A stretch of 64,000 nucleotides of DNA, from positions 168,938 to 232,937 of IMG/VR virus record IMGVR_UViG_3300043411_000942; one strand, written 5' to 3'. The notes beneath the pieces were generated by a model. The model saw nothing but the letters and a program-made list of their open reading frames with translations, made no database searches and was not told the DNA's origin. Both the position numbers and the translations under genes were made by a program. Below are positions 1-64,000 of this stretch, piece by piece (position 1 is the stretch's first letter; each line of letters begins with the position of its first letter).

Positions 1-252
1 TCTTGTACGGATACCGGGTTCCAGAAGATGACCATTACTCAGTGCGGTCCTGCACTGTACCAGAGAAACGATAACTTCCGTAGGCTGGTCCTAACGAAGG
101 CGATTGCTTCCTACAAGAAGCTATCCCCCTTCCGTGAGATGAGCGTGGACGACCTACGAGAGAAGCTTGGGATGTCTTCCGGAGGAGGGGTTGTGTCCCC
201 TGGTTCGGACCTCTCTACAGAAGACTTCACCAACATTCTGAACAACGTCTGA
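1..252 (+). CDS. 3' end of a gene truncated by the window start (possibly ssDNA-binding protein)
   Basis: Frame is open from base 1 to the TGA at 250-252; Gly/Ser/acidic C-terminal tail; lies ahead of recombination genes. Product is a guess. Confidence 0.45.
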   Translation, partial: SCTDTGFQKMTITQCGPALYQRNDNFRRLVLTKAIASYKKLSPFREMSVDDLREKLGMSSGGGVVSPGSDLSTEDFTNILNNV

Positions 253-263
253 CGTTACCCCCT

Positions 264-298
264 AAGGGGAAGGGGCTTTAATGTAGCTCCTTCCCCTT
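264..298 (+). terminator. Stem-loop, probable intrinsic terminator
   Basis: AAGGGGAAGGGGCT-TTAATGT-AGCTCCTTCCCCTT followed by a T-rich tract, just after a stop codon. Confidence 0.6.
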
Positions 299-318
299 TC
301 GCCTTTGTTTGAGGGGTA

Positions 319-960
319 ATGCTGTCTATTGGTTTAGACCCATCGATGTCTGGGTTTGGTTGGTGCGTCCACGACTCAAACGCCCTAGGTAAGTCTAGGG
401 TTCTGGATAAGGGTAGGTTCGCAAGTCCATCCTCTGCGGCATTCATTAGTCGCTATATTGGACTTAGGGCTTGCGTTTGTGACTTGCTGGATGGTTGGCC
501 AGAGGTGACTCATGTTGGTGTAGAGTCTCCTCCGTTTGGGGAGCTGTGGTCAGAGGGTCTGTACGGGCTGTTCTTGTACGTGAATGAGGCTATCTACACG
601 CGTAAGCGGGATGTAGTCTACTTTGATCCTCTCACACTGAAGTACCTAACTAAGGAGGATCCTACCCTACGACAAGGTAAGATGTTCAAGGCAGACATGA
701 TCGCCTTGGCAAAGGCCGACACTGGCATCGTAAAGTGGAGTGCCGATGAGGCGGATGCTTACCACCTAGCTAGATTTGCAGCTAGGTTTTGGAGTTTGAT
801 GGACGGGACAATCACCCAAGACGTCCTGTTACCCACTGAGCAACGAGTGTTTCTACGTGAGCAAACCTTCACCAAAGGCAAGCATAAGGGGGAGACTCAC
901 CAGGACGGGACAATATTTCGTGAGAACGACAGATTCTTTAGATTCTCGGAGCGCAAATGA
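319..960 (+). CDS. ruvC: RuvC-like Holliday junction resolvase
   Basis: N-terminal IGLDPSM..FGW, internal VESP, C-terminal ADEADAY: the RNase H-fold acidic residues of RuvC. Confidence 0.8.
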   Translation: MLSIGLDPSMSGFGWCVHDSNALGKSRVLDKGRFASPSSAAFISRYIGLRACVCDLLDGWPEVTHVGVESPPFGELWSEGLYGLFLYVNEAIYTRKRDVVYFDPLTLKYLTKEDPTLRQGKMFKADMIALAKADTGIVKWSADEADAYHLARFAARFWSLMDGTITQDVLLPTEQRVFLREQTFTKGKHKGETHQDGTIFRENDRFFRFSERK

Positions 961-2207
961 GTAAGATCGCTGCTACTACGGTAAAGTCTCAACCCAAAGA
1001 CAAGTCTTCAGTGACTAGGGCGAATGTTCTAGGGGCTTTAGCCGCTATCAAGAAGATAACTGGGGCAACTCCAGTTGGGTCTACTACGGTTACGTTCCCC
1101 CATATCCCATCCAACATCATCCAGATAGACAACCTTTTGGGGGGCAGTCCACTACCAGACGGTAGTGGACTGACATGTCCAGGCTACGCAAGAGGTCGCA
1201 TTATCGAGGTGTACGGTGCTGAGTCTAGCGGCAAGACTACCCTAGCTTTGGGGGCAATAGGGAATGTGCGTAAGATGGGAGGCACGTCCATGTTCCTGGA
1301 CTTCGAGAACTCCCTGCACCATGGGTACGCTCAGAAAGTCATTGGAGGTCCCTTCAACGATACGGACACAATCTGCTATGCGCCTGACACGCTTGAAGAT
1401 GGCTTCAAGATGCTGTACATCGCAATCAAGGCTGGATTCGACCTGATTGTTGTTGACTCTGTTGCGGCTATGATTCCGAAGAAGGAGCTGGACAAGAAGC
1501 TAGGGGATGTTGCGGCTATTGGCGCCCTCGCACGAGCTATGTCGGAGAATATCTCTAAGCTCGTTCAGTGGCAGAAGAAGGCCCCAAACACAGTGGTTAT
1601 GCTGCTGAATCAGATTCGGTCTACGATTACATCCGGACCTGGGGACAACGAGACTACAGCTGGTGGAAAGGCAGTGAAGTTCTACGCAACTCACCGTCTC
1701 AAGCTCACTCGGATTCGTTCGGACATTATCGAGAGAGTCGATCTAAACACTGGCAAGAAGAAGAAGGTCCCATTCGGAAACGTCACCCTCGTGAAGGTGG
1801 TGAAAAACAAGCTGGACGGTAAGCAGGGACATACGGCTGAAGTCTTCATTCGGTACGGGTACGGGCTAGACGAGTTCATGTCCCTCATTGAGTGCGGCAT
1901 CCCAAGGAAAATTATCCACAAGGATGGTGCTACTTACACCTACAATGGTGAGAAGTTCAAGGGTAAGGATCGACTGCGCAAGTACCTCATTGAGAACCCT
2001 AAAGCTGCTGCGGAGCTTCGCGCAAAGATCCACAAGGCCCTACTCCAGGAGAAACCTGAGGCGGCATCTCAGGAGGAAGACGTAGAGGATGACGACATCC
2101 AGTCTGACTCGACGGCTGGAATCTCTGATGATGACCAAGCGGATAGTGGCATTGACGAGGAAGCGCTAGATGTAGCTATGTCCGCAGAAGAGCTTCCTGA
2201 GGGCTAA
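957..2207 (+). CDS. recA: RecA recombinase with acidic C-terminal tail
   Basis: GRIIEVYGAESSGKTT Walker A, IVVDSVAAM Walker B, LNQIR, GGKAVKFYA, VKVVKNK. Confidence 0.95.
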   Translation: MSKIAATTVKSQPKDKSSVTRANVLGALAAIKKITGATPVGSTTVTFPHIPSNIIQIDNLLGGSPLPDGSGLTCPGYARGRIIEVYGAESSGKTTLALGAIGNVRKMGGTSMFLDFENSLHHGYAQKVIGGPFNDTDTICYAPDTLEDGFKMLYIAIKAGFDLIVVDSVAAMIPKKELDKKLGDVAAIGALARAMSENISKLVQWQKKAPNTVVMLLNQIRSTITSGPGDNETTAGGKAVKFYATHRLKLTRIRSDIIERVDLNTGKKKKVPFGNVTLVKVVKNKLDGKQGHTAEVFIRYGYGLDEFMSLIECGIPRKIIHKDGATYTYNGEKFKGKDRLRKYLIENPKAAAELRAKIHKALLQEKPEAASQEEDVEDDDIQSDSTAGISDDDQADSGIDEEALDVAMSAEELPEG

Positions 2208-3428
2208 ATGCTTGAAGTTGAGGTCAGAGGGTTTCAATCGATAGAGCATGTAAAGCTCCAGATTGATGGATTTACCGCACTAACGGGTAGGTCTAACATA
2301 GGTAAGAGTGCGTTCGTGAGGGCTATGAAAGTGGCCCTCACGAACTCAGGTGGAGTTGCCTTTGTTCGACACGCTATCGATTGCGCAAGAGCGCTAAGAG
2401 GAGCCAAAACCTGTAAGTGTCAATCCTCTGTTCATATCGTAGGTGAAGGCTTCGACTTACTGTGGGAAAAGGGGGATGCCGTCAACCGGTATGTGTTCAA
2501 TGGTAACACGTACGATAAACCGGGAGCTGGTACCCCAGATTTCCTTATGTCTAGTGGGTTTGCGCCTGTGAAGATAGGGGGTAACTCCGTACTGATTCAG
2601 GTGTCGGACCAATTTTACCCCATCTTCATGCTAGATCAGTCTGGCCCAGCAGCAGCAGAAGCTATCTCTGATGTGGCTAGCCTAGGTAGGGTAAATAGTG
2701 CTCTACGACTTGTGGAAAAAGATCGTAGAGAGGCTCTCGCTACTCAAAAGGTGCGGGATAAGGACCTAAAGGAGACCCAGGAGCACCTTACGCAATATGT
2801 CGACTTAGACCTAGGTTTGAGTTGTGTAGATGCTGTAGTTCAACAGCTCGCTACCGTAAGGGGGAAGCTCCGAGACCTAGATGAGGTGGATGGGTTCATC
2901 CTTGCCCTACAGGGCATCTCAGATAGGTTAAGGACCATATGGCGAATCAGCTCAGTGGTAACCCCAGAGTCCGAGTCCATCTCAGGTCCCCACCGTAGGC
3001 TGCTACAGATTCAGGAGTTTAACTCGGAGGTTGAGAAGCGAGAGGGTAGCCTAGCCAAACTCCTTCCCCTTCAGGGGCTACTGAACTCGACTAAGCTGGA
3101 TGTTGACTTGACCCTTGGGCATAAGCAATTACGTCAACTTAGTAACTGGGTACTTCGACTTAAGGACCTCAAGTTGAAGTTTGCTAGTCTTGAGCGAGCT
3201 GGAACGACTTGGCAGGGGGTAGGTGCAGCCGACCTTAACCTCTCTGCCCTTAAGCAGCTCCAGCAATTTCAAGTGAAGTTGGCCAGCCTACAGAAGACTA
3301 TTGCAGACATCGAAGCTCAAGTGTCTAACCTCGATCAAGTGGAGGTCGGGTTGCAGGCTGAGTTGGATGAAATAGGGGCGTGCCCAACCTGCCTACAAGC
3401 TATTCACGGAGAGCACCACCATGCCTAG
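2208..3428 (+). CDS. SbcC/Rad50-like ATPase, N-terminal half (Walker A, Q-loop, coiled coil, Zn hook)
   Basis: VRGFQSI, GRSNIGKS Walker A, DQF Q-loop, long coiled coil ending in CPTC; no Walker B in this ORF. Confidence 0.85.
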   Translation: MLEVEVRGFQSIEHVKLQIDGFTALTGRSNIGKSAFVRAMKVALTNSGGVAFVRHAIDCARALRGAKTCKCQSSVHIVGEGFDLLWEKGDAVNRYVFNGNTYDKPGAGTPDFLMSSGFAPVKIGGNSVLIQVSDQFYPIFMLDQSGPAAAEAISDVASLGRVNSALRLVEKDRREALATQKVRDKDLKETQEHLTQYVDLDLGLSCVDAVVQQLATVRGKLRDLDEVDGFILALQGISDRLRTIWRISSVVTPESESISGPHRRLLQIQEFNSEVEKREGSLAKLLPLQGLLNSTKLDVDLTLGHKQLRQLSNWVLRLKDLKLKFASLERAGTTWQGVGAADLNLSALKQLQQFQVKLASLQKTIADIEAQVSNLDQVEVGLQAELDEIGACPTCLQAIHGEHHHA

Positions 3429-4398
3429 GGTTGCATTTGTATGTAGGACTGACACTCACTTGTCAGATCGAAGCCCCATTTCCTGGAAGGCCGACTACCC
3501 AATGGAGGTGTGGTCTAGCCTAGAGCAGGTAGGAGCCCTGGCTAAGAAGTGGGAAGCTAACGCTGTCCTGGATGCAGGGGATTACTTCCACGTAAAGGCT
3601 GCTACAAAGAATCCGCATCGACTAGTGGAGCGCTCTGCCAGGCTGCATCAAGGGTACTCATGTCCTACGTTCTGTGTGGAGGGTAATCACGACATAGCCT
3701 ACAACAACCTTGATACGCTCGCGGATCAGCCGCTTGGGGTACTGTACGCCACGAAGGTGTTCCAGCACCTGCGGGAGGAAGTCTTCCGAGATGGGAACTT
3801 ACAGGTCCGTGTGGTCGGGGTTCCCTACAGTCCGGTTCGTAAGCTGAGTGAGTTGTTGCAGATCCAAAAAAAGCCTGGAGATACTCACCTTATTGCCGTA
3901 GTTCACACGCTAGCATCGAAGACCCCTCCACCTCAAGTCGAGGACTTCTGGAACGAGCCAGTCTTCTCCTACGAGTCTCTAGTGAGTAGGAATGGGCCAG
4001 ATTGCTGGGTATTTGGGCATTGGCACAAGGATCAGGGTGTCGAAGAGATCTCAGGGGTAAAGTTCGTGAACAATGGTGCCCTATCGAGAGGTGCGCTCGT
4101 TCGAGAGAACCTAACTAGGATCCCTAAAGCCTCCATCATCGAGATCGATAACGGCAAGCTATCTGTCACGTCCTCTCTAATTTCCGTGGCGTCCGCTGAA
4201 GACGTGTTCGACTTGGAGCGAAAAGCTACTCAAGAGCGAGAACGTAAAGATATCGAGCAGTTTGTTCTACAGTTGATGATGAAGGGTGCTATTGACCCTA
4301 CGTCTAGCATCGAGGAGAACATTCGAACGCTTGGTTTTGCAGATGAGGTTCGGGATGCTGCTCTACGCTACTTTGAACTTGTTGACACAGTGGGGTAA
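3421..4398 (+). CDS. SbcD/Mre11-like metallophosphoesterase nuclease
   Basis: TDTHL, AGDYFH, EGNHD, FGHWH phosphoesterase motifs; overlaps the SbcC-N gene. Confidence 0.9.
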   Translation: MPRVAFVCRTDTHLSDRSPISWKADYPMEVWSSLEQVGALAKKWEANAVLDAGDYFHVKAATKNPHRLVERSARLHQGYSCPTFCVEGNHDIAYNNLDTLADQPLGVLYATKVFQHLREEVFRDGNLQVRVVGVPYSPVRKLSELLQIQKKPGDTHLIAVVHTLASKTPPPQVEDFWNEPVFSYESLVSRNGPDCWVFGHWHKDQGVEEISGVKFVNNGALSRGALVRENLTRIPKASIIEIDNGKLSVTSSLISVASAEDVFDLERKATQERERKDIEQFVLQLMMKGAIDPTSSIEENIRTLGFADEVRDAALRYFELVDTVG

Positions 4399-4400
4399 TC

Positions 4401-5366
4401 GTGTACATTTCATACTCTGGTTACAAGTCTAACGAGCAGTGCCCGTTGTCCTACTGGCATCGGTATGTAAACAAGACGGTGCTAACTGCCCCAGATAACG
4501 GTGTGAATGCCCTCTACGGGATAATCATTGGCACGGTTTTCGAGATCTTCTATCGAGATCGAATTTGGAAGCACGTCAACTACGTAGATAAGTTGCAGGA
4601 TCTCGTTGAGCCCGTCTACCTTGAGTCCACAAAACCTCAAAAGGGTAGGATTATTGACTGGGGGGACGAGAGGTCGAACTATGCAAGTAAAGAGGCCTTA
4701 CTAGTCGATGTTCGAGACTCTATCCCACGGGGCATAGACACTATCCGACGAAATAGGCTCGTTGGTAGGTATGCGGAGGCTGAGGTAAAGCTTGACACGA
4801 AGTTTGGGGAGCATCTTATTGGAGGTAGAGCTGACTTCCTAATCCAGAGGGTGGCTCCTGACGGTGACCTCGTGTTGCTTGACGGTAAGGGGTCAAAGCA
4901 CAGAGATAAGTATGTCGATGGGCACGCTAAGAAAGCTGGAAAGCAAGTAGAGGGTGTGCAGCTCAAGTGGTACGCCTTCCTGCATAGAGCTAAGCTAAAT
5001 AAGGTCCCTGACCAGCTAGGCTATGTCTTCTGGAGATTTGAGGGGGACGCTGCTATGGAGTGGATCCCGTTCACCAAGTTCGATCTAGACCAGCTTCAAC
5101 ACGAGGTGTTGTCAACGGTCGACAGGGTGTCCGGGTCAATCCAGAAGCTTGCTAAGGTGAGCGGTAAGGCTCAAGAGCACTCGGAGTTGCTACAGGAGTT
5201 GTTCCCAGCTCAGCCAGGTTGGCACTGTTCGTTGTGTTCGTACCTTCCGGTGTGTGAGGAGGGTAAGAAAAAAGTAGCTTCCATTCAAAATCAACAACGA
5301 AAACCTAGGCCTACCATACCCCAGAGTGGTGTACTAGAGGATGGCCTGTCTTTAGATGAGGAGTGA
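4401..5366 (+). CDS. PD-(D/E)XK exonuclease (RecB/AddB/Cas4-like)
   Basis: SYS..K...QCP at the N-terminus, GRADF, LLDGKG, QLKWY, C-terminal CSLCSYLPVC (four-Cys Fe-S staple pattern). Confidence 0.8.
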   Translation: MYISYSGYKSNEQCPLSYWHRYVNKTVLTAPDNGVNALYGIIIGTVFEIFYRDRIWKHVNYVDKLQDLVEPVYLESTKPQKGRIIDWGDERSNYASKEALLVDVRDSIPRGIDTIRRNRLVGRYAEAEVKLDTKFGEHLIGGRADFLIQRVAPDGDLVLLDGKGSKHRDKYVDGHAKKAGKQVEGVQLKWYAFLHRAKLNKVPDQLGYVFWRFEGDAAMEWIPFTKFDLDQLQHEVLSTVDRVSGSIQKLAKVSGKAQEHSELLQELFPAQPGWHCSLCSYLPVCEEGKKKVASIQNQQRKPRPTIPQSGVLEDGLSLDEE

Positions 5367-5369
5367 GTC

Positions 5370-5648
5370 ATGTTAGCACCCGATGAACTTGAGCGTAAAA
5401 TTGCAGACCTTATCTCCAGGAACCAGCGGGTTCTTAAGCGTAAGACTGAGCTAGGGGGAGAGTTGAAGTCTAAGAAGGAGGAGCTGGCGAATCTCGTTGC
5501 AGAGATCAAAGCAGCTGGGTACAACCCCAAGACTTTGGTGGAGGACCGAGACAAAACGCAGCAGGAGCTAGAGACCCTAATGCTCTCCTTTGAGAAGGGG
5601 CTGGTTGAAGCTGAGACCACAATCGAGGATTACGACAAGAAGAAGTAG
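5370..5648 (+). CDS. Small coiled-coil protein
   Basis: GAGGAG RBS upstream; heptad-rich E/K/L sequence. Confidence 0.7.
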   Translation: MLAPDELERKIADLISRNQRVLKRKTELGGELKSKKEELANLVAEIKAAGYNPKTLVEDRDKTQQELETLMLSFEKGLVEAETTIEDYDKKK

Positions 5649-5652
5649 TCCG

Positions 5653-6849
5653 ATGAAATTTGCAGCAAACATTGCAGACTTATTGGAAGCCGTTAGTCTC
5701 GTTGGCATTGTCACCCCAGCGAAGGACTCTGGCTATCTATTCAAGGTAGTGGGCGAGCGTTGCTACGTCTACTCCAGTGATAGTCTGTGTGTGGCAAGAG
5801 CTGAGTTCGCTGTAAGCTCTGACGCGGATGGGGAGTTTATCTACCCCGTTGCGAACATCGACGCCTTGCGTTTCCTCGGTAAGCATACCGTTAGGTTTGA
5901 GACCGTGGAGGAGGAGGGGAAGTTCATTGTACGCTACCAAGCGTCGAATGGGGCCAAGTCTGAGCGCACCACAAGGAACCCTAAATCCCTATCTACTTGC
6001 GACCAGGAGTTGCAAAAAGCAGAGGAAGCTTACACTGTCTCAGCTAAGGTGCTCCAAAAAGCCCTTGTGCTCAGCAAGCCATTCATGGGTAAGGACGCCC
6101 CACAGGAGAAGTTCAGGTCCATACGGTTGCATACAGACCTGGGTGACGGGTACCTTTGCGCCTCAGATGGGCAGAAGGCATCCTTCTTTTGGTCTGAGGC
6201 CTTTCAGGGTAAGGCCTTCTCCGTTCACCAGCTCCACCTAGACAATCTGATAGGGTTTCTGGCAAAGAGTCCTGGGGAGATTCAGGTCCTCTTTGGGGCC
6301 CAGTTTACCTTTGCTCGAAACACGAAAGGTCAAGTGTTTGGCTGGCCAAAGTACGCAAATGCGGATGGTATTTTCAGCACTTACGCTCTAGATATCGACT
6401 ACTTTGTTCTTGGGGTTGATCGGCAGCAACTGTACGGGACTCTCCAGTATCTGAAGAAAGAGCTGGACTCCAATTACGAGAAGGTGCGGATAGTCTACTC
6501 TCACGAGCAATGTAACCTTGAGTTTGTGATTGCAGATGGGTCCTCTAAGATCAAGAGCCCCCCTACAGCCGTGAGGTTAAAGTCAAAACCGGACGGTGAG
6601 GTTTGGGCTCTACCTGAAAGTTGGTCTTTCGATATCAGCTTAGACCACCTCATGTCCTTGGTTAAAGATAACCTCAGCCCTGAAGTGGAGCTGCGAGTGT
6701 GGTGGTGTCAAGTAGCCGAAGCTCGAAAACCAACTGGGGTGTTTCGCACTATAGATGAGTTTCGATTGGACTCCAATGGAGAGTCAGTCCCTGACTCGGA
6801 AGGTTCCGTGCTATGTCGAGTCATACGATTCATGTCCTCCCGAATGTAG
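5653..6849 (+). CDS. DNA polymerase III beta sliding-clamp-like protein
   Basis: Start moved to ATG 5653 (MKFAANIADLLEAVSLV, clamp-like N-terminus); ASDGQK motif; about 400 aa; a DnaX-like loader lies nearby. Confidence 0.6.
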   Translation: MKFAANIADLLEAVSLVGIVTPAKDSGYLFKVVGERCYVYSSDSLCVARAEFAVSSDADGEFIYPVANIDALRFLGKHTVRFETVEEEGKFIVRYQASNGAKSERTTRNPKSLSTCDQELQKAEEAYTVSAKVLQKALVLSKPFMGKDAPQEKFRSIRLHTDLGDGYLCASDGQKASFFWSEAFQGKAFSVHQLHLDNLIGFLAKSPGEIQVLFGAQFTFARNTKGQVFGWPKYANADGIFSTYALDIDYFVLGVDRQQLYGTLQYLKKELDSNYEKVRIVYSHEQCNLEFVIADGSSKIKSPPTAVRLKSKPDGEVWALPESWSFDISLDHLMSLVKDNLSPEVELRVWWCQVAEARKPTGVFRTIDEFRLDSNGESVPDSEGSVLCRVIRFMSSRM

Positions 6850-7511
6850 ACGATCTAACCTTGCGTGTTCGTGCCCTACAGGACAAGGCGTTACGAGCTA
6901 AGACCATTCGAGACCAGCTGGTCACTACCGCGACTGCCAGAGAACTTGAGATCCTAGAGCTGAAAAAGAAGCAGGACATCCTAGTGAAGGTGTCCGAGCT
7001 GTACCGAACCCTTATGGATCGACTCGTCCTGCATCAGGTGAAGATGACAGAGGACATCGTTACAGAGGGGTTGAAGGCTATCTTTTTCGATCAAGACCTC
7101 AAGTTTAAGGCCGAAGTAACGTCCAAGTACAACAAGATAAGCGTTGAGTTCCTTATCTGTATCGGGGATCCGGACAATGGTGGGTTTGTAGGTGCCCCAT
7201 TGGAGTCCTTTGGGGGTGGTCCTGCTACGGTTGCCAGTCTCATTCTCCGTATCTTGACGCTTTTACGTCTCAAACGACAGAAGTTACTGTTACTAGATGA
7301 GACGCTTGCTGCGATATCGGATGAGTACATAGAGCCGACTGCTCAGTTCCTATCTAAGCTTGCAGGTGCAAGTGGATTGAATCTACTCTTAATTGCACAC
7401 AAAGCTGCTTGGTCGGACTATGCCAATAGCAGCTACCACGGGGATCTTAAGGCTGAGGTTGGCTCTAAGCCGAAACTCCACCTCAAAAAAGTACGAGGCC
7501 CTACGTGTTAA
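6813..7511 (+). CDS. SbcC/Rad50-like ATPase, C-terminal half (signature, Walker B, H-loop)
   Basis: Coiled coil, then ESFGGG signature, LLLLDE Walker B and LIAH H-loop; exact start uncertain. Confidence 0.85.
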   Translation: MSSHTIHVLPNVDDLTLRVRALQDKALRAKTIRDQLVTTATARELEILELKKKQDILVKVSELYRTLMDRLVLHQVKMTEDIVTEGLKAIFFDQDLKFKAEVTSKYNKISVEFLICIGDPDNGGFVGAPLESFGGGPATVASLILRILTLLRLKRQKLLLLDETLAAISDEYIEPTAQFLSKLAGASGLNLLLIAHKAAWSDYANSSYHGDLKAEVGSKPKLHLKKVRGPTC

Positions 7512-8179
7512 AGGTGCAGGTCGAACATAGGTTGAGTGAGTTACTAGCTAGTGCTCGTAATAGCTACATTGCAGAGTTTACCGAGTGCTTACCTCACCAC
7601 TGTGTGCACAACTACAGGCACTCCTTAGATCAACGAAAGCTGATTGGGTCAGAGGCTAACCCTGATTACAATCGGGTTACGTCATCGAAGCGCAGCTTGC
7701 CCGTCCTCCAAACAATTGGGCTGTGCATGTTAGGGTCCGACGATCCTGAGAGTTGGAGTGGGACTATCTGTGAGGAGCCTCTTGACGCCAAGCGTTGTGG
7801 TGACTTCACTTTAGCTCGCTCAGAGAGTGAACTTTTAGGTGAATTCGAGGCGTTGCTTCAGGACGATTCTTGGGTGGAGTTGAATCTCCCTCAGGTTCAT
7901 ACCCTACGTTGGGTCCTCTCACTGGAGGGTGGTGCCGACCCTAGCCCGATCCTCGTAGAGGCGCCACAGGCCACAGTAGAAGCGTCACAGGCCTCAGTTC
8001 TGTTCCCTTGTTGCCACTGTGGGGTACCCCTTGAAAACGAGTGGTCCCCTACCTCCTGCTGTCCCTCCTGCGACAAGACCCCAGAAGCGCTGCCGACTCT
8101 TGTAGAGACGTTGCCCCTCGTACCAGTAAGGGTCACCCTATGGGGTCGAATACTTCAATGGTTTCGGAGCTTTCGCTAG
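7505..8179 (+). CDS. Cys-rich hypothetical protein
   Basis: CVHN, ICEE..AKRC, CCHC and CCPSC clusters; coupled to neighbouring genes. Confidence 0.6.
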   Translation: MLKVQVEHRLSELLASARNSYIAEFTECLPHHCVHNYRHSLDQRKLIGSEANPDYNRVTSSKRSLPVLQTIGLCMLGSDDPESWSGTICEEPLDAKRCGDFTLARSESELLGEFEALLQDDSWVELNLPQVHTLRWVLSLEGGADPSPILVEAPQATVEASQASVLFPCCHCGVPLENEWSPTSCCPSCDKTPEALPTLVETLPLVPVRVTLWGRILQWFRSFR

Positions 8180-8764
8180 ATGCTATCTATCCTATCGCAG
8201 TTACTCGTTCCTGATCGACATCGACCTAAGTCTGCAAAGGTGGGCTTAGCAGTGCCGATGATGATTGAGTTGCCAGGGGTAAGTACAGCCAAACAGGCGC
8301 TTGCTACGAATACGAGGGGGGACTTCGTTCAAACTCGTAGGACGGCAGATGGTACTTTACGTCTAGGGTTGTTCGATTGCCCCTTGGAGGACGAACCCAA
8401 GGTACTAGCTAAGCTTTTCCGAACCCTTCAGAGGGAGGCTAAGTTAGAGGGATGGAAGACGTGCCACCCTGACTTGGTTTCAGCTCTGAGTAAGATGCGG
8501 GAGGTTGGTACGACCCCTAAGTCCGTGGTACTGGCTAGTGATCTAGCGAAAGCTGTCACAAACCATGAGCTAAAGGAGGGGGAGACTTTGACCTTGAGTG
8601 GGTTGAATGTAATCACCACGAACGGATTAGTGGACGGTCAGGCTATGGTGGCAGCTAACCCTACAGCTCTTGGGGTTTATGTGCGCATTGGAGACCAGCT
8701 TGGTATCCAATTGTACGATGTTCAACATAACCTCTACCTTGTTGACCCTAGCTATGTGGGTTGA
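8180..8764 (+). CDS. Hypothetical protein resembling the C-terminal part of the major capsid protein
   Basis: TLSGLNVITTNGLVDGQAMVAANPTALGVYVR aligns by eye with TLWGAQIITSRLVPAGFVYICAEPENFGRFPVR of 38561..39433. Confidence 0.55.
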   Translation: MLSILSQLLVPDRHRPKSAKVGLAVPMMIELPGVSTAKQALATNTRGDFVQTRRTADGTLRLGLFDCPLEDEPKVLAKLFRTLQREAKLEGWKTCHPDLVSALSKMREVGTTPKSVVLASDLAKAVTNHELKEGETLTLSGLNVITTNGLVDGQAMVAANPTALGVYVRIGDQLGIQLYDVQHNLYLVDPSYVG

Positions 8765-9449
8765 TACGTTTACAGCTCACACTCACGAGCTACTCCTTAC
8801 CTCAGAGCCTGTTCTGGAGTTTCTTTGGGGTAGAGGAGTCTCTAACGATCAGATTGAATCGTTCAATCTCGGGTACTTTGATGGAGAGTTACCTCCAGCT
8901 CAGTACTCCAGCGAGTTCCTAGATTGGGCTAAGGGTGGCCTAAAGCTCAGGCAGACCCTCGTTTTCCCTTTGACGAATGCGCTAGGCAGTGTAAGAGGAG
9001 TTCAAGTACGAGCCTTGGACCGTAGCAAGTACTCTGACTTCTTCTTGACTAGCTCTGAGCCGGTACTATTCGGACTGGGGCAGGCAATGCCCCATATTTG
9101 GAAGGACGAGTCTACGATAGTCGTAGAGGGGGTGTTCGATTTATTCCCTGTCCAAAGAGTCAACCCCACGGTTGTATCCACCTTAACTGCAAAAGTCAGT
9201 GAGTCTTTTGCTCGCACGCTAAAACGAGTCGCTCACACCATTTACCCGTTCTACGATTCGGACGCGAAGGGTAGACATGGTGTAGAGGCTATACGCACCA
9301 AGTACGGTAGAGACCTTACTGTACGCCCTATCGAATACCCACTAGGCCTAAAGCTAATTGATGGTACCCCCATCAAAGATCCTGGTAACCTGTGGGAAGC
9401 CTTGGGTGATGAACGTTTCGCTCAATTTTTGACCCAACAACTGGAGTAA
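8754..9449 (+). CDS. DnaG-type primase catalytic/TOPRIM core (no Zn-binding domain)
   Basis: FL.GRG, FNLGY, LVFPL, LFGL, VVEGVFD, YDSDAKG, KDPG; start moved to ATG 8754. Confidence 0.85.
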   Translation: MWVDTFTAHTHELLLTSEPVLEFLWGRGVSNDQIESFNLGYFDGELPPAQYSSEFLDWAKGGLKLRQTLVFPLTNALGSVRGVQVRALDRSKYSDFFLTSSEPVLFGLGQAMPHIWKDESTIVVEGVFDLFPVQRVNPTVVSTLTAKVSESFARTLKRVAHTIYPFYDSDAKGRHGVEAIRTKYGRDLTVRPIEYPLGLKLIDGTPIKDPGNLWEALGDERFAQFLTQQLE

Positions 9450-9452
9450 GTT

Positions 9453-9938
9453 ATGCAAGTGTACGCTGAGGCTGAGGCTGTTCAGGCCATCGCAAACGAC
9501 CTAATCGCCACCTACCATCCAACCCTGGCTACGGCCAAGTTCAGGTTCCTCTTCAAGGAGAAGGCCTCGAAGAAGGGTGGTAAGGTTCAACCTGGGTCAG
9601 TGAAAAAACTCTCTGACCAGATGCTCTTCCTGATTGACGCCAACTTCCTAATGGAGATCCCTCTTGAGACATGGAATGAGATGGATGCCACGAAGCGAGT
9701 AGCTCTCATCGACCACCTACTGGAGCGCTGCGTAGGTGAGGAGGATGAAGATGGCGGTGGGGATATGAAGTGGTCTGTTCGAGAGCCAGACGTAAATGAG
9801 TTTGCTACAATCCTTCGTAGGTATGGGGCTTGGCACGATGACCTTGCCGCCTTTGTGTCTGTTGGGCAATCCATTGACTTGGGGTACCTAACTGAAGTAG
9901 AGTCAAGTACTGAGACCGTGCAAACCACCACAAACTAA
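9453..9938 (+). CDS. Phage metallopeptidase-like protein with degenerate HExxH
   Basis: W..M....RVALIDHLL..C and PDVNEF..ILRRYGAW match the putative phage metallopeptidase family. Confidence 0.65.
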   Translation: MQVYAEAEAVQAIANDLIATYHPTLATAKFRFLFKEKASKKGGKVQPGSVKKLSDQMLFLIDANFLMEIPLETWNEMDATKRVALIDHLLERCVGEEDEDGGGDMKWSVREPDVNEFATILRRYGAWHDDLAAFVSVGQSIDLGYLTEVESSTETVQTTTN

Positions 9939-9961
9939 AGTTTGCTGGGTAAGCTCGCTAA

Positions 9962-9997
9962 GACAGGAGAGGGAAAGACTACTTCCCCTCTCCTGTC
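9962..9997 (+). terminator. Intergenic stem-loop
   Basis: GACAGGAGAGGGAA-AGACTAC-TTCCCCTCTCCTGTC. Confidence 0.5.
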
Positions 9998-10029
9998 GTC
10001 TATGGTAGTAAAGACTTGAGGGGTGAATT

Positions 10030-11481
10030 GTGTGGGATACTCGATATCGTCCACTAGTATTCTCTGATGTGCTGGGCCAGCAAGGCACAGTGCAGGTGCT
10101 TAGAGCTAGGTTAGCCAATGATACAGCTTTGGATACGAGTTACCTCTTCTCCGGGGCTTCTGGTCAGGGGAAAACCACTCTTGGTCGTATCTTAGCTCGG
10201 GCGTTACTTTGCACCCACCTGGACAAGTCTCTCCCAGACCCCTGCAATGCTTGCCCTAATTGCGTAGCTTGCCTCGAAGACACCTCGTCTGCGTTTGTCG
10301 AGAAAGACGCTGCGAACCAGGGCACCACTGAGCACATTCGAAAAATTGTCGAGGACCTACCCTTCGCTGTGTTCGGCGCCAGAAAGAGGGTTTACCTCTT
10401 TGATGAGTGTCATCGCATGAGTCTAGCTGCCCAAGACGGCCTATTGAAGCCTATTGAGGAGAAGCAGCTTGTAAGTATTCTTTGCACTACCGAGCCTGAA
10501 AAGGTTCGACACGCCATTCGTGCTAGGTGTGAAGAGTATGCGATTCGGAGAATCACCAGAGAAGACATCCTAGGTAGGATGGTGTCTATCCTTCAATCGG
10601 AGAAGGTGGACTACGAGGAAGATGCAGTTCTTACCGTGATCGACTTCGCTGGGGGACACGTTCGAGATGTGTTGAATCGTCTAGAGATGCTAGCGCAAGT
10701 TGGGGCAATCACTGTAAGCAGTGCTCGGGCCCATTTGAACTTGTCAGCAGTCACTACCTACTACAAGATCCTACTTAGCTTGGTCTCCAATACGCAAGAA
10801 GCTCTGGATCTACTAGACTCGCTAGGTGATACAAGTACTCCGGACGAGGTTGCTTCAGGTTTGACCGAAGCCGCAATGAACTCCTATCGTTTGGCTATGG
10901 GGATGTGTGCTAACTTTAGGTACGCTGACAAGAATCTTGGCTCACGGGTATTCGAAAGTTATGGTGGTAGTGGGTTAATTGAGTTGGTTAGGGTGCTCAC
11001 CTCCACGAAGTACTCGACACAAAATGGGCTTGTTTGCGACCTAGTGATCCTCGCTGATAAGTTGAGTTCGACCGCTCAAGCGCCTGTCCAGGTTCAGATT
11101 CAGAGTCCAATCCCGGCCCCTCCTCAGGTCCAGGCGGCCCCTCAGGTCACTGTTCCTGTTGCTGCCCCTCAGACCCCTACCCCTGCTCCTCAGGTCACTG
11201 CTCCTACTCCTGCTCCCGCCCCTCAGGTCCAGGCTCCTGTCACCCAGGATAAAGCCCCTACTCTGAGCTTCGTACCTCAACCCCCCTTAGGGGATTTAGG
11301 GTCTAACGACGTTTGCGCATTGACAGAAGTAGATTCTAAGGCAATGCCTACCGAGAAACCTGGAGTGGGTCGGATACGAAAACCACTCATCTTTGAAAAG
11401 CGAGGTGACAACAATGCCCCTATCCCTCCTAGTACATGGAGAAAGCACTTTGAGGCTCTTTGGGGCAGGAGACCTAAGTGA
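10030..11481 (+). CDS. dnaX: DNA polymerase III gamma/tau-like clamp loader
   Basis: RYRP..FSDVLGQ, GASGQGKTT, C..PC.AC.NC Zn motif, DECH, LLKPIEE, GHVRD; Pro/Ala/Gln linker as in tau. Confidence 0.9.
   Translation: MWDTRYRPLVFSDVLGQQGTVQVLRARLANDTALDTSYLFSGASGQGKTTLGRILARALLCTHLDKSLPDPCNACPNCVACLEDTSSAFVEKDAANQGTTEHIRKIVEDLPFAVFGARKRVYLFDECHRMSLAAQDGLLKPIEEKQLVSILCTTEPEKVRHAIRARCEEYAIRRITREDILGRMVSILQSEKVDYEEDAVLTVIDFAGGHVRDVLNRLEMLAQVGAITVSSARAHLNLSAVTTYYKILLSLVSNTQEALDLLDSLGDTSTPDEVASGLTEAAMNSYRLAMGMCANFRYADKNLGSRVFESYGGSGLIELVRVLTSTKYSTQNGLVCDLVILADKLSSTAQAPVQVQIQSPIPAPPQVQAAPQVTVPVAAPQTPTPAPQVTAPTPAPAPQVQAPVTQDKAPTLSFVPQPPLGDLGSNDVCALTEVDSKAMPTEKPGVGRIRKPLIFEKRGDNNAPIPPSTWRKHFEALWGRRPK
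11080..11245 (+). repeat. Low-complexity Pro/Ala/Gln repeats (CCTCAGGTC units) in the DnaX linker
   Basis: Repeated cctcaggtcca/cctcaggtcac units encoding PQVQAAPQVTVP... Confidence 0.7.
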
Positions 11482-13349
11482 CTGCTAGTCCCCTAGATGA
11501 GTGGGTTGTCATCGAGCTAAGTGCTCAAGGGGAAGAGGAGGACCCGGATACTATCCTACAGGCCATACGACGGCTCCTAAAGAGGGAGGTAGAGATTTTC
11601 CTTCCGGTGTCTATACGTACTTCCGGAGACAGTAGGGTCGTTCACAAGCTAATTGACAATTATGTCTTCGTTCGACGAACTCTACCCGATACAGCGTACC
11701 TGAGGTTGGAGGGGACACGGTATATCGACTCAGTCCTCACTAGCAACAAGTCGACTGGCACATCAAGAAAAATTACTGGAGTGCGCAACTCTGACATAGA
11801 GAAGATGCGACGTCAGATCCATGTGGAGTGCGAACAGGGGATCAATGTTGGGGATGAGGTCCAGATTACTGGGGGCGCTTACCGCAATATTGTAGGTAAG
11901 GTGATAGAGGACATCCCAGAAACAGAGTCCGTTCAAGTTCACATTCAGCTAAGGTCAAAGGAGGCGATTGTCACACTCCCTCGATCGTTCCTAAGATTTG
12001 TCGCTAAGGGTCAGCAGCAAGCAAGCTCAGACTTTGCCCCTTTCGCCAACAAATTGACCCGCATTAGGGACTGGATTGAAGGGCTAAGGCCACTTGCTAT
12101 CGTGCCCGGTAAAGTCTCACCTTTACTTGAGTGCTACGTAAGATGGCGGAGGCTAACTCAATGGTGGACCTCCCACCAGAGCCTGAAGTTCGATCCAAAC
12201 CAGCTCCTACGTGGTACCAATCTCTTAGAGACTCAAATCCTATCTAAGTTGGAGGTACTTAGGCAGCAAGTAGCACTTACGCGCAGTCGTCCTTTCTTTG
12301 AGCTTGTGGCTATTAGCAAGGGCTTAGAGCGCGCAGACAACGTGAGGAGTAAGTTGTCCGCTACCTTAGGTAAGGTGCGGCAACTCCAGCGACTGCACCA
12401 AAGATTGGCTGCGATTAACAGTGAAGTTCGATGGCTAGAGGCTAGCCTGTTGGGTAAAGGTAGACATATGGTACAGAATGTAGTCGTAGATGGACTTAAC
12501 TTGGCGTATCGAGTTTACTATGCGTACGCAGCTTCCCGAGGATATATGGCCCCTGCAACTGAGGGTACAGTCCTGGCTCAAACCTTCCTCAAGAGTCTAG
12601 CTAGCCTTAGAAAGAAGTTCGATCGCGCCAATATCTATGTCGTGTGGGATGGCTCTTCTCAGTACCGAAGAGGGTTGTTCTCGGACTACAAGAAGGGTAG
12701 ATCCTCCCCACCATGGAAAGAATCCGAGATGCAAAGTCTCAGAGAGGTTCTGTCCGGACTAAAGGTGCAACAAGTCTGTAACCCTACAGAGGAGGCGGAT
12801 GACGTGATTGCTTGCCTGGTAAGAGGTCCTCTCAAAGGTCAAGCAAACGTCATTGTGTCCACAGACCGAGACTTCCTACAGCTTGTCACCCACTCCGACT
12901 TGTTGCTGGTCCCAAAGCAAGGAGCACGAGCAGAGCTTTTGTACGACCGGGATAAGGTAGTGTCGGAATTTGGCCTGGCCCCAGAGAGACTCAACCAGTA
13001 CAAGGCGTTCTGTGGGGACAAGTCCGACAACCTTCCTGGAGTTCCACGCGTACCGAAGAAGGTATTCGTCGACCTAATCAATACTTTCCACGACGTCGAA
13101 AGTATCTTCGCATCTAGCCTGTCCAACTTGACTGTCAAACAGTGTGCGCAAATGCGAGGTTCCGAGGCTCAGGTGAAGTTGAACCTACACCTGGTCACGC
13201 TACGCTCTGACCTAACCTTTGAATACTTCCCTGAGTTGACGCCAGATGAGACTGAGGGAGTACTGACACGACATGGCGTCTCTACTACCCTAGCAAGCAG
13301 TGTGCGGCGTAAGTCAGGGTTCGAAAAGTTCGGTACCTCTAACCCATAG
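11478..13349 (+). CDS. NusG/Spt5-like (NGN+KOW) domain fused to a 5'-3' (flap) exonuclease
   Basis: N-terminus: WVVIEL, IFLP, LIDNYVFV, VGDEVQITGGAYRNIVGKV. From codon 331: VVVDGLN, VVWDG, YKKGR, EADDVIA, STDRDFLQL, GDKSDNLPGV. Confidence 0.85.
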   Translation: MTASPLDEWVVIELSAQGEEEDPDTILQAIRRLLKREVEIFLPVSIRTSGDSRVVHKLIDNYVFVRRTLPDTAYLRLEGTRYIDSVLTSNKSTGTSRKITGVRNSDIEKMRRQIHVECEQGINVGDEVQITGGAYRNIVGKVIEDIPETESVQVHIQLRSKEAIVTLPRSFLRFVAKGQQQASSDFAPFANKLTRIRDWIEGLRPLAIVPGKVSPLLECYVRWRRLTQWWTSHQSLKFDPNQLLRGTNLLETQILSKLEVLRQQVALTRSRPFFELVAISKGLERADNVRSKLSATLGKVRQLQRLHQRLAAINSEVRWLEASLLGKGRHMVQNVVVDGLNLAYRVYYAYAASRGYMAPATEGTVLAQTFLKSLASLRKKFDRANIYVVWDGSSQYRRGLFSDYKKGRSSPPWKESEMQSLREVLSGLKVQQVCNPTEEADDVIACLVRGPLKGQANVIVSTDRDFLQLVTHSDLLLVPKQGARAELLYDRDKVVSEFGLAPERLNQYKAFCGDKSDNLPGVPRVPKKVFVDLINTFHDVESIFASSLSNLTVKQCAQMRGSEAQVKLNLHLVTLRSDLTFEYFPELTPDETEGVLTRHGVSTTLASSVRRKSGFEKFGTSNP

Positions 13350-13495
13350 CATTCCACGTAGATTGGTGGAGTATCTGGAGATTATAGACGATTAGCTAAT
13401 TTTGGTTGGATCTTTTGGGTGTGTTGTGGCAGAGTTACCTCTAGTAGCTTTGAGTGGGTACCTTTGTGCCTTGCTCGTTACAAGAGGTCTAAACC

Positions 13496-14113
13496 ATGGC
13501 AGACGGATATCTTATCCTTGTAGACCCGACCGAGTTAGCTAATCGATTCTCCACTCAGCCAAAGGAATTTGAGGAGGAAGAAGAGCCCGAAGTAGGCACT
13601 AGTATGACTCTGAGCTATGAGAGTCAGATTCAGCCTCTACTAGACCGGATCCCTAAAAGGGAGGCGGATCTCATGGAGTTGTACTACATGCAAAAGAAAC
13701 GGCAGGCGGACCTTGCCGAGATCTTTGGGGTGACTCAAGCTGCAATCAGCTATAGGTTGAACCGAGGATTGCAGAGAATTAGGTTCCTGTTGTCGATCCC
13801 AACCCTTAGCGAAGATGGGTTACGTCAGGACCTCCCAGAGGTGCCCTTCAAGCCGACTGACGTCAACATCCTTGTGGGTATGTGGCAAACAACCTGCCAG
13901 TCTGAAGTAGCTTCCAAGTTAGGCCTAACTCAAGGTAGAGTTAGGCATCGTTTTTTTGGGGCTGTAGTAGTCCTAGAGAAGAGGGCTGCGGAGGACCCTA
14001 AGTTCGTCCCCTATTCCAAAGTCTTCAGTTCCATTGCGAATAAAAATTTCAACGTGCTCAGGGAGGTGCGTCTACCCCAATGGCAGGGGCGTGGTGGAGA
14101 TGGCTGTTTTTAA
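13496..14113 (+). CDS. Tandem sigma70 region-4-like HTH regulator
   Basis: LDRIPKREADLMELYY...QADLAEIFGVTQAAISYRLNRG plus a second HTH, QSEVASKLGLTQGRVRHR. Confidence 0.7.
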   Translation: MADGYLILVDPTELANRFSTQPKEFEEEEEPEVGTSMTLSYESQIQPLLDRIPKREADLMELYYMQKKRQADLAEIFGVTQAAISYRLNRGLQRIRFLLSIPTLSEDGLRQDLPEVPFKPTDVNILVGMWQTTCQSEVASKLGLTQGRVRHRFFGAVVVLEKRAAEDPKFVPYSKVFSSIANKNFNVLREVRLPQWQGRGGDGCF

Positions 14114-14163
14114 GGTGGTTTCCAGGTACACTAGGCACTACTGGTAAATGTTTTGAATTTGAG

Positions 14164-14192
14164 TTGCCAAGGCTAAGGAAGTCTGGTATGCT
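14164..14192 (+). promoter_or_regulatory. Sigma70-type promoter, leaderless, for the HNH gene
   Basis: TTGCCA-17 nt-TATGCT with a TG extension; ATG 14199 follows 6 nt later with no RBS. Confidence 0.55.
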
Positions 14193-14198
14193 CCACCC

Positions 14199-15299
14199 AT
14201 GAATGTGAAACATGGGTATAGTAAACGACCTGAATATGCCTGTTGGTTGCAACTTAAAGCTAGGTGCTTAGACCAAAACCATCGAATGTACCCAAATTAC
14301 GGGGGGCGTGGTATTACGGTTTACGAGCCTTGGGTTCATGACTTTCAAGCGTTCTTTGATTACGTTGGAGTACGGCCCTCCGCGAAACACTCTTTGGATA
14401 GACTTGATAACAACTCAGGGTACTTACCTGGTAACCTAGCCTGGCGGACTCAACAGGAGCAGTTACGTAATCGTCGTTCCTTTGGGAGTGGGTTGAAGAC
14501 CTCTCCTCGCAACCCAAACAGAACTACTAACTTTAAGCATGGGATGATTCACACCTCAGAGTACGCCTCTTGGTCAACGATGAAAGACCGATGTCTTAAC
14601 CGTAACTCAAGTAATTACCCTCGTTGGGGAGCCCGTGGGATTAAGGTTTACGAGCCTTGGGTTCACGACTTTCAAGCCTTCTACACCTACCTTGGGCCAA
14701 AACCATCCCCGCAACACTCCCTCGATCGGTTCCCCAATCCAGATGGTAACTACGAGCCTGGTAACGTTCGTTGGGCATCCAAGACTGAGCAGAGTCAAAA
14801 CCGACGACCAACGATTACCGGACCTACTCACGGTAATTTTGACCACGGTTACACGGGCACCCCAGAATACAAGACCTGGACGAGCATCAAGACCAGGTGC
14901 TTCAACGAAAAGCACGACCGGTATGTCTCCTACGGTGGAGCTGGCATCACGATGTGTCAGCGATGGAAGAGCAGTTTCCCTGCCTTCTTTGAGGACCTTG
15001 GGTCGAAGCCAACCTCAGAGCATAACATCCTCCGAGAGAGCCAAGAGGGGCATTACTCTTGTGGTGGATGTGTGGAGTGCCTTGAAAATGGCTGGAAGCT
15101 CAATGCGCGTTGGGCTACACGAACCGAAGTTAACCAAAACCGCCGTCCTTCTACGAGGTCCGGTAAGCTCACTTTAGAGAAGGTGCAAGACATCCGTGCT
15201 CGTATCCTTAAAGGTGAGACGCACAAGCAACTCGCTGAAGTGTTTATGGTGGGCGTTACCTTGATTGGAAAGATAGCTAGACATGAAATCTGGCTTTAG
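14199..15299 (+). CDS. HNH-type homing endonuclease with three tandem units
   Basis: Three copies of HG....EY..W...K.RC......Y..(Y/W)G..GI.....W...F..F...G.(R/K)P...H; SLDR..N..Y.PGN..W in the first two; C-terminal HTH. Confidence 0.8.
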   Translation: MNVKHGYSKRPEYACWLQLKARCLDQNHRMYPNYGGRGITVYEPWVHDFQAFFDYVGVRPSAKHSLDRLDNNSGYLPGNLAWRTQQEQLRNRRSFGSGLKTSPRNPNRTTNFKHGMIHTSEYASWSTMKDRCLNRNSSNYPRWGARGIKVYEPWVHDFQAFYTYLGPKPSPQHSLDRFPNPDGNYEPGNVRWASKTEQSQNRRPTITGPTHGNFDHGYTGTPEYKTWTSIKTRCFNEKHDRYVSYGGAGITMCQRWKSSFPAFFEDLGSKPTSEHNILRESQEGHYSCGGCVECLENGWKLNARWATRTEVNQNRRPSTRSGKLTLEKVQDIRARILKGETHKQLAEVFMVGVTLIGKIARHEIWL

Positions 15300-15310
15300 A
15301 GGTAGCATCC

Positions 15311-15436
15311 ATGCCTACAATCTGGCGTATTGTCCACAACGTAGTTGCTCACCCCCTCTTGGAACTTCTACCCACTAGCTGGGGGAGTTCGTTTCATGAT
15401 TGGACCGCCCACAAAGCGTGGGGCAGGGAGGAGTAG
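15311..15436 (+). CDS. Small His/Trp-rich protein (41 aa, not in ORF track)
   Basis: GAGG upstream; MPTIWRIVHNVVAHPLLELLPTSWGSSFHDWTAHKAWGREE fills the gap between two genes. Confidence 0.55.
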   Translation: MPTIWRIVHNVVAHPLLELLPTSWGSSFHDWTAHKAWGREE

Positions 15437-15437
15437 G

Positions 15438-15833
15438 TTAAAGGTACTTCAGCGCCAAGCCGTTGATCAGGATGTGCATCAGGTTGTCCGTGATAATCAT
15501 TAACCACACTGCCATCCAAACAGGCTTTTCTGGGCCGTAACCAGTGGCTTTACACGTCTCCCAGGAAGAGGGCCACCCCGTCCTTGGTGCGATAAAGTTC
15601 TTGATCCAGCAGATATACCTTGCAAGCCGCCAACGGTCGATAACAAAGTGGGTAGTTAGGATGACGGCCAGTGCAGGTATGCTGCGAGTTACGGCTAAGA
15701 ACGGGATAGTGTACGTTACTACATGAGCAAAGGCGGCTAAAGAGCGTTTCGTTTTTTCTGTAGCCATCCAATCGCTTTGAAAAACGTAGTCCCCAATGGC
15801 GTGAGCAATGAGTTGGTCGGTAGAGATGAGCAT
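15438..15833 (-). CDS. DUF3307-like membrane protein
   Basis: AHAIGDYVFQSDWMA.EK, AHV..Y, THFVIDR, D...H motifs; the only convincing minus-strand gene. Confidence 0.75.
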   Translation of the reverse strand: MLISTDQLIAHAIGDYVFQSDWMATEKTKRSLAAFAHVVTYTIPFLAVTRSIPALAVILTTHFVIDRWRLARYICWIKNFIAPRTGWPSSWETCKATGYGPEKPVWMAVWLMIITDNLMHILINGLALKYL

Positions 15834-15929
15834 GTTTGTAGGTACCCTAGCTTCATAGTTGAGTCAAGCTCGTATTGAGGTAGGGGTTGTTGAGGTTCCT
15901 TTTATGCTATTCTTGTTAAGAGGGACCCT

Positions 15930-16835
15930 GTGCCACTTATCTCAAACTTAAGGTACCACGACTACCAGTTTGAATTGCCTGTTTCCAGTGGGAAATGGAA
16001 GTGGGTAACTCGACTTGACGTGTCGCAGTCCAGTCCAGCCTTCTACATTAGGGATGTGATCTCTCCCTACGGGTTGCTGCGAGACTCGATTCCTATCCCT
16101 GGGGAAGTTGTCCAGTCGATGGCTCAGTCCATCCAAGACCTTAAGGACAACTTCAAGCCACACATCCTTGTAGGACCTCCAACCTCCTTGACCTTTTTGG
16201 TCGATGAGGGTCGGGGGACCTCCTTGCCTCAGACTCTCATTCTCACGAATGATGGAGTTTACGGTTCGCTACTTGGGATGAGCTTGACTCCGTCAGCTGC
16301 TTACGTGAGAGTGACTCCAGGTAGTGTGGGTAACCTAGCGTTCAACGCGTCAGGTCAGATCTCTGTGGACGTAAACTCCACCAACCTACTATCAGCGAAC
16401 TCTCCTTATGCTGAGAGCATCACAATTCAGGACTCGACGGCAACAAATAGTCCTCGTAATCTTCCGATTACCATTGTGGTTAGACCCAAAGCTACAATCC
16501 AGGTAACGCCAAGCCTACTCTTCACCTTTACGGTAGCTAAGCCGCTTACTGGGGACTTCCCAGCTATCCCAGCGCAAACCTTTAACGTGGCCAATATCGG
16601 CCTTACCGGGTCGGTACTAGAGTACACGGTCAAGAAACTCTTAGGTCTCTCGGATTGGCTACCGAGCTTCCTACCCTCTTCTGGTACCCTAACTACCGTA
16701 ACCTCTGATACGGTTACGGTAACGGTAGCTCCAGCGAGTACGTTATTGGTTGGTACCTATACCGAGAAGTTGCGTGTTGCTGGGTATAGCTCAAATTCGT
16801 ACGTCGACGTTGAGATCCGTCTTGTGATTGTGTGA
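15930..16835 (+). CDS. Virion protein with Ig/BACON-like beta domains
   Basis: Thr/Ser/Val-rich beta strands, two repeated units (V.P..L.F, N.G..GS.L). Confidence 0.55.
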   Translation: MPLISNLRYHDYQFELPVSSGKWKWVTRLDVSQSSPAFYIRDVISPYGLLRDSIPIPGEVVQSMAQSIQDLKDNFKPHILVGPPTSLTFLVDEGRGTSLPQTLILTNDGVYGSLLGMSLTPSAAYVRVTPGSVGNLAFNASGQISVDVNSTNLLSANSPYAESITIQDSTATNSPRNLPITIVVRPKATIQVTPSLLFTFTVAKPLTGDFPAIPAQTFNVANIGLTGSVLEYTVKKLLGLSDWLPSFLPSSGTLTTVTSDTVTVTVAPASTLLVGTYTEKLRVAGYSSNSYVDVEIRLVIV

Positions 16836-16841
16836 GGGACT

Positions 16842-17111
16842 ATGACTAAGAACTTCGACCTAGGTCAATTTCAGGTGCAAGGTGCTACAGGATTCGATGC
16901 CTTCTTCTCTCGCGAGGGGGCTCAGATCGTCACCCCTACTCACCGTCGAAAAGTAGCCTCTATCCAAGATCTCAAAGAGTTCATACGAGTGGGGGCAGAC
17001 CAGCTGATCCACAAGTCTGAGCGAGACTTGTGGTCAATCAAAAAAGAGGGGGATGGAAGTCTCTCGATTGAGCGCCAGTTTGACGACAACGGACAACCTC
17101 TAAAGTTTTAA
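16842..17111 (+). CDS. Hypothetical protein
   Basis: GAGGG RBS; in an operon with flanking genes. Confidence 0.7.
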   Translation: MTKNFDLGQFQVQGATGFDAFFSREGAQIVTPTHRRKVASIQDLKEFIRVGADQLIHKSERDLWSIKKEGDGSLSIERQFDDNGQPLKF

Positions 17112-17124
17112 GGTACCCACCAAG

Positions 17125-18453
17125 ATGGATGTCCGCAAGAAAGTTCGAGTAATCCTAGCACGGGAGGAAGCTGAAAACCCGCTTCCTCCAGAGGAGACGT
17201 CGTTTGTGGGTAGTGGGAAAAGAGACATTCCCCCTAAGCACAAGTTCGACCCCAAGGCTCTTAAGCCCCTCTCTAGGACCCTACTTTCTGCTAGCGTTGC
17301 GCTTGGGCACTCTGTCACAGCCTTCAAAGAGTTCACTCGAATCAAGTCATCTAGTATCTCTCCAGATGGTAAGCTTGGGGGTCGGGGTTACGTACTAGAG
17401 GTGAAGGACGTACGAGCGAAGTTGCAACAAGCTTGTGAGCTACTGTCTTCCGTGACAGATACGATGTTCGATGAGATCAACGCCCCACATTGGACTCCGA
17501 GCCTTGGGGAGTTGGATGTGAATGAGGCTGAGGATATCACGGAGCTAGTGGAGGAGGCTGGGGAGGTTCTGGAGGACCCCGAGAAAGCTGGAGAGAAGGA
17601 CCTAGACGCCATAGAGAGTAAGAATGATGGGCCTGGAGGGTCATCCAAGAGCACTCTGTGGAAAGATACAGAGAAGGGTAAGGCCTCAGAGGTACCCAAT
17701 GGGGGAGCCAAGGAGCAGGGAACTCAAGCAAGACCGTTCGGTCAAGTGAAGCAAGCCAATAGCTCTCTTCCCGTAGACACTCTTCCTGGCCCTAGGGTAA
17801 ACCACTTGGACCGTGGAGACCAGTTGGGACCAGAAGGGTCCTATAATCGAGATGAGCCCCTCGTTGAGGACGCTTGGGGGATGTCGAGCACCCTAGAGCC
17901 TATCTACGGGGAGAAGTGGGCTACCGGAGATGCCTGGGGAGAGGCTGCCATCCCTGACGGTAACGATGGCGTAGCTACAGACGCAAATGACTTTGGGCTA
18001 GGGTTTGGGGCTAAGGGTCAAGGTTCTGGGGGTTACGGAGTTACAGCTCCAGACGGGCGAGGAGTTTGGGGGCCTTCTAGTGACCTCCCTCAAGACTTGG
18101 GAGCCCCTACAACAGCCCCACAAAACGCTCCTTATCTAAATGAGAGTGGGCGGAACGTTTGGGCGTCAAGTGATGCTTGGGGTGTTGCGAAGCTTCCTAC
18201 GGACAGTCCTGTTGCACGGTCTGATTACTACGATGGGGACAAGGGTGGGAATCAGTTCAACGTTCTAACAGGAGACTCTCAGCTACCTGGACAGGATGTC
18301 TCTTTCAAAGTAGATGTCAATCTACCTAACGTGGGCTACTCTTATGAGCACCAAGACGTCCCATACGCTAAGTACGACTCTAGTACGCACTCTCATCGCC
18401 ACGATCAACAAGACTTGTGGAATGACGAAAACTTTGATAGGGTAGGTAAGTAA
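17125..18453 (+). CDS. Hypothetical virion-associated protein with acidic Gly/Pro-rich C-terminal half
   Basis: 442-aa ORF in the head module. Confidence 0.7.
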   Translation: MDVRKKVRVILAREEAENPLPPEETSFVGSGKRDIPPKHKFDPKALKPLSRTLLSASVALGHSVTAFKEFTRIKSSSISPDGKLGGRGYVLEVKDVRAKLQQACELLSSVTDTMFDEINAPHWTPSLGELDVNEAEDITELVEEAGEVLEDPEKAGEKDLDAIESKNDGPGGSSKSTLWKDTEKGKASEVPNGGAKEQGTQARPFGQVKQANSSLPVDTLPGPRVNHLDRGDQLGPEGSYNRDEPLVEDAWGMSSTLEPIYGEKWATGDAWGEAAIPDGNDGVATDANDFGLGFGAKGQGSGGYGVTAPDGRGVWGPSSDLPQDLGAPTTAPQNAPYLNESGRNVWASSDAWGVAKLPTDSPVARSDYYDGDKGGNQFNVLTGDSQLPGQDVSFKVDVNLPNVGYSYEHQDVPYAKYDSSTHSHRHDQQDLWNDENFDRVGK

Positions 18454-18454
18454 C

Positions 18455-20464
18455 ATGACTGATCTAGGTGACATTTCTGACCTCCTAAAGGAGGGTTCGG
18501 TATCGGACCTTGATTGGCTCGACGTTAACGAAAAAGACTACCGAGCTTTGGACACCCTACCTAAGCAGAATCTCGATATAGCTCCTGACTTAGAGGCTAT
18601 GTGGGCACATGAGGATAAGCCTGCAACAAACTACCTCGTCCCAAATACTGGAGCACCTCGGACCCTAAGTGACTTGAGCGAAGCTCATATCAAGAGTGCG
18701 TCGGTACCTCAAGTTGCCAAGGTGGCTCGATTTGCAATCATGCAGTCGACAAACGCCAATAAGATTGCACATGCCATCACCTCCAGGTTCGATGCAGGTA
18801 CAATTCTAGTAGCCAAAAGCGCCTTAGGTCAAGTCCTACAGGAAAAAGGCTTGCTAGGTGGGTACTACATTGCGGCATCTGACTTTGATGGGTGTAACCA
18901 AGCCGCTCAGAAGGTAGTCGCCTTTACTCGTAAGTTTGCAGGTGGGGCTAGATTCGTACTAGCCAAGGACAAGTGCCAAGGCTGCGTACACAATGCTGGC
19001 GGAGCTTGTGGTGTTTTCCAGAAGCAGTTGGTCACTGAGGTTCCCTACACGGAAGAGCTTGCAGTTGCTGTAGAGAATTCTCAGGCTTCTCAAGGTAAGC
19101 AGGCTTCTCAAGGTGTCGGATCACCTAAGGCTCGTATCCAACGTGCTCTATTGGCGAAGGATGTGAGGGTTGTAGCTGTTGAGACCCCTAAGCCCATCCT
19201 AAATCCAGCTCAGCAACTAAGGGCAGTGAAAGCTACAGGTAAGGTTCACCTACCTGTCGTTGAGAGTCAGAGAGCTAGTCTTGCTGTGGCAGACCAAGTT
19301 TGGGTACCACCTCAACCAAGTGGTAAAGTGGCGTCGACTTCGGCCACGTCTCACCACCTAAGCAAAACAGCTTTCGAGGTAAAAGCCCTTCTACAACGAG
19401 AGATGCTTAGGGGTCGAGGAGAGCAGGATTTGCTATCTGCGTTGAAGCTGTCCTTCAGTGTGGCAGATCTCAAGGCAACGAGATCGGATTGGGAGCCTCT
19501 ATTCAAAGAGGCAGGCTTCTTTGGTACCGTGTACTCCACTCAAACTGCCTTTGACGATTGCCACCAGGGGGCAGACTTTCTTGCGAAGCATAATGCTTCT
19601 GTCAAGTCGATCGTAGCTGGAGGTAAGTGCCAAGGGTGCATATACAACAAGCTAGCTCGTTGTATGCTCTACGGCCGCCCACTCGTAGCTAAGGCAGAGG
19701 ACGCCCTAACTTCTGAGGTGGTTCAGAATGTCATTTGGGAGCACAGGCTCGCGGGTCGGTTGGAGACTGGGGCGGATAAGGTTGTATGGGGAGACACTCC
19801 TAAGCAGGCACTGAAGGAGATCTACCGTCAGGCTTCAACCAAGCCAACGGTTGACACTACTAGGTATGTAGAGCAAGCGTTTAGAGGTAAGGACCACGGT
19901 CACGTAACTGCTGGCCTAACCAAGCGAGAGATCGTCAGAACGGCATCCAAGTACCTAAACGAGGGTTTGTACGGGACCCAGCTAAGAGAGGCTCTTAAGC
20001 GTCAATTTGACCCTAGAGATATCGTAGCTGCGAAGCAGGAACTGAGATCCGTCCTAGCTGAGCAGGGACTACAGGGTATATTCTACGTAGACCCCATGGT
20101 CTATGGGGACTATGCCAAAGGGTGTGATGAGGGTGCTAGGTACCATCGAGCGCGACTTGTCCCCTACGTCAAGTTGGGGTCTGGTTGCGAGAGCTGTGTA
20201 CTTCAGACTCGCGTAGGGCATTGCTCGAAGTACAACAAGCCTCTTGTTGTGGAGCCTCCATACACCGATAAGCAGGCCCAGCAGAGAGAGATCCTGGCAA
20301 CCGGGGAGTCTACAAAGGCAGACCTTGGTAGCCTCATGCACAATAGCCCGTCTATCTTGGCTCAGTTTGAGATGCAGGCAGGAGTAAATGAGCTGACTCT
20401 GAACCCAACTACAAGCAAGTCCACTGTAACCGTGGAGCTTGGTGGAATAGAGTTTGACCTATGA
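18455..20464 (+). CDS. Protein with three Cys4 repeats
   Basis: Three units of E.G..G..Y...C...CxxC...C....LV. Confidence 0.75.
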   Translation: MTDLGDISDLLKEGSVSDLDWLDVNEKDYRALDTLPKQNLDIAPDLEAMWAHEDKPATNYLVPNTGAPRTLSDLSEAHIKSASVPQVAKVARFAIMQSTNANKIAHAITSRFDAGTILVAKSALGQVLQEKGLLGGYYIAASDFDGCNQAAQKVVAFTRKFAGGARFVLAKDKCQGCVHNAGGACGVFQKQLVTEVPYTEELAVAVENSQASQGKQASQGVGSPKARIQRALLAKDVRVVAVETPKPILNPAQQLRAVKATGKVHLPVVESQRASLAVADQVWVPPQPSGKVASTSATSHHLSKTAFEVKALLQREMLRGRGEQDLLSALKLSFSVADLKATRSDWEPLFKEAGFFGTVYSTQTAFDDCHQGADFLAKHNASVKSIVAGGKCQGCIYNKLARCMLYGRPLVAKAEDALTSEVVQNVIWEHRLAGRLETGADKVVWGDTPKQALKEIYRQASTKPTVDTTRYVEQAFRGKDHGHVTAGLTKREIVRTASKYLNEGLYGTQLREALKRQFDPRDIVAAKQELRSVLAEQGLQGIFYVDPMVYGDYAKGCDEGARYHRARLVPYVKLGSGCESCVLQTRVGHCSKYNKPLVVEPPYTDKQAQQREILATGESTKADLGSLMHNSPSILAQFEMQAGVNELTLNPTTSKSTVTVELGGIEFDL

Positions 20465-20859
20465 GCGATGACACGCTCCTTCTCAGGGTAGCTGCTAGAT
20501 TTCTTCGTGCGGATCAGCCCTCAGGGCAACGCAAGAAGGACAAGGCCTTAGTAAAGCCCGTGAACAAGCTAAAGGGTATTGGTAAGTCTACCACGAAAGA
20601 GCATGGTAAGGCTATGCCCGATGGGCATGACGATACCGTATCGCCAAATCGCAAGGACTTGAGACCCGAAGATCTGTTTATCCCAAAGCCTGATCAGGTC
20701 GGAGTGCGAAACTTAGCTGAAACTGGTAAGGACCTCTCGAAGGCTATCAAAAACCAGATACCTAAGGATAGAGGGTACGCTACGGTGCGAAATCTATCCC
20801 AGTACTTGATCGAAACAGCAGGTGGGGGAGGTACTCCCCCCGTGAACGTAAAGAAGTAG
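20461..20859 (+). CDS. Basic hypothetical protein
   Basis: ATGA overlap with the upstream gene; RVAARFL motif at the N-terminus. Confidence 0.7.
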   Translation: MSDDTLLLRVAARFLRADQPSGQRKKDKALVKPVNKLKGIGKSTTKEHGKAMPDGHDDTVSPNRKDLRPEDLFIPKPDQVGVRNLAETGKDLSKAIKNQIPKDRGYATVRNLSQYLIETAGGGGTPPVNVKK

Positions 20860-20867
20860 GAGTTCAA

Positions 20868-21449
20868 ATGAGTAACTCAGGTGATAGGGTAGCTTCGGTA
20901 TTGTCGATCGTACCTGTACATGGGGCTCCAAGGACAGATAAGAACGACCTGAAGGTCAAGCGAAAGCCTGGACGACCTCGCAAGGTTGAGCGAGCAGCTA
21001 CGACAAGTGACCTAGAGTATCACGCTGAATTGGTCACAAAGCGTCAAGAGTTTATCGGTACTGACGAACTCGTCAAAGCCGTTGAGGCAAAAGACGGCCC
21101 ACTCAACATCCTCTACCTCATCAAGAAGGAAGTCGCGAAGGAGGCAGCTAGCCTCCACTTCGAGCGAATTGAGACCGAGAAGCACGGTAGGGATACTGGC
21201 CAAGTTTCGACACGTCGAATTGAAGCCCTGAAGAAGATCGCAGACATTGAGCTTAAGATCAAGGAGCTAGACAACGAGTCTATCAACCTATCTAGCGAAC
21301 GTATGCAGAAGGTCTTCCAGCAATGGGTTGAGGCCCTCAGGGAGATTGCTCAAGAGACTATGCCTCCTGAGATGTTGGACTTGTTCTTCAATCGATTCTC
21401 CACGGCAATGGAAGGTTGGGAAGAGCGGGCAACGGGCGCACTCAAGTGA
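20868..21449 (+). CDS. Candidate terminase small subunit (AT-hook-like motif)
   Basis: AGGAG RBS; KRKPGRPRK; helical; directly upstream of TerL. Confidence 0.5.
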   Translation: MSNSGDRVASVLSIVPVHGAPRTDKNDLKVKRKPGRPRKVERAATTSDLEYHAELVTKRQEFIGTDELVKAVEAKDGPLNILYLIKKEVAKEAASLHFERIETEKHGRDTGQVSTRRIEALKKIADIELKIKELDNESINLSSERMQKVFQQWVEALREIAQETMPPEMLDLFFNRFSTAMEGWEERATGALK

Positions 21450-21452
21450 TCT

Positions 21453-24400
21453 ATGGCTCAAGATAAGAAACAGGTTGGGATTGCCAACCTCATCCGTAGT
21501 GCTGGGCACAGATCAAAGTCAACAGATAAGAACAGCAAAGCGGGGCTTCTCACGACTACGAAGAGTGGTCGTGAGATTCGCATATTCGACATTCTGACCT
21601 ATATTGAAGCCCCTTGGGGCCTCAATATGACGTTGTACCCAGTACAACGGTTCATAGTCAAGCTCTACTACAACCTACCCCTAGATGAGGTCTTACCTGA
21701 GAACGTGAATCGTCAGATTCGGGTCTCAGACATGTTCAACAGTAAGATACTGTACACCTTCACGGAGAAGGAGTACCTCCATTACCTATACAACGAGGGT
21801 CGCTGCAACATCAAAGAGCAGGACCACATGCGGAGGCAACTTACACTTCCGATAGGTCGGCGCGCGGGCAAGTGCAAGTCTCCGAAATCTTTAGTGGTTA
21901 CGTCAAAAGGCCTTTTAGAGCTTTCTGAACTAGGGGATGTTAGTGGGCCTGAGTGGCAACCCCTTACCATCACTGTCGCACAAGCTGGAGGGCGTCAGGC
22001 ACAATCGTCTCACTTCTACAATAACGGGGTAAGTCAAACCCGTAAGATTAAATTACGCTGTGGCATTGAGGACGAAAGCACTCCCAACCATAGAGTAATG
22101 ATACTAAGTAAAGACGGTGTTGTTGATTGGAAGTGCATGGGGGATGTCCAAGTAGGGGACTATGTAGCGGTCAGTAGAGGTACGGATCTTTGGCCAACTG
22201 TCATGTTCCCCGTACCTAAGGCAAACTTGTGGTCTCTCCCAGATGTAGTTGATGAGGACTTTGGGTTATTTCTAGGGTACTTGGTTGGGGACGGAACCTG
22301 GGGGCAAGCTTCGTACTTAGAGCTTACAGGTTTGGAGGCTCAGGTTCGTAGATTCTCTCAGATTGCATCAAAAGTTTTAGGGCACCCTGGTCGTTGCTAC
22401 CCAGCAATAGGATCTGATAATGGTTGGCGTTGGAGGTTTGACGGGGTGGGCGTAGGGGTTAACGGGCCAGCTAGAGAAGTTAGAGGTGTCTTGCATGACC
22501 TTGGATTTAACCTCGACGTAGAACGAGACAAGAAACGAGTCCCTTTCTCCATTAGAAGGTCCCCTAAGTCTGTTGTTTGTGCGTTTCTTCGTGGGCTATT
22601 TGAGACTGATGGGTGTTCGGAAGACTCTGGTCGAATTATTACACTCTCCTCATCTAGCTTTGAACTTGCCCGTGAAGTCCAACTGCTGTTGTTGAACTTA
22701 GGGGTGATTACGCATATTGGGTCGAAGTGGAACGCTAAGTACAAAAAGCACTACGCCATCCTTTCAATAAGGGGGGCGGAGTCTCGGGCAATTTTCTGCG
22801 AGCAGATCGGGTTTGACTCTGACAGAAAACAAGGACCCCTCCTAGAGAAGGTAGCTCAGCAAAAGGTAAGAGCTGACAACAAGTCAGACACCGAAGCTAT
22901 CCCCAACCAATTTGATTGGTTACAATCCCTACTAGGCCTTATCCCTAAGCGGAATGCTTCTGCTGGCAAACCTGGGTGGGGGCGAAGCCTTCTACGCCAA
23001 GAGTTAGGTAATGCTATCAAACCAGGGTCCTCTGAGGACCTTAGTTACCCCAGATTACGTAAGGCTCTTGTTGTAGCGGGGAACTTAGGCGCTGAGGGTC
23101 CAGTTGTAGACCACTTCGAGGAGTTGCTGCGGCTCAATTACTTTTACGACCCAATTGTCTCGATAGAGGAGGGAGAAGCTCAGGTTTACGACTTGACCGT
23201 GCCAGACGGGGAGGCGTTTGTCGCCAATGGTATGGTCAACCATAACACAACTCTCTCAGCAATTTTCGCTAGTTACGAGTTGTACCGTCTCCTTTCTCTG
23301 CATGATCCGCAGGAGTACTACGGACTCCCGAACGGAAACCGCATACAAATCATTAGCGTTGCTACCGACAAGGACCAAGCAGGGCTGTTGTTCAATGACG
23401 TGACCGCGCACATGGCTAAGTGCGAGTTCTTCAAGCCGTACATTGCCAACAACACGCTATCCTACGTTCAGTTGAGAACCCCTAGTGACATAGAAAAATA
23501 CGGACCAACCAACAGGACGACAGACGGCAAGTTTACGTCCTTCAACGGCAAGGCTTCAATCCGCGTAACCTTCAAAGCTAGTATCTCAAAGGGCCTTCGT
23601 GGAGCTGGTAACGTAGTCATCATCCTAGACGAGATGGCTCACTTCCAGGCTAATGGATCTAGCTCTGCGAAGGACATCTACGACGCAATCACTCCCTCCG
23701 CAGCTGCCTTCTCTCAGAAGGACTTGAACACTGGGTTGCCGATCAATGGTTCAGAGACCGAATCTGAGGCTAGGATCATCGGTATCTCCTCCCCCTTGAA
23801 TAAGGCAGGTAAGTTCTACGAGCTGTTTCACCTTGGCATGAGTCGAGGTGAAGGTTCGGAGAACATGCTTGTCATTCAAGCTCCGACTTGGGAGGTGAAC
23901 CCTACCGTACCTACGAGCTACTATAGGGCAAAGTACCATGAGGACCCTACGGTTTTCATGACAGAGCATGGGGCTCTATTCTCTGACCGTGTACGAGGTT
24001 GGATCGAGCGTGAGCAGGATCTTACGTCCTGTATACGCTCAGACCTACGCCCAAGGTCTTACGGGCCGGTCCGCTACCCGCATCAGATGGGTCTTGACGT
24101 GGGTATGGTAGGGGACGGGACGACTGTAGCCATTACTCACTGCGAGGGTCAAAACGTCATTCTAGACTACCACGAGGCGTGGTACGCAGGAGTGTCGTGG
24201 AAGGAATCGAACCCTCACCTCACTGCCCCTCTAGTAGACTACGCCAAGATGCTAGAGACGGTAGAGCGGTTGGACTTTGATGAGATTGCTAATTGGATCG
24301 TCACGTTATCCAAGAAATTCTACCTGACGTCTGGGATCTTCGATAGGTGGAACGGGCTACCCTTAGAGCAAGCGCTGCACAAAAAGGGGCTCAAGCAATT

Positions 24401-24812
24401 CAAGAGTGAGTTCTTCACCCGAGACGACCGAAGTCGAATGTTTCAGGCCATGAAGCTCATGTTGTTCGATCATCGTATTGTCCTGTACGATTGGCCGATA
24501 ACAGCGGATGGGAAGGCTAAGCACAGCCCCCTGATTGAAGAGCTGTTGAGTCTGCAAGCCACTCAGATGGCTAAGAACCAGATCCTAGTGGAGGCCCCCA
24601 AGATCCTTGGGGCGCACGATGACGTTTCAGATGCGTTGGTACGTGCCGTGTGGCTCTCGTTAGAGCAAGTCTCCAACCAAAAGTCTACGGCTCGACCTGA
24701 GGGAAGTAGTAGCCTCGCTCGTGGGTCGTCATTACAAGGGTACCAAGTACGCAGGGCCCGTAACCATGGGGTGTTGCTAGATCGTAACGTGCGAGGGTTA
24801 CGTCGGCGATAA
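21453..24812 (+). CDS. terL: Terminase large subunit containing an intein (about 661 aa after splicing)
   Basis: LYPVQ, GRRAGK/TT Walker A split by the intein, IILDEMAHF Walker B, ISSP, GLDVG and HDDVSDA nuclease motifs. Confidence 0.92.
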   Translation: MAQDKKQVGIANLIRSAGHRSKSTDKNSKAGLLTTTKSGREIRIFDILTYIEAPWGLNMTLYPVQRFIVKLYYNLPLDEVLPENVNRQIRVSDMFNSKILYTFTEKEYLHYLYNEGRCNIKEQDHMRRQLTLPIGRRAGKCKSPKSLVVTSKGLLELSELGDVSGPEWQPLTITVAQAGGRQAQSSHFYNNGVSQTRKIKLRCGIEDESTPNHRVMILSKDGVVDWKCMGDVQVGDYVAVSRGTDLWPTVMFPVPKANLWSLPDVVDEDFGLFLGYLVGDGTWGQASYLELTGLEAQVRRFSQIASKVLGHPGRCYPAIGSDNGWRWRFDGVGVGVNGPAREVRGVLHDLGFNLDVERDKKRVPFSIRRSPKSVVCAFLRGLFETDGCSEDSGRIITLSSSSFELAREVQLLLLNLGVITHIGSKWNAKYKKHYAILSIRGAESRAIFCEQIGFDSDRKQGPLLEKVAQQKVRADNKSDTEAIPNQFDWLQSLLGLIPKRNASAGKPGWGRSLLRQELGNAIKPGSSEDLSYPRLRKALVVAGNLGAEGPVVDHFEELLRLNYFYDPIVSIEEGEAQVYDLTVPDGEAFVANGMVNHNTTLSAIFASYELYRLLSLHDPQEYYGLPNGNRIQIISVATDKDQAGLLFNDVTAHMAKCEFFKPYIANNTLSYVQLRTPSDIEKYGPTNRTTDGKFTSFNGKASIRVTFKASISKGLRGAGNVVIILDEMAHFQANGSSSAKDIYDAITPSAAAFSQKDLNTGLPINGSETESEARIIGISSPLNKAGKFYELFHLGMSRGEGSENMLVIQAPTWEVNPTVPTSYYRAKYHEDPTVFMTEHGALFSDRVRGWIEREQDLTSCIRSDLRPRSYGPVRYPHQMGLDVGMVGDGTTVAITHCEGQNVILDYHEAWYAGVSWKESNPHLTAPLVDYAKMLETVERLDFDEIANWIVTLSKKFYLTSGIFDRWNGLPLEQALHKKGLKQFKSEFFTRDDRSRMFQAMKLMLFDHRIVLYDWPITADGKAKHSPLIEELLSLQATQMAKNQILVEAPKILGAHDDVSDALVRAVWLSLEQVSNQKSTARPEGSSSLARGSSLQGYQVRRARNHGVLLDRNVRGLRRR
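21873..23246 (+). mobile_element. Contiguous intein (458 aa) with LAGLIDADG homing endonuclease
   Basis: Starts CKSPKSLV, block B TPNHRV, LGYLVGDG and FLRGLFETDG motifs, ends VYDLTV...FVANGMVNHN followed by Thr. Confidence 0.95.
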
Positions 24813-24836
24813 TGTCCCTGTACGGAAAGCTATACA

Positions 24837-25874
24837 ATGGATCCAGTAGTTCGGGCAGTTGTAGCCAAGTACAAAGAGAAGCTAATCTCTGAGAAGGGGA
24901 ATACCGTCTACTTGTACAGTGAGCGTCAAGTCGCTTCTCGCAATCGCCAGAAGGCTGAGCGGGTTGAAAAGCTACGCAACCATATCAGTAAGTTGCGAAC
25001 GCAGGTCAAGGAGGACCTCAAGAGTGAGGACCCTAAGAAGAAGCTTACCGCTCTCGCAGTTGCTCTAATCGACCACACCTACGAGCGAGTAGGAAATGAC
25101 GGGTCTGCGGAAAATGGGCACTATGGGGTAACAGGTTGGCAAAAGCAGCATGTTACGTTTGGTAAGGGCTCCGCTACAATCAAGTACATCGGTAAGTCTG
25201 GTGTGAAGCACGAGAAGAAGGTCACGGATGCTTCCATTCTCAAAGCATTGAAGGCTGCGTGGGAGTCAGTAGAGTCTGCAAAGTTGGGTATCTTTGATGC
25301 AGATGGAGCTAAGGTATCCTCTAGGGACGTGAACTCGTATCTTGAGGCATTTAAGGTCACTGCAAAGGACTTGCGTGGATTTCATGCGAATCGTGAGATG
25401 CAGGAACGCCTTAAGGTCTTGCGAGGTAAGGGCGGCAAGCTACCTGAGGACAAGAAGGCTCGGGAGAAGAAACTCAAAGACGAGTTTCAGGAGGCCTTGG
25501 AGGGTACAGCCGAGATTGTAGGGCATGAGTCAGCTACTCTACGAAAACAGTATCTAGTCTCCTCTATCGAAGAGGCCTACCTAAAGGATGGTACTGTCGT
25601 GGAAAAGCTAACGAAGTCTGCAATGGATTGCCAGCCTGATCCGCCTTTGCTTTTCGCGAATAGGATCATACGGCAGCTTGTTGACCACATGGCATCCTCA
25701 GACTTGGTCATTGACGAGGCTGACTTCAACAACCTGCGTTCTGTCTTTCGTAGGTGCCAGGGCAGTTGGGAGAAGGTGTTGAGTGGGGACCCTGTTCACA
25801 CTGAACTATTGAAGACCATCGTAAGTACCTGGACGCAACTACCTGAGCGTAAGCAGGACATGGAGCGTACCTGA
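24837..25874 (+). CDS. DNA topoisomerase IB-like protein
   Basis: ERVGN, YGVT, YIGKSGVKH, TAKDLRGFHAN, GHESATLRKQY: R-K-R-H-Y catalytic set of bacterial/poxviral TopIB. Confidence 0.85.
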   Translation: MDPVVRAVVAKYKEKLISEKGNTVYLYSERQVASRNRQKAERVEKLRNHISKLRTQVKEDLKSEDPKKKLTALAVALIDHTYERVGNDGSAENGHYGVTGWQKQHVTFGKGSATIKYIGKSGVKHEKKVTDASILKALKAAWESVESAKLGIFDADGAKVSSRDVNSYLEAFKVTAKDLRGFHANREMQERLKVLRGKGGKLPEDKKAREKKLKDEFQEALEGTAEIVGHESATLRKQYLVSSIEEAYLKDGTVVEKLTKSAMDCQPDPPLLFANRIIRQLVDHMASSDLVIDEADFNNLRSVFRRCQGSWEKVLSGDPVHTELLKTIVSTWTQLPERKQDMERT

Positions 25875-25875
25875 G

Positions 25876-26394
25876 ATGGATTTGCCTCGCACACGAGACT
25901 GCATTGTTTTGGTTAAGGGGGATAGTTACCCGGTAGCCATTTCAGCTGCATTAGCCACTGGAGGGTGGCAGGGAGGTCAGGGAGTTCAATGGTCAACTCC
26001 TACCCGAGACAACTTCGTGGTAACCTACTCGGATGGTCTCTACGCAGGGTTCCTTCTTTGGGGTAGTGATGAGCTAGGGGACAAACACACGGGTATGTCG
26101 GGCAACCAACCCCACTACAGATTTGCAACTTGTGGTGCTGGAGGGTGGTTGATTACGACTCGTACCTACGAGAAGTACACTTACGCTTCTCGTATTGGAG
26201 GTGGTCCGCTTATTCCAATCGTGTATTCCGCAAGTGATCGACTAGTTTTCAGTCTGCGGGGATGGCTGACGAAGGAAGACGAGTGGACCCTTTCAGGTGA
26301 CCCTCGTGCCCCAAACACATACTACATAGCTTTCGTATCCCAACCCCCTACGGCAGCGACTGAGTATTACTTAGGGGTTCAGGTGAGCATATGA
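25876..26394 (+). CDS. Virion protein, paralog 1 of 3
   Basis: Shares RDC...KGD..VA.S.A...GGW.GGQGV.W and YTYASRIGGGPL with 26391 and 27538. Confidence 0.8.
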   Translation: MDLPRTRDCIVLVKGDSYPVAISAALATGGWQGGQGVQWSTPTRDNFVVTYSDGLYAGFLLWGSDELGDKHTGMSGNQPHYRFATCGAGGWLITTRTYEKYTYASRIGGGPLIPIVYSASDRLVFSLRGWLTKEDEWTLSGDPRAPNTYYIAFVSQPPTAATEYYLGVQVSI

Positions 26395-26921
26395 TTGGCC
26401 CACTGTCCTTTCCACGGGATCGAGACTGCTACACTATATTCAAAGGTGATGCCTACCCAGTAGCTATCTCTCCTGCGATGCGGGCTGGAGGGTGGCAGGG
26501 AGGTCAAGGTGTTAAGTGGGTGGACTCCTCTAGGGATGAGTTCATGGTGACCTACTCAGATGGCCTCTACGGGGGGATTCTTCTCTGGGGGTCAGACGAG
26601 AGTTCAGACCGGTATGCCTCTCTCACTGGAACACAACCTCAATACGGGTTTGGTACCTTTTGTGCGGGTGGTTGGCTCCTTGCCACTAGAACCTTCGAGC
26701 GGTACACTTATGCGTCTCGCATAGGTGGAGGCCCTCTAGTTCCTCTGACCTACATAGTCGGTGAACGTCTTGTACTTTCTCTACGGGGCTGGTTGACCAA
26801 ACAGGACGAGTGGACTCTCACTGCGGACCCTAGAGGAGCAAACGGTTACTACCTAGCTTCAGTTGTCCAAGCACCGTCTGCGGATAACAACTACTACATT
26901 ACGGTTCAGACCTCTATATGA
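26391..26921 (+). CDS. Virion protein, paralog 2 of 3
   Basis: Same conserved blocks as 25876. Confidence 0.8.
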   Translation: MIGPLSFPRDRDCYTIFKGDAYPVAISPAMRAGGWQGGQGVKWVDSSRDEFMVTYSDGLYGGILLWGSDESSDRYASLTGTQPQYGFGTFCAGGWLLATRTFERYTYASRIGGGPLVPLTYIVGERLVLSLRGWLTKQDEWTLTADPRGANGYYLASVVQAPSADNNYYITVQTSI

Positions 26922-27538
26922 TCATGGAGACCCTCAACAAGACATGCAAACGATGCAGCAAAGAGAAGCCTCTTGACTTGTTCGTGAAACATCGAGTGTC
27001 ACGTCACGGTCGTGGGTCTTGGTGTCTGAGCTGCTTCAATACTTACATGAAGCATCGGATCCGAGAGCGTCAGGAAATCATCGATCAGCATAAGTCTAAG
27101 CCTTGTGTTGACTGTCAACTCACGTTTCATCCCGTGAGTATGGATTTCGACCACGTCAGAGGTTCGAAGCTCAAGGAGGTGAGCCGTTTGCTCACCTACA
27201 GTCTTGAGCGGTTCTTAGGCGAAATTGCGAAATGCGAGGTGGTCTGCGCTTGCTGTCATCGCATCCGTACAAGAGCTATAAGCGTGTCTGTCGACCCTAA
27301 GTATCTCGCCTTTCAAGCACGCTTGCTCCCAGTTAAAACCAAACCATGTCTCGATTGCGGGTCGGCATTCCCACCGGAGGCTATGGACTTTGACCATGTG
27401 CGGGACTTGAAGGTTCGGGACATCTCACAAATGTCTTTGGCCCCGTGGGTCAAAGTGGAGAGGGAGATCGCCAAGTGTGATCTGGTTTGTGCTAACTGCC
27501 ACCGTTTGCGCACTCAAGCTCGCAAGGAGGCTGCTTAA
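26918..27538 (+). CDS. HNH endonuclease with duplicated HNH domain
   Basis: N-terminal CxxC..CxxC finger, then two copies of KPCxDC...MDFDHVR...EIAKC..VCA.CHR.RT; inserted between paralogs. Confidence 0.8.
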   Translation: MIMETLNKTCKRCSKEKPLDLFVKHRVSRHGRGSWCLSCFNTYMKHRIRERQEIIDQHKSKPCVDCQLTFHPVSMDFDHVRGSKLKEVSRLLTYSLERFLGEIAKCEVVCACCHRIRTRAISVSVDPKYLAFQARLLPVKTKPCLDCGSAFPPEAMDFDHVRDLKVRDISQMSLAPWVKVEREIAKCDLVCANCHRLRTQARKEAA

Positions 27539-28056
27539 TGCCTGAAATCCTTCGATTCCGAGACTGCATAGTATTCTTCAAGGGGGATTCACAGACTGTC
27601 GCTGTTTCTCCTGCTATGGTTGCGGGAGGTTGGCCAGGAGGCCAAGGAGTTCAATGGGTAGCCTCAACCTCAGATGAGCGAGTAGTTACTTACTCCGAGG
27701 GCCTCTATGGGGGCTTTCTCATTCACGGTTCGGATGAAGTTGGCGATAGGTTTACAGCGATCACCAGGCAGCAGCCTGTGTACAAGTATGCTACAATGTT
27801 CTCAGGAGGCTGTCTAATTTCGACAAGTAGCTACGAGCGGTATACCTACGCGTCTCGCATAGGTGGGGGCCCTCTAGTTCCTCTGACTTACCAAGTGCAA
27901 GACATTCTCTACCTGTCGAAAAGAGGGTTGTGGACCAAAGAGGATGAGCTGACTATAACGGGTAGTCCTCTGGCCCCTGCATTCTTTACTGGGTTCGTGG
28001 CTCAGACCCCCAAAGCTAGCAACCAGCTCTTTTTGGGCATTCAGACATCAATGTAG
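27538..28056 (+). CDS. Virion protein, paralog 3 of 3
   Basis: Same conserved blocks as 25876; AAGGAGG RBS. Confidence 0.8.
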   Translation: MPEILRFRDCIVFFKGDSQTVAVSPAMVAGGWPGGQGVQWVASTSDERVVTYSEGLYGGFLIHGSDEVGDRFTAITRQQPVYKYATMFSGGCLISTSSYERYTYASRIGGGPLVPLTYQVQDILYLSKRGLWTKEDELTITGSPLAPAFFTGFVAQTPKASNQLFLGIQTSM

Positions 28057-28060
28057 GCAA

Positions 28061-28510
28061 ATGAAAACCATAGACAGAATGACAGCTGCTGAGTTGTGCG
28101 TAGAGTCAACTCGACTACGAGGTAGTTTGGTTACCTCCATTGAGCAGTTGCGTGGATTGTACGAGCTTCTCCAACGGAAGGCTAAGTTGGAGCTACGTGA
28201 GGTTGCAACCACTACCAGAAGTAAAACCGCACATGACCCCATGGAGACGGCTAGGGTACATCTTGCGATTGCTTCTGCTGGGCAAAGATTCACGGGTATG
28301 GTGCTGCATGCAACTCGTAGGTTAGGGGCATTCGACCGAACATTGAAACGTGATAAAGTCGCCCAAGATCTACACCCACAAGACCGACCAGCCCCTCAAA
28401 AAGCTAAAGCTGCCCCTAAGAGTGCAGGGAAGGACCCAATCCTTCAACAGGTGTTGTCCTTACCTACTGTAGTTGACGACTTAGATGAGTTGTATGGAGA
28501 TGCTACCTAA
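28061..28510 (+). CDS. Hypothetical protein
   Basis: ORF coupled to the downstream gene by a TAATG overlap. Confidence 0.65.
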   Translation: MKTIDRMTAAELCVESTRLRGSLVTSIEQLRGLYELLQRKAKLELREVATTTRSKTAHDPMETARVHLAIASAGQRFTGMVLHATRRLGAFDRTLKRDKVAQDLHPQDRPAPQKAKAAPKSAGKDPILQQVLSLPTVVDDLDELYGDAT

Positions 28511-30297
28511 TGTCCACGTTCACCAACACTCCTAGCTTTAAGTCCACGACTATAGCCGTTAGTCCGTCTCGTAAGGTATACAGCCCTTACGTATCTCAGA
28601 GCAGTAAGATGTCGAACCTTACCGACAAGGAACGCGCTGCGAGAAAGCTTACGAAGTTAGGTAGTTTCGGGGGAGGTGGAATGAACACCTCGGTATCAAG
28701 TCAATCCCCCTTCTTTAGCGCTCAACTATCGACTGACTTCCTTGAGCTTCCGCAAAACTTACGTGAGAGGCGAGAGCTATTCCGGCACTTCTATGACTCT
28801 GACCCCATTGTAGGTCAGGCCATTGATCTACACACGGATCTTCCCCTCTCCAAGATTCGTCTTGCGAAGCCCACTCCTAGGACCTGTCCAAGTCGATTTA
28901 AGAGTCCAGAGGACTACGCAAACTACATTCTAGCGTTTTTCAATAGGATGGTAAAGCGGGTCAAGCTATTTCAGCGGTTGATTACGGCTACTCACCACTA
29001 CCACCTCGATGGGAATGTCTTCATCTTTGCAGAGGATGGTACCGTAGAGGTTCCAGCTGAGGTGGGGCAGACTACGGTAAAGCAGGCAAGTGCAGTCCTA
29101 GCGGATGACGGCACAACCAAAGAGGTGGTTACCGAAGAATCGGTAGACTATGAGGATAGGGAGGACAGGGAGTTAGCCTACTACCAGCGACACTACAAGG
29201 GTTGGGACAAGATCATCATTCTTCCAATCGATCAGGTTGCGGTTCGATCCATGACATACACGGATAAGGTCAAGTTGAGTCTGATCCCATCCGATAGAGA
29301 TAGGGCCCTTATTACCCAGGCGAGTGCTGGGGATGAGGAGGCTATGGACATGGTGCAGGAGATCCCACCTGAGGTTAGAGATTACATCGAGACTGGCAAA
29401 CTCATCCCCCTGGGTACAGACCCTGACGAAGGTTCGTTTTGCTACCACCTGAAGTCTCGGGCAGGTTCGGGGGAGGAGTTGGGGGCGAGCATCCTAAATC
29501 GTTGCCTACGCGACCTGATGTACAGGGAGAAGCTTCGACAAGCCCAGACTCAAATCGCATCTAGAGCTATGACCCCGAAGCGGCTCGTGTGGGGCGAGAA
29601 CCTTTCTGAGGGGGACACTGAAGACCTTCGAGAGCAAGTAGACCTAGCGCTTGTAGACCCAGACTACTCGATTGTCACCAACTACGAAGTGCATTGGGAG
29701 GAGATAGGGGCGAGAGACCGACTCCTAGACCTATCGGGTGAGTACGAGATTACCGATAAGCACTTGTATGCCGGACTAGGAGTCACAGAAAGTATCCTAA
29801 CTGGCGAAAGCACCTTCTCTGGAGACCGTGTAAAGCTGGAAGTCCTCAACACAAAGTATGTCCTCTTTCGAGAGGTCATTCAAGAGTATGTAGAGGAGAA
29901 CCTATTCAAGCCAGTTGCTAGACGTAAGGGGTTCGTTGAACTTGATGAGTGGGGGGAGGAGGAGGTAGTACTCTTCCCTCGGCTATCCTTTACTCGCCTA
30001 GCTCTACGCGATAGCCAGGACACCTTTGACGCCCTCCTTAATCTGTACCAGAAGGGGAGCTTGTCCATCGATGTCATTCTGGAGCTGTTCAACATTGACC
30101 CAGTAGACACCAAGGAAAAGATTGAGCGTGACATGTTCACGGTCAACGATGCCCTCTTCAATGAGGTTATTCGAGGAATCTACGGTGAGGTTGGTAGGGG
30201 TATTGCAGAGAAGACTGACGTTATGGCAAAGATTGCGGCATACCTCAAGTTGGAAGTAACCCCAGAGGCTCCTGCTGAAGCTGAGGGTAGGTTCTAA
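28510..30297 (+). CDS. Portal protein
   Basis: 595 aa, between TerL and protease/MCP; FY..DPIVGQAIDLH, G.SIL.RCLR, I..GLGV.-type segments typical of portals. Confidence 0.7.
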   Translation: MSTFTNTPSFKSTTIAVSPSRKVYSPYVSQSSKMSNLTDKERAARKLTKLGSFGGGGMNTSVSSQSPFFSAQLSTDFLELPQNLRERRELFRHFYDSDPIVGQAIDLHTDLPLSKIRLAKPTPRTCPSRFKSPEDYANYILAFFNRMVKRVKLFQRLITATHHYHLDGNVFIFAEDGTVEVPAEVGQTTVKQASAVLADDGTTKEVVTEESVDYEDREDRELAYYQRHYKGWDKIIILPIDQVAVRSMTYTDKVKLSLIPSDRDRALITQASAGDEEAMDMVQEIPPEVRDYIETGKLIPLGTDPDEGSFCYHLKSRAGSGEELGASILNRCLRDLMYREKLRQAQTQIASRAMTPKRLVWGENLSEGDTEDLREQVDLALVDPDYSIVTNYEVHWEEIGARDRLLDLSGEYEITDKHLYAGLGVTESILTGESTFSGDRVKLEVLNTKYVLFREVIQEYVEENLFKPVARRKGFVELDEWGEEEVVLFPRLSFTRLALRDSQDTFDALLNLYQKGSLSIDVILELFNIDPVDTKEKIERDMFTVNDALFNEVIRGIYGEVGRGIAEKTDVMAKIAAYLKLEVTPEAPAEAEGRF

Positions 30298-30327
30298 TAC
30301 TTGGTTTGTTACTTAGGTAAGGCGACC

Positions 30328-33300
30328 ATGCGAATCTTTGGCACTAAGACCCATGTAGAGCTGGAGAACGAAGAAGCAGAGCGTCTTGTTCGCCTTACGC
30401 CTAAGGTAAAGCCTCCACGTAGGGATAAGCGTCGGGAGGATATGCGTACGGAACGCGATCCCGACATCGATGGAGACCCCGACATAAAGCGGGACCAAGA
30501 TCGATCCCTTAACTACAAGACTGTAGGTGGTGCGGCGAGAGTGGCGGCTAGGTTCCTCCTGGCAAGAGATGAGTTAGTCTCTGTACGCAACAAGGAGACT
30601 GGTCATGTGGTGAATGTCTCGGAAGAGACACTCAAAGGGGAGGATGCTAGTAAGTACGAGAAGCTAGAGGATGAGGAGTCACAGAAAGATCCTGAGCAAG
30701 AGCTTGCAAGCCAAGGGGAGGCCCTTCGAGACCTAGCGAAGGATAACCCTAAGCTTCAGGCCATGATCAAAGATCTGACCAATCCAAAATCTGACTTGGG
30801 GGGTTTGGCAGAGGGTAACCCCTCACTTCCTGCATCGACTGTACTGAAGAACGTTAAGATCCCGGAGGGGTTGAAGACCCTTGGCGATCTAGTCAAGTCT
30901 TTAAGGGCCCCCAAGGTAAGTCCCAAGGTAAAGTCGAAAGCTCCAAAAGAGAAGGGACCTAAGCCAGCAGAGAAGGCCCCTGAGGGTAAGGATCCCCGTT
31001 GGGATGAATCAGGTGAGAGTGTAGAGCCAGAAAAGGCCTCTACCCCTCCTGAGGCTGGTAAGCCAACAGAGCCCTCAGGGGTTCCAGAGGCACCAACAGC
31101 ACCAGAGGCCCCAGAAACTCCACCAGAGGCACCCTCTGACGGAGCGGAGCCAGATCCCTTCCCAGAACCGAAAAAACCTCAGGCTCCAAAGTTCCCTCCG
31201 ACAGATGCTAGGAGTTACCCCCCTCCAAAACGACCACCTCCAACGAGGCAGGAAGAGTTGGAGGCCATGGATGCTTTGCGGGAGTCAGGGTTGCCTCCAA
31301 GTGTACGGAGCACTCTATCCTTACTGCATCCAGCTGACCTAAAGACCTTACTGGCAAGTTACTCAAAGTTCCAATCCTTGCCGGTTTACGGTAGTTTGAA
31401 GTCTGAGATTCAAAACGCAAGGGGCGGGTACGTCTCTAAGCCAGAGGATGTTCAAACCTTACCTGACGACTTTGGGTCATCGAAGAAGAAGAAGACTGAA
31501 GGGGGGCCTGAGGATTCTGAAGAAGACTCTCAAGCTGAGGCTGTACAGCAGCATCGTATGGCTGTCATGGCAGCCAGCTTAGCTTCCCAGGTTCGAGTTA
31601 CCAAGATGATGACGTCAAGTGGAGTGCCTTCGTACCTGGCAGGTAAATTGGCGTACTTCACTTTGACCACGGCCTCAATGCCACCTGAAAAGCAGATGGA
31701 GGTGGCTAGACAGGCTGCACAGACAGCATTTACGCAAGCGGCTACAGGGTTCTCAGGCCTACCTGAGAAGGATGATAGGTTCGGATCTTTCATCGATAAG
31801 GCAAAGAGGAGACTTCTTGGGGACCAGGAGCGCAAAGACTTCATCTCCGCCATGGACCATCTAGACCCCTACACTCAGATGGCTGCGGTGGCGCATCTAC
31901 AAGGAGAGGATTACCGAGCAGCTTCGGATAAGTTTCTAGGGGACCAGGCAAAGAACCCTATCTCTGGTTACGATCCACCCAAGGTCATCAAAGATAAGCT
32001 GCAAGCTGCAACAAAGATGATTCGAGAGGCTGGGAGAGACTACCCCTTAGCTGCAAGGGTTGCCCTTGTGGACCCTGCTACCGTTTTTCGGGTTAGGGCT
32101 CGTGAGTCCCTTAGCGGCATGCCTCCAGAAAAGAAGGCGGAGCTTACTGAGGCGCTTTTGGAGTCGGATGCGGATGACTACGAGAAGGCCGATGCGGAGT
32201 ACACCAAGCACGACCTACCTAAGTTTGAAAAAGCTTACGCCAAGTACGAGCAAGAGCTGAAGCGGTGGGAGTCCGACAAAGCAGACTTCGAGTCAGACCT
32301 TGACTACAGAGAGTCTGCAAAGCCGTTCGAGAAAGAACCTCCTCAACCTCCACTCAAACCAGAGCCACCCAGGAAACCAATTGGGTATGAGAAGGTCCGC
32401 CCACCAGCTGAGCATGACCAAAAGGCAATCCAACAGGAGTTGGACTCTGCAAGAGCTAAGCACACTCCACATGAAGATACTCATGGGGACTCGGAGCACT
32501 CGGATGATGAGCATGGCGAGCCAAAGCAAAGCTGGAAGGAACGAGCTAAGAGCTTGAGTGCAAAGGCAAAGGCCACCCTCCAAGCCTCACCTAAGGCAGT
32601 GAAGCAATTCATTGAGGATGATAGCTTCCGTCGTAAGACTCTCATGGATGCCCATGCGGTACTACTCAAAGCCCCGGAGAAGATTGCTAAGCGAGCACTT
32701 GACACAGCAAAACACGAGGTGAAAGAGTTCAAAGAAGCTGGACAAGGGATCGCCTCTGTACTGCGTGGGGGCAAAATGACCTCTCACCAGAAAAAGGCAT
32801 TTAAGACCGTAGCTACGCACATGGCAATCAGTGTTGCAGCTGCGGCACTCACAGCTTCCGGCCCACTTGCTATCGCAGGGGCTGTAGGTAAGGGGATGGT
32901 AAAGCATGTGGCTATGAAGGCGGTAGCCAACCTCTTTGGGCACCTCCACATACTAGAGGAGGTGGGTCACATCGGGCATGGGGTGAAGCACCTCATGGAG
33001 CACCTAGCCTCCACTGAGAGTCCAGATCCAGAAGAAGTGCTTAGTAACTTGGTACTTGCTGCCGTGGCAAAAGAAGTGCCTAAGTTGGATCATGACGGAA
33101 TTCAAAGCGCTCTGGAGGGTGAGCAGGAGAGTACAGAGAAAGTTGTCGCTAGTATCTATTCTTCTTATCAGTCTTCAAAATGGCAGATGACTTCATCCAA
33201 TCGCACTGCACTCTACCATGGAGTAGAGCCTAGTCCTCAAACCCCATACTCAGAGTGGCAGCAAGCTCATCAACGAGACTTAGCCCCTGAGGACTCTGCG

Positions 33301-33930
33301 CTTATTTTGAGTGCGGCTAGGTCTTGGTTAAGGTCACCCGTACTTTCCTCTTCGATTGAGGGGATGGTACCAGACACCAGGTTTCGGGCTGCACTTGATC
33401 TTGCAATCCGTGAGGTCAGTGACGGTAGGTACAGTGGAGCTATTACAGCGAACCTGTACAACCAACTCTTGGCTAAGTTAGCTAACTCAACGGATCAACC
33501 GCTGGGTACAATTCGCGAGGCTTCAACCTCAACTAAAGGAACTAGGACCATGATTAAGTTTGCCAAGTCGGATGCCAACACCATTCTAGCTCGTCTTGAC
33601 CGCGTTGCGGCTGCCATCCAAGAAAACCATGCAAAGTGGGGGATGGGCTTCGACGTCGCGAAGGAGCTAGTCAACGACCTCGATAAGACCGCAGACGAGA
33701 TTGAGAAGGCCTCGTTTGGGGAGGAGTCTCTTATGACTCGTCAAGTTGAAGTGCTCAAGCAAGCAAAGGTGCTTCAGCAGGACAAGGACGAGAAGTACAT
33801 GGGTACTTACAATGCCCCATCCGCTGTTCATCAGTCGGATAGGGACGAGAAGTACATGAGCCTCTACGATGATGATCAGACTCAGGCAGTTGTGAGTGGC
33901 AAGTCCTCTGTTGGTCGCCCTCTTACCTGA
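30328..33930 (+). CDS. Large modular head-associated protein with likely in-frame internal starts
   Basis: ATG 30328; Pro/Glu-rich linkers; in-frame ATG 33550 preceded by AAAGGA/AGGA. Confidence 0.7.
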   Translation: MRIFGTKTHVELENEEAERLVRLTPKVKPPRRDKRREDMRTERDPDIDGDPDIKRDQDRSLNYKTVGGAARVAARFLLARDELVSVRNKETGHVVNVSEETLKGEDASKYEKLEDEESQKDPEQELASQGEALRDLAKDNPKLQAMIKDLTNPKSDLGGLAEGNPSLPASTVLKNVKIPEGLKTLGDLVKSLRAPKVSPKVKSKAPKEKGPKPAEKAPEGKDPRWDESGESVEPEKASTPPEAGKPTEPSGVPEAPTAPEAPETPPEAPSDGAEPDPFPEPKKPQAPKFPPTDARSYPPPKRPPPTRQEELEAMDALRESGLPPSVRSTLSLLHPADLKTLLASYSKFQSLPVYGSLKSEIQNARGGYVSKPEDVQTLPDDFGSSKKKKTEGGPEDSEEDSQAEAVQQHRMAVMAASLASQVRVTKMMTSSGVPSYLAGKLAYFTLTTASMPPEKQMEVARQAAQTAFTQAATGFSGLPEKDDRFGSFIDKAKRRLLGDQERKDFISAMDHLDPYTQMAAVAHLQGEDYRAASDKFLGDQAKNPISGYDPPKVIKDKLQAATKMIREAGRDYPLAARVALVDPATVFRVRARESLSGMPPEKKAELTEALLESDADDYEKADAEYTKHDLPKFEKAYAKYEQELKRWESDKADFESDLDYRESAKPFEKEPPQPPLKPEPPRKPIGYEKVRPPAEHDQKAIQQELDSARAKHTPHEDTHGDSEHSDDEHGEPKQSWKERAKSLSAKAKATLQASPKAVKQFIEDDSFRRKTLMDAHAVLLKAPEKIAKRALDTAKHEVKEFKEAGQGIASVLRGGKMTSHQKKAFKTVATHMAISVAAAALTASGPLAIAGAVGKGMVKHVAMKAVANLFGHLHILEEVGHIGHGVKHLMEHLASTESPDPEEVLSNLVLAAVAKEVPKLDHDGIQSALEGEQESTEKVVASIYSSYQSSKWQMTSSNRTALYHGVEPSPQTPYSEWQQAHQRDLAPEDSALILSAARSWLRSPVLSSSIEGMVPDTRFRAALDLAIREVSDGRYSGAITANLYNQLLAKLANSTDQPLGTIREASTSTKGTRTMIKFAKSDANTILARLDRVAAAIQENHAKWGMGFDVAKELVNDLDKTADEIEKASFGEESLMTRQVEVLKQAKVLQQDKDEKYMGTYNAPSAVHQSDRDEKYMSLYDDDQTQAVVSGKSSVGRPLT

Positions 33931-33966
33931 TTCAAGCTCGGTCGCTAGGCCCAAGGTTGTACCAAA

Positions 33967-34815
33967 ATGGCTATTGACTACTGGCAACTCGTCAAAGACT
34001 TCGCCCAAGGGGACGCTGTTCAAAAGATCAATGCTCATAATGGGCAGCTGTCTCCTTACGTAGGTAAGGTTACGGCTGTCTTTCGTGGGACGGGTTGTTT
34101 GGACGTTCAGTGGCCCTTTGGGAACGAGCGAGTCTTTTCGGATGATGTAGTCAAGGTCAACCCTCTCTTTCTACGGTACCTACCTCCTACCCTAGATCAG
34201 AGCTACAACACGGTTGAGATCGAGAAAGCTAGGGAGGAGGATGCAAAGCTTCGCAAGGCTTCTACTCCTCTTTGGCAGCACACCAAGTTTCCACCCATGC
34301 TCTATGTGAAGCTGGCTCAGTACTGGCACAAGGGAGCTAGTGAGGTTGTAGCTTACGATGACCTCTATCGTAGCCATGCTCCCCACATCAATGATGACCT
34401 GCTTAGGTCTGAGGTGTCCAAGTTTTACTTGTTCGCTTCAAACTCAGGAGAGCTTCGTATCCAGCAAGCTGTAAAGCAAGCTCTCCGCAGTAAGCAGGGA
34501 GCTTACTGGGTTGCTCAGAATCGCCAGTACCGAGCTACGGGCGAAGACATCAAGTTAGGCAAGCCCGCTTGCCCTAAGTGTAGTTCAAGGATGCGCCAAG
34601 CTACCTACAAGATGCAGGAGGGGTCTAAGCACAAGATTTTTGCCTGTCCAAAGTGCCTTTACCTCATCGACCCAACCTCTATCCTTGGCCCTAAGGGTGA
34701 GCCTCACTCTTGGTTTGGGGATGTAGCTAAGGTGACGGGGCCCCCAGTGCCAGCTACCCCCAAAGAGGTAGTGACTCTAGCCCCTATCCCAATGTTCAAA
34801 GGGGATGCATTCTAA
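33967..34815 (+). CDS. Hypothetical protein with SH3-like N-terminus and Zn ribbon
   Basis: VGKVTAV....DVQWPFG; CPKC...CPKC. Confidence 0.65.
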   Translation: MAIDYWQLVKDFAQGDAVQKINAHNGQLSPYVGKVTAVFRGTGCLDVQWPFGNERVFSDDVVKVNPLFLRYLPPTLDQSYNTVEIEKAREEDAKLRKASTPLWQHTKFPPMLYVKLAQYWHKGASEVVAYDDLYRSHAPHINDDLLRSEVSKFYLFASNSGELRIQQAVKQALRSKQGAYWVAQNRQYRATGEDIKLGKPACPKCSSRMRQATYKMQEGSKHKIFACPKCLYLIDPTSILGPKGEPHSWFGDVAKVTGPPVPATPKEVVTLAPIPMFKGDAF

Positions 34816-36477
34816 ATGGCCTTCCTAAAGTACGCGAATGCGGCTATCCTACAACCAGCTATCAATCAGGAGAGCTGGAGTGAGATCCGTCAGGCTGCCT
34901 TACTAGGCTCTAGCTTTGAGGACCGTACAGCTGCGCATGTAGTACTACAGAAGTATGACCCCGCACAGTACCTGCTCTCGCACTGCTCCATTGTAGCGTC
35001 CGTGGATACGGAGAACTCTGGCCTCCCTACGGGGGCTCAGATGTTTGATGGAGTCCAAATCGAACGGAAGTTCCCAGACCACTACATCACGGTTGAGACT
35101 CAGAAGTACATCAACAACAACCAGGATGCGTTCGAGAGAAAACTGCTACTAGCGACGTACAAGACGTTCATTGGTGCAGAGAACTACATGGAGCACGTCC
35201 AAATCCCCGAGCTGAGTAAGGGGAAGATCATCGATGCAGCGGCTAGAGACATTGGAGACTCTATCTACATTGACATCCTGGTAGCTACTGACCTGAAGCA
35301 CAAGTCCCTGATAGAGGCGATTAGTAGCCAGAAGCTCAGTACCCTATCGATGGGTTGCCAGGTCACCTACACCCAGTGTACGAAGTGTGGCAACATTGCT
35401 GAGGACGAGCTTCAGATTTGCCGTCACATTAAGTACGAAAAGGGTAACTGGTTTATTGATGCCAGCGGTAAGCGTCGTAAGATCGCAGAGCTATGTGGGC
35501 ACCACTCTGACCCTGGGACGGTAAAGTTCATTGAGGGCTCTTGGGTAGGTACTCCAGCATTCACTGGAGCTGTACTAAGGAATATTCTAGACCCAGCTAA
35601 TGCGATGGCGGGAGTGCTTGGTAAGCGGATTCAAGTTGCCTTCTCTCATCCAGCTAGAACGGCAGACCCAGGCTCCCTTCAGAGAGCGGCTAAGTTAGCC
35701 CCTATTGGGGTTGGGGCAAAAGCGGTCAATGCTGACCATATGGTCTATCAGTACGAGGGTCCCTCTATTGGTAAGCTCCACGCGACTACCCCTTACTCAA
35801 AGGACCTGCAAGCCGCTGCTACTTTGGCTGCAAGACAGCAGACCGTTCAGGGTTTTCGCCCAAGTAATTACGGCGTACAGCTGTTCTCCGCAGAACAGCA
35901 AGGGCAGGAGCCTACCCCTCCTGCTCCTGTAGAGGATGTTGACCCCCTTAAGAAGGTTGAAGACGAACTCTACAACACTCTTAAGAAGAAGGTAGAGCGA
36001 CGGGTCCGAGACGACCTCAATAAGGAAGAGTCGTCCAATGTCCGTAAGGTCCTTGACGAGAACTCTTCCAACGAGTCAATCATCAAGTCGGCTCTTCGAT
36101 ACCCTAAGTGGCAACGAAGGGCAAAGACTATCCTAGCCTCGATTCCAGCCTCAAAAGCAAAAGTGATTTTGGCAGGTTGGATCCTCTATGATCGTGGGGG
36201 ATGGGAAGCTGTCGTAGAGGCTAATCGATTTAAGGGACGAGACTTCCTTGCAGTCGCTCACATTGTTGATCGGTCAACAAGAAAGTCTAACTTGTCCGGA
36301 GGTGGTAGAATCTACTCTACAGTTATCGCTGTAGGGGGTATTCGTAAGTATTCAGATGTAAATACCTATTTGGCGGCTTGTCGTCAAGTGCTCGGTCGGA
36401 CCCTCTTAGAAACGGAAAAGGTCCAACTCATCGAGAAGGGTAACTTGTTTTCACTAGGACTCTCGGACTTTGAATAA
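34816..36477 (+). CDS. Prohead maturation protease
   Basis: N.N.D.F, EH, TLSMGC (candidate Ser nucleophile), C..C...C.H insert, FIE.SWV..PAF; between portal and scaffold/MCP. Confidence 0.7.
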   Translation: MAFLKYANAAILQPAINQESWSEIRQAALLGSSFEDRTAAHVVLQKYDPAQYLLSHCSIVASVDTENSGLPTGAQMFDGVQIERKFPDHYITVETQKYINNNQDAFERKLLLATYKTFIGAENYMEHVQIPELSKGKIIDAAARDIGDSIYIDILVATDLKHKSLIEAISSQKLSTLSMGCQVTYTQCTKCGNIAEDELQICRHIKYEKGNWFIDASGKRRKIAELCGHHSDPGTVKFIEGSWVGTPAFTGAVLRNILDPANAMAGVLGKRIQVAFSHPARTADPGSLQRAAKLAPIGVGAKAVNADHMVYQYEGPSIGKLHATTPYSKDLQAAATLAARQQTVQGFRPSNYGVQLFSAEQQGQEPTPPAPVEDVDPLKKVEDELYNTLKKKVERRVRDDLNKEESSNVRKVLDENSSNESIIKSALRYPKWQRRAKTILASIPASKAKVILAGWILYDRGGWEAVVEANRFKGRDFLAVAHIVDRSTRKSNLSGGGRIYSTVIAVGGIRKYSDVNTYLAACRQVLGRTLLETEKVQLIEKGNLFSLGLSDFE

Positions 36478-36513
36478 GTTCTTATATGAGTCTACTAAGG
36501 AAAGGATCCACCA

Positions 36514-37779
36514 ATGACTCGCGAACGCTCTACTTGGAACCGTAACGAAATTGTCAAGCAAGCGGGTATGGCACGAACTGCTGACCCCTACTTGATGAAT
36601 CAGGATCACGTTAAGCAGCAACCTGCCTCTGATGCTTATGGCATTGGTGGACCTTCTGAATTTGGCGAAGATGTCTCGAAGGGGACATGGGAAGCTGAAT
36701 ATAGCGGGGGCCAAGTCTCTCGTAACGAGATTGGACTACCTGAGATGCGCAAGGACACCTTCAACCACTCTGAGAAGACTGCAAGTGTTGAGTTCCTCAC
36801 AAAGAAGGCAGCTCTTTGCGTTGCAATCTCGCGAAGCATTCTCCCAAAGACCGCTTCTGAGTCGGAGATTGAGGATCAGTCTCTATCGCTCATGCACCTC
36901 CCAGACAGTGAGGTCATGTCGACCTATTCTCGCCTAGCTGCTGAAGGTCAGCAAGACGAAGATGGTGACGATGACGATGCTCAAGGGAAGCAGGCTGGTC
37001 AGCAGGATGATGATCAGGATCAAGCTCAGAGTCAAGCTCAGCAGAAGCAGGCTAAGAGGGCGAACCAGCAGATGCAGGCTCAGGTCCAAGAGCTACAAGC
37101 CCAGCTACAAGCACTACAAGCCCAGCTACAGCAGCAGGGTGGGCAGCAGGCTCAGCAAGGTCAGCAAGCTCAGCAACAGCAAGTTGCTCAGATGTTGCAG
37201 CAAGGTCAGCAAGCTCAGCCTCAGCAGCAAGTTCAGGCTGGACAGCAGGTTCAACAGGGCCAGCAGGCTCAGATGCAGCAGCAAGCTCAGCAGCAGCAAG
37301 TTGCTCAGCTTGTTCAGCAAGCTCAACAGCAGGGTATGGACCCTGTCCAAGCTGCGATGTTTGCAGTACAGCAGATGCAAGGTCAGCAGCAGCCAATGGC
37401 TCAAGACAGCCAGATGATTGATGACATGCTACTCGATACCTCCTCAGCCCCTCCAATGATGATGGGCGAGGGAGACATTGAGATGGATGCCCCCTCCATG
37501 GATATGTCCGATGCTCAGCTAGGCCCAGAGGATGATGTCCTTAAGACCTTGTTTGCAGCTGACCAGGATGACCAGGGGCAGCAGCAACAGGCTCAGCAGC
37601 AGAAGCAAGCCCACGCAGTCCGTACAGCCTCAACGCGTACCGTAGGGACTCGTCCCACTGGTGGCGTCAGTGCAATTGGTGGGAACCCAGGTACAAGCTC
37701 CAATGAAGTTGGTAAGCTTGCTTCCTTGTGGGGCAGCTCGCCTGATGTACGCGAAGTGTTCGGTATGAACAAGAGCTGA
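36514..37779 (+). CDS. Gln-rich scaffold-like protein
   Basis: AAGGA RBS; long poly-Q/A coiled coil and acidic stretches; between protease and capsid genes. Confidence 0.6.
   Translation: MTRERSTWNRNEIVKQAGMARTADPYLMNQDHVKQQPASDAYGIGGPSEFGEDVSKGTWEAEYSGGQVSRNEIGLPEMRKDTFNHSEKTASVEFLTKKAALCVAISRSILPKTASESEIEDQSLSLMHLPDSEVMSTYSRLAAEGQQDEDGDDDDAQGKQAGQQDDDQDQAQSQAQQKQAKRANQQMQAQVQELQAQLQALQAQLQQQGGQQAQQGQQAQQQQVAQMLQQGQQAQPQQQVQAGQQVQQGQQAQMQQQAQQQQVAQLVQQAQQQGMDPVQAAMFAVQQMQGQQQPMAQDSQMIDDMLLDTSSAPPMMMGEGDIEMDAPSMDMSDAQLGPEDDVLKTLFAADQDDQGQQQQAQQQKQAHAVRTASTRTVGTRPTGGVSAIGGNPGTSSNEVGKLASLWGSSPDVREVFGMNKS
36950..37400 (+). repeat. CAG/CAA-rich low-complexity tract
   Basis: Repeated cagcag/gctcag/caaggt units encoding a Q-rich region. 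Confidence 0.75.
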
Positions 37780-37874
37780 AAAGCTAAAAGACCGACTCAG
37801 CCTTAAGTGGCTGCTTAGATGTAGATGCGAATGTAGAAAAACCCTGCTTTTCCCCGCCTAACAAGGAGTTCGAT

Positions 37875-38522
37875 ATGTCGATGCGCGGTCAAAGCTCGGG
37901 TGGATTCAAGGAAACGTCTGGCCGAGTTCAGTTGTTCCATGTGGTTACACGCAATAGCGTTGGAGCCCTTGCAGCAGATGCATTCACCCAGGCTAACCCT
38001 GTTACCTACACGGGCGCTACAGTTAAGTCTACAACCCTAGCCGGTATTACCAAGGTCGGCGTTCTAGGTGGTTCGGTTGCGTTTACGCGACCTCAAGTTG
38101 GTAACAACCTCACGGGAGGGCCTTCTACTACAGCAGGTCCAGCGTTCTTGGCAGGTATCAGGCCTCTTGGTATCTTCATCAACGATGCCGTGGGTAATGC
38201 CTACGAAAACACCCCAGGACCTGCTTCTGGTCGTGGACCCTACGTCCATGGTACAGGTACGGTTATCGGAGTCACTCTCTACGAGACCATGATTCTTCAG
38301 GCACTAGGCCCTGGCGCCCTAGCTGATCCTCTCACATATGCCGCTGGTGACCTTCTCTACGCGTCGGCAAACGGGCTTCTCACGAAGCAGCCAGACGACT
38401 CGTATGAGCAGCTTCAATCGGGCGTGTTGTTCGCAACAATGCCTACCACCACCGTCATGGGCGTCGTTTTGGCGGCTCCTGATGCAACCAACCCATTGCT
38501 CGTGCTGAGCATGCGCGTCTGA
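37875..38522 (+). CDS. Capsid decoration/cement-like protein
   Basis: AAGGAG RBS; directly upstream of MCP; PLGIF..D, Y.AGD.LY....GLLT pattern. Confidence 0.6.
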   Translation: MSMRGQSSGGFKETSGRVQLFHVVTRNSVGALAADAFTQANPVTYTGATVKSTTLAGITKVGVLGGSVAFTRPQVGNNLTGGPSTTAGPAFLAGIRPLGIFINDAVGNAYENTPGPASGRGPYVHGTGTVIGVTLYETMILQALGPGALADPLTYAAGDLLYASANGLLTKQPDDSYEQLQSGVLFATMPTTTVMGVVLAAPDATNPLLVLSMRV

Positions 38523-38560
38523 GCGCAACAGCTCTCTAAGAAAGGATAAAGGCACTAACA

Positions 38561-39433
38561 ATGGTTTCCAACGAAATTAAGCAGCAAATCATCAGCGAGT
38601 ACATCAAGACTGCGGCAGGTCGCGCAAAGCTTGCTGCCTCGATGATTCAACCCCTCCGCTCGCGTCGTGACTACACCGCAGTGGGTCGTAAGACCTTCTT
38701 GGTGGAGCAACTTCCTGACGGCGCACTTCCAATCTACGACAAGGACCCGGACGTTACGGCCTACGTCGTTGGCGAGGAAGGCGAGAACATCCTTGCTATC
38801 CAGAAGCCACGCAGAGTGATCTTCCCTCTGTTCGAGGTTGCCTCGAACCCAGAGATCCCTCTCACCCAGATCAAGGAGCGTCGTTTCGACCTCATTGAGC
38901 GCTCGCAAGACCTTGCGAAGGCTCAGATCCAGGCAGCTGAGGACGAGCGTGTGTTCGCGGTTCTAGACAGCATTGCTGTCTCGGGCTTCGACACTCTAGC
39001 AGGGCAGACGAACCCCGACATCAACGTCGTGGCTCCAATCTCCCCAAGCGTCCTAGCTGACGCGTTCGCTGAGGTAGAGCGTCACGACCTTCGGGTTGCT
39101 CGTATCTACATGAACGCAACCGACTACGCGGACATCCGTAAGTTCGGTCGCGACATCCTGGACATCGAGTCTCAAGCAGTCCTGCTTAAGACTGGTCTTC
39201 AGGCAACCCTCTGGGGCGCCCAGATCATCACAAGCCGCCTGGTTCCAGCCGGTTTCGTGTACATCTGCGCCGAGCCAGAGAACTTCGGACGCTTCCCAGT
39301 ACGTACGGAACTAACCGTTCTCAGTGCGGACGACGCGAAGGCCCGAACCATCGGATTCTCATGTTTTGAAAATATCGGCATAGGTGCCTTCAACCCACGC
39401 GGACTTACACGCTTGGTTGTCACCCGAGTCTGA
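38561..39433 (+). CDS. Major capsid protein (HK97 fold)
   Basis: Position after protease/scaffold, strongly biased codons, AQI..AEDERVF, ADAFAEVE.HDL, LWGAQII.S..VP.G; a strong hairpin follows. Confidence 0.85.
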   Translation: MVSNEIKQQIISEYIKTAAGRAKLAASMIQPLRSRRDYTAVGRKTFLVEQLPDGALPIYDKDPDVTAYVVGEEGENILAIQKPRRVIFPLFEVASNPEIPLTQIKERRFDLIERSQDLAKAQIQAAEDERVFAVLDSIAVSGFDTLAGQTNPDINVVAPISPSVLADAFAEVERHDLRVARIYMNATDYADIRKFGRDILDIESQAVLLKTGLQATLWGAQIITSRLVPAGFVYICAEPENFGRFPVRTELTVLSADDAKARTIGFSCFENIGIGAFNPRGLTRLVVTRV

Positions 39434-39458
39434 TAAACTAGCCTAGAAATAGGCACTT

Positions 39459-39494
39459 CAGAGGACCATCCTGGAAAACCAGGATGGTCCTCTG
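39459..39494 (+). terminator. Perfect 16-bp hairpin after MCP
   Basis: CAGAGGACCATCCTGG-AAAA-CCAGGATGGTCCTCTG. Confidence 0.7.
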
Positions 39495-40362
39495 TCATTT
39501 GGTAAAATGCATCCCTTGCGTAGCGATTCCGACCCTTCTGCTAGACTCTCTAACAGGTACCCTAACGGCAAGTGGGGATCTCGTTGGAAGCGTTTTCTAT
39601 GTTGGGGCTTTGGACTCAACGGCAGCTGGAGGTGCCTCTGTAGCGGTAGACCTACTTATGGGCGAGTTGGGAGCTGTAGACTGTAGCGGATCTGCAACCG
39701 TTGTAGCGGACCCTACCTCTCTCATGGCTTTGGGGTTGACTCTAGAAGCTGCGTCCTACTTGGTGACCCCTTCCTTGTGGAGTTCTCTAGGGGTACCCCT
39801 ACCTTTGGTGTATGGAAGTGATACGAACTTCAGTTCTACCCTGGGTCCAAACCTCATCACCTCTACTGTGCGTAGCCCAGCGTTCTCTACGAGAGGGACC
39901 GGGAAGTTTTCAGCCGAGGGTAAGCTTACGGGTAGGCAGGGGTCTATTGACCTTTGGATTACAACTGGGGCGACAGGATCAGCTAGGTCCTTGATTGTAC
40001 TTACCAACGGGGTAACCAATAACTTCCTAGAGATCCTCCTCGACACAAACAACAGAGTTAGTCTGATTCACCGTTCTGAGGCGACCGCCATTGTAGCTCA
40101 AGCTACTGCGCAGTTTGCAGCGGAGCCAGTTGGAACTAGAATGAATCTAAGGTATGTTTGGGACTCTACTCAGGCAGTTGACGTGTCCACTAGATTCGCG
40201 GTACTGTACAAAAACAACGAGAAGATAGCCACTTGGGCGACTGACCCAACGGCAGCTTGGGATAGTTTCTTCCCCACCCTTATCTACGTAGGAGTTGGAA
40301 GCGTGGCTACGGGCGGAGACTTCAACGGCACCGTAGACAAGGTTCAAGTTGGTACTGCCTGA
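39484..40362 (+). CDS. Virion protein with LamG/ConA-like C-terminal domain (start uncertain)
   Basis: GSIDLWI, NLRYVWD, VLYKNN, IYVG, FNGTVDKV pattern; Ala/Gly/Leu N-terminus resembles 49123 and 50270. Confidence 0.5.
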   Translation: MVLCHLVKCIPCVAIPTLLLDSLTGTLTASGDLVGSVFYVGALDSTAAGGASVAVDLLMGELGAVDCSGSATVVADPTSLMALGLTLEAASYLVTPSLWSSLGVPLPLVYGSDTNFSSTLGPNLITSTVRSPAFSTRGTGKFSAEGKLTGRQGSIDLWITTGATGSARSLIVLTNGVTNNFLEILLDTNNRVSLIHRSEATAIVAQATAQFAAEPVGTRMNLRYVWDSTQAVDVSTRFAVLYKNNEKIATWATDPTAAWDSFFPTLIYVGVGSVATGGDFNGTVDKVQVGTA

Positions 40363-40706
40363 CAGAGGGAGCTTCCTATGCCACCGTTGAATATCTGGAC
40401 AATCGGACCATTTGTGTGGTGGTTGCATGTCACAGACGCTACTTTACGTCTCTGGGGTTTGAAGAAGTGACCAGTGCAGTGGCTGGGCTGCAACAACTAC
40501 TCCTCTGAGCTTGTCTACTATAGGTCCAGCATGGGATCCGTACTCACCTGAGGCCCCGCAGTGAGTAGTTCCCAAGACTTATTTTCACCCAGTCGAACTT
40601 TTCTGGTTGATTTCGCTAGCGCGATAAATGTACTTGGGTTATATAGTAGGAGTACTTAGGCATTGTTGATGCCAAATATCGTAAGATATCGAAAGGACAA
40701 GAGAAA

Positions 40707-41108
40707 ATGACAAAGACAGAGTTGATTTCGGCCCTCGCAGCAGAGATGGAAAGCAGCAACAACAAGTCCACGAAGGCGACCATCCGCGCTTTCCTCAAGG
40801 CACTTGAGGCTGTTTCGTGTAAGTCCCTTAAGAAGGACGGAGCGGTTACAATTCCTGGTCTCGTGAAGCTACTTGTCCTAAAGGTGGGCTCGAAGCCAGA
40901 GCGTAAGGCTCGGAATCCTGCGACTGGCAAGGAGATGATTGTCCCCGCGAAGGGTCCGGGCAAGAAGCTGAAGGCCCGATTTGTTCGTTCGCTGAAGGTC
41001 GGTGTTGGGCAGATTGCGGCTCCACCGAAGAAGGCTTCGACGGCTAAGCCTGCGGCTGCAAAGGCTGCAAAGGCTGCAAAGCCTGCGGTAGCGGCTGTCT
41101 CGAACTGA
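40707..41108 (+). CDS. HU-like DNA-binding protein with Lys/Ala-rich tail
   Basis: MTKTELISALA, VTIPGLVKL, RKARNPATGKEM.VPAK; tail KPAAAKAAKAAKPA. Confidence 0.9.
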   Translation: MTKTELISALAAEMESSNNKSTKATIRAFLKALEAVSCKSLKKDGAVTIPGLVKLLVLKVGSKPERKARNPATGKEMIVPAKGPGKKLKARFVRSLKVGVGQIAAPPKKASTAKPAAAKAAKAAKPAVAAVSN

Positions 41109-41128
41109 AGTCGGTCCGAACTATCCTC

Positions 41129-41170
41129 AAAACCCCTCTCCCTCTAATAGGGGAGAGGGGGTTTTGCTTT
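41129..41170 (+). terminator. Intrinsic terminator after HU
   Basis: AAAACCCCTCTCCCT-CTAAT-AGGGGAGAGGGGGTTTTGCTTT. Confidence 0.75.
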
Positions 41171-41174
41171 CCGA

Positions 41175-41186
41175 TAATCTACTTGT
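41175..41186 (+). promoter_or_regulatory. Candidate phage late-promoter motif TAATCTACTTGT
   Basis: Variants recur in several intergenic spacers; this copy lies directly after a terminator. Confidence 0.4.
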
Positions 41187-41218
41187 CATATACCCCTTAT
41201 AGATGGAGGTTACGGTAA

Positions 41219-42517
41219 ATGGCATTAGATCAAATCAAGTTTCGACCGGGCACGATGATCAAGTTCTTCTCAACCAAGTCGTTTGCGTTGGGTAGTACTG
41301 GGTATAACGTTACGGATGGTATGGAGGTCCTGTTCGATGGGACTACCGTAGAATTTAGCGGCAATCGGTTTACGCTACCTGGACTTCGAGGGGCCATTAG
41401 GGCTCAGTGGTTGGTACTTCCAGAGGAGTACGAGGCCATTATGGAGAGTGGGGGTGTGGACCCAGTTTCCGCGAACGTTCAAGTACGGTCTACGAGTGAC
41501 TTAGGTCAAAACCCTATGCAGCCTGCCCGTAAGGGTATGATTGCGACGGTTGAGTCTGATGAGCGTGTGGTCATGAGTCGAGGGGATCGTGCGGCAAGTG
41601 TGCAGCAAGCGAGGACGGCACAGAATCAAGCAAGGGATCAGGCGAGGCCTTCCGGTGGAATTGCTAGGTCCTTTGTTAGCGGTAAGGGTATCGATGTAGG
41701 TGGTGCCGAGTTTGGAACCCCTGTAGCTCGTACGTTTACTACCCCAGCAAAGCAAACCCCAGAGGTTACTCCCAACTCGGTAGGTCAAGCTATTATGGCG
41801 GCCGACAAGGTGAAGGTGCAACCGGGGCAGGGGATGTCTGAGAGTGAGATGCTTTCTCGTATGTCGGACGATGACAGAGAGGCCTATCTATCGGAGAAGG
41901 AAGCTCGAAAAGCAGATGTCCTTAGTCGTACAGTAGGGTATGAGCGAGAAGAGAGGTCCACCTCTAATCTCGCGAGTAACAACCAGTTGGGTACTCAGGT
42001 TAAGCAGGCCAGTGCCCCGCGTACGGTAGGGAAGGTGTCTGGGCACAAGGTGAGCAACACAGAGGGCTTTACGACTACGCTGTCTACAGGCAGAGGAGTA
42101 GAGATTGCAGACCTATCCGGAATGGATGATGCCCCAGCTCGTCAGGACACGGTCTCTTCTGAGGGTATGACGTTTAGAAATACGAACGGCCCAAGGAAGG
42201 CATTCAAGCCGGTTGTAAGCAGTGACTCGGCAGAGGCCTCTACCGATGCAGATTACATTGTACCCGTAAGACACGAAGAGCCTCAGTCTCGTATCGACAA
42301 GGATGGGACTGCGGACACTCGAAAGTTGATCGCCAAGTCAATCTGCAAAGAGTTCCCTGACGACTACGATTTCAGTGCTCACTGGAAACGTCGGCTAGCT
42401 ACCATTCGACTGAACTATGAGGGCAACTTCGAGGTCATTCGAGCAATCTTCGCAGCCGAGAGTGACGACTTCAAGAAGCTCCTTTTGGAGGAGTTCCCAG
42501 AGGCGTTTACTTCTTAG
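41219..42517 (+). CDS. Hypothetical protein
   Basis: GGAGG RBS; 432 aa. Confidence 0.75.
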   Translation: MALDQIKFRPGTMIKFFSTKSFALGSTGYNVTDGMEVLFDGTTVEFSGNRFTLPGLRGAIRAQWLVLPEEYEAIMESGGVDPVSANVQVRSTSDLGQNPMQPARKGMIATVESDERVVMSRGDRAASVQQARTAQNQARDQARPSGGIARSFVSGKGIDVGGAEFGTPVARTFTTPAKQTPEVTPNSVGQAIMAADKVKVQPGQGMSESEMLSRMSDDDREAYLSEKEARKADVLSRTVGYEREERSTSNLASNNQLGTQVKQASAPRTVGKVSGHKVSNTEGFTTTLSTGRGVEIADLSGMDDAPARQDTVSSEGMTFRNTNGPRKAFKPVVSSDSAEASTDADYIVPVRHEEPQSRIDKDGTADTRKLIAKSICKEFPDDYDFSAHWKRRLATIRLNYEGNFEVIRAIFAAESDDFKKLLLEEFPEAFTS

Positions 42518-42530
42518 TTCGTGAGCTTGA

Positions 42531-42567
42531 GAAGGGTGGGTAGCCTACGTGAGGTTACTCACCCTTC
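42531..42567 (+). terminator. Intergenic stem-loop
   Basis: GAAGGGTGGGTAGCCT-ACGTG-AGGTTACTCACCCTTC. Confidence 0.55.
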
Positions 42568-42599
42568 ATGCGTAATTCATTTGTACCTATGTGTAATCG

Positions 42600-44366
42600 A
42601 TGACTCGAAGTGCAAGCACTCACAAAGAAGCTGGGATCATCGTTTACCTTCAGGAGGAGTTGACCGACGCAAGAATGCGTTGCGACCAACTGAAGAAGTT
42701 CGTTGATCGGGCTGTACGTCACATATCCGACTCCCCTCAGAAAGATCACTTCTATGAGGTGGCAGGGGATCTCATCTACGGGATTCCGGATGCTCTGTTC
42801 CGGCTAGATAAGGCTCTTGACGCTACGGCTCTTGCTGCGGCTAGGCTGGACTATGAAGAGCTGAAGCAGAGCCTTAAGCCAGAGAAGGTAGAGCTACTGG
42901 AAGAAGTTCTTAAGGGCGTTAGGGTGAGACACCTTGACCGACGCGCCCCATCTGCCATTAAACCGAGTCCAGAAGGCCTAGCCTTCCCCCAGGAGAAAAC
43001 TGCTATGTTCAAGGCTGCGTCCAAAAATCGTGTTGCTGAGGCTCTTTACCGTATCGCTTCTGGAGTGGAGGCGGCAAGCCTATCTCCAGTGGACGCTACC
43101 ATGAGGCTACATCGAGTCCTCATGGCTCTAGCTCAGACTCCAAGTCGAGCTGTTCAAGCCATGGGTCCTATCCAGGCAGACTCTCGTGAGAAGGTCATGG
43201 AGGGGTTCAAGGGAGCCAACCCAGACCTCACGGATGAGCAGCTTGAGGAGATCGCTGACCAGTGGGAGGCGAACAAGGACGTCGTAAAGGATAAGCAAGC
43301 TGCTGGTGAAGAAGGCAAGGCCTTCAAAGAGTTGCTAATGGGGCATAAGGCGTTAGCTCGTGCGCGCTTCTTACTTGAAGACGCGGAATATAGCGAATCG
43401 CTAGACGATATGATGGTTGATCTCGATAAAGCCCAAATGTTGGTTGCTAAGTGTCTAGATCGACTCAAGAGTGGTAAGACAGCTCACTCTAACAAGTCAG
43501 CTGCTGGTCTCAGGTCAGCAGCAATATCTGAGCAGGGGCTAGTCTGGGACGCAGAAGACTTAGTTGCATCCTCGGATATTCAAATCCGTAAGTTGCAAAT
43601 CTTTACCCGTGAGTGCAAAGGGAGGGCAGATCTTGCTACCCCTTTGAAGTACGTTATGAAGTGGCTGGTGGATGCAGACGCCTCACTCAGAGGCATTGAA
43701 CATACACTCAAGAGTGGTAAGAAGACAGCCCGCTACGAAGAAGCTGGTCTCAGGTCAGCAGCAATATCTGAGCAGGGGCTAGTCTGGGACGCAGAAGACT
43801 TAGTTGCATCCTCGGATATTCAAATCCGTAAGTTGCAAATCTTTACCCGTGAGTGCAAAGGGAGGGCAGATCTTGCTACCCCTTTGAAGTACGTTATGAA
43901 GTGGCTGGTGGATGCAGACGCCTCACTCAGAGGCATTGAACATACACTCAAGAGTGGTAAGAAGACAGCCCGCTACGAAGAAGGTAAGTCCGCAGACCCC
44001 ACTCAGAACATGTCTGAGGAAGACGCTGCGGAGTGGAAGAAGCAGACTGAAGAGAACAAGGACAACTTCAAGTCCGCTGCTGGTAAGGCCTTCCGTTACC
44101 CGGAAGGTCAGATGACGGAAGAGGACTGGGTCGACAGATACGCTGAGTCGGTGGAGGAGTACCGTGCTAGATGGACCGACCTCTTTGATCGTCGGAAGTT
44201 CAACAGCCTGGAGGGGTTTGGGGCACAGCAAAAGTACGAAGACGACCTGAAGCTCAAGGCCCAGAAACCCCGCTTCAGAGCTTGGAAGAAGGGTAAGGAG
44301 ACGTACCAGGACATCTCCAAGGCGACGTTCGAGTGGGCGAAGAAGCGAGGCATCAAGTCCGAGTAA
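42600..44366 (+). CDS. Modular hypothetical protein with internal 80-aa duplication
   Basis: 588 aa; segments bounded by K[TQS]A; internal AGGAG...ATG at 43005. Confidence 0.75.
   Translation: MTRSASTHKEAGIIVYLQEELTDARMRCDQLKKFVDRAVRHISDSPQKDHFYEVAGDLIYGIPDALFRLDKALDATALAAARLDYEELKQSLKPEKVELLEEVLKGVRVRHLDRRAPSAIKPSPEGLAFPQEKTAMFKAASKNRVAEALYRIASGVEAASLSPVDATMRLHRVLMALAQTPSRAVQAMGPIQADSREKVMEGFKGANPDLTDEQLEEIADQWEANKDVVKDKQAAGEEGKAFKELLMGHKALARARFLLEDAEYSESLDDMMVDLDKAQMLVAKCLDRLKSGKTAHSNKSAAGLRSAAISEQGLVWDAEDLVASSDIQIRKLQIFTRECKGRADLATPLKYVMKWLVDADASLRGIEHTLKSGKKTARYEEAGLRSAAISEQGLVWDAEDLVASSDIQIRKLQIFTRECKGRADLATPLKYVMKWLVDADASLRGIEHTLKSGKKTARYEEGKSADPTQNMSEEDAAEWKKQTEENKDNFKSAAGKAFRYPEGQMTEEDWVDRYAESVEEYRARWTDLFDRRKFNSLEGFGAQQKYEDDLKLKAQKPRFRAWKKGKETYQDISKATFEWAKKRGIKSE
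43503..43982 (+). repeat. Exact 240-bp tandem duplication
   Basis: 43503-43742 is identical to 43743-43982 and keeps the reading frame. Confidence 0.95.
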
Positions 44367-44374
44367 GTCCATCG

Positions 44375-45163
44375 ATGAGCCTTTTTGCCGAGTCCAAACT
44401 CCCTGAGGGAGACCCAGCGGGTAGAGGGGTGTCTTTGGATCCTGGGATCCCAGGCACCTCCACCTTTGCTAAACCCTCAGGGGAGCCTCCCAGAGGTCAG
44501 GGGGTTGAGGACTCGTCCATCTATCGAGTGGATGATGTAGACAGTCTACTGAAAAGCCAGACGACTCCAGACTCCACTGACCTTCAAAATCTACGGCCTT
44601 CGTATGCGACACCAGGTCCCGTAGATAGCCCTAAAACAAGGTACCCGAATCGAGATGGCATCCCAAACGCTCACAATGCGGGTTTGGTGTCGTCCGTAGT
44701 CCAACTCTGGTTACTTAAGTCAGCACGGGAGGTTCAAGTCGACCTTACTCTTCCCAGTAGGGTAGCTGCGACCATCGCTGAGATTGAGACGGGGTTGAAC
44801 CCTAAGACTCAGATGAAAGCCAAGTCTTGCTCCTCTACTTTGAAGAGAGCTGACATAGCTAATTTGAGATGGATTTTTTCGGTGGATTGTGGGAATGGTC
44901 CTAGACTTGTTAGGCTGAAGGCTGTACGAAGCGGTAAGGTTGTAGCTCTTACGAAGATGGGTCTATTCTTCTCTTGTTCCTGTCCAGGATGGCAGTGGTT
45001 AGGCCCAGAGTACCATGCAAAAGGGGAGAGCTACATTGACGGTAAGCCGAGAGGTACAGCGTCCCCCCCAAACATCAAAGATCCTACCCGCGTGAATAGA
45101 GTCTGTAAGCATGTAGCGGCAGTTCTCTCCCAAGTGCGAGCTTGGCAGATACCAAACAAATGA
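44375..45163 (+). CDS. SWIM zinc-finger protein
   Basis: FSCSCPGWQW...RVCKHVAAVL (CxC...CxH); start moved to ATG 44375. Confidence 0.7.
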   Translation: MSLFAESKLPEGDPAGRGVSLDPGIPGTSTFAKPSGEPPRGQGVEDSSIYRVDDVDSLLKSQTTPDSTDLQNLRPSYATPGPVDSPKTRYPNRDGIPNAHNAGLVSSVVQLWLLKSAREVQVDLTLPSRVAATIAEIETGLNPKTQMKAKSCSSTLKRADIANLRWIFSVDCGNGPRLVRLKAVRSGKVVALTKMGLFFSCSCPGWQWLGPEYHAKGESYIDGKPRGTASPPNIKDPTRVNRVCKHVAAVLSQVRAWQIPNK

Positions 45164-45177
45164 GATGAGGTTAGACC

Positions 45178-45588
45178 GTGCCAACGTATTCAATTGAGTG
45201 TCATGAGTGTGGGACCGTACGGGAGCAAAGACTTTCCTACTCAGAGTACGACTCTGTACGAGGGGGGAGTAAGAGCCTTACCTGTGACAAGTGTGAACTA
45301 CCGGTTCACATTGGATTCCATCCTGGAGCCATAGGCTTCATTCTGAAGGAGGGGGAGTCCGGTGGTTGGGCGAGTAAGTCCATTCGGGAGAATGCTTACC
45401 GTACCAAGCGTAGAGCTGTTATGGCTCAGAAGGAAGCTGACCACGTTTTCAAGAACTCTCTTCAGGCAAACTACGATGGAGCTGAAACTGGCTCTTGGAG
45501 AGAGGCTCAAGAGTTGGCTCGAAAAGAAAAAGGTGACGTTGCTGCTGCCACCTATAACCCTCTTGTACAGAAGGAACAGATGACATGA
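45178..45588 (+). CDS. FmdB-like zinc-ribbon protein
   Basis: MPTYSIECHECG...CDKC...F.LK...GGW. Confidence 0.7.
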   Translation: MPTYSIECHECGTVREQRLSYSEYDSVRGGSKSLTCDKCELPVHIGFHPGAIGFILKEGESGGWASKSIRENAYRTKRRAVMAQKEADHVFKNSLQANYDGAETGSWREAQELARKEKGDVAAATYNPLVQKEQMT

Positions 45589-46604
45589 GTGCTCCACGAT
45601 TGTTTTCTGTTCTCAGGCGTAAGGCAGGTCTAATCGACCTAATTACCCCTATTCTACCTCCGTCAAGTCTGGTTGAGCAGTATCGGATTAAGACCGATAT
45701 CAACCCAGCAGGGGCCTTCGTGACTAGGGTAGTTACAGCCCCTAGAACGGGGATGGTAGATCCTGACGTAGCTGGAGGGCAGCATGTGATTCAACCGGGC
45801 GAGAACGTTCGGATGATCTTCAAGCCTTCCAACTTTGCGTTGTCGGACAATGCCGTCTGGGTAAAGTTGGTCTACCTAGATAGTGCAGGGTTGGAGTTGT
45901 CTACCCCCGCCCCTAGTGCGCCAACTTTGATTCTCCCTCCTGTTGGAGGCCCTGAGATGGCCGGGTTTACGGTCTCTGTACCCAACCGAGCAAGCCTTGC
46001 TACAGCTCTTCGTCTCGACCTACCTAGAGCGATGGAGAATGTCAGGCTCCTGAACCTGGACACGGGAGTGGCTATCTGGGTAGCGTTCAATGAGGGCGGA
46101 CCTGAGGTAAAGATCCCATTCGGAAAAGAGCTTGTAGGGTTCCAGGGTACGGTATCCTCGCTATTTGTCAGAGGGGCTGGAGCAGCCGATGTTGCCGCTG
46201 TAGGGTCGTTGACTCTTGCTGCAAATGTGGTTGCAACGAACACGGTCACCATTGGCAGTAAGGTCTACACTTTTGTAAGCCCTATGGTGAACGTCGATGG
46301 GAACGTACTCATTGGAGCTACGGCTTCGGATTCCATTGACAACTTGATTGCAGCGATCAATCTAACCCCGTCTGGAGCTGGTACTCTCTACGCAGCAGCA
46401 ACAACATTGAATACCTCGGTTGTAGCCGCTGTAGCCCCTGGGGATGTAATGGGCGTCACTGCTTTGGTGGCAGGAGTAGCGGGTAACTCCATTGCAACTA
46501 CAGCTACAGGTGGTATCGCAACCTGGGGGGCGGCTACACTTGCGAGTGGAGCTGGAACCCCTGTAGACCTATCAGTAACATTTACTTCGGCCTTCCCACG
46601 ATGA
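45585..46604 (+). CDS. Virion structural protein
   Basis: Ala/Gly/Thr-rich C-terminal part (TVTIG..YTF, NL.AAIN, G.AGNSIAT) of the kind seen in sheath/fibre proteins. Confidence 0.55.
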   Translation: MSAPRLFSVLRRKAGLIDLITPILPPSSLVEQYRIKTDINPAGAFVTRVVTAPRTGMVDPDVAGGQHVIQPGENVRMIFKPSNFALSDNAVWVKLVYLDSAGLELSTPAPSAPTLILPPVGGPEMAGFTVSVPNRASLATALRLDLPRAMENVRLLNLDTGVAIWVAFNEGGPEVKIPFGKELVGFQGTVSSLFVRGAGAADVAAVGSLTLAANVVATNTVTIGSKVYTFVSPMVNVDGNVLIGATASDSIDNLIAAINLTPSGAGTLYAAATTLNTSVVAAVAPGDVMGVTALVAGVAGNSIATTATGGIATWGAATLASGAGTPVDLSVTFTSAFPR

Positions 46605-46677
46605 AGGTAGTCGTCCTTCGTACGTTTTCTTTTTATGAAACGGGTTGTGTAACCCTTCCCCGTTTAGGAGTGACCAA

Positions 46678-47307
46678 ATGCTGAGGCTTACCCACACTCA
46701 AGTTGCACAAGGTGCCCACTATATTCCGGACATTGATGACGGCCTACCCCGTAAGACTGCGGGTCGTGGGATTGGGGCCCCAAAGAGATTTGACCGTGAT
46801 GGCAGCTCGCCAGGTGGCGCTGATCGTAGCGTCAAGCCAGGGGCTAACTTCGACAAGCAAAAGTGCTATGTCCCTAGGGTCAAGGCCGGGGAAGTAACCA
46901 TTGCTGGGTACATTGACATCGCTGAGAGCGATGCAGTGTTGCTCTCTCAGGCGAGGGGTACAATCAACGGACTCCGTGTGGCTAACCACATCACCGTGAC
47001 TTCCTTCCTAGCTACAGACCTTGCGGCCCCTGTCCTCACGCTAGCAGATAAGGACACCCCAGGAGCTGGAGATCTTCGTATCACTGGAACTGGGCTAACC
47101 TCACTAGCTCCGGACATCACGACGGTCATCCTTACAGGTACCGCAGCCATTACGCTCACCCAGTCTCAAATCACTACCGGAGGTGGCTCGATCAGTGCTA
47201 CCCAGATCAACATTCCGGCAGCGTTGATTCCTGGTGTTGCTCTGACCACAACCTCTGCTCAGATTCGTGCAGACGGTCAGTTGTCGGCTGTCGTAGCTCT
47301 AACATAA
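46678..47307 (+). CDS. Virion protein with C-terminal Ig-like domain shared with 47701
   Basis: AGGAG RBS before ATG 46678; ADKDTPGAGDLRI.GTGL...LSA.VALT shared. Confidence 0.7.
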   Translation: MLRLTHTQVAQGAHYIPDIDDGLPRKTAGRGIGAPKRFDRDGSSPGGADRSVKPGANFDKQKCYVPRVKAGEVTIAGYIDIAESDAVLLSQARGTINGLRVANHITVTSFLATDLAAPVLTLADKDTPGAGDLRITGTGLTSLAPDITTVILTGTAAITLTQSQITTGGGSISATQINIPAALIPGVALTTTSAQIRADGQLSAVVALT

Positions 47308-47313
47308 AAAGCT

Positions 47314-47676
47314 ATGAAAGCCCCTGCACTTCTCAGTCTAATCGACCAAGAAGCTGGGGCTTTCCAGCGGATCGACAACAAGTGGCGACCTCAAAACCTC
47401 TTGTTTGAATTACAGATGAAGACGTTGATGGACGATATGACTCGTAGGTTCAACTTGGTGGTTCAAGCTGAAAGTGAGTTTCAAGGTTTGGTTAGGGCTG
47501 CATTCTTTGTCAAGTCCATTCGGCAGTTGAACCTCATCCTCAAAAGAGCTAACTTCGTTCGTCGAATTAACGACCTAGCCTTTATCCAAGCTGTGTCAGA
47601 TTTCTACTCAGTGTACGGAGAAGTGCTTAGGTATCTCAAGATTGATCAGGCAAGAGGCCAATTACAGCCCATATAG
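47314..47676 (+). CDS. Hypothetical protein
   Basis: 120-aa ORF filling the gap between two paralogs. Confidence 0.55.
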   Translation: MKAPALLSLIDQEAGAFQRIDNKWRPQNLLFELQMKTLMDDMTRRFNLVVQAESEFQGLVRAAFFVKSIRQLNLILKRANFVRRINDLAFIQAVSDFYSVYGEVLRYLKIDQARGQLQPI

Positions 47677-47700
47677 GGTCAAAGATTAGAGGAGTTCCAA

Positions 47701-48450
47701 ATGCGTGTTGCTGTTATCCGAGGGGATCTTTCAAAGGGTCTATACATTGCGGACGTAGACACTAGAGGTCAGTTCGCAGGTAAGAGTAATGCTCGCTCTG
47801 TTGGGCGCCCAAGTGTAGCGGACATTACGGCGTACCTAGCTGCTCAAGGACTGGCTGCAAGTGCTGCCACTTTGATTACGGCTACGGTTCCCGTGGGAGG
47901 TCCAGTTAACGTATCTTCTGCTACGATTACTGGCGTAGCTGGGCTTGGAGGAGCTTCTGCTGCTCAAGTCCTAGCTCTACAGGATTTGCTAGCGCCTTAC
48001 TTCGTTGAGACAGATGCCGTAAAGAAGAGCTTCCTGTACGGAAACCTTGCGGGCTTTAGGTCGGCTTCGTTTAATCCTGACCCTCGACGCGAGCCAGCTC
48101 TCTCTTCGAGTGCTGCGATTTCTTGTGTGCAGGACGACGGGTCTACTGCATTTAACCCACTCCCTCCGGTAGTTACAACTGCGGACAAGGACACTCCAGG
48201 AGCTGGAGACCTTCGTATTTCAGGTACGGGTCTTCTTCCTTACGGTCTCTACTCGTACACCGTAATTCTAGAGGGCGTGCTCACAAAGAAGTTGACTCAG
48301 GCGCAAATCCTTGCTGGGGGCGGCTCTATCAATGCAGGTGGGACTCAAATCGACATCCCAGCAGCGTTGGTCCCAGGGGCAACTCTGACGACCACTACGG
48401 CTAGGGTCCAAGTGAACGACATGCTGTCCGCAGCTGTCGCCCTTACCTGA
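47701..48450 (+). CDS. Virion protein, paralog of 46678
   Basis: GAGGAG RBS; shared C-terminal domain. Confidence 0.75.
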   Translation: MRVAVIRGDLSKGLYIADVDTRGQFAGKSNARSVGRPSVADITAYLAAQGLAASAATLITATVPVGGPVNVSSATITGVAGLGGASAAQVLALQDLLAPYFVETDAVKKSFLYGNLAGFRSASFNPDPRREPALSSSAAISCVQDDGSTAFNPLPPVVTTADKDTPGAGDLRISGTGLLPYGLYSYTVILEGVLTKKLTQAQILAGGGSINAGGTQIDIPAALVPGATLTTTTARVQVNDMLSAAVALT

Positions 48451-48458
48451 GAGAGAGA

Positions 48459-48740
48459 ATGGACCCTCTAATTTGGAAAACTGCGGATGCTCAGAAAGTG
48501 GTCGCTGACCAGTGGCGAGACGCTTTACGTAAGTTACAGGTTAGACTACTAGCTGCGGAGGCTGAAGCAAAGTCCCTTTCGGATATGATGCGAGGCTCTT
48601 TGGACATGGGGGACGTTCTCTCGAAGAGGGTGTTACCCCCAAATGCCGTAAAGCAGGTATCTGATATCTGGAAGCAGACTTCGGACTTGAGTAATCAGGT
48701 CCAAGAAATTTCAAAAAAGCTAATAGCTGTACGGGGTTAG
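48459..48740 (+). CDS. Small coiled-coil protein
   Basis: Starts MDPLIWKTADAQ, like MNWKTSADATQ of 62288. Confidence 0.6.
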   Translation: MDPLIWKTADAQKVVADQWRDALRKLQVRLLAAEAEAKSLSDMMRGSLDMGDVLSKRVLPPNAVKQVSDIWKQTSDLSNQVQEISKKLIAVRG

Positions 48741-48776
48741 GGTCATTCCCCTAACCCCTTCTAGATGTAGAAACCG

Positions 48777-49049
48777 ATGGATAGAGAGGTGGAGCAAATG
48801 TCAAATACATTGAAAGAACGAGCGCCGTTTAGGACCCCAGACCTGTACTTTGCAGCTTACTTGCAGACAGCAGGCGTTACGATGCTGAAGTCTGAACGGG
48901 AGAACTCTCGGGTGTTCTTTGTGTTCAGTACCGAGGTTGCAGACATTGAAGAGCTGAAAACAGGTTGGTTCAACAGCACTGCAAAGATTCCAGCAATGAC
49001 GTTTGCGAACAATATCAAGTCGTTGAAGTCTGTATGTCACATGACCTAG
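48777..49049 (+). CDS. DUF5659-like protein
   Basis: FRTPDLYFAAYL...RVFFVF; alternative start at 48798. Confidence 0.6.
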   Translation: MDREVEQMSNTLKERAPFRTPDLYFAAYLQTAGVTMLKSERENSRVFFVFSTEVADIEELKTGWFNSTAKIPAMTFANNIKSLKSVCHMT

Positions 49050-49066
49050 ACTACCCCGTTCCCACC

Positions 49067-49078
49067 TAATCTACTGAT
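49067..49078 (+). promoter_or_regulatory. Candidate phage late-promoter motif TAATCTACTGAT
   Basis: Intergenic copy of the recurring motif. Confidence 0.4.
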
Positions 49079-49122
49079 AACCTAGTATGTGTGGTGGGAG
49101 TGACCCTTAGGAGAGCACGAAC

Positions 49123-49719
49123 ATGGCTGATCATGCGGTTGACGCAACTTTAGCGGGAGATTCCACTCAGGTGGCGGATGCGGTCATGCTATATGCTGGA
49201 GGGGCAGTAGCTGTAACTGGAGCGGCTGACCTTGTAGCTCCTAACCTACTCTGGGAACTAGGTACAACGCCTCTAGTAGGCGATGCCTCCGTGGCATCGG
49301 ACTTCATTCTTTCTCTTGCAATTGACTCCTCCTTCGGGGGTGGGGCAGACGTCACGGCCCCAAATCTACTTGCATGTATGGATGCCACCCTTACGGGTGG
49401 GGCTGACCTGACTGCCTCCTTCACAATTCTTTTGAGTGCTGCTCTACTCGCAGACGGCTCAGGTTTGACTGTTGGAGACCTACTCACTATCTATGGAGTT
49501 AGTGCGGCATTGGAAGGTGTCGCAGACTTCCCTCAGGTCGAGCTAACTCTGATGGCACACCCTGGGACAGTGGCTACTAAGCCCATTGCAAACTCGGGAG
49601 CCACTCTTCAACAATTCATTGATGCGACTGGCTCTAGTAAGGCTTCTCAGAAAACTCAGCCCGTTAGCCACCCTGTGGTCGACCCAAACCCACCCAAGAA
49701 ACCTTTTGCACCACGTTAA
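49123..49719 (+). CDS. Ala/Gly/Asp-rich repeat virion protein
   Basis: M.DHAVDA.L.GD N-terminus shared with 50270; repeated L.G.AD units. Confidence 0.7.
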   Translation: MADHAVDATLAGDSTQVADAVMLYAGGAVAVTGAADLVAPNLLWELGTTPLVGDASVASDFILSLAIDSSFGGGADVTAPNLLACMDATLTGGADLTASFTILLSAALLADGSGLTVGDLLTIYGVSAALEGVADFPQVELTLMAHPGTVATKPIANSGATLQQFIDATGSSKASQKTQPVSHPVVDPNPPKKPFAPR

Positions 49720-49732
49720 GTAGGAGAAAACA

Positions 49733-50131
49733 ATGACTGCTAAGACTGACTATTTGGAGCTTCGTGTTCTTGACCGTGTTCTAAAGAACAACGCTCAATT
49801 CGTGTACTCTTTCCCAGCAACTGTGTATGCTTCGCTACACACTGCTGACCCAACAGATACTGGCTCTCTAGCAGCGGAAGCTGCTGGTGGCTCGTATGCC
49901 CGCGTTGCAATCAGCTGGGGTACCATCGCTTCGGGTTCGGTCGCGAACTCGTCCGCGATCACCTTCCCAGTTGCAACGGGAGCCTGGGGTACGATCACCC
50001 ACGTTGGTATCTGCGATGCGTTGACCACGGGTAACATGCTCTACAAGGGAGCCCTTGGTACCTCTAAGGTCGTTGGTAACGGCGACCAGGTCAGTTTCGC
50101 AATCGGAGCGCTAACTGTCTCTGAGGGGTGA
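49733..50131 (+). CDS. Phage tail/fibre-associated protein
   Basis: VYASLHTADP, SYARV, ITFP.A...WGTITH.GI.DA.T.GN.LY pattern common in phage virion proteins. Confidence 0.7.
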   Translation: MTAKTDYLELRVLDRVLKNNAQFVYSFPATVYASLHTADPTDTGSLAAEAAGGSYARVAISWGTIASGSVANSSAITFPVATGAWGTITHVGICDALTTGNMLYKGALGTSKVVGNGDQVSFAIGALTVSEG

Positions 50132-50149
50132 TTCTACCCTTTGGTTAGC

Positions 50150-50201
50150 ACCAAAAGCAGGAAACCATTCTGGGAAACCGGGATGGTTTTTTGCTTTTGG
50201 T
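50150..50201 (+). terminator. Long hairpin/terminator
   Basis: ACCAAAAGCAGGAAACCATTCTGG-GAAA-CCGGGATGGTTTTTTGCTTTTGGT. Confidence 0.7.
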
Positions 50202-50269
50202 ACCACCCATTAAACGTCTTATTCTTTCTGGTAGATGTCGGGTTGTTCGAGCTACTTCGGAGGTAACTA

Positions 50270-51355
50270 GTGGTTGATCATGCTGTCGATGCGAGCCTTC
50301 TTGGGGATGCTTCGGTAACCTCTGAGGCAGTTGCCATTTACGCCCTAGCCTCCTCCCCTACAGGGGATGCTACTCTTGGGGTAGTAGACCCTACTATTCA
50401 ATGGGCACTTGGGTCATCTCTTGCAGGAGATGCTACTCTTGGAGTAGTAGACCCTACCGTACAGTGGGCGCTTAATGCCTCCTTAGATGGAAGTGCTGAC
50501 GTTCTGATCATTCAGAATTTCCATGCAGTAGATGCTACACTTAGCGGGGATGCCGCACTAACAGCTAGCCTTACTGCTCAATGGGCGTTGGGTACATTGT
50601 CCCTCGATGCCGGAGCCACCCTTGGTGTAGTGGACCCTACAATCCAATGGGCGGTCGCAGCGACCCTTCTTGCAGATGGCACACTAGGGGTTGTAGACCC
50701 TACCCTACAAGGCGCCTTGGCCGCTACTCTATCGGGAGACGCCACCGTAACCTCTGATCTTGCCGGACAGTATCCGCTTGTCGTAACGTTCGCTGGGTCT
50801 GGGGACTTTGTTGCGACAATCCTACAGAACCCACTATTCGCAAGCCTAGATGCGTCTGCGGACCTGACAGCAGTACCTACCATGGTACTCTCCCCTTCGG
50901 CAATCCTGATTGGAGATGCATCGGTCACCTCCGCCCTGAACGTTTTCGTGGGTCCGGTTACAGCTCTGCGCTACGGGGTCCCAAGTAGGCGAGCTGAGGC
51001 GTCCAAGGTAGTCTTCGATCAACTAGACTTGTTCCTTGCAGACGGTAAGACTAGGGCCCAAGATGTTCCTGTCTCAGCTCTCTACCTCAGAGTCTACGTC
51101 AATGGTACACAGGCTGACTGGCCCTTGGTGTCAGGGGCTGGAGTCACGGATGTGCAGATCGCTGCGGGTAAGGTCTACTGGACGGAGTTCTCTACCGGGT
51201 TCTACAGTGTTCGATTCTTCCCCAACCAGATCGGTATCTGGCGGGTAATCCTGACCTACCCAATCTACGACCAAGCTGTATCGCTAAGCTATGATGTGGT
51301 ACCTCAAGTTGGGTTCCCAGGTGGTCTAGGTCTAAGGTCTTCTTTCATAGGTTGA
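50270..51355 (+). CDS. Repeat-rich virion protein
   Basis: Four TLGVVDPT(I/V/L)Q(W/G)A units; paralog of 49123. Confidence 0.75.
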   Translation: MVDHAVDASLLGDASVTSEAVAIYALASSPTGDATLGVVDPTIQWALGSSLAGDATLGVVDPTVQWALNASLDGSADVLIIQNFHAVDATLSGDAALTASLTAQWALGTLSLDAGATLGVVDPTIQWAVAATLLADGTLGVVDPTLQGALAATLSGDATVTSDLAGQYPLVVTFAGSGDFVATILQNPLFASLDASADLTAVPTMVLSPSAILIGDASVTSALNVFVGPVTALRYGVPSRRAEASKVVFDQLDLFLADGKTRAQDVPVSALYLRVYVNGTQADWPLVSGAGVTDVQIAAGKVYWTEFSTGFYSVRFFPNQIGIWRVILTYPIYDQAVSLSYDVVPQVGFPGGLGLRSSFIG

Positions 51356-51361
51356 GGGGAA

Positions 51362-51553
51362 ATGTCACATCAACTATTACAGGTCATTGATTGCGAGCAA
51401 ACAAGGGAAATTCGGTATGTGGATAACACCTTGATACCTAGCAGTCATATCAACAACTTCTTAAAGGTGATCAGCCCATCCGGTAAGGAGTACACTCTTC
51501 AGTGCTCAGAGGACCTCCTTGAGGAGTTGTTCCCAAGCCCAGTAGAGACTTGA
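51362..51553 (+). CDS. Small hypothetical protein
   Basis: GAGGGG RBS; 63 aa. Confidence 0.5.
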   Translation: MSHQLLQVIDCEQTREIRYVDNTLIPSSHINNFLKVISPSGKEYTLQCSEDLLEELFPSPVET

Positions 51554-51586
51554 TGCTCACCCTAGCCAACAAGGAATGGTAACTCT

Positions 51587-52066
51587 ATGGCCTTCCCAGG
51601 AGTGTTCAAACGAGGCTATATCTTCCAAAGAGGAGATCTACCTCTCTTCATTACGGACTCTAGTGGGAATGCGACCAACCCTTACAAGGTGACGTTCACT
51701 CTCTACTACCGTGCAGGTAATAGTCCGTGTGAGCTTCAGGTTGGACCTATAGACCGAACCCCCGTTCAAGCTAAGATTGGGGAGTACTATGTCTCTGGGG
51801 TTGCTGGGGAGTGCGGTCAGCCGGGCCAGTGGTACGTAGAGTGGAAGTACCAGGAGTCTTTCGGGTCTCAGTGGGTGTCCGATAAGATGGGGTTCAGTGT
51901 GTTTGAGACGACCCAATTCGCACCAGTAACCTACACAAGTTACCCTTGCGGCTGTGGAAACTCTTCGGGATGTGGATGCACGATTGCCAACCCCCGTGGA
52001 GGGTGTCAGTGGGGCTGTCGAAACTCTTGTCTCCAAGTGTCCTCTTGCGGAAAGTATGGGTGGTGA
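51587..52066 (+). CDS. Virion protein with Cys/Gly-rich tail; paralog of the 52070 N-extein
   Basis: RG....R.DL.LF.T..SG...N, RTP.....GEYY and W..QE..G are shared with 52070. Confidence 0.7.
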   Translation: MAFPGVFKRGYIFQRGDLPLFITDSSGNATNPYKVTFTLYYRAGNSPCELQVGPIDRTPVQAKIGEYYVSGVAGECGQPGQWYVEWKYQESFGSQWVSDKMGFSVFETTQFAPVTYTSYPCGCGNSSGCGCTIANPRGGCQWGCRNSCLQVSSCGKYGW

Positions 52067-52069
52067 GTC

Positions 52070-52549
52070 ATGGGCGTAGGTCTTCTTAGGGGTCAGCAGT
52101 TGGGTAGGGAGGACTTGAACCTTTTCCTGACCAATGCTTCCGGACACCCCGTCAATGCAGCAGAGATAAGCTACGCTATCTACGACTTCACTACTGGACT
52201 AGAGGTCTTGGTTGGGAGCAATCAGCGAACCCCTCTAAATCCAACAGTAGGGGAGTACTACGCGAGTATCATTATCCCTTTGGATGCGAACTTGGGTGAG
52301 TACCGTATACGTTGGGCAATCCAAGAGCTAATTGGTGGCCCACTCCAGACCGTAGTTCAAGAGTTTAGCGTTCAAGACCGAGATATGGTCATGCCAACGT
52401 GCTTCACTCCTACTCAAACAGACCTGATTCGCAGATTGCGAATGGTTCTCAGAGACCAGTGTGTCGGAGGTGAGGAGCTTGTTGAGTTAGATGTGGATGG
52501 TGAACTTATGCTTGTTAGATTGGACGAGCTTTGGGGGGCTATTCAGTGA
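52070..52549 (+). CDS. N-terminal part of a fractured virion (neck/head-completion-like) gene: 130-aa N-extein + IntN
   Basis: Ends LRDQ|CVGGEELVELDVDGELMLVRLDELWGAIQ*, an intein block A-like segment. Confidence 0.85.
   Translation: MGVGLLRGQQLGREDLNLFLTNASGHPVNAAEISYAIYDFTTGLEVLVGSNQRTPLNPTVGEYYASIIIPLDANLGEYRIRWAIQELIGGPLQTVVQEFSVQDRDMVMPTCFTPTQTDLIRRLRMVLRDQCVGGEELVELDVDGELMLVRLDELWGAIQ
52460..52546 (+). mobile_element. Split intein N-fragment (29 aa)
   Basis: Cys1 with C-h-x-G-E-x-x-V pattern and v.l.EL(W) motif; 8 acidic residues versus 1 basic. Confidence 0.8.
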
Positions 52550-53433
52550 CGGTTCTCCTCCAATTATTGGCAAAGCATGGTATCAGTTTAGATGCCTTCG
52601 TAAAGAAAGGTCGTCCCCCACTGGGAGTTAGGGAGAAGAGGGCTTTAATTGTCACGGAGCTACACCTATCTGGGTACTCTTGGGCCGAGATGTGTCAAAT
52701 CACTGGATTAGGTAATGCTGCTATTCAGAACCTATCTAGAGCAAAGGGGTGCGCTGCGGTAGTTAGAAAACGCAAGGAACTAGGTAGGAATGTTGGGTTG
52801 TCTTGGGCTGGTAATACAAGACCAGGTCAGTTAGAGAAGCAGTGGGCTAGAGGGGATTTCGACCGGCTTAGGGGCCGTATTAGACCAAAAGAAGAGAGAG
52901 CAGCTTTAGTTCGTGGTTGGACTCCAGAGAAACGAGCAGCAGCGTCAGTACGAAGTTTGAAGTTATGGCAAAGTCCAAAAGTTAGGGGTCACCTATTAGG
53001 TTTTCACCGTGACCCACTTGAGCGTAGTAGACGATCGAAGTTGCAAGTTGTGCGCATGCTCCAAACTCCTACAACCTACCTAAGGGGTAAGTTTGATTGG
53101 GTACCTACCCCAAAAGGGATAAGCTCCAAAGCAAGAGTTCGGTCGTCCTATGAAGCTGCGGCAATATCTGTACTTGAGGCTGATGTAACGGTAGCTAAGT
53201 ACAGCTATGAGTTAGTCTTTATGGTTGAAGGTGGTAGGTGGATAATACCCGACTTCCTTGTAGAGTACTCAACTGGAATTACAACTCTAGTTGAGGTAAA
53301 AGCGTCTTGGGTTTTGAGTCTGCCGAGTGATCACAAGGTTAAGCAAAGACTTGAGTTATCCCGTCGACTAGCTGAGCAGAACAACTGGCACTTCGAGATT
53401 TGGACAGAAAAGGAGCTGCGTAATGCTCTCTGA
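52546..53433 (+). CDS. Free-standing TnsA-like PD-(D/E)XK endonuclease between the intein halves
   Basis: Start moved to GTG 52546 (GTGA overlap); N-terminal HTH, basic linker, RSSYE, PDFLVEY, LVEVKA, W.FEIWTEKEL. Confidence 0.8.
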   Translation: MTVLLQLLAKHGISLDAFVKKGRPPLGVREKRALIVTELHLSGYSWAEMCQITGLGNAAIQNLSRAKGCAAVVRKRKELGRNVGLSWAGNTRPGQLEKQWARGDFDRLRGRIRPKEERAALVRGWTPEKRAAASVRSLKLWQSPKVRGHLLGFHRDPLERSRRSKLQVVRMLQTPTTYLRGKFDWVPTPKGISSKARVRSSYEAAAISVLEADVTVAKYSYELVFMVEGGRWIIPDFLVEYSTGITTLVEVKASWVLSLPSDHKVKQRLELSRRLAEQNNWHFEIWTEKELRNAL

Positions 53434-53818
53434 TATACAACGAAGTAGGGTAAGGGCGGCCTTTACTGTAGGAAAGCTCAAGGTCAGATCCGTATCCCCT
53501 AGCGGGAGTATGGAATGGAAACGGGTTGTTGATGTGCAACGAGCTGAAGTCCCATGGGAGACTATCTACGAAGTAAGCTCAGACTTAGGATCAATGGTTT
53601 TGACTAGTGGTCACCGAGTTTTCACTTCTCCTGTAACCAAGACGGAAACTTCGAAACTTTGCCATGGGGTAAGATTACTGTCCGTGGTAGGCAGTTTAGT
53701 TAGTTCCTCAACCGTGGTAAGTGTGCAACAGATTGCTAGCCGACAGTTCATGTACGACTTAACAGCTGAAGATTGGCATAACTTTGTGCTATTTAGGTCT
53801 AAGAGTGTCATTAGCAAC
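53423..53818 (+). mobile_element. Split intein C-fragment (132 aa, no endonuclease domain)
   Basis: Has blocks B, F and G but no block A; terminal Asn followed by Ser. Confidence 0.85.
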
Positions 53819-54319
53819 TCCCCTGACAAGTTTTACAAGTTCCGGCCTCCAGCTCATGAGGAAACGGTCAACCAATTCAGTCGGGTGTTTGGTTATATCT
53901 GGGAGGACGCAGAGTTGCTAGAGTATCTTGAGAGGTCTCTAGACATGATCATTGCGTCCCCTCCTAGGACCCCATTCAATGGCATTGACCAGATGACTCA
54001 GATCCGACCAGAGTGGAGGACGCTCCTCATCACGGGTGGGATGTTCTGGGCACTTCAAGCCCTGCAAATTAACTGGACGGCAGATGAGTTCTCGTACTCG
54101 ATCGGCGGGATCTCCCTAGACTTAGACAAGTCAAGTAAGTATGACACCCTGAAACAAGGTGCAAGCGACCAGTTCGATAAGCAACTTGAGAAGGCCAAAG
54201 CGACCGTCAAGTTCATCAAGGGGCTACAGCAGCCTAAGTACGGGATGGGCGTGCGCAGCGCCTTCGGCCCGTTCCAAAGTAGGGGCGCTATATCTCCGCG
54301 AAAATTCATGGGAATTTAG
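53423..54319 (+). CDS. C-terminal part of the fractured gene: 132-aa IntC + 166-aa C-extein
   Basis: AGGAG RBS; block B LTSGHRVF, block F MYDLTAEDWHNFVL, block G VISN|S; extein SPDKFYKFRPP...DEFSYSIGGISLDLDKSSKY. Confidence 0.88.
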   Translation: MLSDIQRSRVRAAFTVGKLKVRSVSPSGSMEWKRVVDVQRAEVPWETIYEVSSDLGSMVLTSGHRVFTSPVTKTETSKLCHGVRLLSVVGSLVSSSTVVSVQQIASRQFMYDLTAEDWHNFVLFRSKSVISNSPDKFYKFRPPAHEETVNQFSRVFGYIWEDAELLEYLERSLDMIIASPPRTPFNGIDQMTQIRPEWRTLLITGGMFWALQALQINWTADEFSYSIGGISLDLDKSSKYDTLKQGASDQFDKQLEKAKATVKFIKGLQQPKYGMGVRSAFGPFQSRGAISPRKFMGI

Positions 54320-54337
54320 TTTTTCACCGTATCGAGG

Positions 54338-54366
54338 TTGACTTTTCCGTTGTGCCGATCCATACT
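54338..54366 (+). promoter_or_regulatory. Sigma70-type promoter, leaderless, for the downstream endonuclease
   Basis: TTGACT-17 nt-CATACT; ATG 54374 follows 7 nt later. Confidence 0.6.
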
Positions 54367-54373
54367 TAGGTCA

Positions 54374-55762
54374 ATGCCAAATAAGGGTCGTTGTGCCTGT
54401 CCTGCGTGTGGGAAGAACCTAGCCCCAAAGAGTATTCACGCTCACACTCTTGAGTGCGTTGATTGGAAGACAAAGTACGGTGACCCGTACCCGTACTTCA
54501 AGTTCAATGGTACCCCACACCAATACTCTGACGTAGCTCAGGAGGGCATTGACTATGTTCGATGTCGAGTGTGTCTTGAGTATGGGTGGGACTTTCGGTT
54601 CAAGCGCATGATGGATCACCTTAAAGGGGTCCACGGTCTTAGTGAGGCTCAGTATCTGCTGAGGTTCCCTGCGGCTCTAGTAAGGTTGCAGTCTACCCTA
54701 AGTAAGAGGCAGGGAACGGTACAGGGTAGGTTTGGAGTTAGTAACGTTTTTCAAGCTGACGTAGTTAAAGCTAAGTCCAAAGCTTCTTTGCTTGAGCGTC
54801 ATGGGGTAACCAGTCCGATTCAAGCTAGTTCGGTACGAGCAAAGATCGATGCTACGAATCTTGCTCGTTACGGGGTGACTAACCCTTTTGCCTCCTCAGA
54901 GGTGAAACAACGCATTCGAGCCACCAACCTAGAGCGATTCGGCGTCGAGAACCCTAACCAAGCTCCTGAAATTATACAACAACGTATAGCTACTAACCAG
55001 GAGCGGTACGGTGCAGATCACTATCTTGAGACTCCCGAGTTCAAAGAGAAGTTCAAGGCAACTTCTTTGGAGAGGTACGGCACTGTGCATCCTATGCAGT
55101 CCCCAGAGGGTAGGTTACCTTGTGAGACTAGTATGCTTGCTAGTCTTGGTGTTACCTACCCATTTCGATCTGATGCTGTACAAAGTAAGGCCTACGCAAC
55201 ATCCGTTGCGAACCATGGGGGGCAGCACCATCTCTCAGACCCAGCAATCATTGAGGCACGGAAGCAGCACCTAATGGAGCTTTACGGAGTTGACAACATC
55301 TCTAAGGTACCAGCGGTTAAAGAGAGGATCATCGCCAAGATTAAGGAGCGGTTTCGAGACGGAGCTATCCCACGAATTACGACTCCAGAGAGGGTATTTA
55401 GAGACCTTGTACCTGAGCGTGTGGTGTATTCTGGGGACTTTGAGTACTGGGTAACGTGGGCAAATGGGAGACGTAAGAATCCTGACTTTGTGGTACTAAC
55501 CGAGGAGCAGTACGCAGCGTATAGGGCTGGGGTCCCTTTGGGAGACCTACGGACCTACCTTGTGGTTGAGGTCAATGGTGTTTGGTGGCATACTAAGCAC
55601 AAGAACATGACGCGCGAGGCTAGGGAGAAAGAGTTTGTAGACGGCTACGCTTCAGTTGGTGTGAGTTGTTTGGTTGTTTGGGAGGACGATCTAGAAACCA
55701 AACCAGAGTCTATTCAGCAGCAGGTCAGCGCGTTTCTTGTGCAACCGAAGGTTAGAGGTTAA
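54374..55762 (+). CDS. Homing-endonuclease-like protein: Zn fingers, (Y/F)GV.NP repeats, Vsr/DUF559-like nuclease
   Basis: CxxC..H...C and CxxC...H...H fingers; repeats such as TNLERFGVENP; C-terminal NPDF, VEVNGVWWH, LVVWEDDL. Confidence 0.8.
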   Translation: MPNKGRCACPACGKNLAPKSIHAHTLECVDWKTKYGDPYPYFKFNGTPHQYSDVAQEGIDYVRCRVCLEYGWDFRFKRMMDHLKGVHGLSEAQYLLRFPAALVRLQSTLSKRQGTVQGRFGVSNVFQADVVKAKSKASLLERHGVTSPIQASSVRAKIDATNLARYGVTNPFASSEVKQRIRATNLERFGVENPNQAPEIIQQRIATNQERYGADHYLETPEFKEKFKATSLERYGTVHPMQSPEGRLPCETSMLASLGVTYPFRSDAVQSKAYATSVANHGGQHHLSDPAIIEARKQHLMELYGVDNISKVPAVKERIIAKIKERFRDGAIPRITTPERVFRDLVPERVVYSGDFEYWVTWANGRRKNPDFVVLTEEQYAAYRAGVPLGDLRTYLVVEVNGVWWHTKHKNMTREAREKEFVDGYASVGVSCLVVWEDDLETKPESIQQQVSAFLVQPKVRG

Positions 55763-55763
55763 T

Positions 55764-56030
55764 ATGACTCTCAAATCCAGATCAAACAACGTCGACATTA
55801 CACCAGCGGAAGCCTTTGAGAAGCAGGTCTCTGGGATCGCCAACACTCTCGCAGAGATCGACTGCGGCGCGATCCACGGCGGCAACTGGCGCTTGCCGTG
55901 TCAAATCTGCATCGGTCGAGAGCGGGACCTTGGGAAGCAACTCCTGAGCGCAATCCAGGACGAGTCGGTTCGGAGGATGGTGCAGCGAGGACACGATGCA
56001 CGCGATGGGAACAAAAAGCGAGGCCCATGA
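55764..56030 (+). CDS. Small hypothetical protein
   Basis: GAGG RBS before ATG 55764. Confidence 0.5.
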   Translation: MTLKSRSNNVDITPAEAFEKQVSGIANTLAEIDCGAIHGGNWRLPCQICIGRERDLGKQLLSAIQDESVRRMVQRGHDARDGNKKRGP

Positions 56031-56054
56031 CGCTGCTTGGTGTATACCCTGTCA

Positions 56055-56524
56055 ATGCAACTGACTTGGGCTACCTACTGGCACCTGAACGAGCTTCAAC
56101 GCGAGGAAGTCTCTTTCCATGTGAAGGGTAAGCATGTCCATGACCTTGGAGCTGGAAACGGTAACCTCATCTTCGGCAAATTTGCCGTAGGGCTAAGGTT
56201 GTGATATACTTGGGGAAGAACACAGATGGTTCCGCATGTGGCCAACCGGAGTTCTTTGACGACCAGCTCTATCGAGAGCTTCTTGCCTACCATAGCGATC
56301 GATTCAACACGCTTGTAGTCGTGGGTGGTGTAAGAGATCTCAAACGTACCCCGATGGGGGAGGAGCTAGCTGGGCTCAACCTTAACTCAGGTCCAGTAAT
56401 GTACTACGACCAAGTGGAGAGAGGAAGAGAAGTGCCTGTAACTCATCGGAGCAATTACGATTTTCTTCCTACGCTCCACGTAGATCAAGTCAAGTGGGAG
56501 GGCGAGTGTGAGGGGGAGCAATGA
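56055..56524 (+). pseudogene. Possibly disrupted SAM-methyltransferase-like gene
   Basis: 56055..56204 encodes VHDLGAGNG (motif I-like); a plausible continuation LRQICRRAKVVIYLGKNTDG lies in another frame (56201..56524). Confidence 0.35.
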
Positions 56525-56853
56525 GGCGAGACATTTCAGCTGACTCGAAAGCCACCCACTACTGCAAGTATTGCGGGTTAACAATGCAACCCGACGACGT
56601 GATCGAGTGCCCGGTGTGCGACGGTGACTTGTGTGATCCAAAAAAGCGCGAACCTGAGGCGGCAACTACCACCTACCAGAGCAGGTACGAGGGTGTTCAA
56701 CGAGCAATTCAAACCCCAGAGGATGCACTCAAGAAGGCTCAGGAGTGCGTCCCAAGTCTAAAGGGTGCCAGCGTAACTAACCTTGCGGATGTGCAAGCTG
56801 CCCTTGTCACCTTAGCTCGTAAGGTGCTAGAGTTAGAGTACGAGTGGAGCTAA
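56521..56853 (+). CDS. Zinc-ribbon hypothetical protein
   Basis: CKYC...CPVC; GGGGGAG RBS. Confidence 0.6.
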   Translation: MRRDISADSKATHYCKYCGLTMQPDDVIECPVCDGDLCDPKKREPEAATTTYQSRYEGVQRAIQTPEDALKKAQECVPSLKGASVTNLADVQAALVTLARKVLELEYEWS

Positions 56854-56854
56854 G

Positions 56855-57043
56855 ATGCCAACCTACGAATACATTTGTACGTCTTGTGAGAAGGAGTGGG
56901 AGCAATTCCAGTCTATTACTGAGCCTCCCACACAGGAGTGCTTACACTGTCAAGCACCTACTGCGAAGAGGGTGATTAGTAAGGGCACTGGGTTCCAGCT
57001 CATGGGTAAGGGTTGGGCAGCTGACAACTACTCAAAGGATTGA
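56855..57043 (+). CDS. FmdB-family zinc-ribbon protein
   Basis: MPTYEYICTSC...FQSI....CLHC...KRVIS...F.L.GKGW. Confidence 0.85.
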   Translation: MPTYEYICTSCEKEWEQFQSITEPPTQECLHCQAPTAKRVISKGTGFQLMGKGWAADNYSKD

Positions 57044-57250
57044 GTGATGGAGCAATCTACGCTAATGTGCCCCCAGCATCCCGAGGAAGGACTCCTCAGG
57101 GAAGAGTACGGACCTGATGGTCGAACAGGGTTTTGCCTTAAGTGCTTACAGCATTACAAGCTCTGCAACGCTGTCCAGTACATGAGTAAATGCAATGACC
57201 TCCTAGGGCACCCTGGGAAGCATGTTGATAGTCGGGGGTCCAGATGGTAA
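57044..57250 (+). CDS. Small Cys/His-rich protein
   Basis: CPQH, CLKC, C....GHPGKH. Confidence 0.55.
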   Translation: MMEQSTLMCPQHPEEGLLREEYGPDGRTGFCLKCLQHYKLCNAVQYMSKCNDLLGHPGKHVDSRGSRW

Positions 57251-57726
57251 AGCATGACGATCTTCAGGTAATCGAGTTCTACAGCCCCAGCAATGCCTAT
57301 GGGGCCTTTTCCAACTTCTCTAAGCACGCAGTGAGTCTTGACGGGAAGACTTGGCCTACGTCGGAGCATTACTTTCAGGCGATGAAGTTTGAGGGCACTC
57401 CAGTCGAAAGTATTGTGCGTAAGGCCTATAGCGCTGGGGAAGCTGCTAGAATTGGCCGTGACCGAAGTAACCCACTCCGTAAAGACTGGGAGGCAGTCAA
57501 GCATGATGTAATGCGTAGAGTTATTTACGCAAAATTCACACAGCATAATGACCTTCGTAAGCTACTACTCTCCACTGGGGACAAAAAGCTTGTTGAGCAC
57601 ACTGAAAAGGATAGCTACTGGGGAGACGGAGGGGATGGGTCTGGGGGGAACATGCTGGGGTTAATCTTGATGGAGACCCGAACTCGCATTAGAATTATGG
57701 CCAACGCACACACACTTGAAGAGTGA
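57244..57726 (+). CDS. NADAR (YbiA-like) family protein
   Basis: FSNF, WPTSEHYFQAMKF, DWE.VK..VM, AKFTQH..L...LLSTG, D.YWG, G.NMLG.ILM. Confidence 0.92.
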   Translation: MVKHDDLQVIEFYSPSNAYGAFSNFSKHAVSLDGKTWPTSEHYFQAMKFEGTPVESIVRKAYSAGEAARIGRDRSNPLRKDWEAVKHDVMRRVIYAKFTQHNDLRKLLLSTGDKKLVEHTEKDSYWGDGGDGSGGNMLGLILMETRTRIRIMANAHTLEE

Positions 57727-57735
57727 GGTGTCTGC

Positions 57736-58068
57736 ATGATGTGCGGAATCGCTAGGTTAGTGTTCAAAGTCATCCCTAAGTCCCCTTATCTTATCCTAGA
57801 GGCTCGGTCCAAGTCTGGTGGAGGTCCTTGGTCCGTGCAGTTACGTTTATGGTCTATGCCTGACGAAACAGGGACGTGTATGGCGAACTATTCGTTCCTT
57901 TCGAATAAGGCTAATGGCCATCTTGGTGATTCGTTTAGGCTTACCCTTGGTAGGGGTAAAGGTGGCGACAGCTCAATCATTCAAGCCCCAACTTTTGACA
58001 CGGATACAGAAGTTATAGAGCTAGACTTCCTTGAGTCTGGAGTTCCACCAAGGAGACTTTTGCACTAG
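57736..58068 (+). CDS. Hypothetical protein
   Basis: GAGG RBS; 110 aa. Confidence 0.5.
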   Translation: MMCGIARLVFKVIPKSPYLILEARSKSGGGPWSVQLRLWSMPDETGTCMANYSFLSNKANGHLGDSFRLTLGRGKGGDSSIIQAPTFDTDTEVIELDFLESGVPPRRLLH

Positions 58069-58122
58069 ACTTTGGACTTCGCTTGGGGTATGTGTGATGG
58101 TAACTTTTCACTAGGAGATGAG

Positions 58123-58461
58123 ATGACTACAGAAGCTACAGTAACTGAAGAAGTTCCGACCCAGAAGAAGGTCCTGACGATTGAGGACCCCATTGACGAG
58201 GAGACCTTGGAGCGATTCAAGACCCTCCAGGGGGTTCGGATGCAGTGTGCGGAGCGACTTTTGGATCTAGAGCAGGAGAAGGTTCGTACCCTCCGTATGG
58301 CAGCTGGAATTGACCAGGACCGCCAGAAGGTGTTTGAGGCTCAGTTGGTAGCTCGCGGGCTTCCACCGAACTTCCCCGTCGAGATCGACGCTACCACTGG
58401 AAAGATTACTCCCGTGATCACTGGGGACGGGCAAGTTGAGGCTGTTGACCAGCCTTCCTGA
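58123..58461 (+). CDS. Hypothetical coiled-coil protein
   Basis: AGGAG RBS before ATG 58123. Confidence 0.7.
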   Translation: MTTEATVTEEVPTQKKVLTIEDPIDEETLERFKTLQGVRMQCAERLLDLEQEKVRTLRMAAGIDQDRQKVFEAQLVARGLPPNFPVEIDATTGKITPVITGDGQVEAVDQPS

Positions 58462-58476
58462 ATTCTGAAGTGAGAC

Positions 58477-58516
58477 GTAGAGGGGGAGTGAGCTAACGGC
58501 TTACTCCCCTTTCTAC
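58477..58516 (+). terminator. Stem-loop terminator
   Basis: GTAGAGGGGGAGTGAGC-TAACG-GCTTACTCCCCTTTCTAC. Confidence 0.6.
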
Positions 58517-58534
58517 TTATGTCCTGTACCAAGT

Positions 58535-59887
58535 ATGGTAGGGCAAAGAGACCGAACCCCTCAGCTACTGGAGATGACAAAGCTCCCGTGGCCAGCACCC
58601 CCACTAAACATCTTCATGTTAGATGGTACGAGAGGAGCTATAGACCTCCGGTGGGATGACCCCGCTATCTTGTCATTGAACAGTGGGTTTCAGCTTCTTG
58701 GGGTGAATGTCTACCGGTCGTTCGACTCTGAGTTTGGACCTTACCATCGGATATCCGACCTACCCATTGGGGCAACCTTTTGGAGAGACCAGACAGACAA
58801 CGAGTTGATTGTAGAGGAGGATGTATCCTCAAGCTTCATCCTATTTGGCGCCTCTCGCTCTGCAAGTGGGTCTGATGCTCCTAGATATGTATTCAAGACC
58901 CTACACTACCCCATCGTTAAATCGGGAAGTGACAGAGGGCAACCTACGAACACTCCTGGGGATGTTCGAGTTTTCGTGGATGGGGTGGAGGCAAGAGTCC
59001 TTCGTGTGAGTGGGGCTACGGGCGAGGTTGAGCTTGACGCCAACATCTACACAGAGGTTGGCCGTCAGAAGACCATAGCTCCTATTCTGCCCACCACGAC
59101 AAGCAGGGTGACGTGTACGTACCTTTACCCAAGGTCTGTACTCAAGACAGACCTGAGTCAGCGTATCTTCTACCGCGTTACCACGGTAGGTATTCCTGTA
59201 AGTTGTAACCCGGCACTCGCTACGGCTCAAGACCTCGTGGAGACCCCACTAGAGCATGCTGCGGCTACGAATACGTTTGAGATAGAGAAGCTTGACTATA
59301 TCTGGAGGGAAGCCATCCGCCGAAATCGGTGGATCCTTCAGCAGGGGGGAGAGAGAGCCAGCGTCTTCCTTCGTAAGAATGTGGGCGTCCCTTGCACATG
59401 TGTGTCCCCTCACCACAAGCAGCCTATCTCCGACTGTTACCTGTGCTACGGGGTTGGAGTTGTTGGGGGCTATGAGGGGCCCTATCCAATCCTGATTGCC
59501 CCAGATGATGCTGAGGTGGCTATTCGGCAAAAAGAGACAGGTCGTGTCCAAGAGCACACCTATGAGGTATGGACAGGCCCCACCCCTCTTCTTAGTCATC
59601 GTGACTTCATCATGAAGGTCAATGGGGACAGGTACTCGATCGGCCCCGTACGGATGCCCTCTAACCGTGGTAACATCCTACAGCAACACTTCTCTATCTC
59701 ATCCTTCGATGACAAGGACATTCGATACAAGGTGCCAGTAGGTAACCCTGTAAAGTACGCTGCTACTCAGTTTGTCCCATCTGGCCCAGAGCATGCAGCA
59801 AGTCAAGAGATTACGAACAACCCCAATGTTGGGGATGAGCGTGAGCTTAAGGGGCGGACTTTGGCTTGGAAGAACCAGAACACGTAA
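58535..59887 (+). CDS. Neck/head-closure-like virion protein with FN3-like N-terminus
   Basis: P.PP.N, LRWD.P, GVNVYRS; C-terminal GE....F.RK..G..C.C......C..C.G.G..GGY. Confidence 0.55.
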   Translation: MVGQRDRTPQLLEMTKLPWPAPPLNIFMLDGTRGAIDLRWDDPAILSLNSGFQLLGVNVYRSFDSEFGPYHRISDLPIGATFWRDQTDNELIVEEDVSSSFILFGASRSASGSDAPRYVFKTLHYPIVKSGSDRGQPTNTPGDVRVFVDGVEARVLRVSGATGEVELDANIYTEVGRQKTIAPILPTTTSRVTCTYLYPRSVLKTDLSQRIFYRVTTVGIPVSCNPALATAQDLVETPLEHAAATNTFEIEKLDYIWREAIRRNRWILQQGGERASVFLRKNVGVPCTCVSPHHKQPISDCYLCYGVGVVGGYEGPYPILIAPDDAEVAIRQKETGRVQEHTYEVWTGPTPLLSHRDFIMKVNGDRYSIGPVRMPSNRGNILQQHFSISSFDDKDIRYKVPVGNPVKYAATQFVPSGPEHAASQEITNNPNVGDERELKGRTLAWKNQNT

Positions 59888-59896
59888 ACTACTTAT
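59885..59896 (+). promoter_or_regulatory. Candidate phage late-promoter motif TAAACTACTTAT
   Basis: Copy of the recurring motif, 15 nt before ATG 59912. Confidence 0.4.
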
Positions 59897-59911
59897 CCGT
59901 TGGAGCTGAGT

Positions 59912-60490
59912 ATGGCAAGCAAGTTAACCGCCTTCAAGAACGCAGTCCTCGCCCGCAATGTAGTGGCTCGTGTGTTGGAGGCTACTGAGTTTAAGTCCCC
60001 AGAAGCTCTCAAGAAGTACCTCCATGACCATCCAGATGCTGATAAGTCCAATCACTCTGTGAAGAAGCAGGATAAGGAGGATAGTGGTAAGGAGGACAAG
60101 AAGAAGAGCAAGGCTCACCTTAAAGAGGTTCATGACTCCCTTCGCACTAGTGGTGCAATTGACAAGTTGAAGAAAACTTTTCGAGAGACAGGTGGGGATT
60201 TCGAGCTACAAGAGTCCAGCATTGCTGGAGGTAAGGGTGGCCATCTGGGGTTGGTATCAGGTAAAACCAAAGAGAAGGTTGACCTGGACTACACCCTATC
60301 TGATGGCGAGATCGAGATAACCATGAAGTACTCTGGCAAAGACGGGAAGCCCTACACTCAGAAGCTAAAGAAGCCCTACAAGAACGATGGGGATCTAGCC
60401 TCCCACGTATCGGATGCCGCAGAGGACCTTATGGCTAAGATCCCGGAAGAGAAAGTGGAGAGTAAGGGAGAGAAGGATCGGGATTACTAG
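59912..60490 (+). CDS. Charged hypothetical protein
   Basis: ATG 59912; ARNVVARVLEA N-terminal motif. Confidence 0.65.
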   Translation: MASKLTAFKNAVLARNVVARVLEATEFKSPEALKKYLHDHPDADKSNHSVKKQDKEDSGKEDKKKSKAHLKEVHDSLRTSGAIDKLKKTFRETGGDFELQESSIAGGKGGHLGLVSGKTKEKVDLDYTLSDGEIEITMKYSGKDGKPYTQKLKKPYKNDGDLASHVSDAAEDLMAKIPEEKVESKGEKDRDY

Positions 60491-60511
60491 GGACTAAGCT
60501 GAGGTACCCTC

Positions 60512-61009
60512 TTGTCCAACCTAGCTAAAGTATACGGGAAGCCATTAGTCAAAGGGGTAGCTGCGACTCCTGAGCGGGCACTCAAGTTACTTAAGCAGGA
60601 CATCCTACAGAGGGTCCGAGCCAAGCTACTTCAGTCTACATTCTCGGACAGGGCCAAGAAGGCGTTCTCCAGGTCCTTGTCAGTCAAAATAGGCAGCTCT
60701 TCGCTTACCATCCGGTCCAGCCACCCAGCATTTATCCTCTTGTTGAGAGGTCAACGTAAAGGTCAGATGACCTGGCTCGTGAAGGCTAGGGCTCCTATTC
60801 CTATCATTACGGACACTGGAGAGCTTATTTTCCGTACAGCCTCTGCAAGGTCTATGTTGAATGGTAAGTGGATTCACCCAGGGAGGGGCCCATTCGACTT
60901 TGTGGAGAAAGCTAAAGCAGAAGCCAAGGCTAGGATTCGCAAGGGAATTATGGAAGAGATACGTAGGACTGTAGCTCAGTCCGCCAGACAGAATGGAAGA
61001 ACTAGATGA
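60512..61009 (+). CDS. Basic virion morphogenesis/tail-completion-like protein
   Basis: Arg/Lys-rich; W.HPG....FVEKA motif. Confidence 0.5.
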   Translation: MSNLAKVYGKPLVKGVAATPERALKLLKQDILQRVRAKLLQSTFSDRAKKAFSRSLSVKIGSSSLTIRSSHPAFILLLRGQRKGQMTWLVKARAPIPIITDTGELIFRTASARSMLNGKWIHPGRGPFDFVEKAKAEAKARIRKGIMEEIRRTVAQSARQNGRTR

Positions 61010-61647
61010 ACTTAGGCGATATCGTAGTGTGTGGTGTGACCGAAGACATCCTCTTGGATGACATCAAGTTTATGGTGCCCAAAGGAGAAGCTGTCACAGT
61101 GCCAGCGGACCTTGTTGTCAGGTCGACAGACTTGTACCGGCAACTATCCGTAGGGGCTATATTCCAGTTGAATAAGAACAGCCGTGGGCTCCGACCGAAC
61201 TCCCCACCAAAAGAAGAGCCCCTGGAGAGCCCTTCGCTACAGCCTGTAGTTATGGCAGCTCAGGTAGAGATTGAGGCCCTGAAGTCTGAGAATGCTCGAC
61301 TTGCAGAGGAGAACAACATCCTTCAAGAGAGGGTTTCCGTACTCACCCGAGAGGCTTCTCTACTTAAGGATTCCTTAGGTATTGGGGAGAGGTTAGACCA
61401 GATGATGGTCATGTTGAAGAACGGGGTTGCACAAGGGCCCTCCGTACTTCGCACCTCGAACCTTAACGGCGACTCATTTCCATCCTCGGAAGAGGCTCCA
61501 GTATTCATCCCATCCCAAATCAAAATGGATGATGTTGACACCTCTAGGTTGAGTACCCCTGAATCCACAGAAACTACCTCAGGAGCTGGGGTGTCTAGGG
61601 CTGCAAACGCACTACGTAAGTTGAAGGTAGAGAAGGATAAGTCATGA
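61006..61647 (+). CDS. Hypothetical coiled-coil protein
   Basis: ATGA-coupled ORF. Confidence 0.65.
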   Translation: MNLGDIVVCGVTEDILLDDIKFMVPKGEAVTVPADLVVRSTDLYRQLSVGAIFQLNKNSRGLRPNSPPKEEPLESPSLQPVVMAAQVEIEALKSENARLAEENNILQERVSVLTREASLLKDSLGIGERLDQMMVMLKNGVAQGPSVLRTSNLNGDSFPSSEEAPVFIPSQIKMDDVDTSRLSTPESTETTSGAGVSRAANALRKLKVEKDKS

Positions 61648-62291
61648 CTATTAGAGACCGCATCGCCAAGTTAGTTCAGGTCACGGCAGCAGCTGCTATC
61701 CTTTGGAAGTACGTAGACGAAGACGGCAAGGACTTCTACCTAGCAGAGAAGAAGACTGGCACCGTTCGTAGTCCTTACTCCGGGAAGAGCTTTACTGCGA
61801 AGCCTGAGAGGTCCTCTCTTGGGGATGTAAGCAAGGAGCAAAAGGAAGACGGGTCGAAGACCAAGGGCTCACTCTTCAAGTACACGGATGACGAGGGCAA
61901 CGACTTCTATCTCCCAGAGAAGAAGACCAGCACCCTAAAGAGCCCCTACTCCGGAAAGAGCGTCACCCCTAAGGCGGAGAAGTCTACGTTGAGTGACGTA
62001 GGCAAGGACCTGAAAGAGAAGATTGCAAGCTCACCCATGCAGTGGGAGCTTGCCTCGGACATCCTCGCTAAGAAGGAAGCTCACCCTGCGTTGAAGGTCC
62101 TCCAGGTCCAATACGCGAAGATTCTGGAGGGGTTGGAGGAGGCCGCTCAACGATCAGCTCGAATGAAGAAGGTGGGCGTAGGGGCTACGGAAGACCCAAC
62201 TTTTATCATGGCTCATGTGGTCCCAGAGATTCGTAAGCTTGGGGAGAAGTGTCTGCTTGTTGCTAAGCAGCTAGAGGAGAAGCTCGATTGA
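61644..62291 (+). CDS. Hypothetical protein with internal duplicated domain
   Basis: Two copies of KY.D..G.DFYL.EKKT.T..SPYSGKS.T.K.E.S.L.DV.K. Confidence 0.7.
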   Translation: MTIRDRIAKLVQVTAAAAILWKYVDEDGKDFYLAEKKTGTVRSPYSGKSFTAKPERSSLGDVSKEQKEDGSKTKGSLFKYTDDEGNDFYLPEKKTSTLKSPYSGKSVTPKAEKSTLSDVGKDLKEKIASSPMQWELASDILAKKEAHPALKVLQVQYAKILEGLEEAAQRSARMKKVGVGATEDPTFIMAHVVPEIRKLGEKCLLVAKQLEEKLD

Positions 62292-62968
62292 ACTGGAAAA
62301 CCTCAGCTGACGCTACGCAGGCGATCTGGCAAGACCCATCCTCTTACGACCCCTATACGCAGGGGCCTCCATACCTCCCAGAGAGCCCTTCACGACGTAC
62401 AGCGTCTCAGAAGGTTAGCTCTGAGTTTGGGTTGCCAGAGGCACTAGCGGCCCTTCGCGCCCTAGCTATGGTCCACCAAACGCACCATTGGCTTACTTCA
62501 GGGCCAGCCTTCTACGCAGACCACCTTCTCTTTGAGCGCCTCTACACGGATACGGTTGGTGAGATTGACAGCATCGCTGAGCGAGCTGTGGGAACTGGGG
62601 CTGCCTCTAGTTCCATCCACCCCGTGGTTCAAGCACAGCAAGTTCTGAATGTGCTTGGGACCTGGAACCTCCAAGAAGACCCTAAGTCCTATATCGCTAC
62701 CAGCCTTGTTGCGGAACGATGGGTTCTTGCTCAGTTGAAGCAAGTCGTAGCGACGATGAAGGCCACAGGCGCGCTCTCGCGTGGTACCGATAATCTACTT
62801 GCAAGTATTGAAGATAAGCACGAAGAGCACGTTTACCTTCTTTCTCAACGTAGTAAGGTGGGGCGTTGGAAAGTCCAAAGTACTGAGGCTCGTCGGGCTG
62901 AACTCGAAGTACGTGGTTGGAAGTATGTTGAAAACCCAAAACCTGCGAAGTTTGTGGTAAGGCTTTAG
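62288..62968 (+). CDS. Dps/ferritin-like protein
   Basis: HQTHHW...GP.FYADHLLFERLY.....EID.IAER and EDKHEEH.YLL, a Dps-like iron-binding pattern. Confidence 0.8.
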   Translation: MNWKTSADATQAIWQDPSSYDPYTQGPPYLPESPSRRTASQKVSSEFGLPEALAALRALAMVHQTHHWLTSGPAFYADHLLFERLYTDTVGEIDSIAERAVGTGAASSSIHPVVQAQQVLNVLGTWNLQEDPKSYIATSLVAERWVLAQLKQVVATMKATGALSRGTDNLLASIEDKHEEHVYLLSQRSKVGRWKVQSTEARRAELEVRGWKYVENPKPAKFVVRL

Positions 62969-62994
62969 AGGTAGGGTTAGGAGATTGAAATCAG

Positions 62995-64000
62995 ATGTCA
63001 AACGAAAAAGAGTACGGAGTTGGCGTGGATTTGGGCACAATGAATATTTTGTCCGCTCGGCAGGTTGATGGGAAAGTCACAACCAAACGAGTAAGGGACG
63101 CGTTCATTGACTTGGACGGAGAGGCTAAAAAAGCCCTCAAGATGACGAAGGTGGAGTACATCGAGAGAGACGGTCAGTTGATTGTCATTGGAGACTCAGC
63201 CCTGAACATGGCCAACCTCTTTAAGCGAGAGGTACGTCGACCCCTAGCGAAAGGCGTTGTTGCGGCTGGGGAGTTCTTGGCTCAGGAAGTCTTGTCTTTG
63301 ATGATCTTCCAAGTCTTACAGGAGCCATTGGTCGACGGAGAGCACTGCTTCTACAGTATTCCTGCGGCACCTATTGACATTCCAGACCAGGACGTCACTT
63401 ACCACCGTGAGGTCTTCCGCAAGATCATAGCTGAGTTTGGGTACACCCCCCACCCGATGAACGAAGCTATGGCTATCATCTATAGCCAGTGTGCAGAAGA
63501 GCAGTTCTCGGGGCTATCGGTCAGCTTTGGCTCGGGTATGTGTAACGTGGCACTCGCCTATCAGACCATGATGGGTATGGAGTTCTCTATGGCTAGGGGT
63601 GGGGATTGGATTGATCTCCACGCGTCTAAAGCCACTGGAATGACAGCTTCCCGTATTTGCGCAATCAAAGAAAAAGGAGGTTTCAATCTTGCTAACCCAC
63701 CGAAGAACAGTCGTGAGGCTGAAGCGATATCTCTCTACATTCGTAGCCTCATCAGCTACAGCCTGGAGAAGATCGCACACCAATTCCGTAGGGACGCAGG
63801 CAAGATGGAACTCTCGGACCCAATCCCATTCGTAGTGTCAGGTGGGACCACGAAGGCGGAGGGCTTCATGGATATCTTCAAAGAGGAGTTTGAAGCCATG
63901 AAGAAGAAGGGTTTCCCAATCCAAATCTCCGAGGTTCGACAGGCGAAGGACCCTATGACGGCAGTAGCAGAAGGCCTTCTTGTCCTAGCGATGCAAGAGT
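62995..64000 (+). CDS. Actin-like (MreB/MamK/FtsA-type ASKHA) ATPase, runs off the window end; not in ORF track
   Basis: Hand translation: MSNEKEYGVGVDLGTMN, SIPA, NEAMA, SFGSGMCN, RGGDWID, IKE, VVSGGTT, AVAEGL; AGGAG upstream. Confidence 0.88.
   Translation, partial: MSNEKEYGVGVDLGTMNILSARQVDGKVTTKRVRDAFIDLDGEAKKALKMTKVEYIERDGQLIVIGDSALNMANLFKREVRRPLAKGVVAAGEFLAQEVLSLMIFQVLQEPLVDGEHCFYSIPAAPIDIPDQDVTYHREVFRKIIAEFGYTPHPMNEAMAIIYSQCAEEQFSGLSVSFGSGMCNVALAYQTMMGMEFSMARGGDWIDLHASKATGMTASRICAIKEKGGFNLANPPKNSREAEAISLYIRSLISYSLEKIAHQFRRDAGKMELSDPIPFVVSGGTTKAEGFMDIFKEEFEAMKKKGFPIQISEVRQAKDPMTAVAEGLLVLAMQE

What the first reader, a model, noticed from the sequence alone, without database searches (positions are those of the whole stretch)
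62995..64000. Phage-encoded actin-like ATPase missed by the ORF track
Seen: an uninterrupted 335-codon frame from ATG 62995 to the window end with all ASKHA actin-fold motifs (DLGT, NEA, FGSG, GGD, SGG, A.G). Known: jumbo phages usually position DNA with tubulin PhuZ; phage actins such as AlpC are much less studied. Inference: a cytoskeletal element for DNA or capsid positioning or host-shape control, encoded next to virion genes. The coiled-coil genes upstream are possible adaptors.
Basis: partly seen in the sequence, partly recalled or inferred. Interest (0 to 1): 0.62.

Follow-up and report, generated by a model that had tools for sequence, protein, structure and literature searches.

The report
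Volactin-type actin gene in huge phages
The frame is real: it encodes an actin-like protein of the "volactin" family. It is a strictly conserved, single-copy gene of a group of uncultured giant phages and sits among their neck and tail genes, so these viruses probably carry their own actin cytoskeleton, whose cargo is unknown.

Summary
Confirmed. ATG 62995 opens a 335-codon frame that runs off the end of a 232,937-bp IMG/VR phage contig. A 97%-identical relative shows the full gene is 338 aa.

**Identity.** Its only Pfam match is Volactin (PF25216, 238.7 bits, full length). The AF2 model (pLDDT 94.8) is a four-subdomain actin fold. The nearest solved relatives are all filament formers: MamK, BeeR, MreB, FtsA, crenactin.

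**Conservation.**
- 77 of 77 informative loci, fetched through the neighbouring tail-terminator gene, carry it immediately upstream.
- It is the most conserved gene of its block, and dN/dS is 0.087.
- Some copies carry inteins in the ATP-binding loop.
- The phage copies form one clade, separate from the Planctomycetota members (80 of 201 genomes sampled) and the haloarchaeal members.

**Context.**
- No tubulin was found in the 380-kb relative that has terminal repeats.
- There is no ParR/parC-like partner.

**Interpretation.** The best reading is an ATP-dependent filament protein co-expressed with late virion genes, which organises assembly or positioning. Polymerisation and cargo are inferred, not shown. 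The host is unknown. I found no paper describing it. It is a new phage branch of a known actin family, of moderately high interest.

The parts
62995..64000 (+). Volactin-family actin homologue, 335 of about 338 codons; the 3' end is cut by the contig end
   Evidence: Open frame. PF25216 at 238.7 bits, model positions 3-321 of 321. The full-length relative L003:9977-10993 is 338 aa. AF2 model pLDDT 94.8.
62979..62983 (+). Shine-Dalgarno AGGAG, 11 nt upstream of ATG 62995
   Evidence: Read directly from the sequence. No promoter-like or terminator-like site above chance lies between this gene and the upstream genes.
62288..62968 (+). Ferritin/Dps-like protein (family F1), the immediate upstream neighbour
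   Evidence: PF00210 at 33.2 bits against a cut-off of 24.5. phrog_3636 'DNA binding protein', E 1.3e-12. Syntenic in 26 loci.
61644..62291 (+). Second F1 paralogue, function unknown
   Evidence: Clusters with 62288-62968 by BLASTP and keeps its place in related phages.
61006..61647 (+). Coiled-coil protein (family F4); keeps its place but diverges fast
   Evidence: Weak ZapB match, E 0.003, below the cut-off. Median pairwise identity 32%.
60512..61009 (+). Conserved 165-aa protein (family F8), function unknown
   Evidence: Synteny in 19 loci. No Pfam or PHROG match.
58535..59887 (+). Conserved 450-aa protein (family F3) with an invariant four-cysteine CPC...C..C motif, function unknown
   Evidence: Alignment A4. 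Synteny in 25 loci. Atlas look-alikes are 97-100% viral. No PDB match by profile.
58072..58461 (+). Conserved 129-aa protein (family F9), first gene of the syntenic block
   Evidence: Synteny in 18 loci. No Pfam match.
28510..30297 (+). Portal protein (context: virion module on the same strand)
   Evidence: phrog_16240, E 7e-24.
34816..36477 (+). Head maturation protease-like protein (context)
   Evidence: phrog_18299, E 9e-11.
21453..24812 (+). 1119-aa protein with a terminase-large-subunit-like C-terminal half (context)
   Evidence: phrog_17415, E 9e-29. tblastn hits to phage terminases and helicases.

Best explanation
The frame encodes a volactin-family (Pfam PF25216) actin homologue. It is a single-copy core gene of a clade of uncultured huge phages whose longest contigs reach about 380-530 kb. 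It lies in a conserved block on the virion-gene strand, F9-F3-F8-F4-F1-F1-ACTIN. In relatives the block continues with a tail-terminator gene, a zinc-ribbon protein and a 1,430-aa protein.

Shown:
- The actin fold, with all five nucleotide-binding and connecting motifs.
- Family membership.
- Strict conservation and fixed position.
- Strong purifying selection.
- Closest solved relatives that are all filament formers.

Inferred:
- The protein binds and hydrolyses ATP and polymerises into dynamic filaments, as its characterised relative volactin does in Haloferax volcanii.
- It is co-transcribed with its upstream neighbours, and probably expressed with the late neck and tail genes.
- It organises a late step of infection in the host cell, such as placing or transporting capsids, tails or DNA during assembly of very large virions. 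In that role it would fill the place that the PhuZ tubulin fills in nucleus-forming jumbo phages.

The cargo and any adaptor are unknown.
For: Identity:
- PF25216 is the only Pfam match, E 1.5e-70 and full length.
- 38% identity, E 1e-81, to a Haloarcula family member.
- AF2 pLDDT 94.8, pTM 0.92.
- VIA-align: BeeR Z 26.2, crenactin 24.9, MreB 24.3. Foldseek top hits are MreB, MamK and BeeR.
- Profile against PDB: MamK 6e-15, BeeR 2e-8, MreB 2e-6, FtsA 4e-6, with no Hsp70 or sugar kinase.
- Invariant D14, G16, T17, E160, G182, G184, D207, D210, G286, G287 across 40 diverse members.

Core gene:
- 37 IMG/VR loci were found with the protein, on contigs up to 529 kb.
- 77 of 77 informative loci fetched through the tail terminator carry it just upstream.
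- It is the most conserved gene in the block, median 68.6% identity against 60-63% for the structural neighbours.
- dN/dS is 0.087.
- Some copies carry inteins in the phosphate-2 loop, as is typical of conserved essential sites.

Context:
- The downstream gene has a tail-terminator fold: Z 14.1 to the Pa193 gateway protein, 13.9 to the phage 812 neck, 10.3 to lambda gpU, and Foldseek E 7e-8.
- A terminase-like gene, portal and protease lie upstream on the same strand.
- There is a 26-nt gap with an SD sequence and no terminator before the gene.
- No tubulin or FtsZ was found in the 380-kb relative with terminal repeats.
- Volactin forms dynamic filaments in vivo (PMC10869688).
Against: - No experiment or reads data bears on expression or polymerisation.
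- Hsp70 nucleotide-binding domains score almost as high by fold (BiP Z 23.4), so fold alone does not prove filament formation.
- The first Asp of the phosphate-2 motif is Ser in this family. This also holds for the cellular members, so it is a family trait.
- Position among tail genes is not where known phage cytoskeletal genes sit.
- The record is only 49% complete by CheckV and the relative 79%, so absence of tubulin is 'not found', not 'absent'.
- The host is unknown.
Confidence: 0.6

Rival explanations
1. It is a non-polymerising ASKHA ATPase that acts as an assembly chaperone for neck or tail proteins, like an Hsp70 nucleotide-binding domain working with phage partners. That would explain its fixed place beside the tail terminator.
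For: It is fixed directly upstream of the tail terminator in 77 of 77 loci. Hsp70-type domains are near the top of the fold list: BiP Z 23.4, Ssb1 21.5. EutJ appears weakly in the profile search.
Against: There is no substrate-binding domain; at 338 aa it is the ATPase core only. No Hsp70 Pfam match appears at E <= 1. The significant sequence-profile neighbours are MamK, BeeR, MreB and FtsA. The one characterised family member polymerises.
Confidence: 0.15
2. It remodels the host cell rather than organising phage parts. It would take over or replace a host volactin, MreB or FtsA-type system to change shape, block division or enlarge the cell for a large burst.
For: Volactin controls cell shape in Haloferax. 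The family is common in Planctomycetota, 80 of 201 genomes sampled, a phylum that could include hosts. hhalign relates the profile to FtsA and MreB.
Against: The phage clade is separate from both cellular clades, at 36-41% identity, so this is not a recent host-gene capture. No membrane-targeting helix is evident at either end of the sequence. The host is unknown. Late-module placement fits assembly better than early takeover.
Confidence: 0.15
3. It is a ParM/AlpC-like DNA-segregation motor that moves or partitions phage genomes with a DNA-binding adaptor, for example the upstream Dps-like protein.
For: Known phage and plasmid actins (ParM, Alp7A, AlpC) work this way; that is established knowledge. 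The immediate upstream gene is ferritin/Dps-like and matches a PHROG named 'DNA binding protein'.
Against: No iterated centromere-like repeats lie near the gene in the window or in L003. No ParM Pfam match was found. The downstream gene is a tail terminator, not a ParR-like adaptor. The gene sits in the virion module of a phage with terminal repeats, not near replication genes.
Confidence: 0.1

Closest known systems
Volactin (VolA, HVO_2015) of Haloferax volcanii; Pfam PF25216
   Same: Same Pfam family at full length, 238.7 bits against a cut-off of 35. 38% identity to haloarchaeal members. Similar size, about 340 aa, with no extra domains.
   Different: Encoded by a bacteriophage-type genome with a non-acidic protein. 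It forms its own clade away from the haloarchaeal sequences. It is embedded in neck and tail genes rather than a cellular locus. Filament dynamics and a shape role are shown only for the archaeal protein. The H. volcanii sequence itself could not be fetched here.
MamK, BeeR, MreB and FtsA (bacterial filament-forming actins)
   Same: Nearest solved structures by profile and by fold. They share the phosphate-1, connect-1, phosphate-2, adenosine and connect-2 motifs.
   Different: Only 12-19% identity. No match to the MreB_Mbl Pfam model at E <= 1. No obvious membrane-binding helix. The phosphate-2 motif begins with Ser instead of Asp.
AlpC/AlpA of Corynebacterium prophage CGP3, and ParM/ParR/parC
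   Same: An actin-fold ATPase carried by a mobile element or phage.
   Different: A different actin family. No adaptor gene or centromere repeats were found. It sits in the structural module. It is a core gene of lytic-looking huge phages with terminal repeats.
PhuZ tubulin spindle of nucleus-forming jumbo phages
   Same: A phage-encoded cytoskeletal polymer in very large phages. This is the role that the protein here may parallel.
   Different: A different fold (tubulin against actin). No tubulin or FtsZ match was found in the 380-kb relative. No evidence here for a phage nucleus.

Membership tests
Pfam PF25216 Volactin | Full-length match to the family HMM above the gathering score | tested here: met
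   238.7 bits against 35, E 1.5e-70, model positions 3-321 of 321. The same result came from the genome search.
Pfam PF25216 Volactin | Direct full-length similarity to haloarchaeal members | tested here: met
   38% identity over 328 residues, E 1e-81, to the Haloarcula marismortui pNG700 protein. In the tree the phage clade lies apart from the haloarchaeal clade.
Pfam PF25216 Volactin | Dynamic polymerisation into filaments in vivo, as shown for VolA | not testable with these tools
   Known only for H. volcanii (PMC10869688). The self-association prediction gave no verdict.
Actin/ASKHA superfamily, filament-forming branch | Four-subdomain actin fold with five conserved nucleotide-binding and connecting motifs | tested here: met
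   AF2 pLDDT 94.8. 287-311 residues align to MreB, BeeR and crenactin at Z 24-26. Motifs are invariant across 40 members. The phosphate-2 motif reads SFGSGM, with Ser where most actins have Asp.
ParMRC / AlpAC-type segregation system | Actin gene paired with a DNA-binding adaptor gene and iterated centromere repeats | tested here: not met
   The downstream gene is a tail terminator. Only trivial two-copy repeats were found. No ParM Pfam match. The upstream Dps-like gene is an untested candidate adaptor.
MreB | Match to PF06723 and a membrane-binding element | tested here: not met
   No PF06723 match at E <= 1. NCBIfam MreBH scored 12 bits against a cut-off of 515. hhalign shows only remote homology, probability 91.7%.
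Hsp70-type chaperone | ATPase domain joined to a substrate-binding domain; match to the HSP70 model | tested here: not met
   The protein is 338 aa, the ATPase core only. No HSP70 Pfam match. No Hsp70 chain in the profile search of PDB. Fold similarity alone is high, Z 23.4.
PhuZ / tubulin | Tubulin/FtsZ GTPase fold | tested here: not met
   The protein has an actin fold. No PF00091 or PF12327 match in G202 or G000.

The most novel reading that the evidence does not exclude
These huge phages run an actin-based assembly or transport system as part of their core late programme. It would be an actin counterpart of the PhuZ spindle, tied to neck and tail assembly or capsid positioning, possibly with the protein also packaged in the virion. 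It would be an independent recruitment of a cytoskeletal polymer by phages. The volactin family shared by phages, Planctomycetota and haloarchaea may owe part of its patchy spread to such viruses.
Probability: 0.25. Interest if true: 0.8.

Novelty: new member of a known kind. Interest (0 to 1): 0.6.

Why it matters
Phage-encoded cytoskeletons are known mainly from the PhuZ tubulin of nucleus-forming jumbo phages and a few ParM/AlpC-type actins. Here an actin of a different family, one so far characterised only in a haloarchaeon, turns out to be a fixed, highly conserved gene of a whole clade of uncultured giant phages.

It is more conserved than the neighbouring structural genes, it sits inside the neck and tail module, and some copies carry inteins in the ATP-binding loop.

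That gives a concrete, expressible candidate for asking how very large phages organise assembly inside the cell. It also shows that the volactin family reaches well beyond archaea, into phages and about 40% of sampled Planctomycetota genomes. I found no paper describing either point in the library searched.

Tried and rejected
- **Self-association.** The prediction with two copies and alignment A1 scored 0.00 and gave 'no answer'. It is not evidence either way.
- **PHROGs.** No family matched the actin.
- **Single-sequence PDB search.** Only FtsA appeared, at E 0.75. The profile search was needed.
- **Pattern scans of species genomes.** With the phage protein alone, no close relative turned up in about 185,000 species genomes. 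So there are no mis-binned contigs to hint at a host.
- **Relatives of a virus record.** These cannot be drawn.
- **Supplement search.** Looking for LR745208 and LR756511 in the huge-phage paper found nothing.
- **Short contigs.** The contigs for P0124, P0130 and P0136 gave little or no context.
- **Profiles of neighbours.** F2, F3 and the 1,430-aa protein found nothing significant in PDB by sequence. F2 was settled by fold instead. The 1,430-aa protein as a tail sheath remains a guess from gene order and was dropped as a claim.
- **Distant homologues.** The 402-aa protein downstream of a distant homologue (L042) is not detectably related to F2.
- **Terminase search.** No close cultured phage was found. 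The best named hits are 25-27% identical.
- **Host.** Not determined. Planctomycetota is only a thought prompted by the family's distribution.

Full report
**Observation.** window:62995-64000:+ reads as 335 codons without a stop. It is listed only when frames open at the sequence end are allowed. The window is the last 64 kb of an IMG/VR virus record of 232,937 bp, 49% complete by CheckV, so the gene is cut by the contig end. In the 97%-identical copy on L003 (a 379,936-bp contig) the gene is 338 aa. An AGGAG lies 11 nt before the ATG, and only 26 nt separate the gene from the upstream one.

**What the element is.** The record has 51.7% G+C, about 386 ORFs and 46 tRNA genes. On the same strand upstream lie a clamp loader, a terminase-like protein, a portal and a head protease. 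IMG/VR classes the close relative G202 as having direct terminal repeats. The only hits in the GenBank phage collection are two uncultured huge phages, LR745208 (485 kb, 53%) and LR756511 (595 kb, 31%). The best named phages found with the terminase-like protein are 25-27% identical. This is an uncultured huge phage with no close isolate.

**What the protein is.** Pfam gives one match, PF25216 Volactin, at 238.7 bits over the whole model. Nothing else appears at E <= 1, not MreB, FtsA, ParM, actin or Hsp70. PHROGs has no family for it.

The AF2 model built on 40 homologues is confident, with pLDDT 94.8 and pTM 0.92.
- Foldseek puts MreB, MamK and BeeR first.
- VIA-align gives BeeR Z 26.2 (305 residues, rmsd 3.5), crenactin 24.9, MreB 24.3, BiP 23.4, FtsA 22.4, actin 22.4 and ParM 21.9.

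Fold scores do not separate filament formers from Hsp70 domains, so I ran the family profile against PDB sequences. It found MamK at 6e-15, BeeR 2e-8, MreB 2e-6 and FtsA 4e-6, with no Hsp70 or sugar kinase. hhalign against E. coli MreB and FtsA gives 92-93% probability.

Eighteen columns are invariant across 40 members that are 31-80% identical to the phage protein. They include the phosphate-1 DxGT, the connect-1 Glu, GxG of phosphate-2, GGDWID and the adenosine GG. In this family the phosphate-2 motif starts with Ser rather than Asp. This also holds in the cellular members.

**How conserved it is.**
- A protein search found 1,515 relatives. The top 120 are 67-97% identical, and many lie on contigs of 200-570 kb.
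- Thirty-seven IMG/VR loci carry it.
- Their gene order is fixed: F9, F3 (450 aa, four invariant Cys), F8, F4 (coiled coil), one or two F1 (one ferritin/Dps-like), the actin, F2 (about 396 aa), F7 (zinc ribbon), F5 (about 1,430 aa).
- LR745208 keeps this order at 53-57% actin identity.
- As an independent test I fetched 80 loci through F2 alone. Seventy-seven have the actin just upstream, and the other three hold less than 1.1 kb of upstream sequence.
- The actin is the most conserved gene of the block, at median 68.6% pairwise identity. F2, F3 and F5 are at 60-63% and the coiled-coil protein at 32%.
- dN/dS between the window and L003 is 0.087 at dS 0.22.
- G202 has one copy.

**Neighbours.** F2 folds (pLDDT 73.6) as a tail-terminator or gateway protein with an inserted domain. 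VIA-align gives Pa193 Z 14.1, phage 812 neck 13.9, T5 p142 12.3, lambda gpU 10.3 and T4 gp15 9.0. Foldseek gives 8qkh_G at E 7e-8. The Atlas feature search had pointed the same way.

So the actin lies inside the neck and tail part of the virion module. In L002 and L003 an endonuclease VII/HNH gene with a helix-turn-helix domain sits between the actin and F2. The window's contig ends exactly there.

No promoter-like or terminator-like signal above chance separates the actin from its upstream genes. No centromere-like repeat arrays were found. No tubulin or FtsZ match was found in G202 or G000.

**Family distribution.**
- Of 14 control genomes, only H. volcanii passes the Pfam cut-off.
- Haloarchaeal megaplasmids carry members 37-38% identical to the phage protein, annotated 'FtsA' or hypothetical.
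- An acidic representative led to a bacterial MAG with two tandem paralogues. In that genome's phylum, 80 of 201 sampled genomes pass the cut-off. Record titles identify the phylum as Planctomycetota. Those proteins are 35-41% identical to the phage one.
- In a 150-row tree the 30 IMG/VR phage sequences form one clade (SH-aLRT 100). It is separate from the Planctomycetota clade (98) and the haloarchaeal clade (100). Deeper order is unresolved, and many unlabelled metagenomic representatives lie between them. This was a quick LG+G4 tree. I left out representatives outside 300-420 aa, which include the intein-bearing and fused forms.

**Inteins.** Several homologues of about 700 aa are split by inteins with LAGLIDADG or HNH domains. 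These lie at two sites in or just after the phosphate-2 loop. They have the usual Cys start and His-Asn end, followed by Cys or Ser. Two that I looked up sit in the same phage gene order. Inteins favour conserved functional sites of important proteins, which fits a working ATPase.

**Interpretation.** Family membership, fold, motif conservation and the nearest relatives all point to a filament-forming actin. The one studied member forms dynamic, tip-anchored filaments (PMC10869688). Fixed placement in the late structural block, close spacing with its upstream neighbour, and the lack of a tubulin suggest a filament system that acts during virion assembly or intracellular positioning. Polymerisation, timing and cargo are inference.

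The rivals are an assembly chaperone, a host-shape or division effector, and a ParM-like DNA mover using the upstream Dps-like protein. The evidence for and against each is set out under rival explanations.

**Literature.** Seventeen papers mention volactin, and none of the 14 listed deals with phages or Planctomycetota. Searches for actin-like proteins in huge, jumbo or mega phages found only reviews and unrelated work. The huge-phage survey mentions tubulin but not actin. The actin discussed for predatory planctomycetes is a lokiactin relative, which is a different protein. BeeR is a separate bacterial actin family.

**Limits.**
- The self-association job gave no verdict.
- The H. volcanii sequence itself was not available.

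Noticed in passing
P0123, P0126, P0127, P0133, P0134, P0155, P0164, P0167; loci L225:7001-9130 and L226:1468-3522: Phage volactin homologues of about 700 aa carry inteins (Cys start, His-Asn end, LAGLIDADG or HNH domain). The inteins lie at two different sites in or just after the phosphate-2 ATP-binding loop. Two that were looked up sit in the same gene order as the window.
   Followed up: yes
Genomes G001-G201; loci L045-L137: PF25216 passes its cut-off in 80 of 201 sampled Planctomycetota genomes. Some have tandem paralogues, and some lie in open frames of 600-1,150 aa with N-terminal extensions. I found no paper on this.
   Followed up: partly
L144:3992-5179, L145:3992-5020, L146:3992-5026: Haloarchaeal members of the family lie on megaplasmids of Halogeometricum, Haloarcula and Natrinema. 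They are annotated 'cell division protein FtsA' or hypothetical.
   Followed up: partly
L003:11001-11819 (also L002); window end at 64000: An endonuclease VII/HNH gene with a helix-turn-helix domain sits between the actin and the tail terminator in the closest relatives. The window's contig breaks exactly at this point, perhaps because strains differ in carrying this mobile gene.
   Followed up: partly
P0129 (729 aa): A protein with two complete volactin domains in tandem, 378.6 bits in two stretches.
   Followed up: no
G000:C1:72353-152259 (upstream of the window): 46 tRNA genes, most of them clustered in about 25 kb of the phage record.
   Followed up: no
window 21453-24812: The 1119-aa ORF pairs a helicase-like N-terminal half with a terminase-large-subunit-like C-terminal half. 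Different phages hit different halves.
   Followed up: partly
window 52531-54319: Two adjacent ORFs with marks of mobile elements: a TnsA-like endonuclease domain (52531-53433) and a weak intein-splicing match (53423-54319).
   Followed up: no
L003:13536-13973 and its family F7; L139:2968-3438; L226:4829-5257: A small FmdB-type zinc-ribbon protein (PF09723, just under the cut-off in L003) is conserved between the tail terminator and the 1,430-aa protein.
   Followed up: partly
window 54338-55762: A 474-aa protein with three DUF7487 stretches (142 bits) lies just upstream of the syntenic block. It recurs in L225.
   Followed up: no
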